This document shows positions 1 through 64,000 of a stretch of DNA of 64,000 bases, one piece after another. The position numbers and the translations under genes were made by a program. Every line of letters begins with the position of its first letter. Positions within the stretch are counted from its first letter, which is position 1. A model generated the notes under the pieces. The model saw only the letters and a list, made by a program, of their open reading frames with translations, did no database searches and was not told the DNA's origin. Origin of the DNA: Nitrospirota bacterium (lineage in GTDB: Bacteria > Nitrospirota > UBA9217); NCBI GenBank assembly GCA_963737155.1, contig CAVTRN010000002.1, positions 2,848,001 to 2,912,000 of the forward strand. Direction: 5' to 3'.

Positions 1-331
1 CGGTTTCCGGTTCCTCGACTACTGATGACCGGAACGTGGCAACTTCAATAATTTCATCTGGAAAATGTACGTGGGCAAGACGAAAACGCCGTCCGATCAG
101 CCTGCAATTGCGAAAAACCTTTTTGACTTCATTCGGTCTCGCGTCAGTTGCAATATCGAAGTCCTTGGGTTCCCTCCCGAGCAGGAGGTCGCGTACACCC
201 CCTCCTACGAGATAGGCATGATAGCCCTGCTCTCTGAGGCGATAGAGAACACGAACTGCGTTGTTACTGATCCACTTGCGGGAAATACTGTGTTCAGAAC
301 GGGGGATAATCGTAGGTAATTTCGGACTCAC
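1..331 (-). CDS. pcnB: Poly(A) polymerase I, N-terminal part (runs off window edge)
   Basis: Not in ORF track. Manual minus-strand translation from GTG at 331: [22 protein letters not shown]...[24 protein letters not shown]...[29 protein letters not shown]. Contains the GGxVRD/DxD nucleotidyltransferase motif and the PAP-specific [11 protein letters not shown] signature. Confidence 0.93.
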
Positions 332-526
332 AGGAACGTATATTAGCACAACAGGATGGGTAACGTAAAGGGGGAAGTGGAATGGAAGGACAGAAATTTG
401 AGGCCGGATAACCCAGTTGCCCACAGATTTATGCGAGGTGTTGTATGTCAATGCAATTTTTAAAGCAACCCCATCTGAAGGTCCGTTCCCTATTGCTTCC
501 TTGCCCTGTTTGGAATGGATGTTTTG

Positions 527-1040
527 TCAACGAGACTTTCGGGCATTGCCCCAAGATAGGGAGACGACATCAAGCAAACCGCTGGCCGTATAGAACCGGC
601 ACCGCGCAAGGGTAAGAAAGAGTTCGTTTTTCGCGCGCGTCATACCCGAATAGAAGAACCGCCGTTCCTCCTCCTTATCCATACCTTCCTTTATAATCGT
701 ACAAGGCAAAAGATCTCCATCGCAACCTGTTAAGAATTCGACAGGAAGCTCCAGTCCTTTTGCCATGCGCATTGTCATAAGCGTTACCAGGTCCGCTCGG
801 GGATCGAAAAAATCCTCCGTGCTGAGAAGCTTTGCTTCCCGCCTAGTAACTTCAGGTGTTCCTCCGGCCTCATTGGCATGAACAAGCGACTGAAGATAGG
901 CAGCGGTCCTCTATTTCCACGATCTTCATTTCGTTCCTGCGTCCCAACACCTGATAAGGAATACCCGATGCTAAAAAGGCCTCCTCCAGAACCTTTGCCT
1001 GGGCATTGGTCCGATAAAAAGCAACATCGAACACTAAAGA
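527..1040 (-). pseudogene. Decayed C-terminal part of a UvrD/PcrA/Rep helicase
   Basis: Frameshifted pieces read FYRTNAQAKVLEEAFLASGIPYQV, DPRADLVTLMTMRMAKGLELPV (motif V-like) and EEERRFFYSGMTRAKNELFL (motif VI). No N-terminal Walker A part. Confidence 0.85.
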
Positions 1041-1082
1041 CACAATAAATTTTTTGCTATAGTTGTCTCCGCAGACATCTAT

Positions 1083-2354
1083 TTATAGGAGCTTCATCTG
1101 TCCTTTGATCACTTTCCGCTCCATCTCCTCGAAGATCCTAATCTTGCCGAACTCTCCGTCGTATCCCGGAGCAATGTGCACTTCACCCGCACGCATGCGC
1201 GAGACGGCTTCTCGGATAAGAGGAGTGCTTGCACGTTCAATGTCATCGAGTGGGGAGTCAAGCAGAATGGTGAATTCGTTGCCGAGTTTTTCGAGGAGGG
1301 GGAAATACAGGGACTCCACTTTTTTCGTGTTCACCCCGCATTTCAGTCCCTCCGCAATAATCTCAGGCAGCGGAATGATCGACGTAAAAGATGGCGCGCC
1401 CTTAGGCCTGAATCCGCAGTCACGGTCCGCTAGTTTCTCAACCCGGTGCATCACGCCCACGGTTACCTTTCTGTTGCACACAGGGCAAAGATAGCCATGT
1501 TGGATTGTTTCCTTCGGCGTGAGGCTTACCCCGCAGTTGCGGTGGCCGTCATAGTGATACTTCCCTTCTTCAGGAAAAAATTCTACGGTGCCCAAAAACC
1601 CTTTGCGCGTTTTGATCGCTTCGATGATTGAGGGGTACGAGATATCTGTATCGAGAATGTTTGCTTCGCGCCCGATTTTTGCGGCGGAATGGGCGTCGGA
1701 ATTCGAAACCAGCGTGAGTCTATCGAGAGCAGAAAGCCGCCAATTCATAAGCGGATCGGACGATAGACCAGTCTCGATAGCATGGATGTGCGGAGTCAGT
1801 TCTTGAAAACATTCTTCCAAGGCATCGAAACCCGACGCAGCGCCGAAAACAGAGAAATGCGGTGTCCAGACGTGGGCAGGGATGAGCATGGCCTCCGGCG
1901 AGGCGTCGAGAGTGATCTTCAGAAGCTCTTTTGCATCGAGTCCAAGGATCGGCCTTCCATCAGCATTTAGGTTCCCCCTCCTTGAAAGCGCAAGATTGAG
2001 CCGCGCGACGTCTGCAAAATTGGGCGCAAGAATGACACAATGTATCTTGCGCGTTCTTCCATCCTTGCTGTAAATGCAGCTGATCTCCGACGAGAGGATG
2101 AGCCGGACATCGGCCTTGCAGGATGAAGGCACATCTTCTGTCTGATGCTCCTTCCTAAGAGCGAATAAACCGTCTCCGCCGGGTTCGAGTTTTTCGTCAA
2201 GTTCCTTCAGCCACTTTGGATGAGTGAAGTCACCGGTGCCGATCACCCTGACACCCTTGAACTGCGCCCATTTCCATAAGCCTTCAGGACACATGTCTTT
2301 GCTTGTTGCGCGAGAGTAGTGGGAGTGAACGTGAAAGTCAGAGATGAATTTCAT
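1083..2354 (-). CDS. Endonuclease Q-family PHP-domain nuclease (TIGR00375-like)
   Basis: DFHVHSHYS, GTGDFTHP, HVWTPHFS, SNSDAHS, GKYHYDGHRNC..CPVC zinc site, GYDGEFG. Confidence 0.9.
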   Translation of the reverse strand: MKFISDFHVHSHYSRATSKDMCPEGLWKWAQFKGVRVIGTGDFTHPKWLKELDEKLEPGGDGLFALRKEHQTEDVPSSCKADVRLILSSEISCIYSKDGRTRKIHCVILAPNFADVARLNLALSRRGNLNADGRPILGLDAKELLKITLDASPEAMLIPAHVWTPHFSVFGAASGFDALEECFQELTPHIHAIETGLSSDPLMNWRLSALDRLTLVSNSDAHSAAKIGREANILDTDISYPSIIEAIKTRKGFLGTVEFFPEEGKYHYDGHRNCGVSLTPKETIQHGYLCPVCNRKVTVGVMHRVEKLADRDCGFRPKGAPSFTSIIPLPEIIAEGLKCGVNTKKVESLYFPLLEKLGNEFTILLDSPLDDIERASTPLIREAVSRMRAGEVHIAPGYDGEFGKIRIFEEMERKVIKGQMKLL

Positions 2355-2411
2355 GAAAGGATTATAGCATCATATTAAGAGCAGAGAAACAAGATTTTAA
2401 AAACGAGTTTG

Positions 2412-2600
2412 CTAGCATTTCCTACAGGTTTTGATGCCGAGCAGGGCATAGGACAGCACCATCCGACGATCCCCGTAACAAGCGGAATGATCCCGAGATA
2501 GGCCCAGGGGGGCTTCAGCCCCACAACGGCGCAAGTAAGTAATGAATAGACCAACTACAACCCGGACCGTCCTTTCCCATGAACCAATATTTTTCTTCAT
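2412..2600 (-). pseudogene. YgaP/DUF2892 small membrane protein with an internally frame-shifted segment
   Basis: MKKNIGSWERTVRVVVG start and YALLGIKTC end are in frame. The conserved middle (PWAYLGIIPLVTGIVGWC) is readable only in another frame. Confidence 0.75.
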
Positions 2601-2880
2601 AATACCATCCTCCCTTAATGTTTTGAAATTGCCGGCGTATAATTGATTACCGGCCATGAATGTATGCAATAAATTGGAGGAAGGGATATCTCAATCTGGC
2701 TGATTTATCTGGTGGCCTCCGCTCCCGCTCGCAATAAGCACAGCGTTACTTTGAATATATAAGAAAAAGGTTTAACGAACCAGTTTCTATGAATACCGCA
2801 TTATTGCCGAAATGGCGGCTAATGACCGTATAACGTGGTACATTTATATAAGGAAACTCAACAACGAAAGGGGTCAAACA

Positions 2881-3429
2881 ATGAAGAAGATAGTAATGGG
2901 TTCTGTTCTCTTAGGATTTATGTTCGTCACTTACGCTTATGCAGAAGATTTTACGCTGAAAAGTGACCAGATAGGTGGTCAGCTTACCATGGATCAGGTA
3001 TTCTCGGGATTCGGTTGCACGGGGAAGAACATCTCACCTTCCCTTAAATGGGTAGACGCCCCTAAGAATACGAAAAGTTTCGCGCTCACGGTATATGATC
3101 CCGATGCGCCAACCGGGAGCGGATGGTGGCATTGGGTTATCTTCAACATCCCCGCAGATGCAACTGAACTCAAAACAGATGCGGGAAATCTGAAGAAAAA
3201 CATAGCCCCCAAGGGCAGTATCCAGAGCATGACAGACTTTGGAAAACCAGGCTTCAGCGGCCCCTGCCCGCCTGTGGGCGACAAGCCGCACCGGTATATT
3301 TTCACACTTTACGCCCTTGATGTCCCGAAGCTTGACCTTGACGAGAAGGCAGTTGCACCGCTTGTAGGTTATATGCTCAACCAGCATGTGATCGCGAAAG
3401 CGTCGATTATCTCCTATTACGGCCGGTAA
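2881..3429 (+). CDS. YbhB/YbcL (PEBP/Raf kinase inhibitor-like) periplasmic protein
   Basis: Signal peptide; NISPSLKW, DPDAPTGSGWWHW, GPCPPVGDKPHRY motifs. Confidence 0.93.
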   Translation: MKKIVMGSVLLGFMFVTYAYAEDFTLKSDQIGGQLTMDQVFSGFGCTGKNISPSLKWVDAPKNTKSFALTVYDPDAPTGSGWWHWVIFNIPADATELKTDAGNLKKNIAPKGSIQSMTDFGKPGFSGPCPPVGDKPHRYIFTLYALDVPKLDLDEKAVAPLVGYMLNQHVIAKASIISYYGR

Positions 3430-3554
3430 TGCAAGCTTCACGATGCTTAGAAGCATAACCATTGTACTACCTGCAAACTGCAAAAAATACAGGAGAAGAG
3501 ATGAACTAGGCTAGGGGGGCCAACTATACGAAGATATCGAAGGTATCGAAAAAA

Positions 3555-3588
3555 TGGCTTTCCACTTTATTGGAGGGGCCACTTTTTT
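3555..3588 (+). terminator. Probable intrinsic terminator after the YbhB/YbcL gene
   Basis: TGGCTTTCCA-loop-TGGAGGGGCCA stem (G-U pairs) followed by CTTTTTT. Confidence 0.55.
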
Positions 3589-3600
3589 GAAGGCGAACCA

Positions 3601-3735
3601 ATGAACCTCTCGCAGCAAGCCGCGGGGAATTTATAAAGAGGAAAGCTATAATCATTTGAGCAACCCACGGTTGTTCATACTCTGCCATCTATAAGTTATC
3701 CTTGCAGCAAAGCCACAGGAAATTGTAAGTAAATA
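3601..3735 (+). repeat. Hairpin-bounded ~135-bp miniature element, copy 1 (degenerate)
   Basis: ATGAACCTCTCGCAGCAAGCCGCGGGG ... CCTTGCAGCAAAGCCACAGGAAATTGTAAGT; colinear with 22632-22765. Confidence 0.75.
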
Positions 3736-3968
3736 AAGTACCTAAAATGGGTGTTCATTGTATTATTCATCTTCATTTGTATAAAATCTTAAAGTTAGAG
3801 AGAATGCAATATGTCAGGCCAATCGCTTTCGATTATGGCGAGGACATAAAAATAAGAGGTCATATCCTGTGGCTACACGCACCTCTTGGTGTTGGAACCT
3901 GACAGCCGACCTCAGAGTACTTCATATGTTATTTCCCCCGCGTGGATTTGAGTCAATTAGTCTCCGTA

Positions 3969-5141
3969 TCATAGCATACAACAAAGGTCAGAAGATTCTA
4001 TACTTTGTAGCAGTTTGAATTGCACCCGTGCGCGGTGAAGATTATGGGACGGATAATCGATTTTAAAATAGGTATCGCCCCGAAGATAATCGGCAAGGAA
4101 TCTAATACCCAGTTCGAAGGTAATCACTTCAACGGATTTCGGCAGCAACTCAAGTTCCTTTTCCGTAAGGAATGCGCCCGCTTCGCGAATATAGCCGCGC
4201 CTCACCGAGTCGTACAAAGAGAGATCGAAACGGACCGACTCAAAATCCGGGGCATCCTCGCCCAGTGGGTTTGCCGTTGACCGGACGCAGTCACCAAAAT
4301 CGAAGTGCACAATGCCGGATTTTACCGTGTCCAAGTCGAGCATACACAGGGCCTTGCCCGTTGCGGCGTGGATCATGACATTATTCACCTTCGGATCGTT
4401 GTGGACCACCCGTAGCGGAAGCACTTTGGCTGCGATAAGATCCGTCAATACGGTCGCGAGAGATCTTCTGGCATACACGAACTCCTGTTCAATCGTAACC
4501 TGGTGAGCGCGTTTTTTCACGTCCGATGCCAGCGCTTCATCATAATCAGAGAGATATTTCGACGTAATGTGAAACCCTGGTAGCGTGTCATGCAGTTTTG
4601 CCGGCAACAGGTCGGACAGGATCGCCTGAAACGAGCCAAGAGCGCGGCCAATCTCGTAAGCATGGTCCGCGCTCTTGGTGCGGTCGAATACTTCGCCCAC
4701 TTCAATAAAATGAAACATCCGCCAGTACTCGCCGAAATTGTCAATTAGGTAGGAGGTGCCTTTTTTCGTGGGGACAAGTACTGGTGTGACACTCGATGGG
4801 TCATGGATACCCTTTGCACTGAGCCGATCCGCTATGTGCGAGGTCACAACCTCCACGTTTTCCATTACCTGTTCTGGATGTTTGAACACTGCGGTGTTCA
4901 TACGCTGTAGGATGTATTTGAGCGTCGTTCTTCCTTCCAACATCCTACAGAGGTAAGTAGTGTTGATCAGGCCGGAGCCGAAGCGTTCAGCCCTGATGAG
5001 CGTCCCGGGAACGGTGAATTGCGAGATAATGGATTCAAGCATGTTTTCGTATTTGACAGGACCGGCGGCTGCAGATTTCTGTCGTGTTTTTTTTGCTGTT
5101 TTATTCCTACGAACTGAAGTTTGCATCTTACTCATTTTCAC
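3969..5141 (-). CDS. Aminoglycoside-phosphotransferase-fold sugar kinase (N-acetylhexosamine 1-kinase-like)
   Basis: GSGLINTTY, YILQRMN, HNDPKVNNVM (Brenner motif), LDLDTV, DFGDCVRS, RFLADYLRGDTYFK. Confidence 0.85.
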   Translation of the reverse strand: MKMSKMQTSVRRNKTAKKTRQKSAAAGPVKYENMLESIISQFTVPGTLIRAERFGSGLINTTYLCRMLEGRTTLKYILQRMNTAVFKHPEQVMENVEVVTSHIADRLSAKGIHDPSSVTPVLVPTKKGTSYLIDNFGEYWRMFHFIEVGEVFDRTKSADHAYEIGRALGSFQAILSDLLPAKLHDTLPGFHITSKYLSDYDEALASDVKKRAHQVTIEQEFVYARRSLATVLTDLIAAKVLPLRVVHNDPKVNNVMIHAATGKALCMLDLDTVKSGIVHFDFGDCVRSTANPLGEDAPDFESVRFDLSLYDSVRRGYIREAGAFLTEKELELLPKSVEVITFELGIRFLADYLRGDTYFKIDYPSHNLHRARVQFKLLQSIESSDLCCML

Positions 5142-5553
5142 TGCCTCCCTATGATCAAGGACACTGGGAATTCATGTATCTCCTTCCCGTCTACCGCCCG
5201 CTGGGCAATCGTTGCCATGGCATCACAAATATCCTTGGAACCTGCGTCAGGCAGAAGGTACTTCAAATTATCGCAGTCGAAACTGGGATGAAATACGCCA
5301 TTGCCTCCGAAAACCGGATTATCCTCTGCTGGGAGGTCGCGAAGTCCAGCCGACCTCCCAGTGAGAGCAAGTCCTCAGCATGGGCGTCATCAATGCAGCC
5401 AACTGCACGAATTATACCATGCTTCACTGCAATAAAATATTATTTGTATCAGGGTGAAACTAAACTTCAAGAGTGTTATAATATTTTATAATTCGGACTG
5501 ATTGTCCATAATACTTTTCAAACAGGCCAGGAAACGGGGGTAAGCTCAATACC

Positions 5554-6186
5554 ATGATTTTTCAGGACCGCAGGCAAGGAGGAGAAAAACTTGCCCGGGA
5601 GTTGCAAGCCTTGGGGCTAAAGAATACCGTTGTCCTCGCAATCCCTCGAGATGGTGTTGCAGTTGGCGGAGCGGTGGCAAAAGGCATCGACTGCCCATTT
5701 GACGTTATTCCCCTGATGAAAATTCCTATCCCCTGGAACCTCGAAGCAAGTTATGGTGTCGTGGCCATGGACAAGACTATGGTGTGGAATAGACCGCTCA
5801 TGAACCGTCTTGAACTGTCCGAGCGGGAGCTCGAACTGGCCGCCGCCGCCGCCGTCGCGGAAGCCAAAAGGAGGGAGCAACTCTACCGGCGGGGAAAGCC
5901 TTTCCCAAAGCTGGATAATAGGGTTGTTATCCTGGTTGATGACGCGCTTGCCTCAGGTTACAGCATGCTGGCGGCAGTCAATTTTGCGAAGAAACGGCGT
6001 CCTCGCTCCATCATCATTGCATCACCGGTCGCTTCCGACATAGCCTACCGTATGCTCGCAGCGGAAGAAGGCATCGATAGGATTATAGCACTTGTCCAGG
6101 ATCCTGAACAGTTCTTTTCGCTTGAATCCTACTATCAAGAATACAAATTCCTCACCGACGATGACGTAATACGAGAACTCAGTTGA
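5554..6186 (+). CDS. Phosphoribosyltransferase-family protein
   Basis: FQDRRQGG, LAIPRDGV and PRPP loop VILVDDALASGYSM. Confidence 0.85.
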   Translation: MIFQDRRQGGEKLARELQALGLKNTVVLAIPRDGVAVGGAVAKGIDCPFDVIPLMKIPIPWNLEASYGVVAMDKTMVWNRPLMNRLELSERELELAAAAAVAEAKRREQLYRRGKPFPKLDNRVVILVDDALASGYSMLAAVNFAKKRRPRSIIIASPVASDIAYRMLAAEEGIDRIIALVQDPEQFFSLESYYQEYKFLTDDDVIRELS

Positions 6187-7118
6187 TTACTTAAATAATT
6201 CCATTCCCCAGAAAATCCTTTCCACTAATAACTTCTTTTTCTTGCCCTGACGACACATAATTTTTTTGACAAAATAAGCGAGCAGGCATTAATGCTCTCT
6301 GAAGTGATTATTCATGCGTTTCATACTGTCGAACCATTATCAGATCTCCTGCTTTTTCCAAAAACGGCAGTTCATAAATTTTTTTCTCAACTCATGGAGT
6401 GAGTTTTTACCAAAATTATTCTTATTATCATATGTCACCTCCCGTCTCTAAGGAATGTCTGCTCTTTGAATTCAAGACTGCATCTTATACTGTACGCTTC
6501 GGGAGTTACAACGGATCATTGCCACTATCGCATCTCCTTTCGTCCCCAAAGATTGGCTGACGACTGAGATCATTCAGACCAGCCTTGATCGATGCAGACT
6601 AAAAACCGCTGCAGTCTGAGCAAGGATGACTCTTGTCGCCCGTCTCATCAGGCATTGGACGGCCAGCAAGATTCGGTGCCACCTTTTTTATACAGGTGGC
6701 GATAACATATTCGCCCGTATGGAACTTCGGCTCAACGCTGCAGCATAAAGAGAACAGGTGAAGATGTGATGTGGAGGATATGAGTGGTCTTCACGGCGCG
6801 GATGATGAGGGAAAGCGAACGTCGCTTGGAGAATGATCGACAAGTTAGAGACTTTAATTTCTCTTGCCCCTTTCGCCCAAGTATAGTATCCTCACCAAAT
6901 CAGATAAACATCCTTGGTTGCAGCGGTGCATCATGATGCGTAAATCCCGAGAGAACGACATTTCTAAGTTTTATCTTCTCTCCGAAAAATCTCCCATAAA
7001 TTGGTAAGCTCGAATGACCTAACTTCTTCCTCAAGTTCTACCTATAGTTGGTGCAAGGGGGCCGGCATATTTCAGCTTTACCTACTGATAGCATTGATGA
7101 TATGAGAAGATAACCGAT

Positions 7119-7349
7119 ATGGATATAGACAGAGTCATCTCAGGCATTGTTTCATTAATCGTCAGTATTGGTCTTTTTAAGTATGGAAATAGTATTTTAC
7201 AATATATTGCCGACCTCCAGAAGCAATACCATCAAGAGAACCTAAGTCAAGATCAAATTTTAACTGTGAGAATATTCGTAGCTGTATTTCGTATTTCGGC
7301 GCTGGTTGGAGGCATAATATTGCTTTATCAGGGCATATTGAGCAAATAA
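7119..7349 (+). CDS. Small hypothetical membrane protein (two hydrophobic helices)
   Basis: 76-aa AT-rich ORF with two hydrophobic segments; family not recognised. Confidence 0.5.
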   Translation: MDIDRVISGIVSLIVSIGLFKYGNSILQYIADLQKQYHQENLSQDQILTVRIFVAVFRISALVGGIILLYQGILSK

Positions 7350-7950
7350 CTGTCAATAATAGTTAATTATTTGACCTAATTACTGCTTAGGCGGTTCCGC
7401 ACCAAACTAATGCGAGCAAGAGGACAAGAATAAATACATCAGTAACGGTCGTCACAAATTCTAGGCAAAACAAGAATACGAGATAGCTTTTTCTCTTGAC
7501 CGGTTACCTTTCAATAGGTGTGCACGGCGAACCCGGTGAAATTGATTGGTAATCCGCCCCGCCCGATTATACAGTTATCAGAATCTTTACTACCCATGCC
7601 GTGAACTATTATGTGCTGGCTAACAACCACAGGATTTGAACAATACTTCTGGCCGGCATGGAACCGAAGATTTTCTGGTCCGCCACAAAGCGAAAAAAGT
7701 AAATGGATGGAGCGTTTCACCATGACCTTAATCCTGATTGGGTGACTGGTGCAGTGCAGACTGACCCAAAGCTGCATAAAATTGCAGCAATCGTGCGAAT
7801 GGCGGACATGTCAATTATTTCAATGGGTTTTAATAATATGCACGAATGAATTCAGGTAATAAATGTTGAGTTGCTAAGAATGGAACCTTCGTGAGACGCA
7901 GGAATTAAATGTGTGTTTTTTGAGCAACGTGAAATCGCTGTGTGCCCGAA

Positions 7951-8343
7951 TTATGATACAAGCAAAGCACTACCGGCCGCTGACCGTTGGAGTGCTGACA
8001 TCACAATATGGTACAGTTCTTTTTCCTTAAACGGCTTATGGAGATATTCGAATGCCCCGAGGCTAAGAGATTTTAAATAGATTTCTACAGAACTATGTCC
8101 AGTAAGCATGATTACTGGTATTGATGGTAAGGTCTTCCTGAGTACCATGAGAAATTCAACACCGTTCATTTCCGGCATCCGGTAATCTGTTATAATAAGG
8201 TCAATGTCGGTTCCATCCCGGATAACGGAGAGGGCGGACTCCGCATCGAGTCTTGGAATAACCTTATACCCAAACGTTTTCAATGTTTCTCCCACAATCT
8301 CTAACACGTCAGGTTCATCATCTACTAAAAGAATTGTCTTCAT
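7951..8343 (-). CDS. Single-domain response regulator (receiver)
   Basis: ILLVDDE, IITDYRMPEMNG (phospho-Asp), LTGH, YLHKPF; RBS GAGGAGG. Confidence 0.92.
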   Translation of the reverse strand: MKTILLVDDEPDVLEIVGETLKTFGYKVIPRLDAESALSVIRDGTDIDLIITDYRMPEMNGVEFLMVLRKTLPSIPVIMLTGHSSVEIYLKSLSLGAFEYLHKPFKEKELYHIVMSALQRSAAGSALLVS

Positions 8344-8371
8344 ATTCCTCCTCTCAGTGAAAGCTTATTTC

Positions 8372-8414
8372 AAAAAAAAAGCCCACCTTCAGTTTAATTT
8401 AACCGAAATAGAGC
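8372..8414 (-). terminator. Terminator-like hairpin plus U9, ~30 nt upstream of the response-regulator start
   Basis: Minus strand GCTCTATTTCGGTT-loop-AACTGAAGGTGGGC then TTTTTTTTT. Confidence 0.55.
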
Positions 8415-8944
8415 CTTTAATTTTAACATTCCCTGATATCTGACTCACCGCTTTCCTTTCATAAGTAAAGCGTAATGTAAAGACAATCAGGATATGATTT
8501 ACGTTGAAACGAAAGTTCCTATATCTAGGTAATAGACATGCCTTTCATTCTTTCCAGGATAATATTAGTCATGAGAGTTTGTAAATCTCTATCATTAACA
8601 CGACTGCAAAAATGCTAAACTAAGCAAAAACCGTGGAGAACCAACAAATGAAGAAACGCTTTATTTACAACATGATTGACTCTTCATATCATAATAATTA
8701 ATTAAATGCAACAATAAAATTCAACTTTTGCTATATTGTTATTTCAGGGGATGGTCGCAAATTTCGGGATGCAGTCGATAGTGAACAACAAGAACACAAA
8801 AAAAACTCAGAGGCAGAACGGCATATATTCGCGGCTCGCGTGTTATAGGCAGACTTCATCTTCACATCATCGATTGTTCTCCTTAGGTTATTATCTTGTG
8901 GCAACTTATACGGCATTCTCTTTTTTATTTCTCTTTGCTAGGTG

Positions 8945-9519
8945 AGAAAAAACGCCGCACTCACCCGGACTAGCGGAGAAGAGCGCATGGCTAAAGCGGG
9001 TGATTTCCTCTCGATAACCACCCCAGTGACCATCCTTCTGAAAACCCGACAAACCATCGTCACCAGCGGCGACGATGACTAGCGAATTCGCCTTAAGCCT
9101 CGGCTCGCTGCTGTACCAATCACGAAAGGCCGAGAAGTCGACTTTGAACTGAGTCACGCCCGTCCCCAGCGCTTCGCGCTCATTGTTGACCTTTGAGCCA
9201 AAGGCCTTGCCGAGCGCAATGAGCTGATCACGAAGACATGAATCGTTGTCGTTGCAGTACTTCCATGTAAGCCGAGCAAGCGCATTATGGAGCTTCTGTG
9301 GGTGCTCCGGATCTTCCAGCGAAATTAGCAGATGGATGTTGAGTGCCATCGTCTTGTCCGTCGGCGGCGCAATCCGAACTCGACATTCGGAATGAGCAGA
9401 TCGACATGGGGCAATTTGCCCAGCGCTTGATACTGTTTGAGTCTTATATAGGTGCTGAATAGGAAGCAATTAGAAATGCCGATAACCCGCACTTCATTCT
9501 GCGCGTACCTGCTAACCAA
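8945..9519 (-). pseudogene. Internal fragment of a TrlF/Ppl-type PHP-domain AAA ATPase (anti-phage)
   Basis: Three joined frames give EVRVIGISN..TYIRLKQYQALGKLPHVDLLIPNVEF-RIAPPTDKTMALNIHLLIS...QLIALGKAF...GVTQFKVDF...NSLVIVAAGDDGLSG, recognised from memory as the TrlF/Ppl N-terminal region. Both ends missing. Confidence 0.7.
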
Positions 9520-9658
9520 TCCTGATAAATTTATAAGTAAACTTTTTAAGTCTCACCCATAGATGTATTTTGTTTAATATCGAGGCAAATATAGCAGCTT
9601 CTCGATGTAGATTTAATCTCAAAAGAAACGTTTTGGATATTTTGACCAGACGGGCTTG

Positions 9659-10669
9659 TTAAAGCTTAGACCAAAAACTCTCATCATTTGCGAGGTCATA
9701 GGCTTGATTAATTGCCGCCGTGATGTCCCCTTTACGAAAATCACGTGTTTTCAAGCTTGGAATTGGATTCGTTGGCGTCAGGGAAATAATGCGACGAGGA
9801 GTATATATATTTGTTAAGTTATCCGAGAGTGCTTTTTGCATTGCGCTAATGATTACTTTCAGTTTTTGGCCTTTATACTTAATAAACGGTTGGACGTTGC
9901 TGAAAATCGTGCTAGGATTGTTTTCAACTAATTTGTATCCGCTGTAAATTGCTCGTCTAATAGCACGGATTTCCAGAAGATCGTTAGCAAAGTCAACCCT
10001 CAATATTATGCGGAGATACCACGGCAGCCGTCCAGTATCGCTATATGTATTGTAGCACAAGCGACTATTTGAAAGAATGAATATTGTATCGCATTTGGCT
10101 TTGATCGCCTCGCCGAGTACGAAAGTTCCTCCATCAGAATGCCATTCTCCGTTAATCATTACCGGTGGCAAGAATCCTTGTAAGCTGATAGCGGCGAGCA
10201 TCAGCTGCTTTATTAATTTCGGATTTTCATGGAAGAGTGGGTCATGATTGGTAAAAATGTGATGTCTTAATCTATTTTCGTTGAAGGTTACAACTTGAAA
10301 TTCAATTGGAGAAGCCACAATCGATTCTGAGTCAAGACTGTCTATCACAAATTTAGATGCGCCATCATTAGAATAAAGATTAGACCCTCTGAAATTTTTA
10401 AATAACCCTGTCCAAGTGCGCCCAAAGATTTTATTTGATCCAAGTTGCTCAATTTTCTTCCATTTCTGTTCCAAGGCATCAACATCCCAATTGGTGCTGA
10501 TAAGATCGCCTCCTGATAACACTCCGACTGAAACGCTTTGGACAAAGAGCGGTTTAATCCCCCTAGTTGCCAGCGCCTTAATAAAGCCAACACTGTATGA
10601 TCCTGTAAAGCCTCCTCCATTAAATATTATTCCGACTTTTCCGAGATTCATAATATCCACTTTCCTCAT
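9659..10669 (-). CDS. Patatin-like phospholipase
   Basis: FNGGGFTG oxyanion loop, QSVSVG nucleophile elbow (SxSxG variant of GxSxG), SDGG catalytic Asp. AT-rich. Start may be the ATG at 10651. Confidence 0.85.
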   Translation of the reverse strand: MRKVDIMNLGKVGIIFNGGGFTGSYSVGFIKALATRGIKPLFVQSVSVGVLSGGDLISTNWDVDALEQKWKKIEQLGSNKIFGRTWTGLFKNFRGSNLYSNDGASKFVIDSLDSESIVASPIEFQVVTFNENRLRHHIFTNHDPLFHENPKLIKQLMLAAISLQGFLPPVMINGEWHSDGGTFVLGEAIKAKCDTIFILSNSRLCYNTYSDTGRLPWYLRIILRVDFANDLLEIRAIRRAIYSGYKLVENNPSTIFSNVQPFIKYKGQKLKVIISAMQKALSDNLTNIYTPRRIISLTPTNPIPSLKTRDFRKGDITAAINQAYDLANDESFWSKL

Positions 10670-10907
10670 GATTTCAGTGTGAAAGATACAAATTCCAAAT
10701 TATTTATTCTACAGTTTAGTATAGAAGGATTCGTTACCTTCAACTCGACAGAAATCGCACCCACTCGTCCAGGAAGAGTGTTTTCCCAAGTGGCTGTTGC
10801 TCGAGCCACTTCCCCTTTGGTGCATCCTCGAATTACACGAATTCTATAAAATGTTCGAACCTGGCCAGCGTGTGTAGGGTGTGCAGGGCAGTAGTTTATT
10901 ATTAGAT

Positions 10908-10950
10908 TAGTAGTGTAGTAGTGTAGTAGTAGTAGTAGTAGTAGTAGTAG
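10908..10950. repeat. TAG/CTA trinucleotide microsatellite
   Basis: (TAGTAGTG)2 followed by (TAG)9 at 10924-10950. Confidence 0.95.
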
Positions 10951-10952
10951 AA

Positions 10953-12590
10953 TCATTCACACTCGCATACGACATTCGCCAATTCCTTCGAAAAAGTCTC
11001 GAAGTTGACCGAATAATCGATGGGGCACTCGATGAGGACCACGGTCTTCAAAGAGAAAGCCTTCTGCAGCAGATCCGATAAATTGTCGTCTGCCTTTACT
11101 CTCATGCCAACGGCCCCGTAGCTCTCAGCATATTTCACGAAGTCCGGATTCTTGTATTCAAGTCCGAAATTCTCGAACCCCTTCGCTTGCTGTTCCCATC
11201 TAATGAATCCGAAGGCATTGTCGTTCAGCACCAAGATGACGAGGGGGAGATTGTAGCGAAGCGCTGTTTCAATCTCCCGCGAGTTCATCATGAACCCTCC
11301 GTCCCCCACCACAGCGAGCACATTTCGGTCCGGCTTTACCAGCTTGGCTGCCATGGCCGAAGGAAGACCGGCCCCCATGGTCGCGAGCGCGTTGTCCACC
11401 AGGAACGTGTTGGGTTTGTACGTCCTGTAGAGCCGTGAGAACCACAGTTTGTAAATCCCGTTGTCAAGCGTCAGAATGTCCTCGTGCGGGAGCGCTTCTC
11501 GCACGTGTCGCACAATCTCCTGGGGCGTCAGGGGAAAGTGATTCTTAAAATCAAGCGACAGCTTCTTGTCCAAAAATTTTCGGATAGCCTTGAAAGTATC
11601 ACCGTTTGTTTTGCAATCGATCAGTTCCCCAATCTGCCGAAGCGAGCACGAGACGTCTCCAACGACCTCGATGACAGGATCATAATAACGGTCAACCTCC
11701 GCCTCGGTAAAATCGATATTGATAATTTTTTTATCCAGATTGGGGTTCCAGATATAGGGCGGATACTCGACGATGTTGTAGCCGATTGTGATGATCACGT
11801 CAGCGTGGTCTATGCCGCAATTCACATAATCGCGCTTGTGGATCCCCGTTGCGAAGAGGCTGTACACCGAGTCATCGGTCACGACTCCCTTTCCCATCTG
11901 CGTATGGACGGCGTGAATGCCTGTCTTCTCGATGAACTGCATCAGTTGACACGTAATCAAGTGACGGTTTGCTCCCGAGGAAAGTATGATAAGCGGATTT
12001 TTTGCTTGATTGATCAGCTCGGCGGCTCGCAGAACAGCTTTGGGATCAGGTGCAGGCCTACGTACGAGACCGCGCTTCTGTACGTCCGCGTCGGTCGTGC
12101 TCCTGGCCACGTCCTCAGGCAGTTCCACATGAACCGCGCCCGGACGTTCCGCCTGAGCCAGTTTGAAGGCGTTTCTCAAGACCGTTGGAATTGCTCCTGA
12201 ATCGACGATAGACACTGATTCTTTGGTAATAGGCCGCATCAGGCTCACGATATTGATGAGCTGGAACCTGGCCTGCCGGTTACCACGAAGTGCTTTTTGA
12301 GCCGAGATAGAAACAAGCGGCGCACCGATGAGCTGCGCATGGGCCACACCGGTAACCAGATTCGTCGCCCCAGGCCCGAGGGTCGAGAAGCATACCCCGG
12401 CTTTTCCTGTAAGCCGTCCATAGGTCGCAGCCATGAACGCCGCAGTCTGCTCGTGGCGAGTAAGGATCAACTTGATTTTTGATGTACGAAGTGATTCCAG
12501 AAAATCGAGGTTTTCCTCACCAGGCAATCCAAAAACATACTCTACCCCTTCCTCCTCCAACTGTCTCAAGAACAAATCGGAAGCCTTCAC
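10953..12590 (-). CDS. ThDP-dependent acetolactate-synthase-like enzyme, probable 2-oxoglutarate decarboxylase (OgdA-like)
   Basis: FGLPGEENL, RHEQ, STLGPGATN, GDGGFMMN...LNDN ThDP motif. Directly downstream of SSADH; no ilvH/ilvC nearby. Confidence 0.85.
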   Translation of the reverse strand: MKASDLFLRQLEEEGVEYVFGLPGEENLDFLESLRTSKIKLILTRHEQTAAFMAATYGRLTGKAGVCFSTLGPGATNLVTGVAHAQLIGAPLVSISAQKALRGNRQARFQLINIVSLMRPITKESVSIVDSGAIPTVLRNAFKLAQAERPGAVHVELPEDVARSTTDADVQKRGLVRRPAPDPKAVLRAAELINQAKNPLIILSSGANRHLITCQLMQFIEKTGIHAVHTQMGKGVVTDDSVYSLFATGIHKRDYVNCGIDHADVIITIGYNIVEYPPYIWNPNLDKKIINIDFTEAEVDRYYDPVIEVVGDVSCSLRQIGELIDCKTNGDTFKAIRKFLDKKLSLDFKNHFPLTPQEIVRHVREALPHEDILTLDNGIYKLWFSRLYRTYKPNTFLVDNALATMGAGLPSAMAAKLVKPDRNVLAVVGDGGFMMNSREIETALRYNLPLVILVLNDNAFGFIRWEQQAKGFENFGLEYKNPDFVKYAESYGAVGMRVKADDNLSDLLQKAFSLKTVVLIECPIDYSVNFETFSKELANVVCECE

Positions 12591-12703
12591 GCTCTATCCC
12601 CTCTCCTCGGAAATATATCACCACGACATTCAGCACTGCATCAATCGTATAGTTTCCCTTTAGCTGTGAACAAACTGAACTCTGAATATTGAAGAAAACT
12701 TAT

Positions 12704-14209
12704 TTATTCCTTAATCACCACGGTCTTGATATTTACGAACTCCTTCAACCCATAATGCGACAGTTCCCTTCCGATTCCGGACTTTTTCACCCCGCCAAAG
12801 GGCAGCCGAGGGTCTGATTTTACCATATCGTTGATGGCGATGGTCCCTGCTTGAAGCTTCGCGGCGACCCTCTCCGCCCGATCCGTGTTTTTGCTCCAGA
12901 TCGCCGCTCCGAGGCCGTATTCGGTATCATTTGCCACCCGGACCGCTTCGTCTTCGTCCCTGACGACGATCACCGGTGCGATAGGGCCGAAGACTTCCTC
13001 GTGCAGGACTTTCATGTTCGGTTTCGAATTATAGATCGCGGCGGGAGCGAAGAAAAGACCTTTCAGTGCCGCCACCGGCATCTGTATAACCTCGGCTCCT
13101 TTCGCCGCAGCATCCCTCAACTGTGCGTTCAGCGAGTTCAGGATGTCCCTCCTCGCAACAGGACCGATGTCAGTCGACTCGTCCATGGGATCGCCTATCT
13201 TTAATTCACGCAGACGGGCGATGAAGTGCTTTTTAAACTCCTCGGCCACACCTTCCATAACGATGAACCTCTTCGCTGCGATACAACTCTGTCCCGTATT
13301 GACTACCCTTGCGTTCGCGGCCATGCGGCCAGCCTTTTCCACATCCGCATCGTCGAGAACAATAAAGGGGTCTGATCCGCCCAGTTCAAGAACGAGTTTT
13401 TTTATCTTTCTTCCCGCGTGTTCGCCCACAACCTCACCGGCTTGGTTGCTGCCCGTCAGAGAGACGCCATCAACTAGGTCCTTGTCGATGAGCCTCAAAG
13501 CCTCAGTCGCATCGATTATCAGAGTTTTGAACACATTGTCCGGGAACCCTGCTTTCCGGAACGCCTCTTCGATGGCAAGGGCAGTCATAGGAACGTTAGA
13601 CGCATGCTTCAGGACTACGACGTTGCCTGCTGCAATTGCCGGGATGCCGAATCGAAAAGCCTGCCAGAACGGAAAGTTCCAGGGCATGATCGCCAAAACA
13701 ACACCCAGGGGCTGAAACATAACATAGCTCTTTTTTGCCTCAGTTTTGATATCTTCCGGAGTCAGAAACCGTGTGGCATTTTCCGCATAGTAATCGCACA
13801 GCCATGCGCATTTCTCCACTTCAGCCAGTGATTCCTTGATCGGCTTGCCCATCTCACTAGTCATGAGCACTGCATTCGCCCGCTTCTCCGATCTCAACAC
13901 TTCGCCCAGCTTTTTGATATATTTCACTCGCTCAGTTACCGGCACATCACGCCAGTTCAAGAAGGCATTTCTCGACATTTGGATTTCCCGGTCCACTTCG
14001 TCGCGCTCCAGGAGATTGAACTCTCGAATCACCTGTTCGGTATATGGGTTGATAGATTGAATCTTCCCTGCTTTTCTTATAAAGGATTTTATCGATTGAA
14101 CTTTCATTTTTTTCATCCCTTTCACGGGGGACGTCACGCTTTTCATTTTGGAGCGGGTCATCCTTTTCTTTACCTGCTTCTTTTTTACGATAGCCTTTTT
14201 TGCTGCCAT
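12704..14209 (-). CDS. NAD(P)-dependent succinate-semialdehyde dehydrogenase (Sad/SsaD type) with Lys-rich N-terminal extension
   Basis: IMPWNFPFWQ, LKHASNVP, LELGGSDP, NTGQSCIAAKRF, EEVFGP, FGGVKKSGIGRELS. Confidence 0.9.
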   Translation of the reverse strand: MAAKKAIVKKKQVKKRMTRSKMKSVTSPVKGMKKMKVQSIKSFIRKAGKIQSINPYTEQVIREFNLLERDEVDREIQMSRNAFLNWRDVPVTERVKYIKKLGEVLRSEKRANAVLMTSEMGKPIKESLAEVEKCAWLCDYYAENATRFLTPEDIKTEAKKSYVMFQPLGVVLAIMPWNFPFWQAFRFGIPAIAAGNVVVLKHASNVPMTALAIEEAFRKAGFPDNVFKTLIIDATEALRLIDKDLVDGVSLTGSNQAGEVVGEHAGRKIKKLVLELGGSDPFIVLDDADVEKAGRMAANARVVNTGQSCIAAKRFIVMEGVAEEFKKHFIARLRELKIGDPMDESTDIGPVARRDILNSLNAQLRDAAAKGAEVIQMPVAALKGLFFAPAAIYNSKPNMKVLHEEVFGPIAPVIVVRDEDEAVRVANDTEYGLGAAIWSKNTDRAERVAAKLQAGTIAINDMVKSDPRLPFGGVKKSGIGRELSHYGLKEFVNIKTVVIKE

Positions 14210-14318
14210 ACGCGTCCTCCCTCCGATTACCGCTAAATATTAAACTGCAGCCATAAACTACACAAAATAAACTTTCGCGGTTTTATTGATTCCGTAATTC
14301 GTATCTCAGCAGCCTCTT

Positions 14319-15536
14319 TCATTTTCTCTGTTTTGCTGGCGTATAAGAGCAACCCGTCCGACCACAGTAATTACCGATGTAATCCGAAGACGGCCGGTAG
14401 AGCGCAGGTTTTTCCTGAGCTTCCCCGAACTTTTCCTCGATAATATGGGCGGTCCAGCCCGCGATCCGTGCTATGGCGAAAACCGCCGTCATAAGATCGT
14501 TCGGGATGCCCATCAAGTGGTAAACCGGGGCGCTATAAAAATCCACATTCGGCTTGATCGTAGTCTTGCCCCGTTTCTCTAATTCGGCCACCGCGGTCTC
14601 TTCGACCTCTGTCAACAGCCGAGTCCATATCTCCTGTCCGAGTTTTTTCCCGAGCCGCCTGCCCATCTCTTTCAGGAATTTAGCCCTCGGATCGGTTGTC
14701 TTGTATATGGCATGCCCTAAACCCATGATCTTCTTGCCGCTCTCAAGTTGACTTTTCACCCACCCGGGCACATCCTTCTCATCCCGCAGTTCCATCAGCA
14801 TCTTCATGACCTGAGCATTGGCGCCGCCGTGCAGACTACCGGAAAGAGCACCCACGCCGGCTGCCACGCCAGCATACATATGCGCCTGTGTCGAAACCAC
14901 TTCGCGGCAGGCGAATGTGGAGGCGTTGAATGAGTGGTCGGCATGGAGCACTAGCGCGGTATCAAAATCCTTCGCTATCTCTGGGTCGGGCTTTATACCG
15001 CTCATCTGCCAGAGAAAATTTCCCGCATGAGAAAGCGTTTCATCGGGAGGAAGTGGCATCAGCTCCTGCCGTATCCGCTGCCACGCGGCGACCACTTCGG
15101 CAACACGCGCGATGAGTTGGATGGCCTTAAATAGATTCGCTTCCCTCGTCTCCCTTGTCAGTTCAGGGTCATCCATCGCTAGCAGCGGAATTGCCGACTG
15201 GAGCACATCCATGGGCTGGGACTGGCGAGGCAATTGTTTCATGCTCTCGATCACGAATCCGGGCAAACGCCGCGCCTCGGCGAGACGCTGTAAAAATTCC
15301 TTCAGCTGCTCCACTGTCGGAAGCGCGTCATAAAGCAGAAGGTAGGCGGTCTCCTCGAATGTCGAATTACTTGCCAGATCCTCGATCCGGTACCCACGAT
15401 AGATAAGAATGCCGTTATCACCGTCCACGTCAGAGATCTTCGTATCCGCTACTTTAACGCCGCGCAGACCGATGTTTTTGGTTTCAATATCTTTGCATTT
15501 TCTGGCAAATTCACCTATTTGAGCTCTAGCTCCCAT
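14319..15536 (-). CDS. gltA: Citrate synthase
   Basis: GLRGV, LHADHSFNASTF, LHGGAN, MGLGHAIYKTTDPRA, PNVDFYSA. Confidence 0.93.
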   Translation of the reverse strand: MGARAQIGEFARKCKDIETKNIGLRGVKVADTKISDVDGDNGILIYRGYRIEDLASNSTFEETAYLLLYDALPTVEQLKEFLQRLAEARRLPGFVIESMKQLPRQSQPMDVLQSAIPLLAMDDPELTRETREANLFKAIQLIARVAEVVAAWQRIRQELMPLPPDETLSHAGNFLWQMSGIKPDPEIAKDFDTALVLHADHSFNASTFACREVVSTQAHMYAGVAAGVGALSGSLHGGANAQVMKMLMELRDEKDVPGWVKSQLESGKKIMGLGHAIYKTTDPRAKFLKEMGRRLGKKLGQEIWTRLLTEVEETAVAELEKRGKTTIKPNVDFYSAPVYHLMGIPNDLMTAVFAIARIAGWTAHIIEEKFGEAQEKPALYRPSSDYIGNYCGRTGCSYTPAKQRK

Positions 15537-15802
15537 AATCAGCCTTTCTTTGATAACCTTGAATCAGAATGGGGAACAACACCTTCTATTAATGTTCCAT
15601 CCTGTCCAGGTCGATCCTGAACCCTAAAAGACTCTTGACAATAGTACACCTACATCATGGAGAAAAACGCAATAAATACTTAATGAAATTTCCCAAAAAA
15701 GACTTATACATCTTCAGCCTCACGAAGCACTCTTTGGAATTTCTGTGACAATTCTCTTTTCCTCTTGAAAAGGATTGGATCCTGAGAAAATAATTTCTCT
15801 CC

Positions 15803-17764
15803 CTACCTTTCTTTATATTTACGCTCCGCTTCCGCCTGAAGCTCCTTTTTCACAAAATTCAGCGTCCCGCCAGCCAGCAGGTACTTGCGCTGCCGCAGGG
15901 ACACGTCCAGAAGCGTCATAATAGCCCTGCTGTCGACCTCTACAGGGATTTCCTGATCACCGCGCTTTATCCGCGCCCTAATCTCCGGGAAAGTAACCTT
16001 CGTGCCCTTGATCAGAAGGTCATAGTCCTTTGGATCTTTGAACGTAAGCGGCAAGATGCCAAAGTTACAAAGGTTCGATTTGTGGATTCGGGCGAAACTC
16101 TTAACGATCTTAGCGCGCACGCCAAGATAGCGCGGTGCAAGTGCAGCGTGCTCGCGGCTCGATCCCTGTCCGTAATTCTCGCCACCTACCACGACCACGG
16201 TGCCGCGCGCCCTGCATTCTTTTGCAAAGTCAGGCTCGATCTGGGAAAAAACGAAATCGCTTAGCGCTTCAATATTCGAGCGGAAGGGCAAGACCCTGTT
16301 GCCGGCTGGCATGATCCCGTCAGTAGAAATGTTATCCCCCACCCTCAACACAACTTCAGCTTGAAACGTGTCGGGAAGTGGTTTAAGTTCCGGTAGCGGC
16401 TTAATATTAGGGCCACGGAGGATTTCGGTTTTCGTAAGCCCCTTCGCCGGGGAAATGACCGATTTTTCATCGATGATATATCGGACCGGGTCTTCAACCC
16501 GTGGGTAGGGCATCTCCTTTGACAAATCGCGGGGATCGGTGATAACGCCCCTCAATGCTGCTGCTGTCGCGGTCTCAGGTGAGCAAAGGTATATCTTGTC
16601 ATCCTTTGTCCCACTTCTTCCTGGAAAGTTCCGGGGGAATGTACGAAGACTGACTTCACCGGTTCCAGGAGCTTGACCCATCCCGATGCAGCCCTGGCAG
16701 CCCGGCTCATGCATGCGCGCGCCCGAGGTCAGGAATGCTAGAAGTCCGCCAGCCTTATACACGTTTTCTAACACCTGACGACTTCCGGGGTTCACATGGA
16801 ACGACGTGTCAGGATACACGTGCCGATTTTCCAAAATTTTGGCGGCTATCATCAGATCGCGGAATGATGAATTCACACTGCTACCCACGATGGCTTGGTC
16901 CACTTTGATTCCGGCGACATCGCGCACAGGAACCACATTGCCGGGTGACGAAGGCTTGGCGATAAGCGGTTCAAGTTTCGACAAATCGATTTCGGTGTAT
17001 TCGTCATATTCGGCGCCCTCATCCGTGGAAAATGGAACCCATGCATCCCCCCGGCCCTGGGCAATCAGATATTCACGGGTGCGTTCATCGGACGGGAAAA
17101 TAGAGGTTGTCGCACCAGTCTCGGTTCCCATGTTGCCAATTGTCTCCCTATCCGTCGCAGACAGGGTCCTAACTCCCGGACCGCAATACTCGATAATTTT
17201 CCCCACACAGCCCTTCACGTCGTAGCGTCTGAGCATTTCAAGAATCACATCCTTTGCACTCACCCAGTCCGGGAGCGTCCCCGTGAGATTTACGCCGAGC
17301 ACCTTAGGACATGGGAAATAATAGGGATAGCCGGCCATGGCGAGGGCAACATCGAGTCCTCCCGCCCCAATACCCAGCATGGAAACGCCGGCGGCGCCGG
17401 GAGTATGGCTGTCGGCTCCCAGCATCGTCTTTCCCGGGATGCCAAAGCGTTCCATGTGCACCTGATGCGACACCCCATTCCCCGGCTGGCTAAAGTGTAT
17501 GCCGTATCGTGCGGCAGCTGTCTGGAGGAACTTATGGTCGTCGGCGTTTTTATTGTCTGTCTGGAGTAGGTTGTGATCGACGTACTGAGCGCAAAGCTCG
17601 GCCTTCACCCCATTGATGCCCAAAGACTCAAACTCGAGGATTGCCAGTGTTCCTGTGGCGTCCTGCAGCAAGGTGTGATCGATTCTGATACCAATCTCCT
17701 TGCCCGGTTCCAGTTCTCCCTCGATAAGATGAGCTTCTAAAATTTTATAAGTCAGATTCTTCAT
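15803..17764 (-). CDS. Aconitate hydratase (653-aa archaeal/firmicute type)
   Basis: QDATGT, GADSHT, GCQGCIGMGQ, RNFPGRSG, STDGIMPAG, NYGQGSSREHAA. Confidence 0.93.
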   Translation of the reverse strand: MKNLTYKILEAHLIEGELEPGKEIGIRIDHTLLQDATGTLAILEFESLGINGVKAELCAQYVDHNLLQTDNKNADDHKFLQTAAARYGIHFSQPGNGVSHQVHMERFGIPGKTMLGADSHTPGAAGVSMLGIGAGGLDVALAMAGYPYYFPCPKVLGVNLTGTLPDWVSAKDVILEMLRRYDVKGCVGKIIEYCGPGVRTLSATDRETIGNMGTETGATTSIFPSDERTREYLIAQGRGDAWVPFSTDEGAEYDEYTEIDLSKLEPLIAKPSSPGNVVPVRDVAGIKVDQAIVGSSVNSSFRDLMIAAKILENRHVYPDTSFHVNPGSRQVLENVYKAGGLLAFLTSGARMHEPGCQGCIGMGQAPGTGEVSLRTFPRNFPGRSGTKDDKIYLCSPETATAAALRGVITDPRDLSKEMPYPRVEDPVRYIIDEKSVISPAKGLTKTEILRGPNIKPLPELKPLPDTFQAEVVLRVGDNISTDGIMPAGNRVLPFRSNIEALSDFVFSQIEPDFAKECRARGTVVVVGGENYGQGSSREHAALAPRYLGVRAKIVKSFARIHKSNLCNFGILPLTFKDPKDYDLLIKGTKVTFPEIRARIKRGDQEIPVEVDSRAIMTLLDVSLRQRKYLLAGGTLNFVKKELQAEAERKYKER

Positions 17765-18857
17765 TATCCTTAGTATTTACCCCTCCATGTAGCCATTTCT
17801 GCCTTTGAAAGTCTTTATAATCAGGATAAAAACTCTCTTTTTTTCTGTATATAGATTTTTATCTTTTCCTTTATAATTTTACCACAGTTTGAGTTCATTC
17901 GTATACGCTGCTTCCGTATTTATGATCACAAAAATAAAACTGCTGCTCTAAATTCTTAATTGATCGCAAACATTGACAGAGAATGGCAAAAGGAAGTACT
18001 TTCCCCAGGATTTTAGCTGTCGGAGACTTGGCAAACGCGACTTTTTTTGTAAATATCGCAAATCTTGAAGTCTGAACTATTTTCCTTATTCAGAACCTTC
18101 TTCTGCATTTATTCCAGAACCGATCCCAGCGTGAACTGGAAAAATCCTAAGCCCTGATCCTTTTTTGCAAAAGCGGTGCGGAACCGTTCAGCTATGATCT
18201 CGCGATACCGTTGTGTAGAGGGTCTTGCAAGGACCTGGCGATGACGCGCTAGCGATGCGGTACATACTCGCTTCGGAGAGCGGCATCTTCGTCTGGTGCA
18301 ACTCATCGGAGGGTACAAGGGTTGTCCGCAACGCAAACGTCGATGGCCGTACCAAAACTTCTGGCATGGTGATTGCAAACTCCGCTGACATCAGCATGAA
18401 TGCCGGGACCACAACATGTACGTTAAATATTGATTGAGTGGTTCTGTTCCTTTTGTCGACATATCCGCACAGGGAACAGCCACGGGATGAATAGGCAGGT
18501 TTGTCGCGGCAATTTTAATGCTAAGCGGTGACCGTAATGAACCAAGTTTATTATTGACAAGGATTTTCCAAACATCAATATGAGCCGGTTAGTCCTTCAT
18601 AAAGGATCGGGCCTTCTGAAATCTAAATGATCTACAATGAGTTCCGCGGGCTTGTGGATAAGAACAGCATGGTTTATTAAGCGTTCGATCTGGTTTTTCT
18701 TAATCTGTTGAAAGTTTTAGAGTAGCATCAGTAATAATGTCCCGTCACCGGCAATGCCGGTGCATCATAGCCCAGCAATTCTAAAATATGCAACTGCTTA
18801 TCGAGAAAGAAGTTACAGCAGCATCATTCTTTCTTCACGATCTTCAATCAAACGCCA

Positions 18858-19718
18858 CTATAAACCGCTCTGATGAAGCAGGAAAACAATTGCTGACGCG
18901 CAGACACAATATATCCCAAACAGATACCATCTACCTCTTTCCAACCAATTGGAAAGCCACTTAAGAGCTAAAATTCCAGAAGCAAAGCTTAGTACCATAC
19001 CTAACAGGCTGGGGTAAAAAAGGCCCAACATATTTGTCACATTAGCTGAAAATGCCTGGTGTGCTTTCAGTAATCTTAAGACTTCTCGGACAATTATGGG
19101 TGGTGTTAGAACAACGGCAAGGGCGAAACTAAACTCCTCCGCTCTTTTTTTGGCTACCCCCAAAAGAAGTCCGGTGGATATAGTTGCGCCGGAACGCGAA
19201 AATCCTCGAAACGGTAAACAGATACCCTGTACAGCCCCGATCCAGCAAGATTCCTTTAAGCCCAAAGCAACTTTATCCCCGCGACGAAACCTTTCCAACC
19301 CTGTGAGAATGATTAAAATACCTACTGCTGCAAGGGCTGCTGTGATTAAAACCATGTTGCCAAAGACCAGTTCGATCTCCGCATGTGGGACATCCCTTAA
19401 TATAAATTTCTCAATAAAATATTTTAGCAATAAACCTATAGTACCCGTTAAAAATGAAGCTGCTGTGATAAGCTTGACTGAATCCCAAATGACTTTTCGC
19501 GAAGAAAAAAAGGACGCTTTCCACGATTTCCAAAAAAAGAAGATAACCGCAAACATGGTACCCGTGTGAAGCATCACCAGAAGAAGCGTCATTTCCGGGC
19601 TCGTTGGGTCGAGTCCCATCAATTTTTCCGCTACGATGACATGAGCGGAACTCGAGATTGGCAGCAATTCAGCAGCCCCCTGGATTATAGCGAGAACGAG
19701 AATCTTGAATAGGGTCAT
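18858..19718 (-). CDS. uppP: Undecaprenyl-diphosphate phosphatase
   Basis: QGAAELLPISSSAH and FRGFSRSGATI BacA motifs; multiple TM helices. Confidence 0.92.
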   Translation of the reverse strand: MTLFKILVLAIIQGAAELLPISSSAHVIVAEKLMGLDPTSPEMTLLLVMLHTGTMFAVIFFFWKSWKASFFSSRKVIWDSVKLITAASFLTGTIGLLLKYFIEKFILRDVPHAEIELVFGNMVLITAALAAVGILIILTGLERFRRGDKVALGLKESCWIGAVQGICLPFRGFSRSGATISTGLLLGVAKKRAEEFSFALAVVLTPPIIVREVLRLLKAHQAFSANVTNMLGLFYPSLLGMVLSFASGILALKWLSNWLERGRWYLFGIYCVCASAIVFLLHQSGL

Positions 19719-20281
19719 TTAATTAAGCCTCATGTAACCTGCAGAGTAATGCGTAATCCCGCTTGTGAAAGACCTTCCCCTTGACAAGGGGACAATACGG
19801 TAATAATGTGTGCAAGAATTTTGGCACAATTTGTCAACGATGTCTAATGGTAGGGTAAAACACTATTATAATGGCTGCACACTGCAAGATTGTTTTCCCT
19901 GCTTCTCTCCGTGTCCTCCAAGAGTGTCACAGCATCTCAACTATCCCCCATTTTCTCGTCTCGAAGCTCTTTCTTCATTTACCGAAACTGATTGAGTCTG
20001 ATGTCATCTAAAGAATACATAGGAACCTCCTATCTGGTGAATTTTGTTTCCTCATAAACTAATTCTTAGCAGGAAGTTTCTATTTTGGGTAGTTTTAAAG
20101 AATTTTATCTCTATACTTTAATGGGGAAGTATAACCTCATGGTCTACCTATTATATAACGCAGTATTTTATGGATAGACACTAACGACGTAGAGTAAAGT
20201 CCTGAGGTAGTTTCAGGTTGAGCCTATCTATTTCTGTCCCCTTAGCTGGCAAAATTGTTTCAAATGTAAATTTATCATCCC

Positions 20282-20998
20282 CTATTTTCCGTGCTTTTTG
20301 CCGCTCTTTTCATTTTCTTTTACACATTCCCTGAAGTTTATAAGCAGTGACCTGTCCCAATCCGTCAATTCTGAGAATTCCACCCCTACGTCGTAATATG
20401 CACGCACTGTATCCTGAGTCATGCGACACGAAACAATTTTTCCCATAAAACTTACAGAATCACAAGCGTTAACTGACAACTCCATGAGAACCATGCTGTC
20501 TATCTTCAATTGATGATCAGTTTGGATAATTACACCACTCTGGCTAATATCTTTTACGCCGAACTGTGCGGGTAGCTTCAAAACTTCTTCGTTAGGCGTT
20601 GTGATGGAAAACTGAATGTCACGATAGAACCATTCAGGTCGCTCTGGTACTGGTGTTTTCTTGTTGTTTTCAATTGAATCGAGCAAATCCTTAACTTTAT
20701 CTGCTGATTCATCTTTGAACAATATACCTGCCGAGTAAATAGTGACTTTTTCTCCATCAGTTCTTTCTTCAATTCCGCTTAATTCGGAACGAACCACTAT
20801 CCCCTGTACATTAATATACTTTCTCTCGTACCCGAGCATCATCAAACACTCTTTCCCTATATTAAGCTTCCTGTCTGCTTTGAGCGCCACTCCACCCAAA
20901 CTAATATCAATAATTTCTACTTTACCGATTGAGCTTATCTTGCTGCTTAGATCGATTAAATCCAACCTGAATCTCTGGTGTCTTCTCATCTTCAGCAT
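20282..20998 (-). CDS. Tandem PilZ-domain protein
   Basis: Domain 1: RRHQRF and DISLGG. Domain 2: DISQSG and VGVEF, with a degenerate RxxxR. Confidence 0.88.
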   Translation of the reverse strand: MLKMRRHQRFRLDLIDLSSKISSIGKVEIIDISLGGVALKADRKLNIGKECLMMLGYERKYINVQGIVVRSELSGIEERTDGEKVTIYSAGILFKDESADKVKDLLDSIENNKKTPVPERPEWFYRDIQFSITTPNEEVLKLPAQFGVKDISQSGVIIQTDHQLKIDSMVLMELSVNACDSVSFMGKIVSCRMTQDTVRAYYDVGVEFSELTDWDRSLLINFRECVKENEKSGKKHGK

Positions 20999-21186
20999 CC
21001 TGTAACTCCAATTGTTATTCTCTGGTATTGTGAAGATGACGATGAGCTTATAAATTGCTCATATGATCGTAATTTATATTTTCGGCGATCTTTGCCCGTT
21101 CTTCTCTCTTTGCCGCTTCTTCGCTCCGGCCCTTTGTAATTTGGGTCGTTTAGTTTTCTTCTATCTTCACCTGATCTTCGACTCAT
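20992..21186 (-). CDS. Small arginine-rich peptide (DRR/ERR repeats, YKGPERR motif)
   Basis: MSRRSGEDRRKLNDPNYKGPERRSGKERRTGKDRRK; GAGGGG upstream; stop codon overlaps the PilZ gene start region. Confidence 0.65.
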   Translation of the reverse strand: MSRRSGEDRRKLNDPNYKGPERRSGKERRTGKDRRKYKLRSYEQFISSSSSSQYQRITIGVTGC

Positions 21187-21383
21187 CTGAGTGCAATGCC
21201 CCTCACAACAGTTTGTTTCTCGAGCTCACAATGAACGGAATAGTCTACGGATTGCCTTCACGACAACCTCGCCAGCACCAATACCGACAAGAATACTCAC
21301 CCAGGAATGAGCTCATCTTCAAGGCTTTAGTCAAGGTGCAGGGACAATGCGCCGCAAAAAGTTTTTCTCTCCCAACCATGTTA

Positions 21384-22498
21384 TTAATCGTCTCATAATA
21401 GTATTAACACTAATTATGCCGCATACTTTGTTGTTTCGTTATTAAAGTAAGCGCGCACACGATCAGGAGACTTTTGGATAAACCTCAAATGACTGACTAC
21501 TGCACCATGTAATTGTTCCGGTGAACTAATTGCCTGACGACCAACTGCATTGTTCTTCAGGTCATTCCAGACTCTCTCATCGGGATTCAGCTCTGGAGAA
21601 TACGGCGGTAAAAAGAACAGACGAAACTTTTCCTTAATGGTTTCAATATAGTTAGAAACCTTGCGAGACTTGTGTGACGGATGACCATCAACGATGAGAA
21701 ATATCATCCGTTTGCTGCCTTGAATAAGCCGCTTTATGAATTCAATAAATTGCTGCGACGCTACGCGACCTTTGACTACCATGAACCTAAATTCGCCTTG
21801 TGCACTAACAGCCGAAATCATATTCAATCCGAAGCGCGCTCCTGTGCTGCTCACAATCGGGGTCTCACCCTTCATGGCCCAAGTGGTGCCCGCATGATGA
21901 TCAGAGCGAACGCCAGCTTCATCTCCAAAGAAGATTTGAGCCTTCATGCGACGCGCCATGCTTCGTATCCGAGGATACTCCTTCTCCAGCCACTCCTGAA
22001 CCGCTGCCGGCTTTTGCTGATAGGCACGCCAAACAGGACGCTGTGGAGTCAATCCCAACTGTCCCAGCAAACGACAAACGGATGCTTTGCTCAATCTCAT
22101 ACCAAATCGCTTATATATTACCTGCCCAATGATCTTCGCTGTCCACAGGGCATAGGTAAACTTCAACTGAAGCGGATTTTTCGTGGTCACAGTACGATAA
22201 ACCCATTCTATAGCCTTAGCATCCATTTTTGGCGGGCGACCGCCTCGTTTGTTGGCATCAAGAGCACCCCAGCCCCCGTTTCGATATCGTGCCAACCAGC
22301 CATAGATGGTGACGCGATTTATACCCAGGGCTTTGGCCACCAGTTCGGGGCTTTGTCCTTCCTGGACACTATTTACCGCACGCTTTCTGAGCTCAGTCAG
22401 AGTTTTATGGTCAAGATTTCTCGCATCTGCTTTTTTCTTCATGAAAATAACTATACCACAGATGCAAGATTATGTCAATACTATTATGAGACGGTTAA
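21384..22498 (-). mobile_element. IS630-family insertion sequence, intact
   Basis: 26-bp terminal inverted repeats TTAATCGTCTCATAATAGTATTAACA / TGTCAATACTATTATGAGACGGTTAA (2 mismatches), flanked by a TA duplication at 21382-21383 and 22499-22500. Confidence 0.95.
21414..22442 (-). CDS. IS630 transposase
   Basis: HTH domains; DDE motifs FGDEAG, IVDGHPSH, LPPYSPELNPDE. Confidence 0.95.
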   Translation of the reverse strand: MKKKADARNLDHKTLTELRKRAVNSVQEGQSPELVAKALGINRVTIYGWLARYRNGGWGALDANKRGGRPPKMDAKAIEWVYRTVTTKNPLQLKFTYALWTAKIIGQVIYKRFGMRLSKASVCRLLGQLGLTPQRPVWRAYQQKPAAVQEWLEKEYPRIRSMARRMKAQIFFGDEAGVRSDHHAGTTWAMKGETPIVSSTGARFGLNMISAVSAQGEFRFMVVKGRVASQQFIEFIKRLIQGSKRMIFLIVDGHPSHKSRKVSNYIETIKEKFRLFFLPPYSPELNPDERVWNDLKNNAVGRQAISSPEQLHGAVVSHLRFIQKSPDRVRAYFNNETTKYAA

Positions 22499-22631
22499 TA
22501 TTGAGCAGATTAAAGTCTATGTTAATGTATAGAATGGGTTTTTTTACCAAAAAAAACACAGCTGAATACTGTTGAAAGTTTATGCGTTATAATAATGAAC
22601 GGTGTCAAAACTGACAGGAAATTCTATATTA

Positions 22632-22765
22632 ATGAACCTTCCCGCAGCAAGCTGCGGGATATCTATAAAAAAGGAGGACGATTATCTTTTGAGAAACCTG
22701 CAATTTCTCAAACTCTTCCCTCTATGCGGTGACCCTGTAGCAAGCTACAGGGAATTGCAAATTAA
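22632..22765 (+). repeat. Hairpin-bounded ~135-bp miniature element, copy 2
   Basis: CCCGCAGC-AA-GCTGCGGG hairpin, central TTTGAGAAA..TTTCTCAAA hairpin, CCCTGTAGC-AA-GCTACAGGG hairpin. Confidence 0.85.
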
Positions 22766-23233
22766 TTAGCACAGCAAAAAAATATTTTTTTTAAAACCTA
22801 CCCAATCCTGAAACCTCCTGCTAAGCATAAATTCACTCTCGCAATTATATCTTCGGGTAAAAAAGTTTCGAATGGATAATTTTGATGATACCAAGCTTCG
22901 GGATTTTTGTCAATTTAGGAACAAATTTCGAATTCTGTGGAGTATATGATCGTTGATCTTGACATTGCCGAGGAGAAACTCACGCATTCTTCTGCACAGC
23001 AACCGGCACCGCACTTTACGTTAGCATGTTCCTGAACAATATCGTCGGAGGGTTTCGCAAGCTGCCCGTACAGGTCTCGAGCTGAAAATGGAGAGCACGA
23101 TCTCTCAATGAGATCCTTTCATTATCAAGAATGGCGGATATGACTGCACAATGCTCAACTACTACTTAATCCTGTGGTTATATCACTCGTTGGATGTGTA
23201 CGTTGCCCCGCCATTTGCGCGTGTTAGGTTCTA

Positions 23234-23599
23234 TTAATTATCATCCAACAACTCTGTACGCACCAAGGCAAGGATCGCCGAGTGAGGGACGATAAGGTAC
23301 TTCTTCTCCTCGAACTCTATCTCCATAGCCAAATCCTTGAGAAAAATGGCATAATCCCCTTCCGAAGCTTGGAGTGGAAGGTACCTTACTTCCTTCTTTC
23401 CCGTAGTCCACGACTCGTCAGGCGCAGTGTCCGGGATCGCGTATCCCGGGCCGACGTTCACTACATGACCGCCGAGAATTTTTTCCTTTTCCTTGACCGA
23501 GGGAGGAAGATAGAGCCCCGACGTAGTCTTGTCCATCATTTCATCGGGATTGATGAGGACCCTATCCCCGACGATAATAATGTTCTTTTTGGTTTTCAT
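23234..23599 (-). CDS. Orphan GroES/Cpn10-family co-chaperonin
   Basis: VGDRVLINP, KTTSGLYLP mobile loop, VGPG, KYLIVPHSAIL; no groEL adjacent. Confidence 0.85.
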   Translation of the reverse strand: MKTKKNIIIVGDRVLINPDEMMDKTTSGLYLPPSVKEKEKILGGHVVNVGPGYAIPDTAPDESWTTGKKEVRYLPLQASEGDYAIFLKDLAMEIEFEEKKYLIVPHSAILALVRTELLDDN

Positions 23600-24044
23600 G
23601 GCCACCCTCACAACTCTGGATAGTCCCATGGCAGATGATGTGCTTTTTTTTGCCCGCCACATGGGCAAGAATCCCCGCAATCCGATATCTGCGATCCGCG
23701 AACCAGCGATATGCAATACGGGACAATGCTGATAAGCCTGGCACTTTGAACAGCACCGCAGCAAAATGATAACGCCTGAGGCGCCGAACGATCTCAGGCA
23801 AGGCTTTCTCTCCCACTAGCACCGTGCCGCCAGGAAGAACCAGGTGCATAGCACTCGTGCACGCAGCCTGCTCAATTTCAGGAAATCGGGAGGTCATAAT
23901 TTCCGACTGGCAAGGTAACATTTCAAAGGAATCTCGCACTTCGTTTTCGCCGATCCATTTCACTGAATTCGAACAGATTGAACAGTTTTTGTCGAAAATA
24001 AACGCTGCTTTCCCTGTATTAAGTCCCTCTCGATGCTGTTTCAT
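23562..24044 (-). CDS. DCC/DUF393 thiol-disulfide oxidoreductase
   Basis: FDKNCSIC (DxxCxxC) and AYRWFADRRYRI. Confidence 0.85.
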   Translation of the reverse strand: MKQHREGLNTGKAAFIFDKNCSICSNSVKWIGENEVRDSFEMLPCQSEIMTSRFPEIEQAACTSAMHLVLPGGTVLVGEKALPEIVRRLRRYHFAAVLFKVPGLSALSRIAYRWFADRRYRIAGILAHVAGKKKHIICHGTIQSCEGGHENQKEHYYRRG

Positions 24045-24351
24045 ATCATTGACGTATCTTCCATTTCATCCAAGGAAACCGCTTTAGCTGATATATCTTT
24101 CCCTCATTACTATTTATAGCGCCTGTAACACACCTATGTCAAGATGAAGATGCAGAATGATATGTCGGATCGCGAACATAAAATTAGCTGCAAAGAATAC
24201 ACACTTAGCGATCCGGAAATGTATAATTTCATATATCTATTGTAATTCCACCTGCCCGGTCGTTTGACTACACCGAACAGCAGACCCTCTTCTTATCTGT
24301 CCCTCGTGGAAAGCATAATGGCGGTTTTTTGGATGAGTTCCGGCATAACGT

Positions 24352-25623
24352 TCATAGATTCCCTCTCAGTCTCTCAGCCTGGAGAATCCGCTTAACCGCT
24401 AGTTCATAGGCTGCCTTGCGCATCCTGCACCGCTTTTCACGACAGTGGCCGCTGACATCGTTGAATGCAGTGATCATGGTCTGTTTTAGTTTTTCGAGAA
24501 CTTTATCTTCCGGCCAAGCTTCGCCGCTGAGGTTCTGGCTCCACTCGAAGAAGCTTACCACCACGCCGCCGGCATTGGCAAGGATATCCGGGATAAGCAG
24601 GACGTCCCTGCTGAAAAAGATATCGTCCGCCGTCGCCGTGGTCGGCGCATTCGCGAGTTCAAGGATGATCTCCGCTTTCACATCTTTTGCGTTTCCTGCA
24701 TTAAGCTGGTTTGAAAGCGCTGCTGGAACCAGCACGTTGCAGTCTGAGGTCAAAATTTCGGCGTTGGAGATATCCCGGCCGCCAGGGAATTTCGTGACGC
24801 TGCCCATTTTATTCTTGTGCTGCATTACCGCAGGGATGTCCAGTCCATCCTGGTTCAGGATGCCACCGTTCACATCGCTGACTGCAATGACGCAGTACCC
24901 TCGTTCGAAGAGCAGGCGTGCAGTGTTTTCGCCGACGTTGCCGAATCCCTGGACAGCCACGCGAAGTTTCCCGGGCTCCATGCCACGGTCCTTTATTGCC
25001 TGTTCAAGTACATGAATCCCTCCCAAAGCCGTTGAATACCGCCGTGCTCTGATGCCACCCAGCTCCGCCGGCTTTCCCGTGACGACTGCAGGAACATGTT
25101 CCCGCTTGATCCGCTCGTACTCATCGAGGATCCACGCCATGATCTGTTCGTCGGTATAGACGTCCGGAGCTGGAATATCCTTGAACGGCCCAATGTAGTC
25201 GGCAATGGCCCGGATATATCCGCGAGTCACTCGTTCGAGATCGCGGTGGGACAGGTCAAGAGGATCGACAGCCACGCCGCCCTTGGCGCCGCCAAAGGGG
25301 ATGTTCACCACCGCGCATTTGAGCGCCATGAGAAATGCAAGCTCGCGTGCATGCTCCTCATCCATCTCAGGATGAAAACGGATGCCGCCTTTAGAGGGCC
25401 CCCGCGCGTCGTTGTACTGGACACGATAACCGGTGAACATCTGCGATTTTCCCATCGTCAGTTTGACGGGAAAGGTCACGGTAAAGGACCTGCGAGGCAT
25501 GGACAGTAGAGCGAGTTCGTCCTTCGTGAGCCCGAGGTCGGCATAGATTGTCTGCAGTTCGGTCATGCCGAGACTGCGTAGATCTTTTTCGTCAAGATGA
25601 AGCCGTTCATGGTTGCGGTTCAT
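24352..25623 (-). CDS. gdhA: Glu/Leu/Phe/Val dehydrogenase (glutamate dehydrogenase)
   Basis: GPSKGGIRFHP, PFGGAKGG, DIPAPDV, QGFGNVG, PDILANAGGV. Confidence 0.9.
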   Translation of the reverse strand: MNRNHERLHLDEKDLRSLGMTELQTIYADLGLTKDELALLSMPRRSFTVTFPVKLTMGKSQMFTGYRVQYNDARGPSKGGIRFHPEMDEEHARELAFLMALKCAVVNIPFGGAKGGVAVDPLDLSHRDLERVTRGYIRAIADYIGPFKDIPAPDVYTDEQIMAWILDEYERIKREHVPAVVTGKPAELGGIRARRYSTALGGIHVLEQAIKDRGMEPGKLRVAVQGFGNVGENTARLLFERGYCVIAVSDVNGGILNQDGLDIPAVMQHKNKMGSVTKFPGGRDISNAEILTSDCNVLVPAALSNQLNAGNAKDVKAEIILELANAPTTATADDIFFSRDVLLIPDILANAGGVVVSFFEWSQNLSGEAWPEDKVLEKLKQTMITAFNDVSGHCREKRCRMRKAAYELAVKRILQAERLRGNL

Positions 25624-25725
25624 GGAAACCCCCAAGAAAGTTCAAAGTTCGCCGTTCAAAGAAGGCAGGCTTAGCCCTAAGATGCTTATCTTTTTGAATA
25701 TAAACTTCGAACCGTTATTTTTATT

Positions 25726-27147
25726 TTACTTTACCAGCCCCGTCTTCCTCGCCGTTTCAGCGACAGCGGCGGCAACATGAACGGGTACTTTCCGATCGAA
25801 TGGACTAGGAATGATATAGTCCTCATGTAGTTCCTCGGCTTCGATGCTATGAGCAATGGCCTTTGCCGCAGCAAGCTTCACTGCCTCGTTCACGCCGCGC
25901 GCCCGTACATCGAGCAGCCCTCGGAAGATGCCGGGGAAGCCGAGCATATTGTTAATCTGATTGGGATAGTCCGACCTTCCCGTGGCCATGATCCGGACGA
26001 GCGGTAGAGCTTCTTCAGGCGCGATCTCTGGGTCAGGGTTTGCGAGTGCAAATACGACGGGGTTCTTCACCATTCTGCGGATGTCGTCCGCGGTAATCAC
26101 GTTTGGAGCTGAAAGGCCGATGAACACGTCCGCTCCCTTCATAGCGTCGGATATACTCCCCTTTACCCTGCGGGGATTGGTAATCTTTGCGAGCTCACGC
26201 TTTGCATGGTCCATCCACCCTTTCCTTCCGCTATACAGCGCTCCGGTGCGGTCACAAACAATAATATCGCGAACGCCCGATGCAAGCATAATTTTCGTTA
26301 CCGCAGTCCCAGCTGCACCGGCACCGACCACGACGATCTTGAATTTTTTCAGGTCCCGCTTAAGGAGCCGCGAAACATTTATAAGCGCTGCAAGGGCGAC
26401 GACCGCAGTCCCGTGCTGGTCATCATGGAACACAGGGATGTCGAGCATCTTCCGAAGCCTCGTTTCCACCTCGAAGCAGTGGGGCGCGGCGAAATCTTCC
26501 AGGTTGATGCCGCCGAACGTCGGTGCGAGGTTCTTCACCGTAGTTACGATCTCGTCAATGTCTTTGGTTGCAAGGACGATCGGGAATGCATCGATGCCCG
26601 CGAACTCCTTGAATATCATAGCTTTGCCTTCCATGACTGGAAGTGCCGCTTCGGGCCCTATGTCGCCCAAGCCAAGCACGGCGGTGCCGTCTGAAACTAC
26701 TGCTACAGAATTGCCTTTGATCGTGTATCTGTAAGCGTGTTCCTTATTTTGATAGATATCCATGCAGACCCGCGCCACGCCAGGTGTGTACACTTTGGAG
26801 AGGTCGTTTCGGTCGCGCATTGGCAGTTTGTTTTTCACCTCAATTTTTCCGCCTTCGTGGGCCAAAAAAGTCCGGTCCATGATTCGAAGCACCTTAACGC
26901 CCGCGATCGCCCTGATTCCCTTCACAATCGCTTTTTCGTGATCCTCGTTCTGTGCGTTTGCCGTCACGTCTCGGATGATCTTTCCCTTTTCCACGCGTAC
27001 GATGTCCACGGACCCCAAGTCCCCCCCCGCGTTCGAAATGGCCATAGCGATCTTCGCAAACATCCCGATCCTATTTTCAATCTCAACCCTTATGGTGATG
27101 CTGTAGCTGGGACTGCATCTCAAACCCGAAACACAGATATCTTTCAT
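25726..27147 (-). CDS. NAD(P)-dependent malic enzyme with N-terminal ACT domain
   Basis: N-terminal ACT domain; YTPGVA, DGTAVLGLG, FHDDQHGT, GAGAAG, ANPDPEI, NQINN. Confidence 0.92.
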   Translation of the reverse strand: MKDICVSGLRCSPSYSITIRVEIENRIGMFAKIAMAISNAGGDLGSVDIVRVEKGKIIRDVTANAQNEDHEKAIVKGIRAIAGVKVLRIMDRTFLAHEGGKIEVKNKLPMRDRNDLSKVYTPGVARVCMDIYQNKEHAYRYTIKGNSVAVVSDGTAVLGLGDIGPEAALPVMEGKAMIFKEFAGIDAFPIVLATKDIDEIVTTVKNLAPTFGGINLEDFAAPHCFEVETRLRKMLDIPVFHDDQHGTAVVALAALINVSRLLKRDLKKFKIVVVGAGAAGTAVTKIMLASGVRDIIVCDRTGALYSGRKGWMDHAKRELAKITNPRRVKGSISDAMKGADVFIGLSAPNVITADDIRRMVKNPVVFALANPDPEIAPEEALPLVRIMATGRSDYPNQINNMLGFPGIFRGLLDVRARGVNEAVKLAAAKAIAHSIEAEELHEDYIIPSPFDRKVPVHVAAAVAETARKTGLVK

Positions 27148-27609
27148 CGTCGGTCACCTCTTTCTTTATTATAAAGGCAATCATGGCGAGGGTCAACTCC
27201 TGCAACCCAAGACAATAGTAAAGTGACATGGTCATCGACCATTGCTTTTCTTTTGGTTTTATGATCAATATTTTCTCAATATGTTTTTTGATGCACCAAG
27301 ATATGCAACAGGGTTTACAAGTTGAAAGCCTGCTCCACGGAGAAGATTGGCGGTCGAGTGGAATGATGGCTAATTTAAGCATTCGTTTTTCCTTTATTTA
27401 GGACCTTACGGAACGAGTGGGTAGCCTAAAATCCAGCACGAAAAGCAGAGTATCCCCTGGCTGCTAAATGGTAATTGCCCATATTCTCAGTCGCTTATGC
27501 AGTTTTAGGTCGCCAAAATTCGAAACCACATATATGGCATCCACAATAAACTCAGCAGCGGTAAAAATCAGGATGCAAAACATCTCAAGAATCTGTATAA
27601 TAAAAATAC

Positions 27610-29010
27610 ATGTCCTATTTTCGCATCGAAAAAGATTCACTCGGTGAAATAAAGGTCCCGAAGGATGCACTCTACGGTGCCCAGACCCAGCGCGCTGTTG
27701 ATAACTTTCCCGTAAGTGGTATCCGCTTTCCCCGCGTCTTTATCCGAAGCCTTGGGCTCATCAAAGCCGTGGCCGCTGAAGTGAACGCAGGGCTGGGATT
27801 GCTCGACGTCGGAATCGCGAATTCGATCCATCTGGCCGCGCTCGAAGTGGCTGACGGTACGTGGGACAATCATTTCCCGATAGACATCTTCCAAACCGGC
27901 TCTGGCACCTCCACGAACATGAATGCCAACGAAGTGATAGCAAACCGGGCCTCTCAAATCCTAGGTTCAACCACAGAGACGGTCCACCCCAACAATCATG
28001 TGAACATGGGGCAGTCTTCGAATGATGTTATCCCGACGGTTATTCACGTGAGCGCGTATCTCGAACTAAGCGAAGTGCTTCTTCCCGCGTTCAGACATCT
28101 CCATGCTTCGCTAAAAAACCGGGAAACTGAATTCTGCGAAGTCGTGAAGACCGGCAGAACGCACCTGATGGATGCTATGCCGGTAACGCTGGGACAGGAG
28201 ATAAGCGGCTGGGCCTTCCAGGTCGAGCAAGCTATCGAACGGATACAATCCTCCCTGCCCCGCCTGGCACAGCTCGCTATCGGAGGTACCGCAGTAGGTA
28301 CGGGCGTCAACGCGCCCGCGGACTTCGGGAAAATCGTGTCTGCAAGGCTTGCGGGCCGAACCTCCTTGCCCTTTCTAGAGACGGCGAATCATTTCTCATC
28401 GCAGGCGACCATGGACGCGGCTGTTGAACTTTCCGGCCAGCTCAAGACCACCGCGTCATCCTTCATGAAAATAGCCAATGATCTCCGATGGATGAACAGC
28501 GGACCTCTCGCGGGTCTAGGTGAGATTTCACTGCCTGCACTCCAGCCGGGCTCGAGCATCATGCCGGGGAAAGTGAACCCGGTTATGTGCGAGATGATGA
28601 TGATGGTCTGCACTCAGGTTACGGGCAATGACGCCGTGATCGCAACCAGCAACCATCTGGGCAATTTCGAACTGAACGTGATGCTGCCCGTGATTGCGCA
28701 CAATCTTCTTCAGTCGATCACCATCCTTGGCACTGCTTCGCGGCTCTTCGCGGACAAGGCAATTACCGGTTTTACTTTGAACCGGGAGCGCATCGCTGGT
28801 CTCGTGGACAAAAACCCAATCCTCGTCACGGCCTTGAATCCTGTTATCGGCTATGACACTGCCGCACAGATCGCAAAAAAAGCCTATGCTGAAGGACGAC
28901 CGTTGAAAGAAATTGCAGCTGAAATGACCAAACTTTCAAAGGAAGAACTGGATAGGCTGCTCGACCCAAAGCCCATGACCAAAGTCGGAATACCGAAAGG
29001 CAATAATTAA
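27610..29010 (+). CDS. fumC: Fumarate hydratase class II
   Basis: QTGSGTSTNMN, GRTHLMDA, PGSSIMPGKVNP. Confidence 0.95.
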   Translation: MSYFRIEKDSLGEIKVPKDALYGAQTQRAVDNFPVSGIRFPRVFIRSLGLIKAVAAEVNAGLGLLDVGIANSIHLAALEVADGTWDNHFPIDIFQTGSGTSTNMNANEVIANRASQILGSTTETVHPNNHVNMGQSSNDVIPTVIHVSAYLELSEVLLPAFRHLHASLKNRETEFCEVVKTGRTHLMDAMPVTLGQEISGWAFQVEQAIERIQSSLPRLAQLAIGGTAVGTGVNAPADFGKIVSARLAGRTSLPFLETANHFSSQATMDAAVELSGQLKTTASSFMKIANDLRWMNSGPLAGLGEISLPALQPGSSIMPGKVNPVMCEMMMMVCTQVTGNDAVIATSNHLGNFELNVMLPVIAHNLLQSITILGTASRLFADKAITGFTLNRERIAGLVDKNPILVTALNPVIGYDTAAQIAKKAYAEGRPLKEIAAEMTKLSKEELDRLLDPKPMTKVGIPKGNN

Positions 29011-29068
29011 CAAACGTTGGCAGTATCTAGATTTTTGCTTAACACGAAACGACAAACTAGACCCCAAA

Positions 29069-29749
29069 ATGAAGGATTCGTTCATGTTATTACCCATATC
29101 CACCGTCGGCAGAAAAATCATGGTGGCAATCACGGGCCAAATCCTCGTCATTTTCATATTATTTCACATATCAGGAAACTCCTCAATCTTTTTCCATAAA
29201 CTCAACGTCTATGTCGCCGCCCTCTATACCCTGCCGGTCTTTATTTGGGGTGGGCGTATTGTCCTTATCCTGTCCTTCATCCTCCATATGTGGTATGGTA
29301 TAATCCTGAAACTCGAAAACAGGAGTGCGAAACCTCAGTCCTACATTGTAACGAACTACCGCCAAGCAACACTTGCAGGCCGGTATCAGATTTGGACAGG
29401 CGTTATCATCGCGGCCTTCCTTATCTATCATCTTCTTCAATTCACCTTCCAGGTTACGAATCTCCAGAACGCGGCTGATACCCACCTGGATGCCCTCGGC
29501 AGACCGGATATTTTAATGATGGTCGTGCGCAATTTCCAGCAGATCGGCATTTCAGGAACATATATAATTTCCCTAGCCGCCTTGGGGCTGCACTTACTCC
29601 ACGGCATCCAGAGTTCTATCCAGACTTGGGGGCTGACAAATGACAGGACACTGCCGGTGATCGAGAAAACCGGAACGATCGCCTCAATCATTTTGTTTTT
29701 CTGGTATATATCCATACCGGTGACAATTTTTCTTGGAATTTTGAAGTAG
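29069..29749 (+). CDS. sdhC: Succinate dehydrogenase/fumarate reductase cytochrome b subunit
   Basis: STVGRKIMVAITG; heme-ligand histidines in TM helices; precedes sdhAB. Confidence 0.9.
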   Translation: MKDSFMLLPISTVGRKIMVAITGQILVIFILFHISGNSSIFFHKLNVYVAALYTLPVFIWGGRIVLILSFILHMWYGIILKLENRSAKPQSYIVTNYRQATLAGRYQIWTGVIIAAFLIYHLLQFTFQVTNLQNAADTHLDALGRPDILMMVVRNFQQIGISGTYIISLAALGLHLLHGIQSSIQTWGLTNDRTLPVIEKTGTIASIILFFWYISIPVTIFLGILK

Positions 29750-29863
29750 CAACTCTTTTCATCATTTCGGACCTAATCCGGAATCCAGTTGTATGAAACT
29801 GAGCCTCCGGATTTCCGCCATCGCGGGACAGACGATCATAACGTTTCAATGGCAAGGAGCACT

Positions 29864-31778
29864 ATGCAGCTCGACGGGAAAATACCATCCGGTCAACTTC
29901 ATGAAAAGTGGGACAATCGTCGCGCGGAGATGAGGTTGGTCAACCCCGCCAACAAACGGAAGTATCGTGTCATAGTCATCGGCACCGGATTGGCTGGCGC
30001 TTCAGCCGCCGCCTCGCTTGGCGAGCTGGGATACAACATTGATGTCTTCTGTTTCCAGGACTCACCGCGCCGCGCACACAGCATCGCAGCTCAGGGCGGC
30101 ATCAATGCGGCAAAGAACTATCCCAACGACGGCGACAGCATCGAGCGACTGTTCTACGACACGATCAAAGGGGGCGATTTCCGGTCCCGCGAGGCGAATG
30201 TGTACCGCCTGGCGCAGCTGAGCGCAAACATCATCGATCAGTGCGTGGCCCAAGGTGTGCCTTTTGCTCGGGATTACGCAGGATACCTTGCCACGCGCTC
30301 CTTCGGCGGCGCCCAGGTATCGCGCACCTTTTACGCGCGCGGTCAGACTGGACAGCAGCTACTTCTCGGATACCTATGGTGCTCTCTCCCGCCAGGTGAC
30401 GGCGGGTACAGTTATGCTTCACCCGCGCACGGAGATGCTCGATCTTGTCATTGTGAAAGGCGAAGCAAAGGGAATCACGGTGCGCGACCTGGTGACCGGC
30501 AACATTGAGTCGTTTGCAGCGGATGCAATTTGTCTTTGTTCGGGCGGTTATTCAAACGTCTATTACCTCACGACGAATTCCGTCATGTCCAGCGTCAATG
30601 CAACATACCGGGCCTATAAAAAGGGAGCGTTCTTTGCCAACCCCTGCTATACTCAGATCCACCCCACCTGTATCCCCGTCACAGGAGAACACCAGGCCAA
30701 GCTCACGTTAATGTCCGAATCGCTCCGGAACGACGGCAGAGTCTGGGTACCGAAAAAAAAAGGCGACAAGCGGGCGCCAAACGACATCCCAGAATCTGAT
30801 CGGGATTACTATCTTGAACGGAAATACCCGTCCTTCGGAAATCTCGCAGCCCGCGATGTCACCTCTCGCGCAACAAAAGAGGTTTGTGACGAAGGATTGG
30901 GAATCGGTTCGGGTAGCCGCGGCGTGTACCTTGACTTTGCAGACGCTATAAAACGCCTCGGCGAAGAAACGATCCGTGAACGGTACGGCAACCTCTTTGA
31001 AATGTATGAGCGGATCACTGCTGAGAACGCGTATCAGTTGCCGATGCGAATCTACCCCGCACCGCACTATGCAATGGGCGGGCTCTGGGTGGATTACAAC
31101 CTCGAAAGCAACATCCGGGGGCTATTCGTGCTCGGTGAGGCCAACTTCTCGGACCACGGCGCAAACCGGCTCGGCGCGAGCGCCCTGATGCAGGGGTTGG
31201 TGGATGGCTACTTCATTCTTCCTTACACGATCGGAAACTATCTAGCCCAAACAAATCCGGGAGTGCTCAGTACGGAAAGTCCGGAATTTCGACAGTCACG
31301 GCAGGAGGTCGAGGCGTTCACAAAAAGACTGCTCTCGGTCAAAGGAGGGAAAACCGCTCGCGAATTCCACCGGGACCTCGGTAAACTCATGTGGGACAAC
31401 GTGGGTATGACGCGGAGTGAATCGAGCCTGAAATACGCGCTCAGACGCATACCCGAGATCCGCGCTGAGTTTTGGCAAAACGTAGCCGTCACTGGCAGTG
31501 GAACGGAATTGAACCAGGAACTCGAAAAAGCGGGCCGTGTCGCCGATTTCCTCGAATTTGCGGAACTCCTGACCAGGGACGCACTACAGCGGGACGAATC
31601 ATGCGGCGCCCATTTCCGCATCGAGCACCAGACACCGGACGGTGATGCCGTCCGCGACGACAGGAATTTTAGTTACGTCTCGGCGTGGGAGTACAAGGGC
31701 CCGGATAAGGAACCGGAACTCCATAAGGAGCCGCTCGTATTCGAACATACACACCCGGCTGTGAGAAGCTATAAATGA
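29864..31778 (+). pseudogene. sdhA: Succinate dehydrogenase/fumarate reductase flavoprotein, split by a +1 frameshift near 30371
   Basis: IGTGLAG and SIAAQGGIN in frame 1 up to GQQLLLG. GGA T ACC TAT GGT GCT continues as TYGALSRQ in the next frame, with [25 protein letters not shown]. May be a sequencing error. Confidence 0.88.
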
Positions 31779-31872
31779 AAAAGTCCATACTGAAACTCAG
31801 TGACCGGAAAATTTCACGGATTCTTTATTTGATCGTTAAACTCTGAACATTGAGATTATCGGAGTCTAATCC

Positions 31873-32628
31873 ATGAATCTCATACTCTATGTCTGGCGTC
31901 AGAAGGGGCCTCACGAAAAAGGAAAACTCAAGCGCTACGAGGCGCGCGACATCGGCAGCGACATCTCTTTCCTCGAAATGCTTGACGTCGTAAACGAAGG
32001 TCTGGTAAAAAAGGGCGAAGACCCGATCGCCTTTGACAGCGACTGCCGCGAGGGCATTTGCGGCACCTGCGGCCAGGTCGTGAATGGTATTCCTCATGGG
32101 CCGCGAAAAAAAACGACGGTCTGCCAACTCCATATGCGCCACTTCAAGGACGGCGACACGATCTATATCGAACCTTTTCGCGCCCGCGCCTTTCCAGTTA
32201 TCAGGGACCTGATCATCGATCGCGGTGCCTTTGAAAAGATCATCCAGTCAGGCGGCTACATCTCGGTCCATACCGGCGGGATGCTCGATGGGAATGCGAT
32301 CCTGATTCCCAAACAGGATGCTGACAAGGCAATGGACGCTGCCGAGTGCATCGGCTGCGGGGCCTGCGTTGCCGCCTGCCCCAATGGTTCTGCCATGCTT
32401 TTTACTGGGGCAAAAGTATCACACCTTGCCGCTTTGCCCCAGGGTCAGGTTGAGGCTGCCCACCGAGTCTGCGTCATGACCTCAGAAATGCTGAATCAGA
32501 AGTTTGGCAACTGCAGCAATCACTATGAATGCGAGTCCGTCTGCCCCAAAGGAATCAAGGTCAGGTTCATCTCTATACTGAACCGCGAGTTCATCAAGGC
32601 GCATATACCCGGAATGCGGCGTCGATAA
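31873..32628 (+). CDS. sdhB: Succinate dehydrogenase/fumarate reductase iron-sulfur subunit
   Basis: [33 protein letters not shown]. Confidence 0.95.
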
Positions 32629-32643
32629 GCATATGCGAATGTA

Positions 32644-32715
32644 GATACCCCGCAGCAAGCTGCGGGGTATCTTGAAAAAGGAAGACGATTATCTTTTGAG
32701 AAACCTGCGGTTTCC
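32644..32715 (+). repeat. Hairpin-bounded miniature element, copy 3 (5' half only)
   Basis: GATACCCCGCAGC-AA-GCTGCGGGGTATC then GACGATTATCTTTTGAGAAACCTGC, the latter identical to copy 2. Confidence 0.85.
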
Positions 32716-32954
32716 TTTAAGCTAAAACCCTATATCCGTCGTCCATTATGAATCATTTATCGTGCTTACAGGGGGATTCACGACAATCTTGTAGTTGAAT
32801 TCGAGGCTGTATCCTTATTGCAACCTTCGCAGTAATGTCTTTAGCACCCAAGCGAAGTACACGACCACGCTCACACCATTCCGCATTTTCGCTTATACGG
32901 GCAGCCTGAGAAAAGGCTCCTACATGTAGAGATTTAAAAATCATCAACAGTTGC

Positions 32955-33068
32955 TCAATCAGAAGACTTGTTGATCCGAGCGACATCGCTGCTTTGGCGG
33001 TTTTTCTGGCTTCAGACGGTGGCAAATCCATTTCCGCTCAGATGTTGTCAATAGACAACGATATATAG
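32955..33068 (+). pseudogene. C-terminal remnant of an SDR oxidoreductase
   Basis: SIRRLVDPSDIAALAVFLASDGGKSISAQMLSIDND, a typical SDR C-terminus; no upstream part. Confidence 0.75.
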
Positions 33069-33103
33069 GAAGCCCAGTGTTTCAAACGATCAAAAAGGAG
33101 TAA

Positions 33104-33669
33104 ATGATATAGGTCGCAATCTTAGTGGGTAGCCTTAGAAGAGAATCATTCAGTCGGAAGACGGCAAAGACATTGGTAGCACTTGCGCCAGAACCGTTGA
33201 AGCTGGAAATCATCGAAATCGGTGACCTGCCGATCTACAACCGAGATGGCGATGACGATGGGAAGCCACCCATTGCTTGGACGACATTCAGAAAGCAAAT
33301 TAAAGAGTATGACGGCGTCTTATTTGTAACACCCGAGAAAATCGTTCAGTTCCTGCGGTTCTAAAAAACGCAATCGATGTGGGTTCTAGGCCACACGGGC
33401 AAAGTGTGTGGAGCGGAAGACCCGGGGCGATAGTGAGTGTATCGCCCGGTTCGATCGGTGGTTTTGGGGCGAATCACCATCTACGACAGTCTCTTGTATT
33501 CCTGAACATGCCCGCGATGCAACAACCGGAGGCATATATAGGAGGTGCAGCCGAGCTATTCGATGCCAGCGGTACGATTTCAAGTAAGAGTACCCGTGAG
33601 TTCCTGCGCAAGTTTACAGAGTCTTTCGCGGCATGGCTCAGAACCAACACCGGCAAACAGGCTCATTGA
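33104..33669 (+). pseudogene. NADPH-dependent FMN reductase (ChrR-like), disrupted
   Basis: AAGGAG RBS then ATG ATA TAG stop; VGSLRRES follows; frameshift at TPE-[Y]-NRSVPAVLKNAIDVGSRP; GGFGANHHLRQ. Confidence 0.88.
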
Positions 33670-34275
33670 CTGGCTTCAGTCTGAGGCGCGGGGTATCTAG
33701 GGGCAACGTCTGTTTGATAAAACCCATGTATGTTCCTTGCCCACTTCGGCGGTTGTCGCCCGTTCATGGAGGCTTCGGAACCATCCTACTCCTGACGGTT
33801 CGCTAATTTCTGAATAATCGTTGACTTACCAATGGTTTTACCATAAAATCAAAACATATAGCACTTGGCGGTTGTTAGGCCTTTTCGCTCTCAAATGTAC
33901 TGGGGGCAATTCGGAATCTCTTTTTGTCAAACTTAATTTTTATCATCCGTCAATACTGCCATTTTTTTACATTTTTGATTATTAAAATATTTTTCATTAT
34001 TTTGTCCCTTAAAATAAATTTAGTTTAAAAATGCTAAATTAATAACATGATACTAATAGATTACTACTCCGCCGCGTCTCTACATTTTTGGAAAAATAGA
34101 AATAATTATTCGATACCTTGTGTATTCGAGAACGTCATCGACTGGGGTTCGCGGCCTCCTGGCGACAACTGCTTCGTGAACTGCCAATGACTGATTTACT
34201 CACTGAATTCAATATGTTCTCTGCATTCTATGCATAATAGTTTGACAATACGTTAAACCCATGAAGGAGGGAACC

Positions 34276-35433
34276 ATGAAAAGATATGTTGCATTGATCA
34301 TGACGTTGCTGCTTGTCATCCCTGCTGTCGCTCTGGCGGGAACGGTGAAACTCGGTTTTATCAACTCGATCACTGGTAAGGAAGCGCCGATTGGTGAGAA
34401 CCTGACAAACGGCGTCACCCTAGCCATCGAGGATCTGAAGAAAAAGGGAATTGACGTTGATCTCGTTACAGAGGACGATACCGGCAAACCCGATAAGTCG
34501 TTGGCGGCGTTCGAGAAGCTTGCAACCAGAGATGAGGTCGCGGGGATTGTTGGCCCCTACACATCGGCAACGGCAAATGCCGACGCCAAGGTTGCTGAGC
34601 GCTACAAGGTCCCATTGATCGTGCCTGCGGCCTCAAAAGAGGAAATCACGCGGCAGGGCTTTAAATGGACCTTTCGCGTTTCCGGCACTACCGGCGACTA
34701 CGCGGGAGTCCTGCTCGATCTCGCTACCACGCTAGGCAAGCCCAAAACCATCGCCATCCTGAATGAGAACACTGACTTCGGCGTCTCGGGAGCTAAGAGC
34801 GCAAAGGCCATCGCGCAACAAAAAGGCATTAAAGTGGTATTTGAGGAAGCCTATTCAGCAGGCTCTCCTGACTACCGCTCCACGCTCGCCCAGGTAAAGG
34901 CTGCCAACCCAGACCTCGTGTTCATGGTATCCTATGCTGCTGACGCCATACTTTTAATGCGCCAGTCGCGCGAGATTGGCTTAACGCCCATGGCCTTTCT
35001 TGGTGCCGGCGCCGGATTCTCGGTTGCCCAGTTCGCCAAAGAGAAGGATATCAGCCAGGGTGTATTCTCGTCTACGCAATGGACCGAGGACGCGCCGTGG
35101 GCCGGATCTAAGGAATGGTACAATCGCTACGTAACAAAGTTCGGCAAACCGCCCACCTATCATGCGGCTTGCGCCTATGAATCTATGATGATCATGGGCC
35201 AGGCGGCGGCTGCCGCGGGCGGTGACCGAGAGAAGACGCGAGAGGCACTGCACACCGGAAAATGGAACGGCATTCTCGGTGAGGTCCGCTTCCAGGACTA
35301 CGATGGCTACCAGAACCAGCGCAAGGCTGTGATGCTCGTGGAGCAGGTACAAAACGGACATCACGAGACTGTATGGCCGCTTAGAGATGCGGCCAAGAAA
35401 CCCATTTGGCCCTTCCCGGGCTGGTCGAAATAA
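34276..35433 (+). CDS. livK: Branched-chain amino acid-type ABC transporter substrate-binding protein
   Basis: Signal peptide, EDDTGKP, IVGPYTS, PBP1 fold; RBS AAGGAGG. Confidence 0.88.
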   Translation: MKRYVALIMTLLLVIPAVALAGTVKLGFINSITGKEAPIGENLTNGVTLAIEDLKKKGIDVDLVTEDDTGKPDKSLAAFEKLATRDEVAGIVGPYTSATANADAKVAERYKVPLIVPAASKEEITRQGFKWTFRVSGTTGDYAGVLLDLATTLGKPKTIAILNENTDFGVSGAKSAKAIAQQKGIKVVFEEAYSAGSPDYRSTLAQVKAANPDLVFMVSYAADAILLMRQSREIGLTPMAFLGAGAGFSVAQFAKEKDISQGVFSSTQWTEDAPWAGSKEWYNRYVTKFGKPPTYHAACAYESMMIMGQAAAAAGGDREKTREALHTGKWNGILGEVRFQDYDGYQNQRKAVMLVEQVQNGHHETVWPLRDAAKKPIWPFPGWSK

Positions 35434-35439
35434 TTCAGG

Positions 35440-35474
35440 GAGAGGAGCGGTCTCAACCCGCTCCTCTCGTTTTT
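35440..35474 (+). terminator. Intra-operon stem-loop after the binding-protein gene
   Basis: GAGAGGAGCGG-loop-CCGCTCCTCTC then GTTTTT. Confidence 0.7.
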
Positions 35475-35502
35475 ATTTCAGTTTGTCCGCATCGGCTTTT
35501 TT

Positions 35503-36369
35503 ATGAATGTTTTTTTTCAAGCCCTTATCAGTGGCATCCTGATTGGTGGGGTGTATGCGCTGATCGGTATCGGGCTGACGATCATTTTCGGCGTCATGCG
35601 GGTGATCAACTTCGCCCACGGCGACCTGCTCATGCTCGGCATGTACTTAACCTACTTTCTTTTTACACTTCTGCATATTGATCCCTTTGTCTCCATCATA
35701 ATAATCTTCCCGCTGATGTTTCTATTCGGCGGTTTTCTGCAGAAAATTATCATCAACCGCGCCCTCAACGCGCTCCCCCAGAATCAGATCCTGTTGACCA
35801 TCGGGATGGGGCTGGTCATGAGCAACTCAATCATGCTTGCCTTCACCTCCGATTACAAAATATTATCCACGACCTATTCATCGAGCAGCGTCACGCTCCT
35901 GGGGATTTCGATCTCCGAACCGTTGGCCGTATCGTTTGTGATCACCTTAGGCATTACCACGGCGCTGTACTGGTTTCTGTACCGGACCGACATAGGCCAG
36001 GCCATCAGGGCTACGGCCCAGGACCGCGAAGCGGCACAGTTAATGGGAATAAACGTAAAGCGCATGTCGATCATAGCATTCGGGGTCGGATCGGCCTTGG
36101 CCGCCACCGCGGGCGCGCTCATATCGCCGACCTACTACATCTACCCGCAGGTGGGAAGTGTTTTCACCTTAAAAGCCTTTGTCATTACCGTGCTCGGCGG
36201 TATGGGCAGCATTTTCGGCGCCACACTCGGCGGTGTGCTCATCGGCATGACAGAGTCCATCGGCGGCGTTTACTTCGGTTCAGGCTGGAAGGACGTCATT
36301 GTGTTTATCCTGTTCCTGCTCGTGCTTCTGTTTAAGCCCTCCGGTCTGCTGGGCACATCGAAGGATTAA
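35503..36369 (+). CDS. livH: LIV ABC transporter permease
   Basis: GLTIIFGVMRVINFAHG, RATAQDREAAQLMGIN, VLGGMGS. Confidence 0.92.
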   Translation: MNVFFQALISGILIGGVYALIGIGLTIIFGVMRVINFAHGDLLMLGMYLTYFLFTLLHIDPFVSIIIIFPLMFLFGGFLQKIIINRALNALPQNQILLTIGMGLVMSNSIMLAFTSDYKILSTTYSSSSVTLLGISISEPLAVSFVITLGITTALYWFLYRTDIGQAIRATAQDREAAQLMGINVKRMSIIAFGVGSALAATAGALISPTYYIYPQVGSVFTLKAFVITVLGGMGSIFGATLGGVLIGMTESIGGVYFGSGWKDVIVFILFLLVLLFKPSGLLGTSKD

Positions 36370-36549
36370 CGGAAACGCATGAATCGAAATCTTCGCAAAA
36401 CGAGAAAAGCATTCACCGCATAGTTACTAAGGATGCAAAGGAAATCTTTAACTCTCGACATGTAACCGACGACCCTTACGCACTCCTACGCAACCTTGGC
36501 GCCTCTGAGGATTTAGGTTTTTGGTTCCGCCTTTTCCGGTTAGGAAAAT

Positions 36550-37623
36550 ATGAGACAATTAGTGAATAATATGCGAGGAATCAGCACTATTCCGCTGCTT
36601 CTGGCGGCTGCCACGGTCGTCCTGCTTTTCCTCGTCCCCAAATTCGTGACGAGCACCTATGTGCTCCATATCATGATCTTGATCTTCATTAGCGTCATCA
36701 CGGGATCAGCCTGGAACATTTTGGGAGGCTACGCGGGCCAGTACTCAGTGGGCCACGCAGCCTATTTCGGCGTCGGCGCCTACACCACGATGATCCTGCT
36801 ACAGTATCATCACATTGCACCATGGTACGGGATCTGGGCCGGCGTTGCAGTCGCCTTGGGGGTGGGCCTCGTCATCGGTTCCATTTGCTTTCGTCTGCGC
36901 GGACCGTACTTCGTCTTGGCGTCCATAGCCGTGGCCGAGATTTTTCGCGTTTCAGCCCTGAACTTGACAGACCTGACAAACGGCGCCGAAGGCATCCTGC
37001 TCACCGACATCCCGCCACTCAAGATCGGCAACACAGTTATCACCGATTTCCTGTCCAAAGTGCCCTTTTATTACTCTGGGCTCGTAATCTCTCTCGCCGT
37101 CATCGCCGTCACATGGATGGTGCAGAACTCGAAACTGGGTTACTACTTCCAGGCCATCAGGGAAGACCAGGATGCCGCCCACTCGCTGGGCATTAATCTG
37201 ACGCTGTACAAGAATGCAGCTCTTTCCCTTTCGGCGATATTCACGTCCCTGGCAGGCAGCTTGTACGGACTGTATATCGGCTATATCGACCCCGGAACGG
37301 TCCTTGCGCTCGACATATCGGTCCAAATCGTGATTATCTGCATCATCGGAGGCATCAGCACCATCTTGGGACCGATGATCGGCGCCGTCGTCCTCATTCC
37401 CTTCTCCGAAGCCCTGCGCAGCAACATGATCGCCCAGGCCCTGATTGATTCCGGGCTGGTCAAAGAAAACTCCGTTTTCGGAGCTTTCCTCAAGGACCAG
37501 TTGTCCCATGCCCATGTGCTAATCTACGGTATCCTCCTGGTTGTTGTTATCTTGTTCATGCCTGACGGGATGCTGGGTTTTATCAGTAAGCTCACGGCAA
37601 AAAAACGGAGGATGGCGGCCTGA
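36550..37623 (+). CDS. livM: LIV ABC transporter permease
   Basis: [40 protein letters not shown]. Confidence 0.92.
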
Positions 37624-38342
37624 TGGTGATACTCGAGATTAAGCGTGTAAGCAAGTTTTTCGGCGGTCTGGCCGCCAATTCTGATGTCACCTTCGATGTG
37701 AACGAGGGAATGATCATGGGTCTGATCGGCCCGAACGGCGCTGGGAAAACAACCCTGTTCAACTGTATCACCGGTTATTATCCGCCTTCACGCGGCGAGG
37801 TTATTTTTATAGGCAAGCGCATGAACGGTCTGCATCCCGATGCCGTGTGCAAACTTGGGATGGCCCGCACCTGGCAAAAGGTCCGGCCGCTGGCCAAAAT
37901 GAGCGTGGTAGACAATGTCATGGTTGGAGCCTTGTCCCGGACCAACTCGCTCAAAAAGGCGAGAGAGATGGCATTAGAGCAGCTCAGGGTTGTACATCTA
38001 GAGAACCGCGGAGACTTCCGCGCCGGCAGCCTCCCGATAGGCGAGCGCAAAAAGCTGGAGGTGGCCCGCGTCCTGGCCACGCAGCCCCGGCTTTTGCTAC
38101 TCGACGAGGTAATGGGCGGGCTCAACCCAGCCGAGAGTGAAGAGATTATTGGGCTCATACTCGACATCAGAAAACGCGGTATCACCCAGATGGTAGTCGA
38201 GCATAACATGAAAACGATTATGCGCATATCCGACAGGATTGTGGTCCTGAACTCTGGCGAAAAGCTGGCTGAGGGCGCCCCCCAGGAAATTGTCTCGAAT
38301 AAAGCGGTCATTCAAGCTTATCTCGGAGAGAGTTATGCTTAA
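37623..38342 (+). CDS. livG: LIV ABC transporter ATP-binding protein
   Basis: [23 protein letters not shown]. Confidence 0.93.
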
Positions 38343-39039
38343 GATCGAGAACCTGCATTTTAGTTACGGAGACCTTAAGGTGCTCTGGGACGTGAACATC
38401 GATGTGCAGGAGGGAGAAATTGTCACAGTTGTGGGTGCGAACGGGGCCGGCAAGTCGACACTCCTCAAAAACATCTCGAGGCTTGTGAAGCCCGGGTCCG
38501 GGCGCATCACATTCAATGGCACTGACTTGGGAAAATTCTCCGCCGATGAGGTGGTAGCACTCGGCATCGTCCAGGTACCTGAGGGGAGGAGAATTTTCCC
38601 TCAAATGACCGTCACCGAAAACCTCAGGATGGGATCCTTCATCGAGAGGGCGCGGAAGAAGCGGGATGTGAACATGGAGCGGATATATTTCCTTTTCCCG
38701 CGTCTGAAGGAGCGGGAAAAGCAGTTGGGCGGCACCATGTCGGGGGGTGAACAGCAGATGCTCGCCATCGCCCGGGGCCTCATGGCGGATCCGAAACTGC
38801 TGCTGCTTGACGAACCGTCGCTCGGTCTTTCTCCTCTTCTGGTAAAAAACATCTTTGATATCATTAACGAGATCCAGAAACAAGGAGTAACAATCCTGCT
38901 CGTCGAGCAGACTGTTTATCAGAGCCTGCGGCTCGCGGACCGTGGCTATGTGATGGAAACAGGCAGGATTGTGATGAAGGACAAGGGTGAGGCCCTGCTG
39001 AACAACGAGCACGTTAGAAAAGCATACTTAGGAATGTAA
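38335..39039 (+). CDS. livF: LIV ABC transporter ATP-binding protein
   Basis: GANGAGKS, VPEGRRIF, MSGGEQQM, LDEPSLGL. Confidence 0.93.
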   Translation: MLKIENLHFSYGDLKVLWDVNIDVQEGEIVTVVGANGAGKSTLLKNISRLVKPGSGRITFNGTDLGKFSADEVVALGIVQVPEGRRIFPQMTVTENLRMGSFIERARKKRDVNMERIYFLFPRLKEREKQLGGTMSGGEQQMLAIARGLMADPKLLLLDEPSLGLSPLLVKNIFDIINEIQKQGVTILLVEQTVYQSLRLADRGYVMETGRIVMKDKGEALLNNEHVRKAYLGM

Positions 39040-39132
39040 AAGCGTCTCGATAGCGCGAGGACACGTGCGCGGGGAAGGCGGAAATTGGCTGCCTTTTTCA
39101 CTTACCGCTCAACGTCAAACAGGGAGGTTTCT

Positions 39133-39777
39133 ATGTACGTTTCAGACTGGATGACAAAAAAAGTTTTCTCAATCGAACCCGACGATTATCTCTCTGATGC
39201 CATGTACCTCATGCGCGAAAGATGCGTCAAGCACGTCCCGGTTGTGAAGGGGGGTAAATTGAAAGGCATCATTTCCGACCGGGACATCAAGGAATACAGC
39301 CCCTCTAAGGCGACCTCGCTCGATATTTATGAACTGCATTATCTTCTGGCTAAGACAAAAATTAAAGAAATTGCAAAAACGAAACTCATCACCACGACAC
39401 CCCATACGCCAGTGGAAGAGGCAGCCATGATCATGCTTGATAATAACATTGGTTGTCTACCCGTGCTGGACGATGGCATGCTCGTCGGTATCATTTCCGA
39501 CAAGGATATTTTCCGCGCCCTCGTAGACATCACCGGCGTCAGGCACGCCGGCAACCGAATCTGCGTCACTGTCGAAGACCGGCCAGGTTCCATCAAGGAT
39601 GTTGCCGACATCGTCCGGAAACACAACTTCCGCCTCCAGGGAATTCTTACGTCCTATGAAGGGGTAAAGGATGGCTACCGGAGGGTGGTTATCAGAACCA
39701 CAGGCAAGGGAGATTTCATACGCCTGAAGGCTGAAATCGATGATGCCTTTCGGAACTGCGAAATCAAAAAAGGGTAA
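39133..39777 (+). CDS. CBS-pair plus ACT domain protein (AcuB family)
   Basis: Two CBS domains (GIISDRD, GCLPV..GIISDKD) and EDRPGSI ACT domain; RBS GGGAGG. Confidence 0.88.
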   Translation: MYVSDWMTKKVFSIEPDDYLSDAMYLMRERCVKHVPVVKGGKLKGIISDRDIKEYSPSKATSLDIYELHYLLAKTKIKEIAKTKLITTTPHTPVEEAAMIMLDNNIGCLPVLDDGMLVGIISDKDIFRALVDITGVRHAGNRICVTVEDRPGSIKDVADIVRKHNFRLQGILTSYEGVKDGYRRVVIRTTGKGDFIRLKAEIDDAFRNCEIKKG

Positions 39778-39942
39778 TATCACGCCCTTCTCTTCTTCCG
39801 AGTCCCGCCAGACGTCCTTCGCTCCGCATCACTTGCAGCTTCATGTAGTCAAGCGCCAGTCTGCTTCCCTTTCGTGTCGGCAAGATGCAGGCATCGCCCT
39901 CTTCCCCAAGGTCTTTTTTTTTCAGCAGTGACTTACGCACCT

Positions 39943-41694
39943 TCAGGATGCTGCTTTCACCCGTTTTGCTTTATTCACCCGGCAAGCATTCAGCCGCTTC
40001 ATAAGCAACTCAACGGGCAGTGCATTCAGTACATCCTTCTTCTCCACCCATCCCCTTCTTGCGACAGAAACGCCGTACGCCATGAAATCGAATTGGTTCG
40101 TCACGTGTGTGTCTGTGCTGATTACGAGAGGAACGCCGTATCTGAGCGCCATCTTAATATGCAGGTCGTTGAGATCCAGCCTCAGGGGATTGGCATTAAT
40201 CTCCATGGCCACGTCGTATTTTGCCGCTTCTTTTAGTACTATGTCCATGTCAACGGAATAGGCCTCCCGCTCGCCAATCAGCCTGCCTGTAGGATGGGCG
40301 ATCACGCTTACAAAAGGATTGCGGATCGCCGAAATGATCCTCTTCGTTACCTGCTCCTGCGTCTGTTTGAAGCCGGAATGTATCGCAGCCACGACAATGT
40401 CAAGCGCAGAAATCGCTCTATCCGGCAGATCGAGTCTGCCATCGGAGCGGATATCGATCTCTGTGCCCTTGAGGATCCTGAACCCCGTAAGCTTGGCATT
40501 AACATTGTCAATAACTCTGATCTCCTCAGCAAGACGATTTTCATCAAGGCCATGGGCGACCCCGAGGCCTTTGGTATGATCGGTTATTGCAATATACTGG
40601 TAACCCTTCTTTCTCGCAGCCTCCACGATCGTACCAAGGTCATGACTTCCATCGGACCACCGCGTATGTATATGCAGATCACCCCTGATGTCGTCCGGAG
40701 TAACCAGATGGGGCAGCTTCCCTTCCCGCGCCGCTTCTATTTCGCCGGTATCCTCGCGGAGCTCTGGCGGAATATAGGGTAGCTTGAGGGCCCTGTACAC
40801 CTCTTCTTCTTCTTTTCCGCCTTTTCTCCTCCCTCCCGGCTCCGTAAATATGCCGTATTCGTTGATTTTCAGCCCGGCTCGCACCGCCATTTCACGGAGC
40901 TTGATATTGTGCTGTTTACTCCCCGTGAAGTACTGGAGCGCCGCACCGAAGGATTCTTCTTCAACAACTCGCAAGTCCACCTGGATGCCGTCCTCGGTGA
41001 CGACCGATGATTTGGTATCTCCATGCATCAACACTCTGCTCACATTCGGGAGCTTCAAGAAAACCTCCATGACTTTTTCAGGTTTCTTTGATGTGGTTAG
41101 TATGTCAATGTCCTTTACTGTTTCTTTCCACCGCCTGATGCTTCCGGCGACCTCTATCCGGTCCACGGGGGCGCCGTCTTTCATCCTCCTAACCATGTCC
41201 TCGGCAAGCGTCAGCACTCTTCCGAGCAGACGCCGCTCTGTTCCTCGTTTTAGGAGTTCAATTCCCTGAAGAATGTTGTCTTCCGTCTTCTTCTGGATTC
41301 CTGGAAGTCCTGAGAGTTTGCCCTGGCGTATGGCCGTCTCAAGCTCAACGATACTTTTCACTTTTATCTTTTCATGCAGCATCTTAGCTTTTTTGGGGCC
41401 TAACCCGGGAACGGACAAAAGCTCCAGAACACCTTCAGGTATTTCCTTTTTCAACTCTTCGAACTTTGCAATCCCACCTGTTTCAATATATTCGCGGATC
41501 TTAGCGGTGAGGTCTTTGCCGATCCCGGGGATGGATTCCAGTTCTTCCCGAGAGAGCCCTGATACATCCTTTGATAGGCTATCGAGGTTTTGCGCAGCCC
41601 GCCGGTAAGCCCTTATGCGGAACATATTCTCGCCCTTCAATTCAAGAAGTTCGGCGATCTCGCTAAAAATTTTAGCTATCTGCTGGTTTTTCAT
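39943..41694 (-). CDS. polX: DNA polymerase X with C-terminal PHP domain
   Basis: FRIRAYRRAA, HhH motifs, AGSIRRWKETVKDIDIL, YFTGSK; PHP motifs DLHIHT, ITDH, AHPTGR, TDTH. Confidence 0.93.
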   Translation of the reverse strand: MKNQQIAKIFSEIAELLELKGENMFRIRAYRRAAQNLDSLSKDVSGLSREELESIPGIGKDLTAKIREYIETGGIAKFEELKKEIPEGVLELLSVPGLGPKKAKMLHEKIKVKSIVELETAIRQGKLSGLPGIQKKTEDNILQGIELLKRGTERRLLGRVLTLAEDMVRRMKDGAPVDRIEVAGSIRRWKETVKDIDILTTSKKPEKVMEVFLKLPNVSRVLMHGDTKSSVVTEDGIQVDLRVVEEESFGAALQYFTGSKQHNIKLREMAVRAGLKINEYGIFTEPGGRRKGGKEEEEVYRALKLPYIPPELREDTGEIEAAREGKLPHLVTPDDIRGDLHIHTRWSDGSHDLGTIVEAARKKGYQYIAITDHTKGLGVAHGLDENRLAEEIRVIDNVNAKLTGFRILKGTEIDIRSDGRLDLPDRAISALDIVVAAIHSGFKQTQEQVTKRIISAIRNPFVSVIAHPTGRLIGEREAYSVDMDIVLKEAAKYDVAMEINANPLRLDLNDLHIKMALRYGVPLVISTDTHVTNQFDFMAYGVSVARRGWVEKKDVLNALPVELLMKRLNACRVNKAKRVKAAS

Positions 41695-41852
41695 GAGCAA
41701 CCTCTGTCGGTCTGCAACCACGCATCAATTTGCCCATTAAAAAAGACGTTCTTCTTATTTAATTCTAACACCAGAAAAATGAAAAAACCGAAGATCCTTC
41801 ACTCCGGCTACTTCTTTTTTTTTCCGCAATCTTAGCGTCTCTGCGTAAAAAT

Positions 41853-42420
41853 GTGACGGGATCATCCCTGCCTGTGCACTTGTCCACAATCGCAATACTG
41901 TAGAACCGCGAAGTCGCCACGGACACAGCCTGCGTTCCTACCGCGCGAGACCAGTTTGATTCAACAACGTGTCGTCTCGGATCGCAAAACAGTGTCGCGA
42001 TGTCATACAGCTCTCCGGCACATTGAGTTAGACCAGGCGGTCACCTTACATATTGGTCACGTCCCTGATCACGAACTTGAATCCCGTTGCCAATTTGGGA
42101 TAAAGCATGAATCCCGACGTATTCATAGCATCTGCAAAAACAAGGTAAACCGTTAAATTATACGCGCCAGGGCCGATCCTGTCCACTACGAGGAACAGAA
42201 CAGCTCGCCGTCCTGCTCCTCACATACTATTTCCGTGAGGCCGCAGACCCCATGCCGTGAACATTGCCCGAGGAAAGGCGTCTTTGAGAAGATACTGTCT
42301 CGCGCCGTAGATGCCCTGCAACTTTTCCACTTCGGTCCCGGCAAGAAAGGCGTCCCAAGCAAGCATGTGCACCTGCACGTTCCCCCTCTTGATCCGATCT
42401 GGTGTCAACAGAAACACTGG
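41853..42420 (-). pseudogene. Heavily decayed fructose-1,6-bisphosphate aldolase/phosphatase (FBPase class V)
   Basis: Pieces across frames: HMLAWDAFLAGTEVEKLQGIYGARQYLLKDAF, GNVHGMG, GPGAYNLTVYLVFADAMNTSG, GFKFVIRDV, YDIATL, TGRDDPV. Several stops and indels. Confidence 0.85.
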
Positions 42421-42492
42421 CCCTGGGATAGATGACCAGGTAATCGGATCCCTGTGCATGGTTTTTTAAAAATTACACGCCTGGAGAGAGCG

Positions 42493-44217
42493 TCACGCGG
42501 CGGAAGCAATCTTCCAGATCACCTCAAAATTGCAGATGATGATATCCAGATCGCCCGAGTAATCTTTCATGATCTCGCCTTTGGCATCCAGCGCTAGTAG
42601 CAGGTCGTTTGCTTTCAAAAGCGATCCATCATATCCGGCATCCCGCAAACGGGTGATGACCTTTTTCAGGAACATTCTGCATTGTGCTTCGTCGATGATC
42701 TTTTTACGCACGGCTTTTGCAAGATCGACGGGCTTAAGCAGGACATCACCCTGCTTCGATACCCAATCATCGGGACCGTTGTAGTACCCGCGTATGGTTA
42801 TGTAGTTGTGCTCGGCGGCCAGGACCGGATTGCCATCGGGATCGACTATCTCCCGGTGGGACTGGTACTTCCGGGAGTCGGCAGATATTTCGATCTTCAG
42901 ACTGCCGGTTACGTAGATTGCCCGTACATAAGCGGTATGGATCCCCATCTCATTCAGTGTCTGCGAAATAGCGAACTCCTCGAAGGGACTATTTATGCCG
43001 TACTTTCTGATCTTTTCTATCTCCTCGACGTTATACTTCTTGCCAATGGGAATCTCGCCCACCCTTGATGTTTCCCATACCAGATGGATGTTGTCCTTCG
43101 TGACCGTGTAATACACTTCATTGTCGTCAGACAGGCTCAGGCAAGGCGTCTTCCGCCAGCGCTCCGGGAGGAAATAATCGAACAGGCGCCCGTTCCGGCC
43201 TACAACCCACATGCGGCCGCCCGTGCTTTCCGCGCGGCCAAATATGTACGGCACCCCGAGGATTTCCATATGGTTCAGGTGCGAAGGCAGGGGCGTAGGG
43301 TTGAGCCGGTCCCGCATGTCGTCAAGATAGGAATGCCGCCTCGATGCCTTGACTCGGTCTTCGTGTTCAGGTGTCCGAAATAGTAGCTCATAATCGATGA
43401 TGGAATATTTGCCTACATCCAGCAGATGATAGACCGAGTCTACTTGTTTCCGCGCCGCTTCTGCATCCCCGTTCGCACCCGCCTGTTTGATGCGCTCGCA
43501 GTCTTCCTCGTCAAGGATAACATGCTCGGGTTTCATGTCGGCCATGAGGTACCCTTTTTTGCTCAAGTCGTCGAAAGCTTTTTTCTGCATGGTCTGTAGG
43601 TGATACACAAGGTCGGGCATTTCAATTCTAATATGCTCGAAGATCTCCACAAGATTTTTACCGCAGATCCACTCGTAGATGAGTTTGTACTGCTTGAGGA
43701 TATCGATGTCGATGCCGGGATGACGGGCGCGAATGCGGTTGATCTTTGCCCGAGATCGCCCGCTCTGCCACAATTGCATTTTCTGTGGCGGAACATAAAT
43801 TGCCAGGGGCCGCTGCGCCCTTATCCATTCAAGCCGCTGGCCTACCTGTTTGTCGGCCATCTCCATAACCAGGGCGAATTCCTCCCAGGGGCTATTGAAT
43901 TCAGCGCTGACAAATTCCTCAAGTGTGTGGGTGTTGAGGGGTACATCCTCCCCTACACGGCAATTCTTGACCACCAGATCCAGGCTGGTGCCGTTCACAC
44001 GCCTCGTCGGTACGCGGTACACCGAGCTGGTCCCCAACAACCTGACTCGATGCTTCGCGAACCAGGTTTCTTCATACCAGTTTTTAATTTCGAGCTGTTC
44101 CTGATGGGGTTCGGCGAACCGTGTGAAATACAGATCGCCGCAATCCTCAGTTTTGGTGTGAAGATACACTACTCCCAAAACATTCACCAGGGCTTTATGT
44201 TGAGCTGTCTTTTGCAT
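42493..44217 (-). CDS. Uncharacterised protein with two tandem protein-kinase-like domains
   Basis: Internal repeat (NSPWEEFA/NSPFEEFA; RVGEDVP/RVGEIP). Domain 1 has LVVK, DMKPEH and IIDYE. Confidence 0.75.
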   Translation of the reverse strand: MQKTAQHKALVNVLGVVYLHTKTEDCGDLYFTRFAEPHQEQLEIKNWYEETWFAKHRVRLLGTSSVYRVPTRRVNGTSLDLVVKNCRVGEDVPLNTHTLEEFVSAEFNSPWEEFALVMEMADKQVGQRLEWIRAQRPLAIYVPPQKMQLWQSGRSRAKINRIRARHPGIDIDILKQYKLIYEWICGKNLVEIFEHIRIEMPDLVYHLQTMQKKAFDDLSKKGYLMADMKPEHVILDEEDCERIKQAGANGDAEAARKQVDSVYHLLDVGKYSIIDYELLFRTPEHEDRVKASRRHSYLDDMRDRLNPTPLPSHLNHMEILGVPYIFGRAESTGGRMWVVGRNGRLFDYFLPERWRKTPCLSLSDDNEVYYTVTKDNIHLVWETSRVGEIPIGKKYNVEEIEKIRKYGINSPFEEFAISQTLNEMGIHTAYVRAIYVTGSLKIEISADSRKYQSHREIVDPDGNPVLAAEHNYITIRGYYNGPDDWVSKQGDVLLKPVDLAKAVRKKIIDEAQCRMFLKKVITRLRDAGYDGSLLKANDLLLALDAKGEIMKDYSGDLDIIICNFEVIWKIASAA

Positions 44218-44530
44218 GTCCTTCCCGTTTCTCAGAGCAAACATCCGCTCGCAGAATAAAATCTATCCTCTCTGCCGGGTTTCCCGCCCCATAATTTCAC
44301 AAAGCTTACTTGTATAACAATTTTTTCTGATTCGTGCACAATCACGACCATAGCGTCTCAAACGCTATGGTCGTTTTTTGTTTGCATTCCCAGCGCATTC
44401 TGGACCCTCGCGCAAGCCGTATGTCGCTCACTAACACATAGTACGCACAGGTATGCCGGGTGTCAACATGATTTGCCAATGGAGTGAACAGGTGAGAAAC
44501 TGCTAAAAACTCATCGGGTTTTAAGGAAAC

Positions 44531-44560
44531 ATGCTCCCTTCCTTGGACGGAAGGGAGCAT
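44531..44560. terminator. Stem-loop downstream of pckG
   Basis: ATGCTCCCTTCC-TTGGAC-GGAAGGGAGCAT perfect 12-bp stem. Confidence 0.65.
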
Positions 44561-44600
44561 GATAGATATAAACGGCGCCTTTGCAGATGAAGAACGAAGT

Positions 44601-46388
44601 TCATTCCAGTCTCTTTTTAAACTCCTCAAACTGTTTCCGAAGCCTCTCCGGAATCCGGCTGCCGAACTGTGCAAAGTGCCGTTCAATATCCGGGAGTTCT
44701 GCTTTCCATGCCGCGAGATCCACGTCCATAAGTGCTTTCATGTTTGCAGCAGAAATATCAAGACCCTCGAGATCGAAATCGCCATCCTTCGGCATAAGGC
44801 CGATCGGTGTTTCCCGAGCACCGATCTTCCCATCCACGCGTTCGCACATCCACTTGAGCACCCGGCTATTCTCGCCAAACCCAGGCCACAGGAACCTACC
44901 CTCCGCGCTCTTCCGGAACCAGTTCACATAAAAAATTCTCGGGGCTTTGACGTTCAAACGCTCTCCCATACCGAACCAGTGCTGGAAATAGTCGCCCATG
45001 TGGTAACCGCAAAACGGCTTCATGGCAAAAGGATCTCGTCTCAGGTTGCCAATAGCTCCGATGTTCGCCGAAGTGGTCTCCGACGCAGCAGTCGCCCCGA
45101 GGAACACGCCGTGGTCCCAGGAATATGACTCAAAGACAAGCGGCACCACACCGCTGCGCCGGCCACCGAAGATGAAGATGTCGATCGGCACGCCCTCGGG
45201 GTTCTCCCGATCCTGGTAGATGACAGGGCACCGCGATACGGGTGCCGTGAATCGGGCGTTCGCATGCGCAGCATCCTCTTTTTTCTCAGGCGTCCAGTCG
45301 CGGCCTTTCCAGTCAATTGCATGCGCAGGCGCTTCCTCGGTCATGCCCTCCCACCAGACATCGCCATCATCGGTGAGCGCGCAATTCGTAAAAATGATGT
45401 CACCCTTCAGCGTGTCCATGGCCATGGGGTTCGTATCATAGGACGTGCCCGGTGCTACGCCGAAGAACCCGCTCTCCGGGTTGATAGCATGGAGTCTGCC
45501 ATCTCCCCGGATCTTCATCCAGGCGATGTCGTCGCCGATGCACTCGCACTTCCATCCCTTGATCGACGGCTGCATCATGGCTAGGTTTGTCTTGCCGCAG
45601 GCCGAGGGGAATGCGGCGGCAATATGATAATGCTTTCCTTCCGGGCTGGTCAGGCGGAGGATCAGCATGTGCTCTGCCATCCAGCCTTCCTTCCTCGCAA
45701 TGTTCGAGGCGATGCGGAGTGCGAGGCATTTCTTCCCAAGCAGCGCATTGCCACCGTAGCCTGACCCGTAGGACCAGATCAGATTTTCTTCCGGGAAATG
45801 GCTTATGTACTTCTGCTCGATCGGGGCGCAAGGCCACGTGGTATCCGTCTGCCCAGGGGGAAGAGGGGCTCCGATAGAATGGAGACAAGGGATGAACTCG
45901 CCGTTCGTGCCCAGCACTTCCAATATCGTCGAACCGACCCGGGTCATAATGTGCATGTTGCAGACTACATAGGGGCTATCAGTCAGTTCGACGCCGATTT
46001 TTGAGATCGGAGACCCAATGGGTCCCATGGAGAATGGGATCACATACATCGTACGACCTTTCATGCAACCTTGGTACAAGCCACGCATGGTCTTCTTCAG
46101 TTCATCGGTATGGACCCAATTGTTCGTGGGGCCAGCCTCTTCCTGGGAATGGGTGCTAATGTAGGTGCGGTCTTCCACGCGGGCCACATCGCTAGGATCG
46201 GTGCGGAAGAGAAAGCTGTCGGGCCGCTTTTTGACCGGGATAGCCATACCGTGTTCCCGCATGAGCGACATTGTCCGATCGTACTCCTGCCGCGAACCGT
46301 CGCACCAGTACACTTTGTCAGGTCGGCACATCTCAACAACTTCATTCACCCATTTATTTAACTTCTCGTTCTGTGGTCTGCTTTTCAT
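44601..46388 (-). CDS. pckG: Phosphoenolpyruvate carboxykinase (GTP)
   Basis: [51 protein letters not shown]. Confidence 0.96.
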
Positions 46389-46568
46389 TGCCAAATCTCC
46401 TTGGTCCCCTCTCCGCCTTCACCACGTTCCGCATAAGCACTCAATCACCTGATCCTGGTGAGGACGATGAACCTGTATCCTGTCTCATTGCACTAAGCGG
46501 CTAGATGTTTTCTCCCCGGCGAAGTGATCACATAATCAGCCGGGAAAATTAAAGAGACAACGATTGAT

Positions 46569-46599
46569 AAAAAAAGCCCCGTGCCAAGCACGGGGCTTT
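46569..46599 (-). terminator. Intrinsic terminator
   Basis: Minus strand AAAGCCCCGTGC-TTG-GCACGGGGC then T7. Confidence 0.85.
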
Positions 46600-46627
46600 C
46601 ACTTCACTTTTTCATGGAACCTTCAAA

Positions 46628-47383
46628 TCACTTTTGGACGCTTGCCTGTTCCATGATAACTCCGAATTTATATCCGGCGCCAAAATCCTTGTCTTTGTAA
46701 ACCGTACCCTTGACCGTTACAACCTCTCCTACTTCCGGAGAATCCTGGGAAGTTGCGATGATATCGTTCGTCCCCTCCGATTTATTGCCCGTCCCGTCCT
46801 CGAGGTGTATCCAGTTTTTACCCATAATCCCTGATGATACTTTCACAACCTTGCCCCGGATGATGACCTGTTTTTCGCTCAAGGATGCCTTCTTTTCGTA
46901 AATTTCTGCTACCGTGTAGGCATCCTTGCCTTTAGCCTTTGCCACACTTATCTTTTGGCCGCTCGATGCAGCGGAACCGCCATGGATTGCCTGCGAACTT
47001 TTTTTCTCGTTGTCTGTTGATGCGTTCAGGGGACCACCGGAGAAATAAATGCTCTTGAATGTCCGATTGAGCGATTTACTGGTGAAATCCGTCATTTCCC
47101 CACCAGGTTGAAACGCTATTTCCTGCCCAACAGTCACCTTTGTTTGCGGAACAGCAACCCAAGTTTTTACGCCCTTCTTTTCAATGCAGACATAGGTATA
47201 TCCGCCTGCGTTCATCGTTTCAACTACTTTTCCCGAGAGAACTACCAGGCCATCGTCCCTTCCGCTACTATCGCTTTGCGACGCTGGTGCGGATGTTTCC
47301 GTTGCACTCACAGCACTGGCGGAAAAGAGTAATATTATCGCAAGAATTGAAAAAACTGCTGAAGCATAAGACCCTCGTTTCAT
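46628..47383 (-). CDS. Exported NrfJ-like / OB-fold protein
   Basis: Signal peptide; GKVVETMNAGGYTY..WVAVP domain; C-terminal GIMGKNWIHLEDG..KDFGAGY. Confidence 0.75.
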   Translation of the reverse strand: MKRGSYASAVFSILAIILLFSASAVSATETSAPASQSDSSGRDDGLVVLSGKVVETMNAGGYTYVCIEKKGVKTWVAVPQTKVTVGQEIAFQPGGEMTDFTSKSLNRTFKSIYFSGGPLNASTDNEKKSSQAIHGGSAASSGQKISVAKAKGKDAYTVAEIYEKKASLSEKQVIIRGKVVKVSSGIMGKNWIHLEDGTGNKSEGTNDIIATSQDSPEVGEVVTVKGTVYKDKDFGAGYKFGVIMEQASVQK

Positions 47384-47566
47384 TTTTGTTCTCCTCTATT
47401 GGATTATCCTGCAAGACAATAATTAATTATGGAACTAGCACCGAAATCGCGCCCCTACTGCAGAGAACCGGGACGATATCCGATGCTGACCCCAAAATTT
47501 TACAGCTTTTATGTAATTATAGCAAGCCTTTTTTGCGAATATCCCAGGATAAAACTAAAGGGAGGA

Positions 47567-48697
47567 TCATGATGATTTATAAAACAAATCATGTTTTACT
47601 CCGCGGCTGATGAGATAACTGATGACCTCGGCGGGTTTGAAATAGATCCGGAGCTTCCATGCGTTTTTCTTGGTTTTGCTGAAAACACGCTCATCGAGCG
47701 AATCAATGAAACGCAGCATCTCGTCGCACTCTTCATCGGTAAAATCATAGGGACCCGTCTTTGCCCCTGCAGCAAGGGAGCCCCTTCCCGAGATACGATC
47801 GACCACACTCCGGACGGCCGCGAAATACCCCTCTCCCTCGGGGAGATTGAAAAACCTCGGGACATTCAAGAGGTGGTTCGTGAGTTCCCGCGCTTCGGGA
47901 AGGTCTCCGACATGTTCGAGTGTAATGCCGAGTTTCTCCGTGCACAGCGTGATTAGATTTTTGACGAGAACATGGGTCCGGCCCTCGGGTGCCCTGTTGA
48001 TGATGAGGGCGGGCGAGAAGGAAGCTTCGATTTCATCGATAAGCGGCAGCAAGTCGGGTGCGACATTGGGGAGCGTCTTCCGGAACCACTCTAGCGTAAA
48101 CCGTTTTTCGCCTCCCGCGTTTTTTGCCTCGACTTCAAGAAGCGCGGCAACATCTGCATTATTCTTGAAGATATTCTGCATTTTCCGAAACAGGGCGCCT
48201 TTCACAAAACTATAGGCATTCATCACCGCCCCCGGCTCCGGAGCCGTAATCACCACGCCGCGGTCGGAAATGCCGAAGAAATCGAGGGTATTGAAATGCA
48301 CACCCGCACCAAGATCGATTATGATATAATCCGCCGGCACCGCCCGCAGATGTCGCATCAGTTTCAGTTTCATCCAGTGCGCAGGGCTGGTTATGCCCGG
48401 GACAAACTCAGCGCCACTGATCAGCCCGAGGTTCCGCTCCGGCGTCTCTACAATGAGGCTTTCAAGCGAAGATGCTTTATTAATAATGAAGTCGGCAATT
48501 GTTGGAGTCTGGCCCCGGATGCCGAGATAGGTATGCAGGTTTGCCGCTCCGAGGTCAAGGTCCGCGAGAACTACGCTTTTGCCACTCCGGGCAAGGACCG
48601 TTCCAAGGCCGATCGACAGAATGCTCTTCCCTACCCCGCCCTTACCTCCGCCTACGGCAATTATGGTCCCCGTTTTCCGACTCCTTTGCACGAACAC
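47567..48697 (-). CDS. MinD/ParA-family (FlhG/FleN-like) ATPase
   Basis: Deviant Walker A GKGGVGKS, DLDLGAANL, IIDLGAG, PEPGAVMNAY. Confidence 0.88.
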   Translation of the reverse strand: MFVQRSRKTGTIIAVGGGKGGVGKSILSIGLGTVLARSGKSVVLADLDLGAANLHTYLGIRGQTPTIADFIINKASSLESLIVETPERNLGLISGAEFVPGITSPAHWMKLKLMRHLRAVPADYIIIDLGAGVHFNTLDFFGISDRGVVITAPEPGAVMNAYSFVKGALFRKMQNIFKNNADVAALLEVEAKNAGGEKRFTLEWFRKTLPNVAPDLLPLIDEIEASFSPALIINRAPEGRTHVLVKNLITLCTEKLGITLEHVGDLPEARELTNHLLNVPRFFNLPEGEGYFAAVRSVVDRISGRGSLAAGAKTGPYDFTDEECDEMLRFIDSLDERVFSKTKKNAWKLRIYFKPAEVISYLISRGVKHDLFYKSS

Positions 48698-48874
48698 ACT
48701 GTATCAGGTTTTCGAGAAACTGTAAAGATGGAGGGTCGTCTTGAATAAGATCGGGAGAGACGGAGAATATAGCAATACGAATTGAAGCAGGGGCTCACTC
48801 ACCTCACCAAAAACCCCTCACAGGATACATCACCAAATCCTTCTGCTGGAATGAAACAAAAAAACTAGCTACCC

Positions 48875-49141
48875 CTACAGAACGCATTTCTGCTTCACTA
48901 GCTCCTTTGACCTCCCCAAGCCTTGCAGCAATTCCCGCAGGTTTTCGATCTGTCGCGCATCCTCAAGTGGATTCTTCCCGTGCAATTGTTCCGCAACCAA
49001 CAGGAGCGCCTCAATATTTCTACTCCACGCTGCAAGCAGTTTTTCCATGCTGCTGCAATATGCCTCAAGATCCATATGCGCTGCCTCTCTCATCACAATA
49101 CCCTCCTCTCCACAACTGCCTTCCCCTGCCAAACAGCCCAA
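48875..49141 (-). CDS. Small hypothetical helical protein (start uncertain)
   Basis: Amphipathic helical ORF co-oriented directly behind the SRPBCC gene. Confidence 0.45.
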   Translation of the reverse strand: MGCLAGEGSCGEEGIVMREAAHMDLEAYCSSMEKLLAAWSRNIEALLLVAEQLHGKNPLEDARQIENLRELLQGLGRSKELVKQKCVL

Positions 49142-49173
49142 CGTTGCGCACTATCTGTGAGAGGGATGGCGAT

Positions 49174-49596
49174 TTACGCTGCCCGTTTGGACGATTTCTT
49201 CGCATCGCCCAGCAGATATTCCCGCCAAGGTTTCCAGTAGTATTTCGTCCATCCCTCTTTCACGCCTTCATAGTCGCTGTCAGCCACGTTGACGTGGACC
49301 AAGTCTATCCTGCCAGCGTTGCCTTCAGGTCGAAATGTCAGAATGAGGATGGAGTCGATGTCCTCCTTTTTCCAGTGGCTGCCGCGCCAGGACTGGACTA
49401 TCATGTGTTTCGGCACCACATGAAGCATTTTCCCCAAGATCATTCCGTTAAAAGCCCTGAACCTCGAACCCTCTTTTGAGCTTATAGATACCGGTCCGCC
49501 CGTAATGGTTGCATGTTTTTTCGCGCTAAGGTACATCTCAAACAGTTTCTCCGCTGGCGCCGGAAGCGTTACAGTCTGTTCAATTGTTTTTGGCAT
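49174..49596 (-). CDS. SRPBCC/AHSA1-domain protein
   Basis: IEQTVTL, IVQSWRG, LVHVNV, EGWTKYYW; RBS AAGGAGG. Confidence 0.88.
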   Translation of the reverse strand: MPKTIEQTVTLPAPAEKLFEMYLSAKKHATITGGPVSISSKEGSRFRAFNGMILGKMLHVVPKHMIVQSWRGSHWKKEDIDSILILTFRPEGNAGRIDLVHVNVADSDYEGVKEGWTKYYWKPWREYLLGDAKKSSKRAA

Positions 49597-49811
49597 CTCG
49601 TTCCTCCTTTCAATAAAAAACCGCCCCCTCCGAATTCTCCATCCTTCGACTGCCCAGCTGTCCTCCGTTAAGATCCATTGCTTTCCGTCCCCTCCTCGCG
49701 AAGGGTTTGGCATTTTCGCGATAATTCTAATTCTGATTTAACAGTAACACCACCCCATCCGACTGTCAAGAAACCGCTCCGGTTTATGCGGGACTTCTGA
49801 ACCTCCTGCCG

Positions 49812-50247
49812 TTATCTCCAGGCTTCGAGTATTGCCCCAATGACCCGGAAACCCGCCAAGTGATGGCTGGCCCGTATTAGAAAAAGATCTTAGATGAGGC
49901 TCTGGTGCTTGCCGCTAAACAGCGCATCTCTGAGTGCAAATGGATATTAGAAGCCCATCCAGACCCAAAAGGCGATATTTAACCCGCCTCTTGCACTCTC
50001 GACGCTCAGCCGCCTGTCATACCGATCAAAATATACACTCCGACAAACGTGCCAATGAACATGACAAGCTAATAAATTCGGGAATCTTTGCGCATCTGGT
50101 CGAGCGTCACCTTATCAAGCATGTCGACGCCGATAATCTTGAACCACGCTTTTCCAAACAGCAGGGGAAAATCCCAGACAGCACCAACAGCTATGGCGGC
50201 TATTGCGGCGAAACAGCACCATAATTGATTGGAATCAGCACAACCAT
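49812..50247 (-). pseudogene. DUF1761 membrane protein, decayed
   Basis: PINYGAV-AAIAAIAVGAVWDFPLLFGKAWFKIIG ... LFLIRASHHLAGFRVIGAILEAWR*, with internal stops and frameshifts. Confidence 0.75.
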
Positions 50248-50484
50248 CACCCCCCTTCCAGGGGGCAACCCAATGCTGCTCATTCCTACGCTATAACTCA
50301 ACCTTATCTGAAGATTATCGTTGTCAAGAGACCCCTGCCGATCCCCTTGCAGACATTATTCAATTGACAAAGCAACACCATAAGTGGTATAAAACCCAGC
50401 TTTGCACAATAACTGTGTATGGTGTGGAAAGAGAAGGAACTTAGTTCTGATACTTCTCAGCCCCAGCAATATGAGGATGCTGTC

Positions 50485-52305
<1,821 letters not shown>

Positions 52306-52504
52306 GTATCCCTCTTTATCCTCGCAGGAACATAAATCCGGTGGCCATCCTTCCGGGCTTTTGGCGGCTTGAACGATCTGACGAAATAAAAGACAGGAAA
52401 GCCGTTACCGTCCATCGGTGTCCACTATTGTTTGCACTCAACGGTCCTGCCTTATTTCATACTGTTGGCAAGGCGTTATCTACGGGCCACTTGCCGCCGG
52501 GCTT

Positions 52505-52681
52505 GATCATGAGCTCCAACATGTAGAAGTCTTTCAAGAACCCCAAACTGGCTCACAGTCAGTTTGGGGGGGCGAAATAGGCTTCCACCCGGCTGGTAAC
52601 CGATCCAGCGGCCCTCACCAGCTTGATAAACGCATTCAGCGCCCGTATTTCCTCTCCTGAACCTTTATACCGGGTTCCCAT
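52505..52681 (-). pseudogene. Truncated MarR-family regulator
   Basis: MGTRYKGSGEEIRALNAFIKLVRAAGSV..., frameshift in a C7 run, then LTVSQFGVLERLLHVG; remainder missing. Confidence 0.75.
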
Positions 52682-52805
52682 AATAATTTAATCCTTAATA
52701 TTTTAGCCTCCTCCGCTGAATCTGTGGATATTTTTTAGATTACGATTCCGTATTTGTTCTGTAATTACGCGTGATTGCAAGTTCTCATCACTAGCGAATA
52801 GGCTA

Positions 52806-53915
52806 TACATAGCGCAATAAGTAATTGCGTATTAATAAAAAATATGATATCCTGTATTCATGAAACCATTGACCATTACCGATGCATCAACCATTGTTCT
52901 TGGATTACAGGATGAAATCCGTCGCTCGGAAGAGTCACGATACGACCACCGACTACATGGCGTATTGCTAGTCGCCCAGGGAATGAGCTGTCCGGAAGTT
53001 AGCCATCTCCTGGGTGACTCGCCTCGAACTGTGGAATATTGGGTCCGACGCTTTGAAGACAGAGGACTGGCTGGCTTGGTAGAAGGAGAACGATCTGGCC
53101 GCCCCCGACGCTTGAACGATAAGCAGTTGGAGGAAATCAACACGGTACTGCGGCAACCGCCAGAGTCTGTAGGAATAGCCAGTGGCCTCTGGGATGGCAA
53201 AGGGCTGGCCGCCTTCATTAAGAAGCGGTATCGAATAACATTAGGGGTTCGGCAGTGCCAATACATGTTTAAATCCTTTGGTTTTCGTCGGCGTAAACCG
53301 CGTCCTCTGATTGCTCGGGCCGATCCCGAACGTCAGGAAGAATATAAAAAAACTCAGAAGGCTCGTAGCCGATAATAAAATCGATCTGTGGTCGACTGAT
53401 GAAGTTCATTTTCAGCAATATGGATCACGCTGTCTGATGTGGGTACCTCCCGAACAGAAGGACCCTGTATTGTTGCACCATCCCACTCGCAAGAGCGTGG
53501 GTTATTTTGGAGCTATCCGTCTGCGTGACGGGAAATTGGCTTTTCAGAGAGAGGAGAAAAAGTTTAACGCCGTGACGTTCCATACATTTCTCAAACATCT
53601 CCGGAGGATAAGTTCCCGAAGCGGTCGTCGCGTCGTTGTCATAACAGATAATGCCAAATACCATCATGCCAAGCTCCATGCAGATTGGCGAAGCCAACAT
53701 GAGCCTCAATTCATGTTGGATTTTCTGCCTCCTTACAGCCCTGATCTAAACCCTATTGAGCGGTTATGGAAATTAACACGAAGGCTCTGTTTGCATAACC
53801 GATACTTCCCGACGCTTGAGGATGTTGTACGGTCAGTGGAATCAAGATTCAGGGTGTGGACATCGGGCAACGATATTGTCCGTAAATTATGCGCAATTAA
53901 TTAGTGCGCTGTGTA
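52806..53915 (+). mobile_element. IS630-family element, two-ORF frameshift type
   Basis: Imperfect TIRs TACATAGCGCAATAAGTAATTGCG / CGCAATTAATTAGTGCGCTGTGTA; TA duplication at 52804-52805 and 53916-53917. Confidence 0.92.
52860..53904 (+). CDS. IS630 transposase (HTH ORF plus DDE ORF joined by a -1 slip at the A7 run 53346-53352)
   Basis: ORF A carries the HTH. ORF B has STDEVH, ITDNAKYH, LPPYSPDLNPIE. TATAAAAAAACTC lies at the overlap. Confidence 0.9.
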
Positions 53916-54202
53916 TAATAAATGTCACAGTGAGATTTATCACCTGCGTTGTAAGCAACGATGAATAAAGACAGCAATGGCAAATGTGACGTCAATGCAA
54001 CTATAAATTAGCATAATGGTTATGCCGGAATGCGAGACTTTTCCTTAAATGCTGATTTTTTATCCACAGATTCTGCTGAGGAGCCATATTTTAATGTTAA
54101 ACTAATTAAACTGCGGGAAATAACATATCAAAGCAGAGAGTTTTGACGAGAGAACAATGGTCGAAGGGGTTGTCGTCAATGGAGCAAATACGTTGGGACT
54201 CG

Positions 54203-55366
54203 CTATTCGAGCGACAGGTCTTGCACCTGGCGCAGAACGTTATCCCGAATGCGGGAGGGGGGATCCTGGACAATCAACAGTTTCCCTTGGTCGAGCACCG
54301 GAAAAAGGAGATCGGTAAACACGCCACCGCAGGAGCATAAAATGTTCTCCAGTTCCATATTCGGTACGATCCTCCGCAGGCCGCATCGGGCGCATGCCAG
54401 GACACGTTTGCTTCCCGACCACTTGCCACGTTTTGCAAGCGGCATCCCGTCGATTTCAACAATGTCCATGGCAAAGTCGATGACCGGGGCATTGCTAATG
54501 GAAGTACCGATGCCATAACCATGAACGACAGGGTTCAGTACAGGGATATCTCCTTCGGTTATTCCCCCGCTCACAAAGAACTTCACGTGGCCCAAGCCGC
54601 GCAGATCAAGCTCCCACCGCGCTTCCTCGAGAATACGAAAGAAATCACCCCTGCGCGAGCCCGGCGTATCGAAGCGTACAGCGTACAGCTTTTCCCCTAG
54701 CGCCCGAGCCACATTCAATACTTCGAATTTTTCATCCTGGAATGTATCGATCAGCGCCACACGCTTCAGTTTCGGATCGAGGACTTCGTCATAAGCTTTA
54801 ATCGCTTCGAGAGTCGAGCCCATACACAATATCAGGGAATGGGGCATCGTGCCCATGGGATCCTCTCCGATCACTTCGCCGGACTTGACCACAGCGACAC
54901 CGTCGCAGCCGCCCACATAGGCATTCCGTTCAATCATGGGAGCAATTACGGGATGCATTCTGCGGGCGCCGAAGCTCATGACCAGTCGGTCTCCAGCCAG
55001 TTTTTTTATCCGGGCCGCCTGCGTGGAAATCCCCGAAGCCTGGCAGATCAGCCCGAGGAGCGCTGTTTCATAGACGCAGAAGTCCTGATACCGTCCTTCA
55101 ATTTCCATTACTGGCTCATAGGGATGAAAAACCGATCCCTCGCCCATAGTTCTTGTCTTGATCTTCAAGTGCCGCATGAGCTCCACGGCCTCACCAATTC
55201 CAGTCAGGAGCGCCCATCGCCAGTTTTTTGGAAGACTCTTTGCTATGAATTCAGCTTTTACGACTGGGTTGATTTTTTTCGCTTTCAGGATGGCAAGGGC
55301 CCGTTCGAAGTATACATCGGTGACATTTCCTGCAAGAATATCTCTTGTGTCAGCAGTAAGAAACAT
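54203..55366 (-). CDS. pncB: Nicotinate phosphoribosyltransferase
   Basis: TDVYF, SFGARR, GTMPHS, LIDTF, VRFDTPGSRRG, VSGG, GIGT. Confidence 0.9.
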   Translation of the reverse strand: MFLTADTRDILAGNVTDVYFERALAILKAKKINPVVKAEFIAKSLPKNWRWALLTGIGEAVELMRHLKIKTRTMGEGSVFHPYEPVMEIEGRYQDFCVYETALLGLICQASGISTQAARIKKLAGDRLVMSFGARRMHPVIAPMIERNAYVGGCDGVAVVKSGEVIGEDPMGTMPHSLILCMGSTLEAIKAYDEVLDPKLKRVALIDTFQDEKFEVLNVARALGEKLYAVRFDTPGSRRGDFFRILEEARWELDLRGLGHVKFFVSGGITEGDIPVLNPVVHGYGIGTSISNAPVIDFAMDIVEIDGMPLAKRGKWSGSKRVLACARCGLRRIVPNMELENILCSCGGVFTDLLFPVLDQGKLLIVQDPPSRIRDNVLRQVQDLSLE

Positions 55367-55420
55367 AGAGCCTCCCTTGTAGAGGTTCGTTGAGTGTAGG
55401 GCACGAATCAAGGCTTGATT

Positions 55421-55984
55421 TCAAGCAGCTTTCTTTTTCCGGCTCCCTGCATCACGGGGGTTCCTGACCAGCTTCACTCCCATTACGTTTTTCATGATTC
55501 TGAGAGCTGCGTCATGATCTTCTTTCCTGATACCCGCGATCCCGTTCTCCACGACAGTAACAGCGTAATCGCGGAGGACCGCATCGGAAGCAGTGAACAG
55601 CACGCAGATGTGGGTCACGTCGCCGGTGAGCGTGAGGGAATCAACGCCGATATGCCTCAGCGTTTCGTCAAGGTTCGTCCCGAAAAATCCAGAATAAGTC
55701 GTTTTGAGAATTACGATGTCGCTTTCGGCCGGTTTCAATTCTTCGACGACCTCAGCACCCTTGCTTCCCTTCACCGCATGGGCGGGCCAACCGAATTTTC
55801 TGAACTCTTTGTCGTCGGAGACATGAGCATCACAGATGAAGATTACCGGCTGTCCCGCGGCATGAGCGTCATCAATTTCGCGCCTGATGACCGGAATGAT
55901 GGTCCGCGTCTCCGGAACCTCCAGTGGCGCGCCCGGAAGAACGAAATCGTTCAGCATATCTATTACAAGCAAGGCTTCTTTCAT
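55421..55984 (-). CDS. pncA: Isochorismatase-family hydrolase, probable nicotinamidase (copy 1)
   Basis: IDMLNDF, CDAH, WPAHA, KTTYSGF, THICV; in operon with pncB. Confidence 0.85.
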   Translation of the reverse strand: MKEALLVIDMLNDFVLPGAPLEVPETRTIIPVIRREIDDAHAAGQPVIFICDAHVSDDKEFRKFGWPAHAVKGSKGAEVVEELKPAESDIVILKTTYSGFFGTNLDETLRHIGVDSLTLTGDVTHICVLFTASDAVLRDYAVTVVENGIAGIRKEDHDAALRIMKNVMGVKLVRNPRDAGSRKKKAA

Positions 55985-56135
55985 GAGATATCACCTCCTT
56001 GCATATTCGCTTACTTTACAAGTTTATCAATTCGGTGACATTTCCTGCAAGAATATCTCTTGTGTCAGCAGTAAGAAACATAGAGCCTCCCTTGTAGAGG
56101 TTCGTTGAGTGTAGGGCACGAATCAAGGCTTGATT

Positions 56136-56699
56136 TCAAGCAGCTTTCTTTTTCCGGCTCCCTGCATCACGGGGGTTCCTGACCAGCTTCACTCCCATTA
56201 CGTTTTTCATGATTCTGAGAGCTGCGTCATGATCTTCTTTCCTGATACCCGCGATCCCGTTCTCCACGACAGTAACAGCGTAATCGCGGAGGACCGCATC
56301 GGAAGCAGTGAACAGCACGCAGATGTGGGTCACGTCGCCGGTGAGCGTGAGGGAATCAACGCCGATATGCCTCAGCGTTTCGTCAAGGTTCGTCCCGAAA
56401 AATCCAGAATAAGTCGTTTTGAGAATTACGATGTCGCTTTCGGCCGGTTTCAATTCTTCGACGACCTCAGCACCCTTGCTTCCCTTCACCGCATGGGCGG
56501 GCCAACCGAATTTTCTGAACTCTTTGTCGTCGGAGACATGAGCATCACAGATGAAGATTACCGGCTGTCCCGCGGCATGAGCGTCATCAATTTCGCGCCT
56601 GATGACCGGAATGATGGTCCGCGTCTCCGGAACCTCCAGTGGCGCGCCCGGAAGAACGAAATCGTTCAGCATATCTATTACAAGCAAGGCTTCTTTCAT
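56136..56699 (-). CDS. pncA: Isochorismatase-family hydrolase, probable nicotinamidase (copy 2, identical)
   Basis: Identical translation to 55421-55984. Confidence 0.8.
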   Translation of the reverse strand: MKEALLVIDMLNDFVLPGAPLEVPETRTIIPVIRREIDDAHAAGQPVIFICDAHVSDDKEFRKFGWPAHAVKGSKGAEVVEELKPAESDIVILKTTYSGFFGTNLDETLRHIGVDSLTLTGDVTHICVLFTASDAVLRDYAVTVVENGIAGIRKEDHDAALRIMKNVMGVKLVRNPRDAGSRKKKAA

Positions 56700-56821
56700 G
56701 AGATATCACCTCCTTGCATATTCGCTTACTTTACAAGTTTATCAATATGGAATGCCATTTGCAAGTGAGAGGCTGGTTGTATGGCGGCAATCAGGGAAAA
56801 ACTGTTCGACGTTGATCTACT

Positions 56822-57063
56822 CATTGATACAGGATAAACCATGCGCGCACTGCTCAGGCTCTTTAGAGACCGGAATCCCGCGAGCCTTGTCATCGACGTT
56901 CCGCTAGATAAGACGATGACGTACAAGAAGTCGATTGATGTTCCCGTTGCATACAAAGGGTTTCAAAGTTCCCGATGAATTTATGGCCGGTTAGCGAGCT
57001 GGGCAGCGGGAGCAATATCGGAACTTTCCCTGTGTAACAGTTCTTGAAACGGATGCTGAATAA
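56822..57063 (+). pseudogene. hpt: C-terminal remnant of hypoxanthine phosphoribosyltransferase
   Basis: IDTG*TMRALLRLFRDRNPASL..LDK...DVPVAYKGF-KVPDEFMAG*...EQYRNFPCVTVL parallels the Hpt motifs IDTGLT, NPASL, LLDK, GFxIPDEFVVGYG, YRNLP. Confidence 0.8.
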
Positions 57064-57138
57064 AATACCTACCCAAGTTATTTCTACCACTGCTCCTGGT
57101 TCAAGAAAACGCATCGCTTTTTGTTCCGCAGTCGATGG

Positions 57139-57762
57139 TTACACTCTCATCCTCCACCGCGGGATAAATCGCGGCACCAGCATCATATACTGCCGATACT
57201 GATTACCAAAATTCTTCAGAAAGCGTCGTTCTTCTATGAACATGCCGAACAGAAAATAAAGGTCTGCAAGACCCGTAACCATCAGTCCGTTGACGGTAAT
57301 ATGAGGGTTGCAGGTGAAGACCACCAGCCCAGAGAAATAGAGAGGATGACGGACGATCCCGTAGACACCGTTCGTAACCAGCCCCTTCTGCGTCTGTCCC
57401 TCAATATTTCCGGTTACCTCATTGCGGGAAACATATCGCCAGATCTGTTTGAAACCCATGAATTCCCAGATATCCAAATATTCAAATGCAAGCGATCCGA
57501 AGACGAAGCCTGCGATCCGAACACTGTACATAATCCAGTATAGCCATAGGGGGGCTGACCAAAGCTCCTGATCCGGCAACCGGTGAATAAAGGAAAATGC
57601 GATGACTGCAGTTGCGAAACTGACGGTATTGTAGAAGGCACGGTAAAAAACCCGCATAAAGGTATCACCGAAAAGGCTCTTGCAAACATGCTTGAACTTT
57701 TGCGTGACCGTTATGCTGTGGATTAAGGCGAAGACCAGGAAAATGAGGGTGACAGAAATCAT
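57139..57762 (-). CDS. Membrane methyltransferase, ICMT/NnrU/MddA-like
   Basis: FALIHS, GVYGIVRHPLY, EERRF..FG..YRQY...VPRFIP. Confidence 0.85.
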   Translation of the reverse strand: MISVTLIFLVFALIHSITVTQKFKHVCKSLFGDTFMRVFYRAFYNTVSFATAVIAFSFIHRLPDQELWSAPLWLYWIMYSVRIAGFVFGSLAFEYLDIWEFMGFKQIWRYVSRNEVTGNIEGQTQKGLVTNGVYGIVRHPLYFSGLVVFTCNPHITVNGLMVTGLADLYFLFGMFIEERRFLKNFGNQYRQYMMLVPRFIPRWRMRV

Positions 57763-57901
57763 GATAGAAAAGGTGCAAGGATCATGATTCCAGGCTCTAC
57801 GCCGAATTTTGAACTCTGCACCTTAGGCCTTAAACTGCTTTTTTCACTCCGTACATTGTCTTTATTACTCAAAACCATGAATCCTGTCCAAGTATTTTAT
57901 T

Positions 57902-59461
57902 TTATTCGCCTCTGATCAACTCTGCAACAGCGCGTTGAATTTCGTCCATCCGGTCATACGCCGCAATTCGCACATCATAGTCGCTGAACTGGTCAAGAAC
58001 ATAGGGGCTGTCGAAGGAAACGAGAGCTGTTTTCCCTCCTAATTCCCGAGTCGCGTGAAGGATGCGGGCCGCTTTCTCACGAAGCTTGTCAGTGATCCCC
58101 GAACGCCCCTTGGACGCCGTTATGCGGGAAAAGAACGCCAGAACTGTGAGGTCCGCCGCCCGAACGCTGTCCAGAACAAGGGATTCAGGCGTCTCCGCTC
58201 CCGGTGTCAGGACTAGCACGGTCAAATTTCTGAAACGGTCCCGCATAGCATGAATGAAGACGTTCCCCGATTCAGTATCGTTGTCATCATCGAGAATGAA
58301 GCAGGCAATGCCTACGTTCGAGGGCAGACTAAGCTGCTTCTTATTACCAAATTCAATGTGTAATGCCTTTCGACCAATTTCCCTCGCAATGGCTCCGTGC
58401 TTGCGGTAATCGATCTGGGGCACCACGGCGCTGGTTTTATCGAAAAGACCCAGGCTGATCTTGGCTGCCCTGATCCGATCGCAAGACTCTCTGATCCGCT
58501 CCCTAGTCAATCTCCCCTGCTCCACGGCAGCCACAACCGCAGCAATGGTCGCATCAGCATCAGACGGATGAAGCAGGATATCCATTCCAGCTTCCACAGC
58601 TCGTACGGCTATCTCGCCTTGCGAATAGGAACCTGCGAGTGCGCCCATGTCAAGGGCGTCAGAAACAATCAAACCATTGAATTCCATTCCTTCCCGCAGA
58701 AGTGCTGTGACGGTTTTTTTCGAGAATGTTGTCGGTTTTTCCGGGTCGAGGGCAGGCACGAGTAAATGAGCGATCATAACCATTCTCACACCGTCTTTCA
58801 CCGCTTCCCGGAATGGCGGGAGCTCGATCTGGTTTAGCCGCTGTCTCTCGGCCTTGATTACAGGCAAAACGGAATGGGAATCCTTGTCTGTGTCTCCATG
58901 TCCTGGGAAATGCTTGGCGCAGGCTAGAAGCTTAACCCTGCCTCTTCCCGAGGGTTTTTGCAAGCGCTTGATGTATTGTGAACCAAACCATTCAACAATC
59001 TCTGGTTCATCGCCGAAAGCTCGGGTGCAGATAATCGGGTTATCCGCATTATTGTTTACGTCTAGCACCGGCGAAAAGACCGCATGGATACCCGCGGCGC
59101 GCGTCTCGATGCGGACTGCGTCGAGCATGTGATTCAGAAGATCAACATCTTTTTTTGACCGACGGTTTATTGCAGAAGCTACCGCGCGCTGGCCCGGGAA
59201 CCGAGTACCCCCGACCAGTTGCTGACCAAGCCCACGCTCCACATCTGATGCTATCAGGAGCGGTACCTCCGAGAGATCCTGAAGCAAATGCAACTGTTTC
59301 GGCGTCCGTTCAACGGAGCCGCCAAACAGGATGAAACCACCGATCCCGTTCTCTATCAGTTCCTGCACTTGCGGTAGATACCTAGCGTCGCTGAGCTTCT
59401 CACCGTCGAGCCTCGGCATCACCATCTGGGCGACATCCTGGCGCAATGATTGTGTCGTCAT
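57902..59461 (-). CDS. Glycoside hydrolase family 3 beta-N-acetylhexosaminidase (NagZ-like, two domains)
   Basis: SDVERG, SPVLDVN, KHFPGHGDTDKDSH, IVSDALDM. Confidence 0.9.
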   Translation of the reverse strand: MTTQSLRQDVAQMVMPRLDGEKLSDARYLPQVQELIENGIGGFILFGGSVERTPKQLHLLQDLSEVPLLIASDVERGLGQQLVGGTRFPGQRAVASAINRRSKKDVDLLNHMLDAVRIETRAAGIHAVFSPVLDVNNNADNPIICTRAFGDEPEIVEWFGSQYIKRLQKPSGRGRVKLLACAKHFPGHGDTDKDSHSVLPVIKAERQRLNQIELPPFREAVKDGVRMVMIAHLLVPALDPEKPTTFSKKTVTALLREGMEFNGLIVSDALDMGALAGSYSQGEIAVRAVEAGMDILLHPSDADATIAAVVAAVEQGRLTRERIRESCDRIRAAKISLGLFDKTSAVVPQIDYRKHGAIAREIGRKALHIEFGNKKQLSLPSNVGIACFILDDDNDTESGNVFIHAMRDRFRNLTVLVLTPGAETPESLVLDSVRAADLTVLAFFSRITASKGRSGITDKLREKAARILHATRELGGKTALVSFDSPYVLDQFSDYDVRIAAYDRMDEIQRAVAELIRGE

Positions 59462-59889
59462 GTCGCCTATTTTCTCTTTTTCTCCGGGCCATTGCAAGCT
59501 TTTTTATTTAATACCATAGTTGGTAAACCGCATTCATGTTTCAGTATATCAGACGTTCCAGATCGATTTTGAAAGTCGAAGGCGAATTCATCCGCGCAGG
59601 GTAAACGCCGCATCAACAGAAAAGCAGGTCGTTACGAGCATTGTCACCCGCACCGGCCATCGGGGGATAAAGAAGATCGTCAAATTTTTCGATACCAGAA
59701 AGATCATGAGGAAGGTTCGCGGTGCCTGCATCGATATCAGAAAGAGTTATTACATGGCAAAACCGTCACCAAACTTATCCTGACATCCTAACCCGCGCCT
59801 CGGCTTTCGATTTCTCCCTTTCCTCTTTTTCGCACCCATGATATACTAAAATCCGGGATGAACAGATTCGATCAGCAAGGGAGCATGCC

Positions 59890-60690
59890 GTGGATGAGAT
59901 GCTTTTTGACCATGATACCTACAAAACAAAAACACGCAGACTTTCCAGTGCAGCCCGCCTGATACCATCGCTCCTATTTTACAGTCACCTACTAAGGATC
60001 GTCAGACAGGCCAGCAAACAAGCAAAACAAGGCCGGTATGACACCACGGAATGGTCCGCAAGCAGCCTAGCGATTCTCCGTGCGCTTGAGCAGGTTGGAA
60101 TCAGCGTAGAGATCTCCGGAATCGAACACTTCCGTGCTGTTGCCGGTCCCTGTGTTTTTATCGGCAATCACATGAGCACACTGGAGACCTTTGTCCTTCC
60201 TGCGATCATCGCTCCGATCAAGGATACGACCTTCGTCGTCAAGCAGAGTCTTGTGGAATATCCCGTTTTCAAATATGTGATGCGTTCAAGAAATCCCATC
60301 ACCGTCGGTCGGTCTAATGCACGCGATGACTTGAAAACCGTCTTGGAGGGCGGCGTCGACCGGCTTAAGCTAGGCATGTCAATCGTCATATTTCCACAAA
60401 CAACACGGACAGCGGTCTTCGATCGGGATCAATTCAATACTATCGGGATCAAGCTTGCCAAAAAAGCGCACGTACCGGTAGTCCCTATAGCGCTCAAGAC
60501 CGATGCCTGGGGAAACGGCAGATACTTCAAGGATTTTGGCAAGATCAATCCGGCGGTAACCGTTCACTTTGCCTTCGGGGAGCCGCTTACAATCAAGGAC
60601 CGCGGCGTCGAAGAGCATCAACGGGTCATCGATTTCATAACAGGAAAACTAGGAGAATGGGGCGGGGAAAATCAAAACCGCGTGCTGTAA
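59890..60690 (+). CDS. plsC: 1-acyl-sn-glycerol-3-phosphate acyltransferase family
   Basis: NHMSTLE (HX4E variant), IFPQTTR, VPVVPIA. Confidence 0.82.
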   Translation: MDEMLFDHDTYKTKTRRLSSAARLIPSLLFYSHLLRIVRQASKQAKQGRYDTTEWSASSLAILRALEQVGISVEISGIEHFRAVAGPCVFIGNHMSTLETFVLPAIIAPIKDTTFVVKQSLVEYPVFKYVMRSRNPITVGRSNARDDLKTVLEGGVDRLKLGMSIVIFPQTTRTAVFDRDQFNTIGIKLAKKAHVPVVPIALKTDAWGNGRYFKDFGKINPAVTVHFAFGEPLTIKDRGVEEHQRVIDFITGKLGEWGGENQNRVL

Positions 60691-60702
60691 ATCCTCAAAA
60701 CA

Positions 60703-60728
60703 AGAGGGGCACATGATCGCGCCCCTCT
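60703..60728. terminator. Stem-loop between convergent plsC and FKBP genes
   Basis: AGAGGGGC-loop-GCCCCTCT. Confidence 0.6.
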
Positions 60729-60784
60729 GTCCGTTTGCAAATACCTGTCTGTGTCCGATCATCTTTCAGCGTCGAGCGTTCATG

Positions 60785-61492
60785 CTATTTTTTCGCCTTC
60801 GCCCCCACTTTTATCAGTTCAACTTCAAAGATCAGTGTGGAGTCTGGCCCAATTGTCCCTCCGGCACCCCGTTCGCCATAAGCTAGGCTCGAAGGAATAA
60901 ACAATTGCCACTTAGATCCCTCCTTCATCAGCTGCAACGCCTCAGTCCAACCTTTGATCACGCCGCTCACCGGGAATGTCGCCGGTTGGCCACGTTTATA
61001 GGAGCTATCAAACTCGGTGCCGTCGATCAACGTCCCGCGGTAATTGACCGTTACCATATCCGTTGCTAAAGGAGACTTGCCTTTCCCCTCAGTGATGATT
61101 TTATACTGAAGACCGTCGGGAAGGGTCTTCACCCCTTCTCGTTCCTTGTTCTTGGCGAGGAATTCTTCTCCTTCCTTCTTGTTTTTATCCGCCTGGGCTT
61201 GCGCCTTTTCACGCATCTTGGCCTGGATATCCTTCTGAAGCGCCATAATCATTTCACGGGCTTCGTCTTCGGTTAGAATCGTCTTCTTGCCGGCCAAACT
61301 GTCCCTGATTCCCTGTACAAGCGCATCAACGTCGATATCAATTGCATTCGTTTTCAGGTTAGTGGCCATGTTCATCCCAATCGCATAACTGGTTTTTTCC
61401 TTTTGTGTTTTTAACTCCGTTTTCTCCTTTGCACATGCCGGGCTCACAACGAGCGCCATGCACAACGAAAAAATTACCACACGTGCATTCAT
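60785..61492 (-). CDS. FKBP-type peptidyl-prolyl isomerase (Mip/FkpA/FklB type)
   Basis: Signal peptide, SYAIG dimerisation domain, YRGTLIDGTEFDSS, VIKGWTEAL, LIFEVEL; RBS AAGGAG. Confidence 0.94.
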   Translation of the reverse strand: MNARVVIFSLCMALVVSPACAKEKTELKTQKEKTSYAIGMNMATNLKTNAIDIDVDALVQGIRDSLAGKKTILTEDEAREMIMALQKDIQAKMREKAQAQADKNKKEGEEFLAKNKEREGVKTLPDGLQYKIITEGKGKSPLATDMVTVNYRGTLIDGTEFDSSYKRGQPATFPVSGVIKGWTEALQLMKEGSKWQLFIPSSLAYGERGAGGTIGPDSTLIFEVELIKVGAKAKK

Positions 61493-62025
61493 ACAATCTC
61501 CTTTTCCTGCTGAAATATTATTTCGGCACATGCATGAGCGTAATCGCACTTGCTGCCCCGAATATGCCCGTCGGCACATTGTCGCAAGACTATCAGCTTT
61601 GCCAGTGTTTGTCAATGATTGCAGTGTAACAGTACGGCAGGCGGGCAGAAATCAACTATTCCAAAACAGCGTCTCCAGCTGGCACAGGAGGAAGGACAAA
61701 TTTCTTAGACCCATCCCGCTTTTTCTCTCTGCTATGGGAGAAAAGCTTGATAATCGCAGGCCGCCGTGATCATTCAGATGCATCCCGACCAGCGATCTTT
61801 TTTTGTAAAGTGTAAATATTCTCATCGGCCGGATGCTGGGGCTTCGGAGTTCCCGTATGACTTGCAGACACTGGAATACACTGCCTTCAATGACCAAGAA
61901 TCGTGGTGGCCACGGAAAAGGGATATTGACAATTACCTAAACATTCTCATTATTCAATGCGTTTTTGAGATAACCTTCCCCATAGATTTCCAAAATGATT
62001 ATTTTGAGCAACCCTACTTACAGGG

Positions 62026-62062
62026 AAAATAAAGGTCCTCCCGGAACAAGTGCGGGAGGACC
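62026..62062 (-). terminator. Probable intrinsic terminator
   Basis: GGTCCTCCCG-loop-CGGGAGGACC followed by TTTATTTT on the minus strand. Confidence 0.7.
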
Positions 62063-62245
62063 AAAATTTGTCATATATGGGATAGAATAAACCCCAGTAG
62101 CTAAGGTAGAAAGCCTTGCTTAGTCGGGGAGTTATCTTTTCATTGCGAAATCAGCCTATATCAACATATTGGAGGTTCTCACACTTAATCCTGAAGCGAC
62201 AAAATAAATAAAATATAAATAGTCAACGGCCCCTTTGCGTGATCT

Positions 62246-63313
62246 TCAGAATGAATAACGCACCCCTAAGGATGCTGTGTAACGCGGCGCAAGTTGTACC
62301 CCATTAAGATCTTGATAAACGGGCACTTGAAAGAAGCTATATATTGCAAACTGCTGACTGACAGACACAGTGATGCCGGGGCTGATATACAGCAATGTTC
62401 CACCAGTATTAATTTGATCCGCATTCGCTCCTTCATCATGCACAATGTATCGATAATTAAACTGAAGCAAGGGGGAAAGATTAGAAAAACCTGAGTAGAG
62501 TAAACCTAGTGTAAGGTTGAGTCCTTCACCCGGCTTGTATTGATCTCTTGAGTCCAGCGCTTTTTGATAGAGCGCCTGGGTGAAGTAGCTCACATTCTGG
62601 CTTAGGCCATCGGTATAATACACACCAACTATGGCATCGGTAGTGCCCGTCCCGGGTTGAAGACCACGATCTATAGGGACTTGGCCAGGAGCGGTTGGGT
62701 CAGTCGACGTAGCAGTATCAGTGTAACTTCCGGTCGGCAGCTTGAAACCAAAAAGAAATCCAATGTTGCGCCGTTGTGTCAAGCCCTGGTAACGACCCAA
62801 TACTTTTATATCGCCGATACTTGAAGTATGCGAGTTGTACTGCCCTCCTCCAGGCCCTGGGGTGTACCCATCCGATTCTGTTCCGAGTGTACTATGGTTT
62901 CGATTGATCCATGGTACTTGAACATTCACTCCCCAATCACTGCCAGTGGTGTAGTCGATTCCCATTGTGAAATAGTTGTTCACCGTGTATTTCTCGATTT
63001 CCTCGGTGCCACCTGTTTGGGGATCAGGAATTTTGCTAGCGACTGAAGGATCAATTGTTTTCGTTCCGCTCCGCAACTGATCCTGATCCAGATAATCCCA
63101 ACGAAAATCCATCTTTAGTCCTGGTGTACAAGAGAGCTGTTCGTTTTCCCAATCGGAACTCAATGTACAGCCACAACTTGCACAGGCCCTTGCATCTCTT
63201 GAAGATAATAGCAAGGTGCTTGCAACAACGATCAACGCTGCTATACTTTTAAACAAAGTTCGTCTAAATCTCGTAAGTTTAACTTTCCGAGAGAGGTGTC
63301 TTTTTACCTGCAT
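62246..63313 (-). CDS. Outer-membrane beta-barrel (MetA-pathway/transporter-like) with N-terminal CASCGC motif
   Basis: Signal peptide ending ARA-CASCGC; GDIKVLGRY, GFKLPTG, LQPGTGT; C-terminal GVRYSF barrel signal. Confidence 0.75.
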   Translation of the reverse strand: MQVKRHLSRKVKLTRFRRTLFKSIAALIVVASTLLLSSRDARACASCGCTLSSDWENEQLSCTPGLKMDFRWDYLDQDQLRSGTKTIDPSVASKIPDPQTGGTEEIEKYTVNNYFTMGIDYTTGSDWGVNVQVPWINRNHSTLGTESDGYTPGPGGGQYNSHTSSIGDIKVLGRYQGLTQRRNIGFLFGFKLPTGSYTDTATSTDPTAPGQVPIDRGLQPGTGTTDAIVGVYYTDGLSQNVSYFTQALYQKALDSRDQYKPGEGLNLTLGLLYSGFSNLSPLLQFNYRYIVHDEGANADQINTGGTLLYISPGITVSVSQQFAIYSFFQVPVYQDLNGVQLAPRYTASLGVRYSF

Positions 63314-63338
63314 GATGAAGTCTCCTTTTTGATTAGTA

Positions 63339-63827
63339 CTATTGTTTCAACAATTCAACTATTTCTTTTTCATACATCTGTAGAAATTCCTTACCGAACC
63401 CTATATGCACAAATCGTATAACTCCGTCTTTGCCGATGATGCATGCTGTTGGCAACGTTCTAAGGTTATATCCTTTTCTGATGACGTTCTTTTTGTCGAC
63501 AAGAATCGTAAACGCAACCGGGGCCTTCTGGAGAAATTCGGTTACACGCTTTTCGGAAGAATCGATATCTATTCCTATTATTTCAAGCCCATCATTGCTA
63601 TATTTTTTATATAGTGCATCGAGTGCGGGAAGTTCTTCCCGGCATATATCACACCACGGCGCCCAGAAGTCAATAAACACTACTTTGCCCCTAAACTGCT
63701 TCAAGGTAACAACTTTGCCATCCACGTCAATGAGATTGAAATCCGATGCCAAGGTTCCAGTCTGACTGGCATTCGCAAAAACGGGCAGAGTCAACATCAG
63801 TGATAGTATTATGATGATGCTTTTCAT
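63339..63827 (-). CDS. TlpA/ResA-family thiol-disulfide reductase
   Basis: Signal/anchor, FWAPWCDICREE, LPT cis-Pro loop. Confidence 0.92.
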   Translation of the reverse strand: MKSIIIILSLMLTLPVFANASQTGTLASDFNLIDVDGKVVTLKQFRGKVVFIDFWAPWCDICREELPALDALYKKYSNDGLEIIGIDIDSSEKRVTEFLQKAPVAFTILVDKKNVIRKGYNLRTLPTACIIGKDGVIRFVHIGFGKEFLQMYEKEIVELLKQ

Positions 63828-64000
63828 TAACTGAATCTCCTATCATGTGTTCAAAATGCATCGGTGTCCGTAGGATAAAAATAAGCTTTCGTAAACTTGA
63901 TTAATTTTAGCATTGATCTTAAACCGCACATCCAGCTATTCTCCAGAAACTCTTAAAAATACTCCACTCCGGGAATATCGCACCTCGTAAATAGATGAAG

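Follow-up and report, generated by a model that had tools for sequence, protein, structure and literature searches.

A candidate 2-oxoglutarate decarboxylase bypass encoded beside aconitase and citrate synthase in a Nitrospirota bacterium

How might a bacterium whose genome encodes no recognisable 2-oxoglutarate dehydrogenase (OGDH) get from 2-oxoglutarate to succinate? The question is raised by four adjacent genes in a 64,000-nucleotide stretch (the window) of a Nitrospirota genome (contig CAVTRN010000002.1, positions 2,848,001 to 2,912,000). A preliminary description of the window placed four co-oriented genes at 10953-17764 and read them as a citric acid cycle shunt outside cyanobacteria. 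Four minus-strand open reading frames do occupy exactly those limits, encoding an aconitase, a citrate synthase, an aldehyde dehydrogenase and a ThDP enzyme. The host, too, lies outside the cyanobacteria, with Nitrospirota MAGs as its nearest relatives. Its genome, 100% complete in two contigs (C1 and C2), contains dsrA (566 bits), as befits a sulfite-reductase-bearing member of the phylum. We consider it probable that this acn-gltA-ssaD-ogdA-like block supplies the enzymes for the first half of an oxidative citric acid cycle with a two-enzyme 2-oxoglutarate bypass.

The intergenic gaps within the block, in order from acn, are 266, 109 and 113 bp, so the ThDP gene directly follows ssaD, as had been claimed. 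The four genes are presumably co-transcribed; promoter and terminator scans of the block gave nothing beyond chance and no sign of a single transcript. Three open reading frames come after the ThDP gene; the middle one encodes a patatin-like protein, and the two on either side of it (96 aa, then 187 aa) matched no family. The first gene of the block (15803-17764) encodes an aconitate hydratase of 653 aa (NF005558, 942.4 bits, cut-off 612; Pfam Aconitase and Aconitase_C), with a 53% identical paralogue at C1:453688-455628. The citrate synthase (14319-15536; 405 aa) matches PF00285 (420.9 bits) and falls slightly below the cut-off of TIGR01800 (411.6 against 421.3). A separate prpB-prpC pair lies at C2:3056222-3058284 and its prpC scores as a 2-methylcitrate synthase (655 bits, cut-off 550). 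Therefore, the copy in the block is likely to be the citrate synthase of the citric acid cycle.

The dehydrogenase (12704-14209; 501 aa as called, with homology beginning at residue 50, past a Lys-rich extension) is, judged by its sequence, a SsaD-type succinic semialdehyde dehydrogenase (SSADH) that prefers NADP. Its top NCBIfam match is the NADP-SSADH family NF006915 (523 bits, below the cut-off of 730) and its top PDB matches are 3vz1, 4it9, 3vz2 and 3vz3 (431-435 bits). Published papers identify 3VZ3 and 4ITA as the SSADH of Synechococcus PCC 7002 (SySSADH). Eight residues for catalysis, binding of the SSA carboxylate and NADP preference were checked in the alignment, and all are kept: N178, W182, R186, K201, S204, E275, C309 and S465 correspond to N131, W135, R139, K154, S157, E228, C262 and S419 of SySSADH. 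Orthologues 47-50% identical to it were found in five of five cyanobacteria. It is also the sole SSADH-type aldehyde dehydrogenase of its genome, the remaining ones being 26-27% identical.

The ThDP enzyme (10953-12590; 545 aa, GTG start) has three domains and is best described as an OgdA-like 2-oxoacid decarboxylase. It scores 787.7 bits with NF006187/PRK08322 (cut-off 509), whose automatic name, 'acetolactate synthase large subunit', is the very annotation that the preliminary description foresaw. A cyanobacterial OgdA orthologue (870.7) and proteins from Methanosarcina (800.7), a haloarchaeon (616.5) and a Ca. Sulfobium MAG (721.9) are over the same cut-off. In two trees this family forms one clade (SH-aLRT 96 and 97) with the cyanobacterial OgdA orthologues inside it, and with three budA-linked AlsS and the ilvN/ilvD-linked IlvB outside. 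A phylogeny with OgdA, AHAS and AlsS had been proposed as a check, and it places the window enzyme on the OgdA side. Within the clade the window enzyme is 42-44% identical to the cyanobacterial orthologues and belongs to a clade that is sister to cyanobacterial OgdA (43.6% identity). On this sequence comparison it is not a strict orthologue of OgdA. A second paralogue in the genome (C1:850476-852152) is nearer, with 50.4% identity. The N-terminal FGLPGEENL, which had been offered as a sign of OgdA, is present at residues 20-28. However, PGEE[NT] occurs in 32 of 32 PRK08322-clade rows of the alignment, against PGAKI in all three AlsS rows and PGG in all four IlvB rows, so the motif marks the family and not OgdA alone.

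Another comparison uses the 14 active-site positions of the Microcystis decarboxylase MaKGD as listed in PMC10418658. Of these, seven are kept in the window enzyme and 12 in the C1 paralogue. Among the differences are Gln254 to His, Val382 to Asn, Leu467 to Phe and Lys471 to Glu466. Lys471 is the residue proposed to form a salt bridge to 2-oxoglutarate, although the substrate contacts were deduced by docking to a predicted model, and the accessible text of that paper reports no Lys471 mutagenesis (PMC10418658). The equivalent residue is Glu in the window and in related loci L001, L002, L003 and L008, and Lys in L004, L005 and Methanosarcina. At the position of Lys381 (MaKGD Lys386), 32 of 32 family rows have Lys, whereas AlsS has His or Tyr and IlvB has Gln. 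The nearest solved structure, chain 13bb_A (392 bits, called acetolactate synthase), has Met there.

Gene order is also informative. Of five cyanobacteria, three have ssaD immediately upstream of the ThDP gene, one has it 2.2 kb upstream and one has the two genes unlinked. Among 80 loci related to the window enzyme, ssaD-then-ThDP order recurs in 13, including two from Methanosarcina, two from Methanosarcinales and two from Woesearchaeota. The full acn-gltA-ssaD-ThDP order is found in six of these 13, all of them Nitrospirota, and the linkage to citrate synthase and aconitase, once put forward as contextual support, is thus a conserved one. A haloarchaeal plasmid has an annotated 'NAD-dependent succinate-semialdehyde dehydrogenase' followed by an 'acetolactate synthase large subunit'. 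The clade nearest to that of the window (about 50% identity; 39 of the 80 loci) is paired with a different, unassigned aldehyde dehydrogenase, 24-31% identical (44% in L059). Therefore, members of this ThDP family need not share one substrate.

What else does the complete genome encode? It has no match to OGDH E1 or a TIGR00239-type protein and none to sucC, and sucD reaches no more than 55.8 bits (cut-off 353). NADP-icd is encoded elsewhere and ilvB-ilvN lies at C2:1275661-1277963; a PF00180 (Iso_dh) match nearby, at C2:1285349-1286389, is presumably leuB. The ilvB-ilvN pair holds the only ilvN match of the genome, about 1.58 Mb from the window, which agrees with the remark that no regulatory subunit is nearby. 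The suggested search for sucAB, sucCD, icd and a separate ilvBN has therefore found sucA and sucCD missing and icd and ilvBN present. The idea that OGDH, 2-oxoglutarate:ferredoxin oxidoreductase (OGOR) and succinyl-CoA synthetase are all bypassed holds for OGDH E1, sucC and sucD. It is less secure for OGOR. There is a lone VorB-like oxidoreductase alpha subunit (C2:2767621-2768712), a lone beta and gamma pair (C2:2205085-2206409) and a weak CoA-transferase family protein, so another route from 2-oxoglutarate to succinate is possible in principle. None of the OGOR cut-offs is approached by the orphan subunits, with alpha at 240.5 (cut-off 579) and beta at 98 (cut-off 364).

Other genes of the cycle lie in the window, with gdh, malic enzyme, fumC and sdhCAB 7-20 kb from the block. 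On the minus strand are a glutamate dehydrogenase acting at the 2-oxoglutarate node (24352-25635; top NCBIfam match GdhA_Arch, 458.8 bits, below cut-off), which L002, L003, L007 and L008 likewise have upstream of the block, and a malic enzyme-like protein (25726-27147; NF009501, 367 bits, below cut-off), found in L003 too. The plus strand encodes a class II fumarate hydratase or aspartase family protein (27610-29010; TIGR00979 574.5, below the cut-off of 664.75; NF008909 534.3, cut-off 510), followed by succinate dehydrogenase/fumarate reductase subunits: cytochrome b (29069-29749; TIGR02046, 148.9 bits, cut-off 96), flavoprotein (29789-31778; NF005749) and iron-sulfur protein (31873-32628; NF005746, 413.7 bits, cut-off 243). 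A GTP-dependent PEP carboxykinase, at the oxaloacetate node, is encoded at 44601-46394 on the minus strand (NF003253, 950.1 bits, cut-off 504), and mdh is about 100 kb from the block. The flavoprotein gene sdhA is frameshifted in the assembly. A one-base shift, read in the DNA near 30366-30371, splits it into two frames (29789-30508 and 30255-31778) that match NF005749 positions 3-172 and 173-641. In 12 of 14 same-genus genomes sdhA is a single open frame of 638-680 aa, so the shift may have arisen in the assembly or be a lesion peculiar to this strain.

Could the ThDP enzyme instead be an acetolactate synthase or another carboligase, with the dehydrogenase an incidental neighbour? The names of NF006187 and 13bb_A say as much, and carboligase side activities are frequent among ThDP decarboxylases. 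AlsS/BudB shares the three-domain ThDP fold and the lack of a regulatory subunit and is the nearest outgroup in the trees. However, it is only 31-34% identical, has PGAKI and His/Tyr where the window enzyme has PGEEN and Lys381, and is encoded next to budA, which has no match in the host genome. The window enzyme scores below both AlsS cut-offs (450.4 against 510; 420 against 551.1), and even 13bb_A does not have the family-wide Lys381. Anabolic IlvB/IlvN belongs to the same superfamily, but identity is about 30%, the score is below the IlvB cut-off (TIGR00118, 374.2 against 538.35) and the genome's own ilvB-ilvN is separate. With orthologues of a characterised cyanobacterial decarboxylase in its family and a tree position outside AlsS and IlvB, the enzyme is very improbable as a carboligase. 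It is also rather unlikely, although for different reasons, that the substrate is another 2-oxoacid (2-oxoadipate, oxaloacetate or another carboxylated one) and that the pair is a generic oxoacid-to-acid module among citric acid cycle genes. The charge reversal at Lys471 among seven changed positions, the unrelated partner dehydrogenase of the nearest sister clade and the greater closeness of the genome's own paralogue to OgdA all speak for this. Nevertheless, none of the SSA-binding residues of the Synechococcus enzyme (R139, W135, S419) is changed in the partner dehydrogenase, and the same operon occurs in genomes with Lys and with Glu at the Lys471 position. In six related loci the pair lies between citrate synthase/aconitase and the gdh, sdh and fum genes, and a search of the complete genome revealed no second source of succinic semialdehyde (no GAD match; best GabT score 240.6 against a cut-off of 506.65). 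2-Oxoglutarate is thus the presumed substrate.

A further alternative accepts the bypass and leaves the cycle open. The block would then feed a one-way branch for making succinate or reducing equivalents, or for disposing of surplus 2-oxoglutarate, with succinate oxidation impaired or running in the fumarate reductase direction, or with a second route via the orphan subunits. The split sdhA and the orphan oxidoreductase and CoA-transferase genes are compatible with this, as is dsrA, which suggests that the organism may live anaerobically. However, sdhA is intact in the same neighbourhood of most congeners, the remaining cycle enzymes are all encoded and the orphan subunits score poorly as OGOR. 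An open, succinate-supplying branch in place of a full cycle is unlikely.

In the preferred reading, a bypass within an oxidative cycle, the ThDP enzyme would convert 2-oxoglutarate non-oxidatively to succinic semialdehyde and CO2, and the SsaD-type dehydrogenase would convert this to succinate, probably with NADP+. Together they would stand in for OGDH and succinyl-CoA synthetase, at the price of the substrate-level ATP and of an irreversible 2-oxoglutarate step. Isocitrate dehydrogenase would be supplied from elsewhere in the genome, succinate dehydrogenase, fumarase, malic enzyme and glutamate dehydrogenase from the window and malate dehydrogenase from its distant locus. This is the conversion first proposed for the locus, and the SsaD-type SSADH, the OgdA-containing family and the shared gene pair support it as a predicted activity.

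The closest known system is the cyanobacterial OgdA/SsaD bypass (Synechococcus sp. PCC 7002 A2770/A2771; Microcystis MaKGD), which has both protein families, the gene order and the absence of OGDH in common with the window host. The ogdA-ssaD operon of PCC 7002 has been described (PMC5160925) and MaKGD is reported to be strictly specific for 2-oxoglutarate (PMC10418658). Unlike the cyanobacterial pair, that of the window has a more divergent decarboxylase, is joined to aconitase and citrate synthase in an operon-like block within a larger citric acid cycle island, and belongs to a dsrA-bearing non-phototroph. PCC 7002 also has a sucCD operon (PMC5160925), whereas the window genome has none. 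The same net reaction is catalysed by SucA-type decarboxylases, a ThDP branch unrelated to the window enzyme. Mycobacterial Kgd is of this SucA-like family; the Euglena enzyme EgKGD is named as strictly specific (PMC10418658). The GABA shunt (GAD, GabT, GabD) likewise ends in an SSADH making succinate, but its first two enzymes are those not recognised here. That close homologues occur in methanogens and anaerobic bacteria has been on record since 2011 (as related in PMC12214013), which weakens any claim of novelty. The locus extends a known cyanobacterial detour to a new lineage and is not a new kind of system.

How far does the bypass reach within the phylum? The window-type ThDP enzyme is present in 23 of 24 same-family genomes and in none of 16 from other families. 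sucC shows the opposite tendency (3 of 24 against 10 of 16 above cut-off), and the two genes occur together in three same-family genomes. OGDH E1 is above cut-off in none of the 41 genomes examined. In five other Nitrospirota loci the place of the ThDP gene is taken by a paralogue type 44% identical to it, the ssaD in front being 70-76% identical, and one of these loci is arranged ssaD-ThDP-acn-gltA.

Four co-oriented genes had been proposed for 10953-17764, and four minus-strand open reading frames are found there with exactly those outer limits. They encode an aconitase (acn, 15803-17764; NF005558, 942 bits), a citrate synthase (gltA, 14319-15536; PF00285, 420.9 bits), an aldehyde dehydrogenase (ssaD, 12704-14209) whose best family is NADP-SSADH (NF006915, 523 bits against a cut-off of 730), and a three-domain ThDP enzyme (10953-12590; NF006187/PRK08322, 787.7 bits against a cut-off of 509). 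The intergenic gaps are 266, 109 and 113 bp, the last separating the ThDP gene from ssaD on the same strand. The FGLPGEENL N-terminus ascribed to the ThDP protein occupies its residues 20-28. The prediction that it would be auto-annotated as acetolactate synthase also fits, as NF006187/PRK08322 carries the name 'acetolactate synthase large subunit'. As had been claimed, the host is not a cyanobacterium: the closest relatives of the ThDP protein are in Nitrospirota/Nitrospirae MAGs (70-90% identity). The source genome (G000; 4.84 Mb in two contigs, C1 and C2, completeness rated 100%; the window is C2:2848001-2912000) carries dsrA at C2:1107884-1109035, a match of 566 bits over a cut-off of 392.85. 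One TAG falls within the matched stretch and may be either the terminal stop of the gene or an internal one. A scan of 9000-19000 found 12 promoter-like sites where 10.8 are expected and eight terminator-like sites where 9.4 are expected, numbers that say nothing on operon structure.

Is the ThDP enzyme an acetolactate synthase in more than name? Pfam domains TPP_enzyme_N, _M and _C are all present, and Glu47, Asp430 and Asp457 align with Glu50, Asp435 and Asp462 of MaKGD, the characterised 2-oxoglutarate decarboxylase of Microcystis; these residues cover the catalytic Glu and the GDG...ND motif for diphosphate and Mg. Five cyanobacterial genomes were reached via 16S primer loci (Chlorogloeopsis, Trichodesmium, Scytonema, Calothrix and Microcoleus). 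Each of the five holds one protein that is 42-44% identical to the window enzyme; an IlvB-like protein, 30-33% identical, is also found in these cyanobacteria (four of five passed E <= 1e-50). The Microcoleus protein agrees with all 14 MaKGD residues given in the passages of PMC10418658 drawn on here (offset 3). Besides the window enzyme, the NF006187 cut-off of 509 is exceeded by proteins from Microcoleus (870.7 bits), Methanosarcina (800.7), a Ca. Sulfobium MAG (721.9), a haloarchaeal plasmid (616.5) and a Leisingera plasmid (865.6).

Two quick-search IQ-TREE trees of 62 and 67 rows were built, with SH-aLRT as the only support measure. Their outgroups were supported by neighbouring genes (three alsS beside budA, two ilvB beside ilvN or ilvD) and supplemented with the IlvB proteins of the own genome and of cyanobacteria. 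Orthologues stood for cyanobacterial OgdA in place of the PCC 7002 and Microcystis sequences. In these trees the NF006187 members form one clade (SH-aLRT 96 and 97), with AlsS (100) and IlvB (100) separate. The phylogeny called for in the preliminary description therefore groups the window enzyme with the cyanobacterial OgdA orthologues to the exclusion of both catabolic and anabolic acetolactate synthases. Within the NF006187 clade, it falls with proteins of Nitrospirota, Methanosarcina and Woesearchaeota. The sister group is a large clade of Proteobacteria and Bacteroidota, about 50% identical, and the cyanobacterial proteins branch outside both. With its place in a separate subclade and 43.6% identity, the window enzyme is not a strict orthologue of the characterised cyanobacterial enzymes.

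An AlsS identity is disfavoured by position outside the AlsS clade and by scores of 420 against 551.1 (TIGR02418) and 450.4 against 510 (NF006378). An acetoin pathway can likewise be set aside, as the genome has no PF03306 match for budA. For IlvB, the score is 374.2 against a TIGR00118 cut-off of 538.35 and an ilvN partner is missing; the only ilvN in the genome adjoins another ThDP gene (C2:1275661-1277963), which agrees with the earlier statement that no regulatory subunit accompanies the window enzyme. Lys381 (MaKGD Lys386) is Lys in 32 of 32 family rows, and is replaced by His or Tyr in AlsS and by Gln in IlvB. PDB 13bb_A was considered as a characterised close relative and rejected since it is missing the family Lys.

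The remainder of the active site is less conservative. Only seven of the 14 MaKGD positions listed in the PMC10418658 passages are kept, and the proposed 2-oxoglutarate contacts (Gln254, Lys386, Lys471, Val382, Ala408 and Leu467, docked on a predicted model) are reduced to Lys386 and Ala408. Gln254 is replaced by His, Val382 by Asn, and Leu467 and Tyr465 both by Phe, and the MaKGD stretch DVGAHK reads DNGIYK. MaKGD Lys471 is proposed in the same passages to form a salt bridge to the distal carboxylate of 2-oxoglutarate, and its position is Glu466 in the window enzyme. This Glu is shared with related loci L001, L002, L003 and L008; in L004, L005 and the Methanosarcina proteins, where the gene context is the same, the residue is Lys. 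Two residues before this position, the window lineage has Arg or Lys where cyanobacteria have Glu. However, the MaKGD contacts derive from docking on an AlphaFold model rather than from a solved complex, and the mutants described in the PMC10418658 passages do not include Lys471, Lys386 or Gln254. Therefore, the pocket differences count as a genuine, if weak, argument against strict functional identity with MaKGD.

The dehydrogenase is of the SsaD type. Among solved structures its best matches are 3vz1, 4it9 (with 4ita and 4itb), 3vz2 and 3vz3, at 431-435 bits. Of these, 3VZ3 and 4ITA are identified in passages of PMC7510979 and PMC4213762 as entries for A2771, the SSADH of Synechococcus sp. 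PCC 7002. In that enzyme, Cys262, Glu228 and Asn131 are catalytic, Arg139, Trp135 and Ser419 bind the carboxylate of succinic semialdehyde, and Ser157 and Lys154 set the preference for NADP (PMC7510979, same passages). Residues were mapped by alignment to the solved relatives, with the numbering anchored on Glu228 and Cys262. The catalytic residues are retained in the window SSADH as Cys309, Glu275 and Asn178, the carboxylate-binding residues as Arg186, Trp182 and Ser465 and the NADP-preference residues as Ser204 and Lys201, so that all eight are identical. Together with the choice of solved relatives, this bears out the SSADH identity first put forward. The window protein does not reach the NF006915 cut-off, but neither do a cyanobacterial SsaD orthologue (679.2) and a haloarchaeal one (588.9). 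Because both score under 730, the cut-off does not separate the SsaD subgroup, and the low score was set aside as counter-evidence. The window SSADH is the sole SSADH-type aldehyde dehydrogenase (ALDH) of the genome, the remaining ALDHs being 26-27% identical. The start of its reading frame (14065-14209, about 48 codons) encodes a Lys/Arg-rich extension without homology to the solved SSADHs. In L001, L002 and L004 the frame is open over a comparable basic stretch that includes a KGV.xMK-like motif. Methanosarcina, the Ca. Sulfobium MAG and L264/L266 have no such stretch, their proteins beginning with MKI.SINPYTEE. The extension is either a genuine tail or an upstream start miscall.

The pairing of the two genes recurs in other lineages. 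All five cyanobacteria have an ssaD orthologue that is 47-50% identical. In three of them (Chlorogloeopsis, Scytonema and Microcoleus) it immediately precedes the ThDP gene on the same strand, in Trichodesmium it is 2.2 kb upstream, and in Calothrix it is located elsewhere. Of 80 loci related to the window enzyme, 13 have an upstream SSADH-like gene on the same strand with an identity of at least 44%, and the best SSADH match is within 500 bp of the ThDP gene in 11 of these; L003 and L007 have the ALDH match in two pieces, the nearer one abutting the ThDP gene. The complete acn-gltA-ssaD-ThDP order is kept in six of the 13 (L001-L004, L007 and L008), some with gdh and malic enzyme upstream, which strengthens the case made earlier from linkage to citrate synthase and aconitase. 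The SSADH-like gene is downstream of the ThDP gene in three of the 80 loci, a distant ALDH (24-31% identical; L059 borderline at 44%) directly adjoins it in 39, and 25 have no ALDH in the flank covered. Further along one Methanosarcina locus (L006) are a flavoprotein and a fumarase homologue. On the haloarchaeal plasmid, a gene annotated 'NAD-dependent succinate-semialdehyde dehydrogenase' is followed, with a 4-bp overlap, by one annotated 'acetolactate synthase large subunit'. The ssaD-linked NF006187 members span dsr-bearing Nitrospirota, Methanosarcina, Woesearchaeota, a haloarchaeon, Methylomirabilia and candidate-phyla bacteria.

In the sister clade (L013, L018, L022-L080; 39 of the 80 loci; also L248), the ThDP gene is almost always followed by an ALDH gene. 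This distant ALDH passes no NCBIfam cut-off, and in Leisingera the flanking genes are of the FMN-glutamate-synthase family and the RidA type. From sequence, the arrangement looks like a conserved decarboxylase-dehydrogenase pair.

The genome also encodes a second NF006187 protein (C1:850476-852152, minus strand, 717 bits; 8476-10152 of locus L103). The neighbours of its gene are a CPA2 cation antiporter, crcB and fur, and no ALDH lies close to it. The paralogue is 42.9% identical to the window enzyme and 50.4% to the cyanobacterial enzyme, and it keeps 12 of the 14 MaKGD positions. An SSADH-like gene is directly upstream in six of 79 loci related to the paralogue. Five of the six are Nitrospirota (L257, L258, titled Ca. 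Sulfobium mesophilum, L263, L264 and L266), in which ssaD is 70-76% identical to that of the window; the L266 order is ssaD-ThDP-acn-gltA. Different Nitrospirota thus have one or other of two isozymes, about 44% identical, in a single slot next to the same ssaD. Most simply read, the two do the same job.

What other routes from 2-oxoglutarate to succinate, or to succinic semialdehyde, does the genome offer? There is no match to OGDH E1 or sucC, and the best sucD score is 55.8 bits against a cut-off of 353. The GABA shunt was set aside as a source of succinic semialdehyde, there being no GAD match and a best GabT score of 240.6 bits against 506.65. The 2-oxoacid:ferredoxin oxidoreductases, located by PF01855 and PF02775 and then classified with NCBIfam, comprise porCDAB, iorA and orphan subunits, with no recognisable OGOR among these matches. 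The orphans are a lone VorB-like alpha subunit (C2:2767621-2768712) between recN and cysK/nifS and a lone, very divergent beta+gamma pair (C2:2205085-2206409) after purB-purF, whose beta subunit reaches no more than 107 bits where the cut-offs are 364-438. An OGOR could in principle be assembled from these subunits. The alpha and beta+gamma genes are 560 kb apart. The genome check proposed in the preliminary description therefore came out largely in favour of the bypass, with OGDH E1, sucC and sucD missing and icd and a separate ilvBN present, but the orphan subunits leave an OGOR conceivable. A 630-aa protein (C1:218652-220544; 3652-5544 of locus L337) is a fusion of two domains, one of the acetyl-CoA hydrolase/transferase family and one Pat-like acetyltransferase; its scores are far below the succinate-CoA-transferase cut-offs, and an ADP-forming acyl-CoA synthetase gene adjoins it in divergent orientation.

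The other steps of an oxidative cycle can be accounted for. NADP-isocitrate dehydrogenase is at C1:707620-708870 (649 bits) and malate dehydrogenase at C2:2746313-2747236 (455.8 against a cut-off of 351.85). The genome also has ilvB-ilvN, prpB-prpC, a second aconitase and PDH E1, and the window itself has gdh, a malic-enzyme-like gene, fumC, sdhC, sdhA, sdhB and a GTP-PEP carboxykinase. Since prpB-prpC is a separate pair, the window citrate synthase was not taken for a methylcitrate synthase. sdhA (29789-31778) is split over two overlapping frames by an apparent single extra base near 30366-30371, outside a homopolymer. Of 14 same-genus genomes, 12 have it as one open frame of 638-680 aa, in many cases about as far from the ThDP gene as here; one of the other two has an internal TAA and one is partial. 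Either an error of assembly or a lesion of the strain may account for the frameshift.

In the proposed route, acetyl-CoA and oxaloacetate would be converted through citrate and isocitrate to 2-oxoglutarate, which the ThDP enzyme would decarboxylate to succinic semialdehyde and CO2. SsaD would oxidise the aldehyde to succinate, probably forming NADPH, and succinate dehydrogenase, fumarase and then malate dehydrogenase or malic enzyme would finish the path. The 2-oxoglutarate step would yield neither ATP nor GTP, and because the decarboxylation is irreversible the segment would run in the oxidative direction only.

Distribution among relatives was surveyed in 41 genomes: the window's own, 24 others of the same family and 16 from other families of the phylum. 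The window-type enzyme is present in 23 of the 24 same-family genomes (the exception is 85% complete) and in none of the 16 others, three of which carry a 46-47% match. By comparison, sucC is above cut-off in three of the 24 and in 10 of the 16; OGDH E1 is above cut-off in none of the 41. Three genomes hold both the ThDP gene and sucC. A distribution of this kind would be expected if the family uses the bypass in place of succinyl-CoA synthetase, read across genomes that are kin rather than independent.

Placement of the window system in the OgdA/SsaD kind is well supported. A broader reading, which we consider evenly balanced between right and wrong, is that NF006187 consists wholly of aldehyde-releasing 2-oxoacid decarboxylases and that the OgdA/SsaD bypass is not a cyanobacterial speciality but a common means for anaerobes to carry out the 2-oxoglutarate step. 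It would further hold that the two deeply diverged Nitrospirota isozymes (44% identical) interchange after ssaD, that the pocket of the window lineage has been rebuilt (DNGIYK, His251, Glu466), and that the bypass accompanies the loss of succinyl-CoA synthetase in the window's family. If the window pair does provide the bypass, metabolic models of this Nitrospirota family should contain an oxidative cycle that bypasses succinyl-CoA and is closed, or at least continuous, rather than a 'broken' TCA cycle. There is also a consequence for annotation, as a family found in many phyla is named acetolactate synthase though its characterised members are 2-oxoglutarate decarboxylases. For enzymology, the natural isozyme swap beside ssaD and the Lys/Glu variation at a proposed substrate contact provide material on what determines substrate specificity in the family.

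The bypass was described in 2011 in Synechococcus PCC 7002, and its occurrence in anaerobes was foreseen then, according to a passage of PMC12214013. The present finding therefore extends the picture rather than changes it. Among the literature matches listed, none ties the decarboxylase to Nitrospirota, Thermodesulfovibrio, Sulfobium or Methanosarcina; the passage of PMC13147460 concerns an oxoglutarate carboxylase in Aquificota, and a Nitrospira match names the enzyme solely as a marker for lactose use. As far as the searches show, three aspects are new: the joining of acn and gltA to the ssaD-ThDP pair within a TCA island, the isozyme replacement beside ssaD, and the breadth of the family auto-named acetolactate synthase.

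Some features of the surroundings can be added. A family-less 96-aa reading frame overlaps the ThDP gene stop by 4 bp and is itself overlapped by a patatin-like phospholipase gene (together 9659-10956); at the thresholds used, neither accompanies the ThDP gene in any of the 80 related loci. An IS630-family transposase (21414-22442, 235 bits against a cut-off of 100) separates the acn-gltA-ssaD-ThDP block from the gdh, malic enzyme, fum and sdh genes, and an ISL3 transposase follows prpC (C2:3058423-3059652). Finally, a PilZ-domain protein (20282-20998) has a weak match to the myxobacterial TIGR02266 domain, and MglB- and RomY-like genes are present elsewhere in the genome.

Follow-up and report, generated by a model that had tools for sequence, protein, structure and literature searches.

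A candidate 2-oxoglutarate decarboxylase and succinic semialdehyde dehydrogenase pair in a conserved citrate synthase–aconitase cluster of a sulfur-metabolizing Nitrospirota-like anaerobe

Strict anaerobes have long been described as having branched TCA cycles. A four-gene cluster in the stretch of DNA analyzed here (64,000 nt, hereinafter designated the window) raises the question of whether such an organism can pass from 2-oxoglutarate to succinate by decarboxylation and aldehyde oxidation; if so, strict anaerobes would gain a closed, CoA-independent 2-oxoglutarate-to-succinate route. The ThDP-dependent enzyme of the cluster would convert 2-oxoglutarate to succinic semialdehyde and CO2 by non-oxidative decarboxylation, and the aldehyde dehydrogenase encoded upstream of it (ALDH, 12704–14209) would use NAD(P)+ to oxidize this product to succinate. 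The pair would thereby stand in for 2-oxoglutarate dehydrogenase and succinyl-CoA synthetase, like cyanobacterial OgdA/SsaD. Its genes belong to a conserved "TCA island", in which those for citrate synthase and aconitase come directly upstream. We consider it probable, at about 65%, that the two enzymes form such a bypass in this dsrAB-bearing, Nitrospirota-like, sulfur-metabolizing anaerobe. We infer which substrate the decarboxylase takes, as well as which way and how strongly carbon would flow, and judged from sequence the arrangement is a plausible variant of a known bypass.

The open reading frames of the window include four minus-strand genes spanning 10953–17764, exactly the outer coordinates of the earlier note, and family scores confirm the co-oriented aconitase, citrate synthase, succinic semialdehyde dehydrogenase (SSADH)-type ALDH and ThDP enzyme described there (Table 1). 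The intergenic spacers measure 266, 109 and 113 nt from upstream to downstream, the last lying between the SSADH and ThDP genes, whose adjacency had been correctly recognized. The four genes may be co-transcribed; scans for promoters (10 sites versus 7.8±2.7 expected; cluster spacers 109–266 nt) and terminators (6 sites versus 9.2±3.0 expected) remained at chance level. The best NCBIfam model for the citrate synthase, TIGR01800, scores 411.6 bits and just misses the 421.3 required, and the protein clears none of the equivalog cut-offs; the adjoining aconitase gene suggests that the enzyme makes citrate and not 2-methylcitrate. An aconitase paralogue with 53% identity lies on contig C1, and the 3' neighbor of the ThDP gene encodes a patatin-like protein.

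Table 1 Cluster genes and other central-carbon genes in the window
Feature	Position	Strand	Family evidence
ThDP-dependent 2-oxoacid decarboxylase, probable 2-oxoglutarate decarboxylase, 545 aa, GTG start	10953–12590	−	NF006187 787.7 bits, subclade "2A"
SSADH-type aldehyde dehydrogenase, 501 aa	12704–14209	−	PF00171 468.4 bits
Citrate synthase family protein, type II/small, 405 aa	14319–15536	−	PF00285 420.9 bits
Aconitate hydratase, 653 aa	15803–17764	−	PF00330 338.9 bits, PF00694; NF005558 942.4 bits (cut-off 612)
Glutamate dehydrogenase, links 2-oxoglutarate and glutamate	24352–25635	−	PF00208, PF02812; NF040817 458.8 (below cut-off)
Malic enzyme with ACT domain	25726–27147	−	PF00390, PF03949, PF13291
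Class II fumarase/aspartase family lyase	27610–29010	+	PF00206, PF10415
Succinate dehydrogenase/fumarate reductase cytochrome b subunit (b558 family; sdhC)	29069–29749	+	TIGR02046 148.9 bits (cut-off 96)
sdhA/frdA flavoprotein in two frames	29789–31778 (ORFs 29789–30508, 30255–31778)	+	NF005749
sdhB/frdB iron-sulfur subunit	31873–32628	+	NF005746 413.7 bits (cut-off 243)
GTP-dependent PEP carboxykinase, peripheral to the cycle	44601–46394	−	PF00821 552.7 bits, PF17297 332 bits

The order aconitase–citrate synthase–SSADH–ThDP recurs in 12 of 14 loci from relatives and in the Nitrospiraceae MAG L031, arguing that the cluster did not arise by chance and bearing out the claimed linkage to citrate synthase and aconitase. 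The SSADH gene adjoins the ThDP gene in all 14 of these loci, and in L031/G045 the two are read as a single ORF of 1074–1078 aa. An ALDH gene lies beside the ThDP homologue in 62 of 80 genome loci, in 11 of 12 relatives' loci and in 4 of 6 annotated plasmid loci, and natural ALDH–ThDP fusions occur (P0124 and P0176). Pairing with an ALDH is a trait of the ThDP family, whose members across phyla usually have an adjacent ALDH gene.

The fusions and the near-universal adjacency point to a free aldehyde product, and thus away from a carboligase that would use 2-oxoglutarate or pyruvate as donor (compare 2-hydroxy-3-oxoadipate synthase and MenD), with the SSADH acting independently, for example in clearing semialdehyde derived from GABA or 4-hydroxybutyrate. 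Ligation is admittedly frequent among ThDP enzymes of the superfamily, and the introduction of PMC10418658 describes the M. tuberculosis Rv1248c product as forming 2-hydroxy-3-oxoadipate, not free semialdehyde. However, a GABA route would have no glutamate decarboxylase to feed it, as the genome contains no match to the PLP enzyme family PF00282, and we regard a carboligase as quite improbable.

The automatic label of the ThDP enzyme poses a separate problem. The protein contains the three TPP_enzyme domains PF02776, PF00205 and PF02775, and the only NCBIfam model that it passes (787.7 bits over positions 2–547 of 548; curated cut-off 509 bits) is NF006187 (PRK08322), itself named "acetolactate synthase large subunit". 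All of its named homologues bear that annotation, and its nearest solved structures, 13bb at 392 bits and AlsS at about 336 bits, are likewise labeled acetolactate synthase, AlsS being the closest characterized solved fold by sequence and sharing with AHAS and the window enzyme the three-domain ThDP architecture. While these labels favor an acetolactate synthase, whether the catabolic AlsS or an extra catalytic subunit of AHAS, the protein scores below the cut-offs of the models for AlsS (NF006378, 450.4 versus 510; TIGR02418, 420 versus 551.1) and for the biosynthetic enzyme IlvB (TIGR00118, 374.2 versus 538.35). Its gene differs from theirs in being linked to an ALDH, superfluous for acetolactate synthesis, and in having no FAD or regulatory-subunit context: the neighboring ORFs of the window include no ilvN, ilvC, ilvD or alsD, in keeping with the earlier note, alsD (PF03306) has no match genome-wide, and a canonical ilvD-ilvB-ilvN-ilvC-leuA-leuC operon (ilvB, 870.3 bits) sits at C2:1.27 Mb. 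Context therefore supports the view that the gene encodes neither AHAS nor AlsS and that the automatic label misleads, as had been claimed; acetolactate synthesis retains only a very slight probability. The FGLPGEENL N-terminus highlighted previously is indeed found, at residues 20–28, but fails as an OgdA marker, since the motif is common to the whole NF006187 family (as a search pattern it matched at least 600 stretches).

The active site was compared with Microcystis aeruginosa KGD (MaKGD, MAE_06010) through the residue positions given in the available text of PMC10418658. Eight of the 15 published sites are identical in the window enzyme, all of them cofactor or catalytic residues: the catalytic Glu E47 and the diphosphate-binding motif made up of G429-D430-G431 and D457 align with MaKGD E50, G434-D435-G436 and D462, and further matches (MaKGD/window) are M410/M405, K386/K381, A408/A403 and Y531/Y526. 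By contrast, K386 and A408 are the only two of the six 2-oxoglutarate contacts of MaKGD to be kept; V382, L467, Q254 and K471 are replaced by N377, F462, H251 and E466, respectively. According to the same text, all six contacts come from docking, without confirming mutations, which makes them a weak discriminator. A384, H385 and Y465 are changed as well, to I379, Y380 and F460.

A phylogeny with OgdA had been suggested; our trees, which contained no cyanobacterial OgdA sequence, place the window enzyme in a well supported subclade, 2A, apart from all Microcystis-pattern proteins. The Microcystis-type pattern is found in class-1 members of NF006187, uncharacterized proteins that occur in methanogens, anammox bacteria, Firmicutes and haloarchaea. 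Their identity to the window protein is about 41–45%, and they form a separate clade; they too adjoin an SSADH-type ALDH, in 5 of 7 Methanosarcinaceae loci and on a Haloarcula plasmid. A second NF006187 member in the window genome (C1:850491–852098, 717 bits) belongs near class 1.

The four altered docking contacts, and the closer resemblance of the C1 paralogue to the Microcystis pattern, speak for an alternative in which the ThDP enzyme decarboxylates some other 2-oxoacid (such as 2-oxoadipate or a branched-chain, sulfonated or guanidino 2-oxoacid), the ALDH oxidizes the product, and 2-oxoglutarate is taken by the C1 paralogue or by a 2-oxoacid:ferredoxin oxidoreductase (OFOR). Sister-group enzymes (about 50% identity; Proteobacteria and Bacteroidota) lend this further weight, as they pair with a different, lactaldehyde-dehydrogenase-like ALDH (24–32% identity) in unrelated contexts, for instance with agmatinase and RidA in Leisingera, suggesting that the substrate range of the ThDP family may be wide. 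The C1 paralogue could itself be the true 2-OGDC, yet it has no metabolic neighbors.

The aldehyde dehydrogenase argues against another 2-oxoacid. Its best solved structure is the SSADH of Synechococcus 7002 (3vz1/4it9, 435 bits), and in the alignment none of the eight residues with which that enzyme carries out catalysis or binds cofactor and succinic semialdehyde is changed: N178, W182, R186, K201, S204, E275, C309 and S465 correspond to N131, W135, R139, K154, S157, E228, C262 and S419. The catalytic Asn, Glu and Cys (N178, E275 and C309) expected of an SSADH of the SsaD/YneI (Sad) type are thus in place. Residue numbers are from PMC7510979, which places W135, R139 and S419 at the carboxylate of succinic semialdehyde, so that the window enzyme retains the W, R and S gripping the C4 carboxylate; it is also the sole SSADH-type ALDH in the genome. 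At its N terminus the protein is extended by about 45 aa rich in Lys and Arg, and it reaches no NCBIfam SSADH equivalog cut-off (best model, the NADP-SSADH NF006915, 523 versus 730; NF010575, 445.3 versus 855; TIGR01780, 356.3 versus 646).

Gene context in Methanosarcinaceae also argues against another 2-oxoacid. Orthologues of the ThDP enzyme there (62–67% identity) lie in the order SSADH-ThDP-sdhA-sdhB-fumarase/aspartase, including on two complete chromosomes; this link and the aconitase–citrate synthase link in Nitrospirota relatives bracket the missing step from both sides, and we judge the other-2-oxoacid alternative unlikely. Among 41 Methanosarcinaceae genomes, 7 carry the window subclade, 11 the other subclade and none both, and both subclades of NF006187 adjoin an SSADH in this family, a mutual exclusion that fits one shared function. 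The odds seem to us even that subclade 2A represents a lineage of 2-oxoglutarate decarboxylases as yet unexplored by biochemistry, with its own pocket (N377, I379, Y380, F460 and F462 for V, A, H, Y and L), swapped together with its SSADH partner between sulfur-metabolizing Nitrospirota and Methanosarcinaceae and tied into TCA clusters in both. Alternatively, the altered pocket could accommodate a different dicarboxylic 2-oxoacid.

The 2-oxoglutarate-to-succinate bypass also agrees with much of the remaining gene complement. The source genome (100% complete, 2 contigs) yields no match to sucA or sucC, and sucD, at 55.8 bits, stays far short of its cut-off of 353, whereas NADP-ICD, an MDH-family gene, a fumarase-family gene, sdh, citrate synthase and aconitase are present. 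The checks on sucA, sucCD, icd and a separate ilvBN turned out in favor of the proposal; the frameshifted sdhA of this assembly counts against it. Among 41 relatives, sucC exceeds its cut-off in 4 of the 25 with an NF006187 member versus 9 of the 16 without, groups that track family lines and represent few independent events. The claimed bypass of oxoglutarate:ferredoxin oxidoreductase (OGOR) is not supported: the genome encodes a VorB-family OFOR alpha subunit and a beta/gamma pair, all of them orphans, which leave an OGOR possible. The proposed conversion of 2-oxoglutarate through succinic semialdehyde to succinate fared well on gene context, on the SSADH residues and on the absence of sucA, sucC and gad matches, but less well on the docking contacts and the separate subclade.

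The closest known counterpart is OgdA (2-OGDC, EC 4.1.1.71)/SsaD of Synechococcus sp. PCC 7002 (Zhang & Bryant 2011, as cited in the accessible parts of PMC5160925 and PMC12214013), in which an AHAS-like ThDP gene likewise adjoins an SSADH gene and the same chemistry is proposed; among solved structures its SSADH comes closest to the window ALDH, with all key residues kept. An enzyme of the OgdA/KGD kind would be expected to yield succinic semialdehyde from 2-oxoglutarate and to lack acetolactate synthase activity. The window differs in having SSADH precede ThDP beside citrate synthase and aconitase, and in a predicted decarboxylase of another subclade and active-site pattern. The hosts differ too: Synechococcus 7002 has sucCD, as stated in the portion of PMC5160925 available, while the window host, which bears dsrAB and is not a phototroph, lacks sucCD. 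Occurrence outside cyanobacteria, stressed in the earlier note, is not new, since methanogens and anaerobic bacteria were already noted in 2011 to carry related genes (PMC12214013, available text) and a 2-OGDC/SSADH pair has been proposed for Thiomicrorhabdus (PMC9751133, available text). The latter is, like ours, a genome-based proposal for TCA closure in a non-cyanobacterium without OGDH, although its hosts are gammaproteobacterial sulfur oxidizers; relatives in the present data, such as Piscirickettsiaceae and Thiodubiliella loci, fall in the sister group and are paired with another ALDH type.

Several further central-carbon genes in the window had been overlooked in the earlier note, namely those for glutamate dehydrogenase, malic enzyme, fumarase/aspartase, sdhC, sdhA, sdhB and PEP carboxykinase, all but the last lying 7–20 kb away. 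The fumarase/aspartase assignment is ambiguous, given that TIGR00979 scores 574.5, below its cut-off of 664.75, while the aspartase subfamily model NF008909 scores 534.3, above 510. In sdhA/frdA, positions 3–172 and 173–641 of NF005749 fall in different frames, and comparison with five of five same-genus relatives traces the frameshift in the assembly to a 1-nt insertion near 30370–30372.

The four co-oriented genes described in the earlier note are present as minus-strand open reading frames, whose families we named with Pfam and NCBIfam models. The cluster may be co-transcribed; its spacers measure 266, 109 and 113 nt, and promoter and terminator scans return counts at chance level. The window is a TCA island, in which the ThDP gene, with a patatin-like protein as its downstream neighbour, lies 17-26 kb from sdhA, as it also does in seven same-genus relatives.

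Features of the four-gene cluster and of the surrounding TCA island (positions in the window)
Feature	Position	Strand	Family evidence
Aconitate hydratase	15803-17764	-	NF005558, 942.4 bits (cut-off 612)
Citrate synthase family protein	14319-15536	-	PF00285, 420.9 bits; TIGR01800, 411.6, slightly below cut-off 421.3
Aldehyde dehydrogenase	12704-14209	-	Best model NF006915 (NADP-dependent SSADH), 523 bits, below cut-off 730
Three-domain ThDP enzyme	10953-12590	-	NF006187 / PRK08322, 787.7 (cut-off 509)
Glutamate dehydrogenase	24352-25635		
Malic enzyme	25726-27147		
Class II fumarase/aspartase-family lyase	27610-29010		
sdhC, sdhA, sdhB	29069-32628		
PEPCK	44601-46394		

NF006187 / PRK08322 is the only curated model whose cut-off the ThDP enzyme exceeds. 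Acetolactate synthase, also argued against in the earlier note, is made very unlikely by scores below the cut-offs of the AlsS models (450.4 vs 510 and 420 vs 551.1) and of the biosynthetic IlvB model (374.2 vs 538.35), by a complete and separate canonical operon at C2:1.27 Mb (ilvD - ilvB, 870.3 bits, - ilvN - ilvC - leuA - leuC), and by the lack of any match in the genome to the acetolactate decarboxylase family. Near the window ThDP gene there is no small subunit, ilvC or ilvD. The sequence FGLPGEENL (residues 20-28), cited in the same note among the grounds for a 2-oxoglutarate decarboxylase, is common to the whole NF006187 family and diagnoses nothing.

The best solved relatives of the window dehydrogenase are 3vz1, 3vz2, 3vz3 and 4it9 (435 bits). 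3VZ3 is the SSADH of Synechococcus sp. PCC 7002 with NADP+ and succinic semialdehyde bound, for which the published account gives Cys262, Glu228 and Asn131 as catalytic residues, Lys154 and Ser157 as cofactor determinants, and Trp135, Arg139 and Ser419 around the substrate carboxylate (PMC7510979). By alignment, all eight are kept in the window dehydrogenase (C309, E275, N178, K201, S204, W182, R186 and S465, respectively). The window dehydrogenase thus looks like a true SSADH, and K201 and S204 fit NADP+ as its cofactor. It is the sole ALDH of SSADH type in the genome, the next ALDHs being 26-27% identical. The SSADH core is preceded by a Lys/Arg-rich N-terminal extension (first ~45 codons, 14075-14209) with a conserved G-V-(K/N)-K-M-K motif. 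Most Nitrospirota relatives share this extension; neither the Methanosarcinaceae and Woesearchaeota orthologues nor the solved cyanobacterial enzyme has it.

Pairing with an ALDH is a general property of the ThDP family. Among the 80 genome loci listed that encode ThDP relatives at 48-70% identity, 62 contain an ALDH-family gene, nearly always as direct neighbour of the ThDP gene; six of the other 18 are short contigs. Pairing is also found at four of six annotated plasmid loci, and natural fusions of the two enzymes occur in both orders: the metagenome proteins P0124 and P0176 carry ThDP enzyme then ALDH, the latter of the other, non-SSADH type, and a Nitrospiraceae MAG (L031:4405-7628; G045:C42) carries SSADH and ThDP enzyme in a single open frame of 1074-1078 aa. 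Because the product passes to an aldehyde dehydrogenase, the family is predicted to be a coupled decarboxylase, not a ligase. An SSADH-type partner, 44-66% identical to the window dehydrogenase, is present in seven of the 80 loci listed (a Nitrospiraceae MAG, a Methanosarcina MAG, Woesearchaeota, Planctomycetales, KSB1 and two Magasanikbacteria); the remaining 55 ALDHs are of another kind (24-36% identity), lactaldehyde-dehydrogenase-like in all four non-SSADH loci checked (L035, L036, L054 and L075). On a plasmid of Leisingera sp. NJS204 (L030), a homologue of 50% identity, accompanied by its own ALDH, lies amid genes for an FMN-dependent glutamate-synthase-like protein, an agmatinase-family protein and RidA, a context which hints that sister enzymes may serve other 2-oxoacid pathways.

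The gene order aconitase - citrate synthase - SSADH - ThDP enzyme is kept at 12 of the 14 relatives' loci retrieved (at least seven genus codes); of the two exceptions, one lies at a contig edge and the other shows no aconitase over a distance of 3.7 kb. Methanosarcinaceae orthologues (62-67% identity) are instead arranged as SSADH - ThDP - sdhA - sdhB - fumarase/aspartase-family lyase, and two of these loci are in complete chromosomes, which excludes contamination. The pair is thereby linked to the reactions that lead to 2-oxoglutarate in Nitrospirota and to those that follow succinate in Methanosarcinaceae.

The genome (4.84 Mb, two contigs, rated 100% complete; window at C2:2848001-2912000) encodes dsrA (566 bits, above cut-off) and dsrB. 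Among the ThDP enzyme's closest homologues (77-90% identity) are 'Nitrospirota bacterium' records, and the same four-gene cluster occurs in a MAG named 'uncultured Nitrospiraceae bacterium' (L031). On these grounds the host is most likely a sulfur-metabolising anaerobe of Nitrospirota. Genome-wide, 2-oxoglutarate dehydrogenase E1, succinyl-CoA synthetase beta and PLP-dependent glutamate decarboxylase have no match at E <= 0.001, and the best succinyl-CoA synthetase alpha candidate stays at 55.8 bits, far below its cut-off (353). The genome does encode NADP-isocitrate dehydrogenase (NF006156, 649 bits) and one MDH/LDH-family gene. This inventory had been requested in the earlier note, which also proposed that oxoglutarate:ferredoxin oxidoreductase (OGOR) is bypassed; that part is a prediction. 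The 2-oxoacid:ferredoxin oxidoreductases comprise a PorCAB-like set, an IorA, an orphan alpha subunit alone beside cysK (C2:2768128-2768673) and an orphan beta/gamma pair standing alone 560 kb away (C2:2205765-2206361), and the orphans may together form a split 2-oxoacid:ferredoxin oxidoreductase. The alpha subunit is of the VorB subfamily (546.9 bits) and scores only 240.5 with the KorA equivalog (cut-off 579), which, with the distance of the beta/gamma pair, makes OGOR unlikely. Across 41 relatives, sucC exceeds its cut-off in 4 of 25 NF006187-bearing genomes vs 9 of 16 without; this split tracks family lines and so reflects few events.

In the proposed route, citrate synthase, aconitase and NADP-isocitrate dehydrogenase would supply 2-oxoglutarate, which the ThDP enzyme would turn into CO2 and succinic semialdehyde; oxidation by the dehydrogenase would then give NAD(P)H and succinate. 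From there the path could be completed by SdhCAB, the fumarase-family lyase and either MDH or malic enzyme, with glutamate dehydrogenase and PEPCK as possible links to nitrogen and C3 metabolism. Such a route would involve no CoA ester, no ferredoxin reduction and no substrate-level ATP, and its decarboxylation step would be irreversible. We infer both the substrate of the ThDP enzyme and the flux through the route, and give the 2-oxoglutarate reading of the pair, judged from sequence and gene context, a probability of about 0.65. Gene context largely backs the bypass in the earlier note; the FGLPGEENL marker drops out of it, and the activity of the pair is a prediction.

The comparison with the characterised Microcystis KGD used the residue numbers in sections 2.5 and 2.6 of its report (PMC10418658), transferred through a relative (L011) whose pattern is identical. 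The window protein keeps eight of the fifteen sites (E47, K381, A403, M405, G429, D430, D457 and Y526) and has H251 for Q254, N377 for V382, I379 for A384, Y380 for H385, F460 for Y465, F462 for L467 and E466 for K471. Only two of the six contacts to 2-oxoglutarate that the report derives from docking are kept. The mismatch weakens the case for 2-oxoglutarate without breaking it, because the contacts are docking-based, with no mutagenesis alongside them in those sections, and because Q254 and K471 also vary in a methanogen enzyme that has the Microcystis-type pattern (class 1) and adjoins an SSADH. Exact numbering also proved unusable for picking cyanobacterial representatives, as the best match (P0201) is nearest a Dinoroseobacter plasmid gene; with this shortcut dropped, only the relative pattern of the sites was used.

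Trees were built with FastTree (140 rows) and IQ-TREE in quick mode (49 rows), with no named cyanobacterial OgdA among the rows. On present indirect evidence, such sequences would be expected to fall with class 1. No relative named as cyanobacterial appears among the 80 genome loci listed, in tblastn of plasmids with ThDP family queries, among the 120 class-1 profile matches listed or in protein cluster look-ups; the named clusters in ESM Atlas look-ups are Pseudomonadota, Nitrospirota and Bacillota only. In both trees the window protein belongs to a clade made up of N-x-[IVML]-Y-K enzymes (support 98-100), outside which lie proteins with the Microcystis-type V-x-A-H-K pattern. Within the clade, Nitrospirota and Methanosarcinaceae are sisters (SH-aLRT 99), followed by Planctomycetales (95) and Woesearchaeota (92); this sisterhood (L151, L152 and L032 against the window) points to transfer of the SSADH-ThDP pair across domains. 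Among 41 Methanosarcinaceae genomes sampled, seven carry the window's subclade, eleven the other class and none both. The class-1 genes there directly follow an SSADH in five of seven loci and lie near glutamate dehydrogenase in two, and class 1 with SSADH also occurs on haloarchaeal plasmids. Two lineages of one activity would be expected to give such an either/or pattern with the same partner. The window genome is an exception in carrying both classes: its second NF006187 member (C1:850491-852098; L022:8477-10153; 717 bits) is 44% identical to the window protein, falls outside its clade, and has an active-site pattern closer to the Microcystis KGD type. It is flanked by CPA2 antiporter/CrcB on one side and a Fur-family regulator on the other, and no ALDH adjoins it.

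A 2011 study demonstrated the bypass in Synechococcus 7002 and also noted relatives of the genes in 'some methanogens and anaerobic bacteria' (as described in PMC12214013), and a 2-OGDC/SSADH pair has been proposed in Thiomicrorhabdus (PMC9751133). We rate the present pair as a plausible variant of the cyanobacterial bypass; as the concept dates in print from 2011, the present work extends and refines it and brings no new principle. A full-text search combining the enzyme name with Nitrospir* found no paper describing a 2-oxoglutarate decarboxylase in Nitrospirota; its two matches use the terms in unrelated contexts. New are a separate ThDP subclade with what appears to be its own pocket; a conserved gene linkage, to citrate synthase and aconitase in one family of Nitrospirota and to sdhAB/fumarase in Methanosarcinaceae; the sister relation of these enzymes across domains; and the either/or distribution of ThDP classes in Methanosarcinaceae. 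If the reading is true, an 'acetolactate synthase' annotation conceals a TCA-closing step throughout a family of dsrAB-bearing Nitrospirota and part of Methanosarcinaceae, and metabolic models of these anaerobes, which now have a gap between 2-oxoglutarate and succinate, need revision. An irreversible step yielding NAD(P)H without reduced ferredoxin or ATP would be relevant to oxidative running of the cycle. The differing pocket of the subclade would offer a natural test of 2-oxoglutarate specificity determinants in AHAS-like decarboxylases, which are useful for succinate and 4-hydroxybutyrate engineering.

The window sdhA (29789-31778) is split over two frames by one extra base within 30360-30380, where the window reads GGATACC vs GG-CGCC in all five same-genus relatives. 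The frameshift may reflect a genuine pseudogene or a mistake in the assembly; in the former case, this strain loses succinate oxidation or fumarate reduction by the SdhA enzyme. Elsewhere in the genome, the dsrA match (C2:1107884-1109035, 566 bits) contains one in-frame TAG, and the two lesions may point to residual assembly errors. Directly past the ThDP stop codon begins a microsatellite of ~15 copies of TAG on the plus strand (10908-10950), and an overlapping 96-aa open reading frame (10666-10956), which matches no family, is probably spurious. Mobile elements flank the TCA island: an IS630-family transposase (21414-22442, 235 bits) sits 3.6 kb upstream of aconitase, and a DDE_3 fragment lies at 53311-53904.
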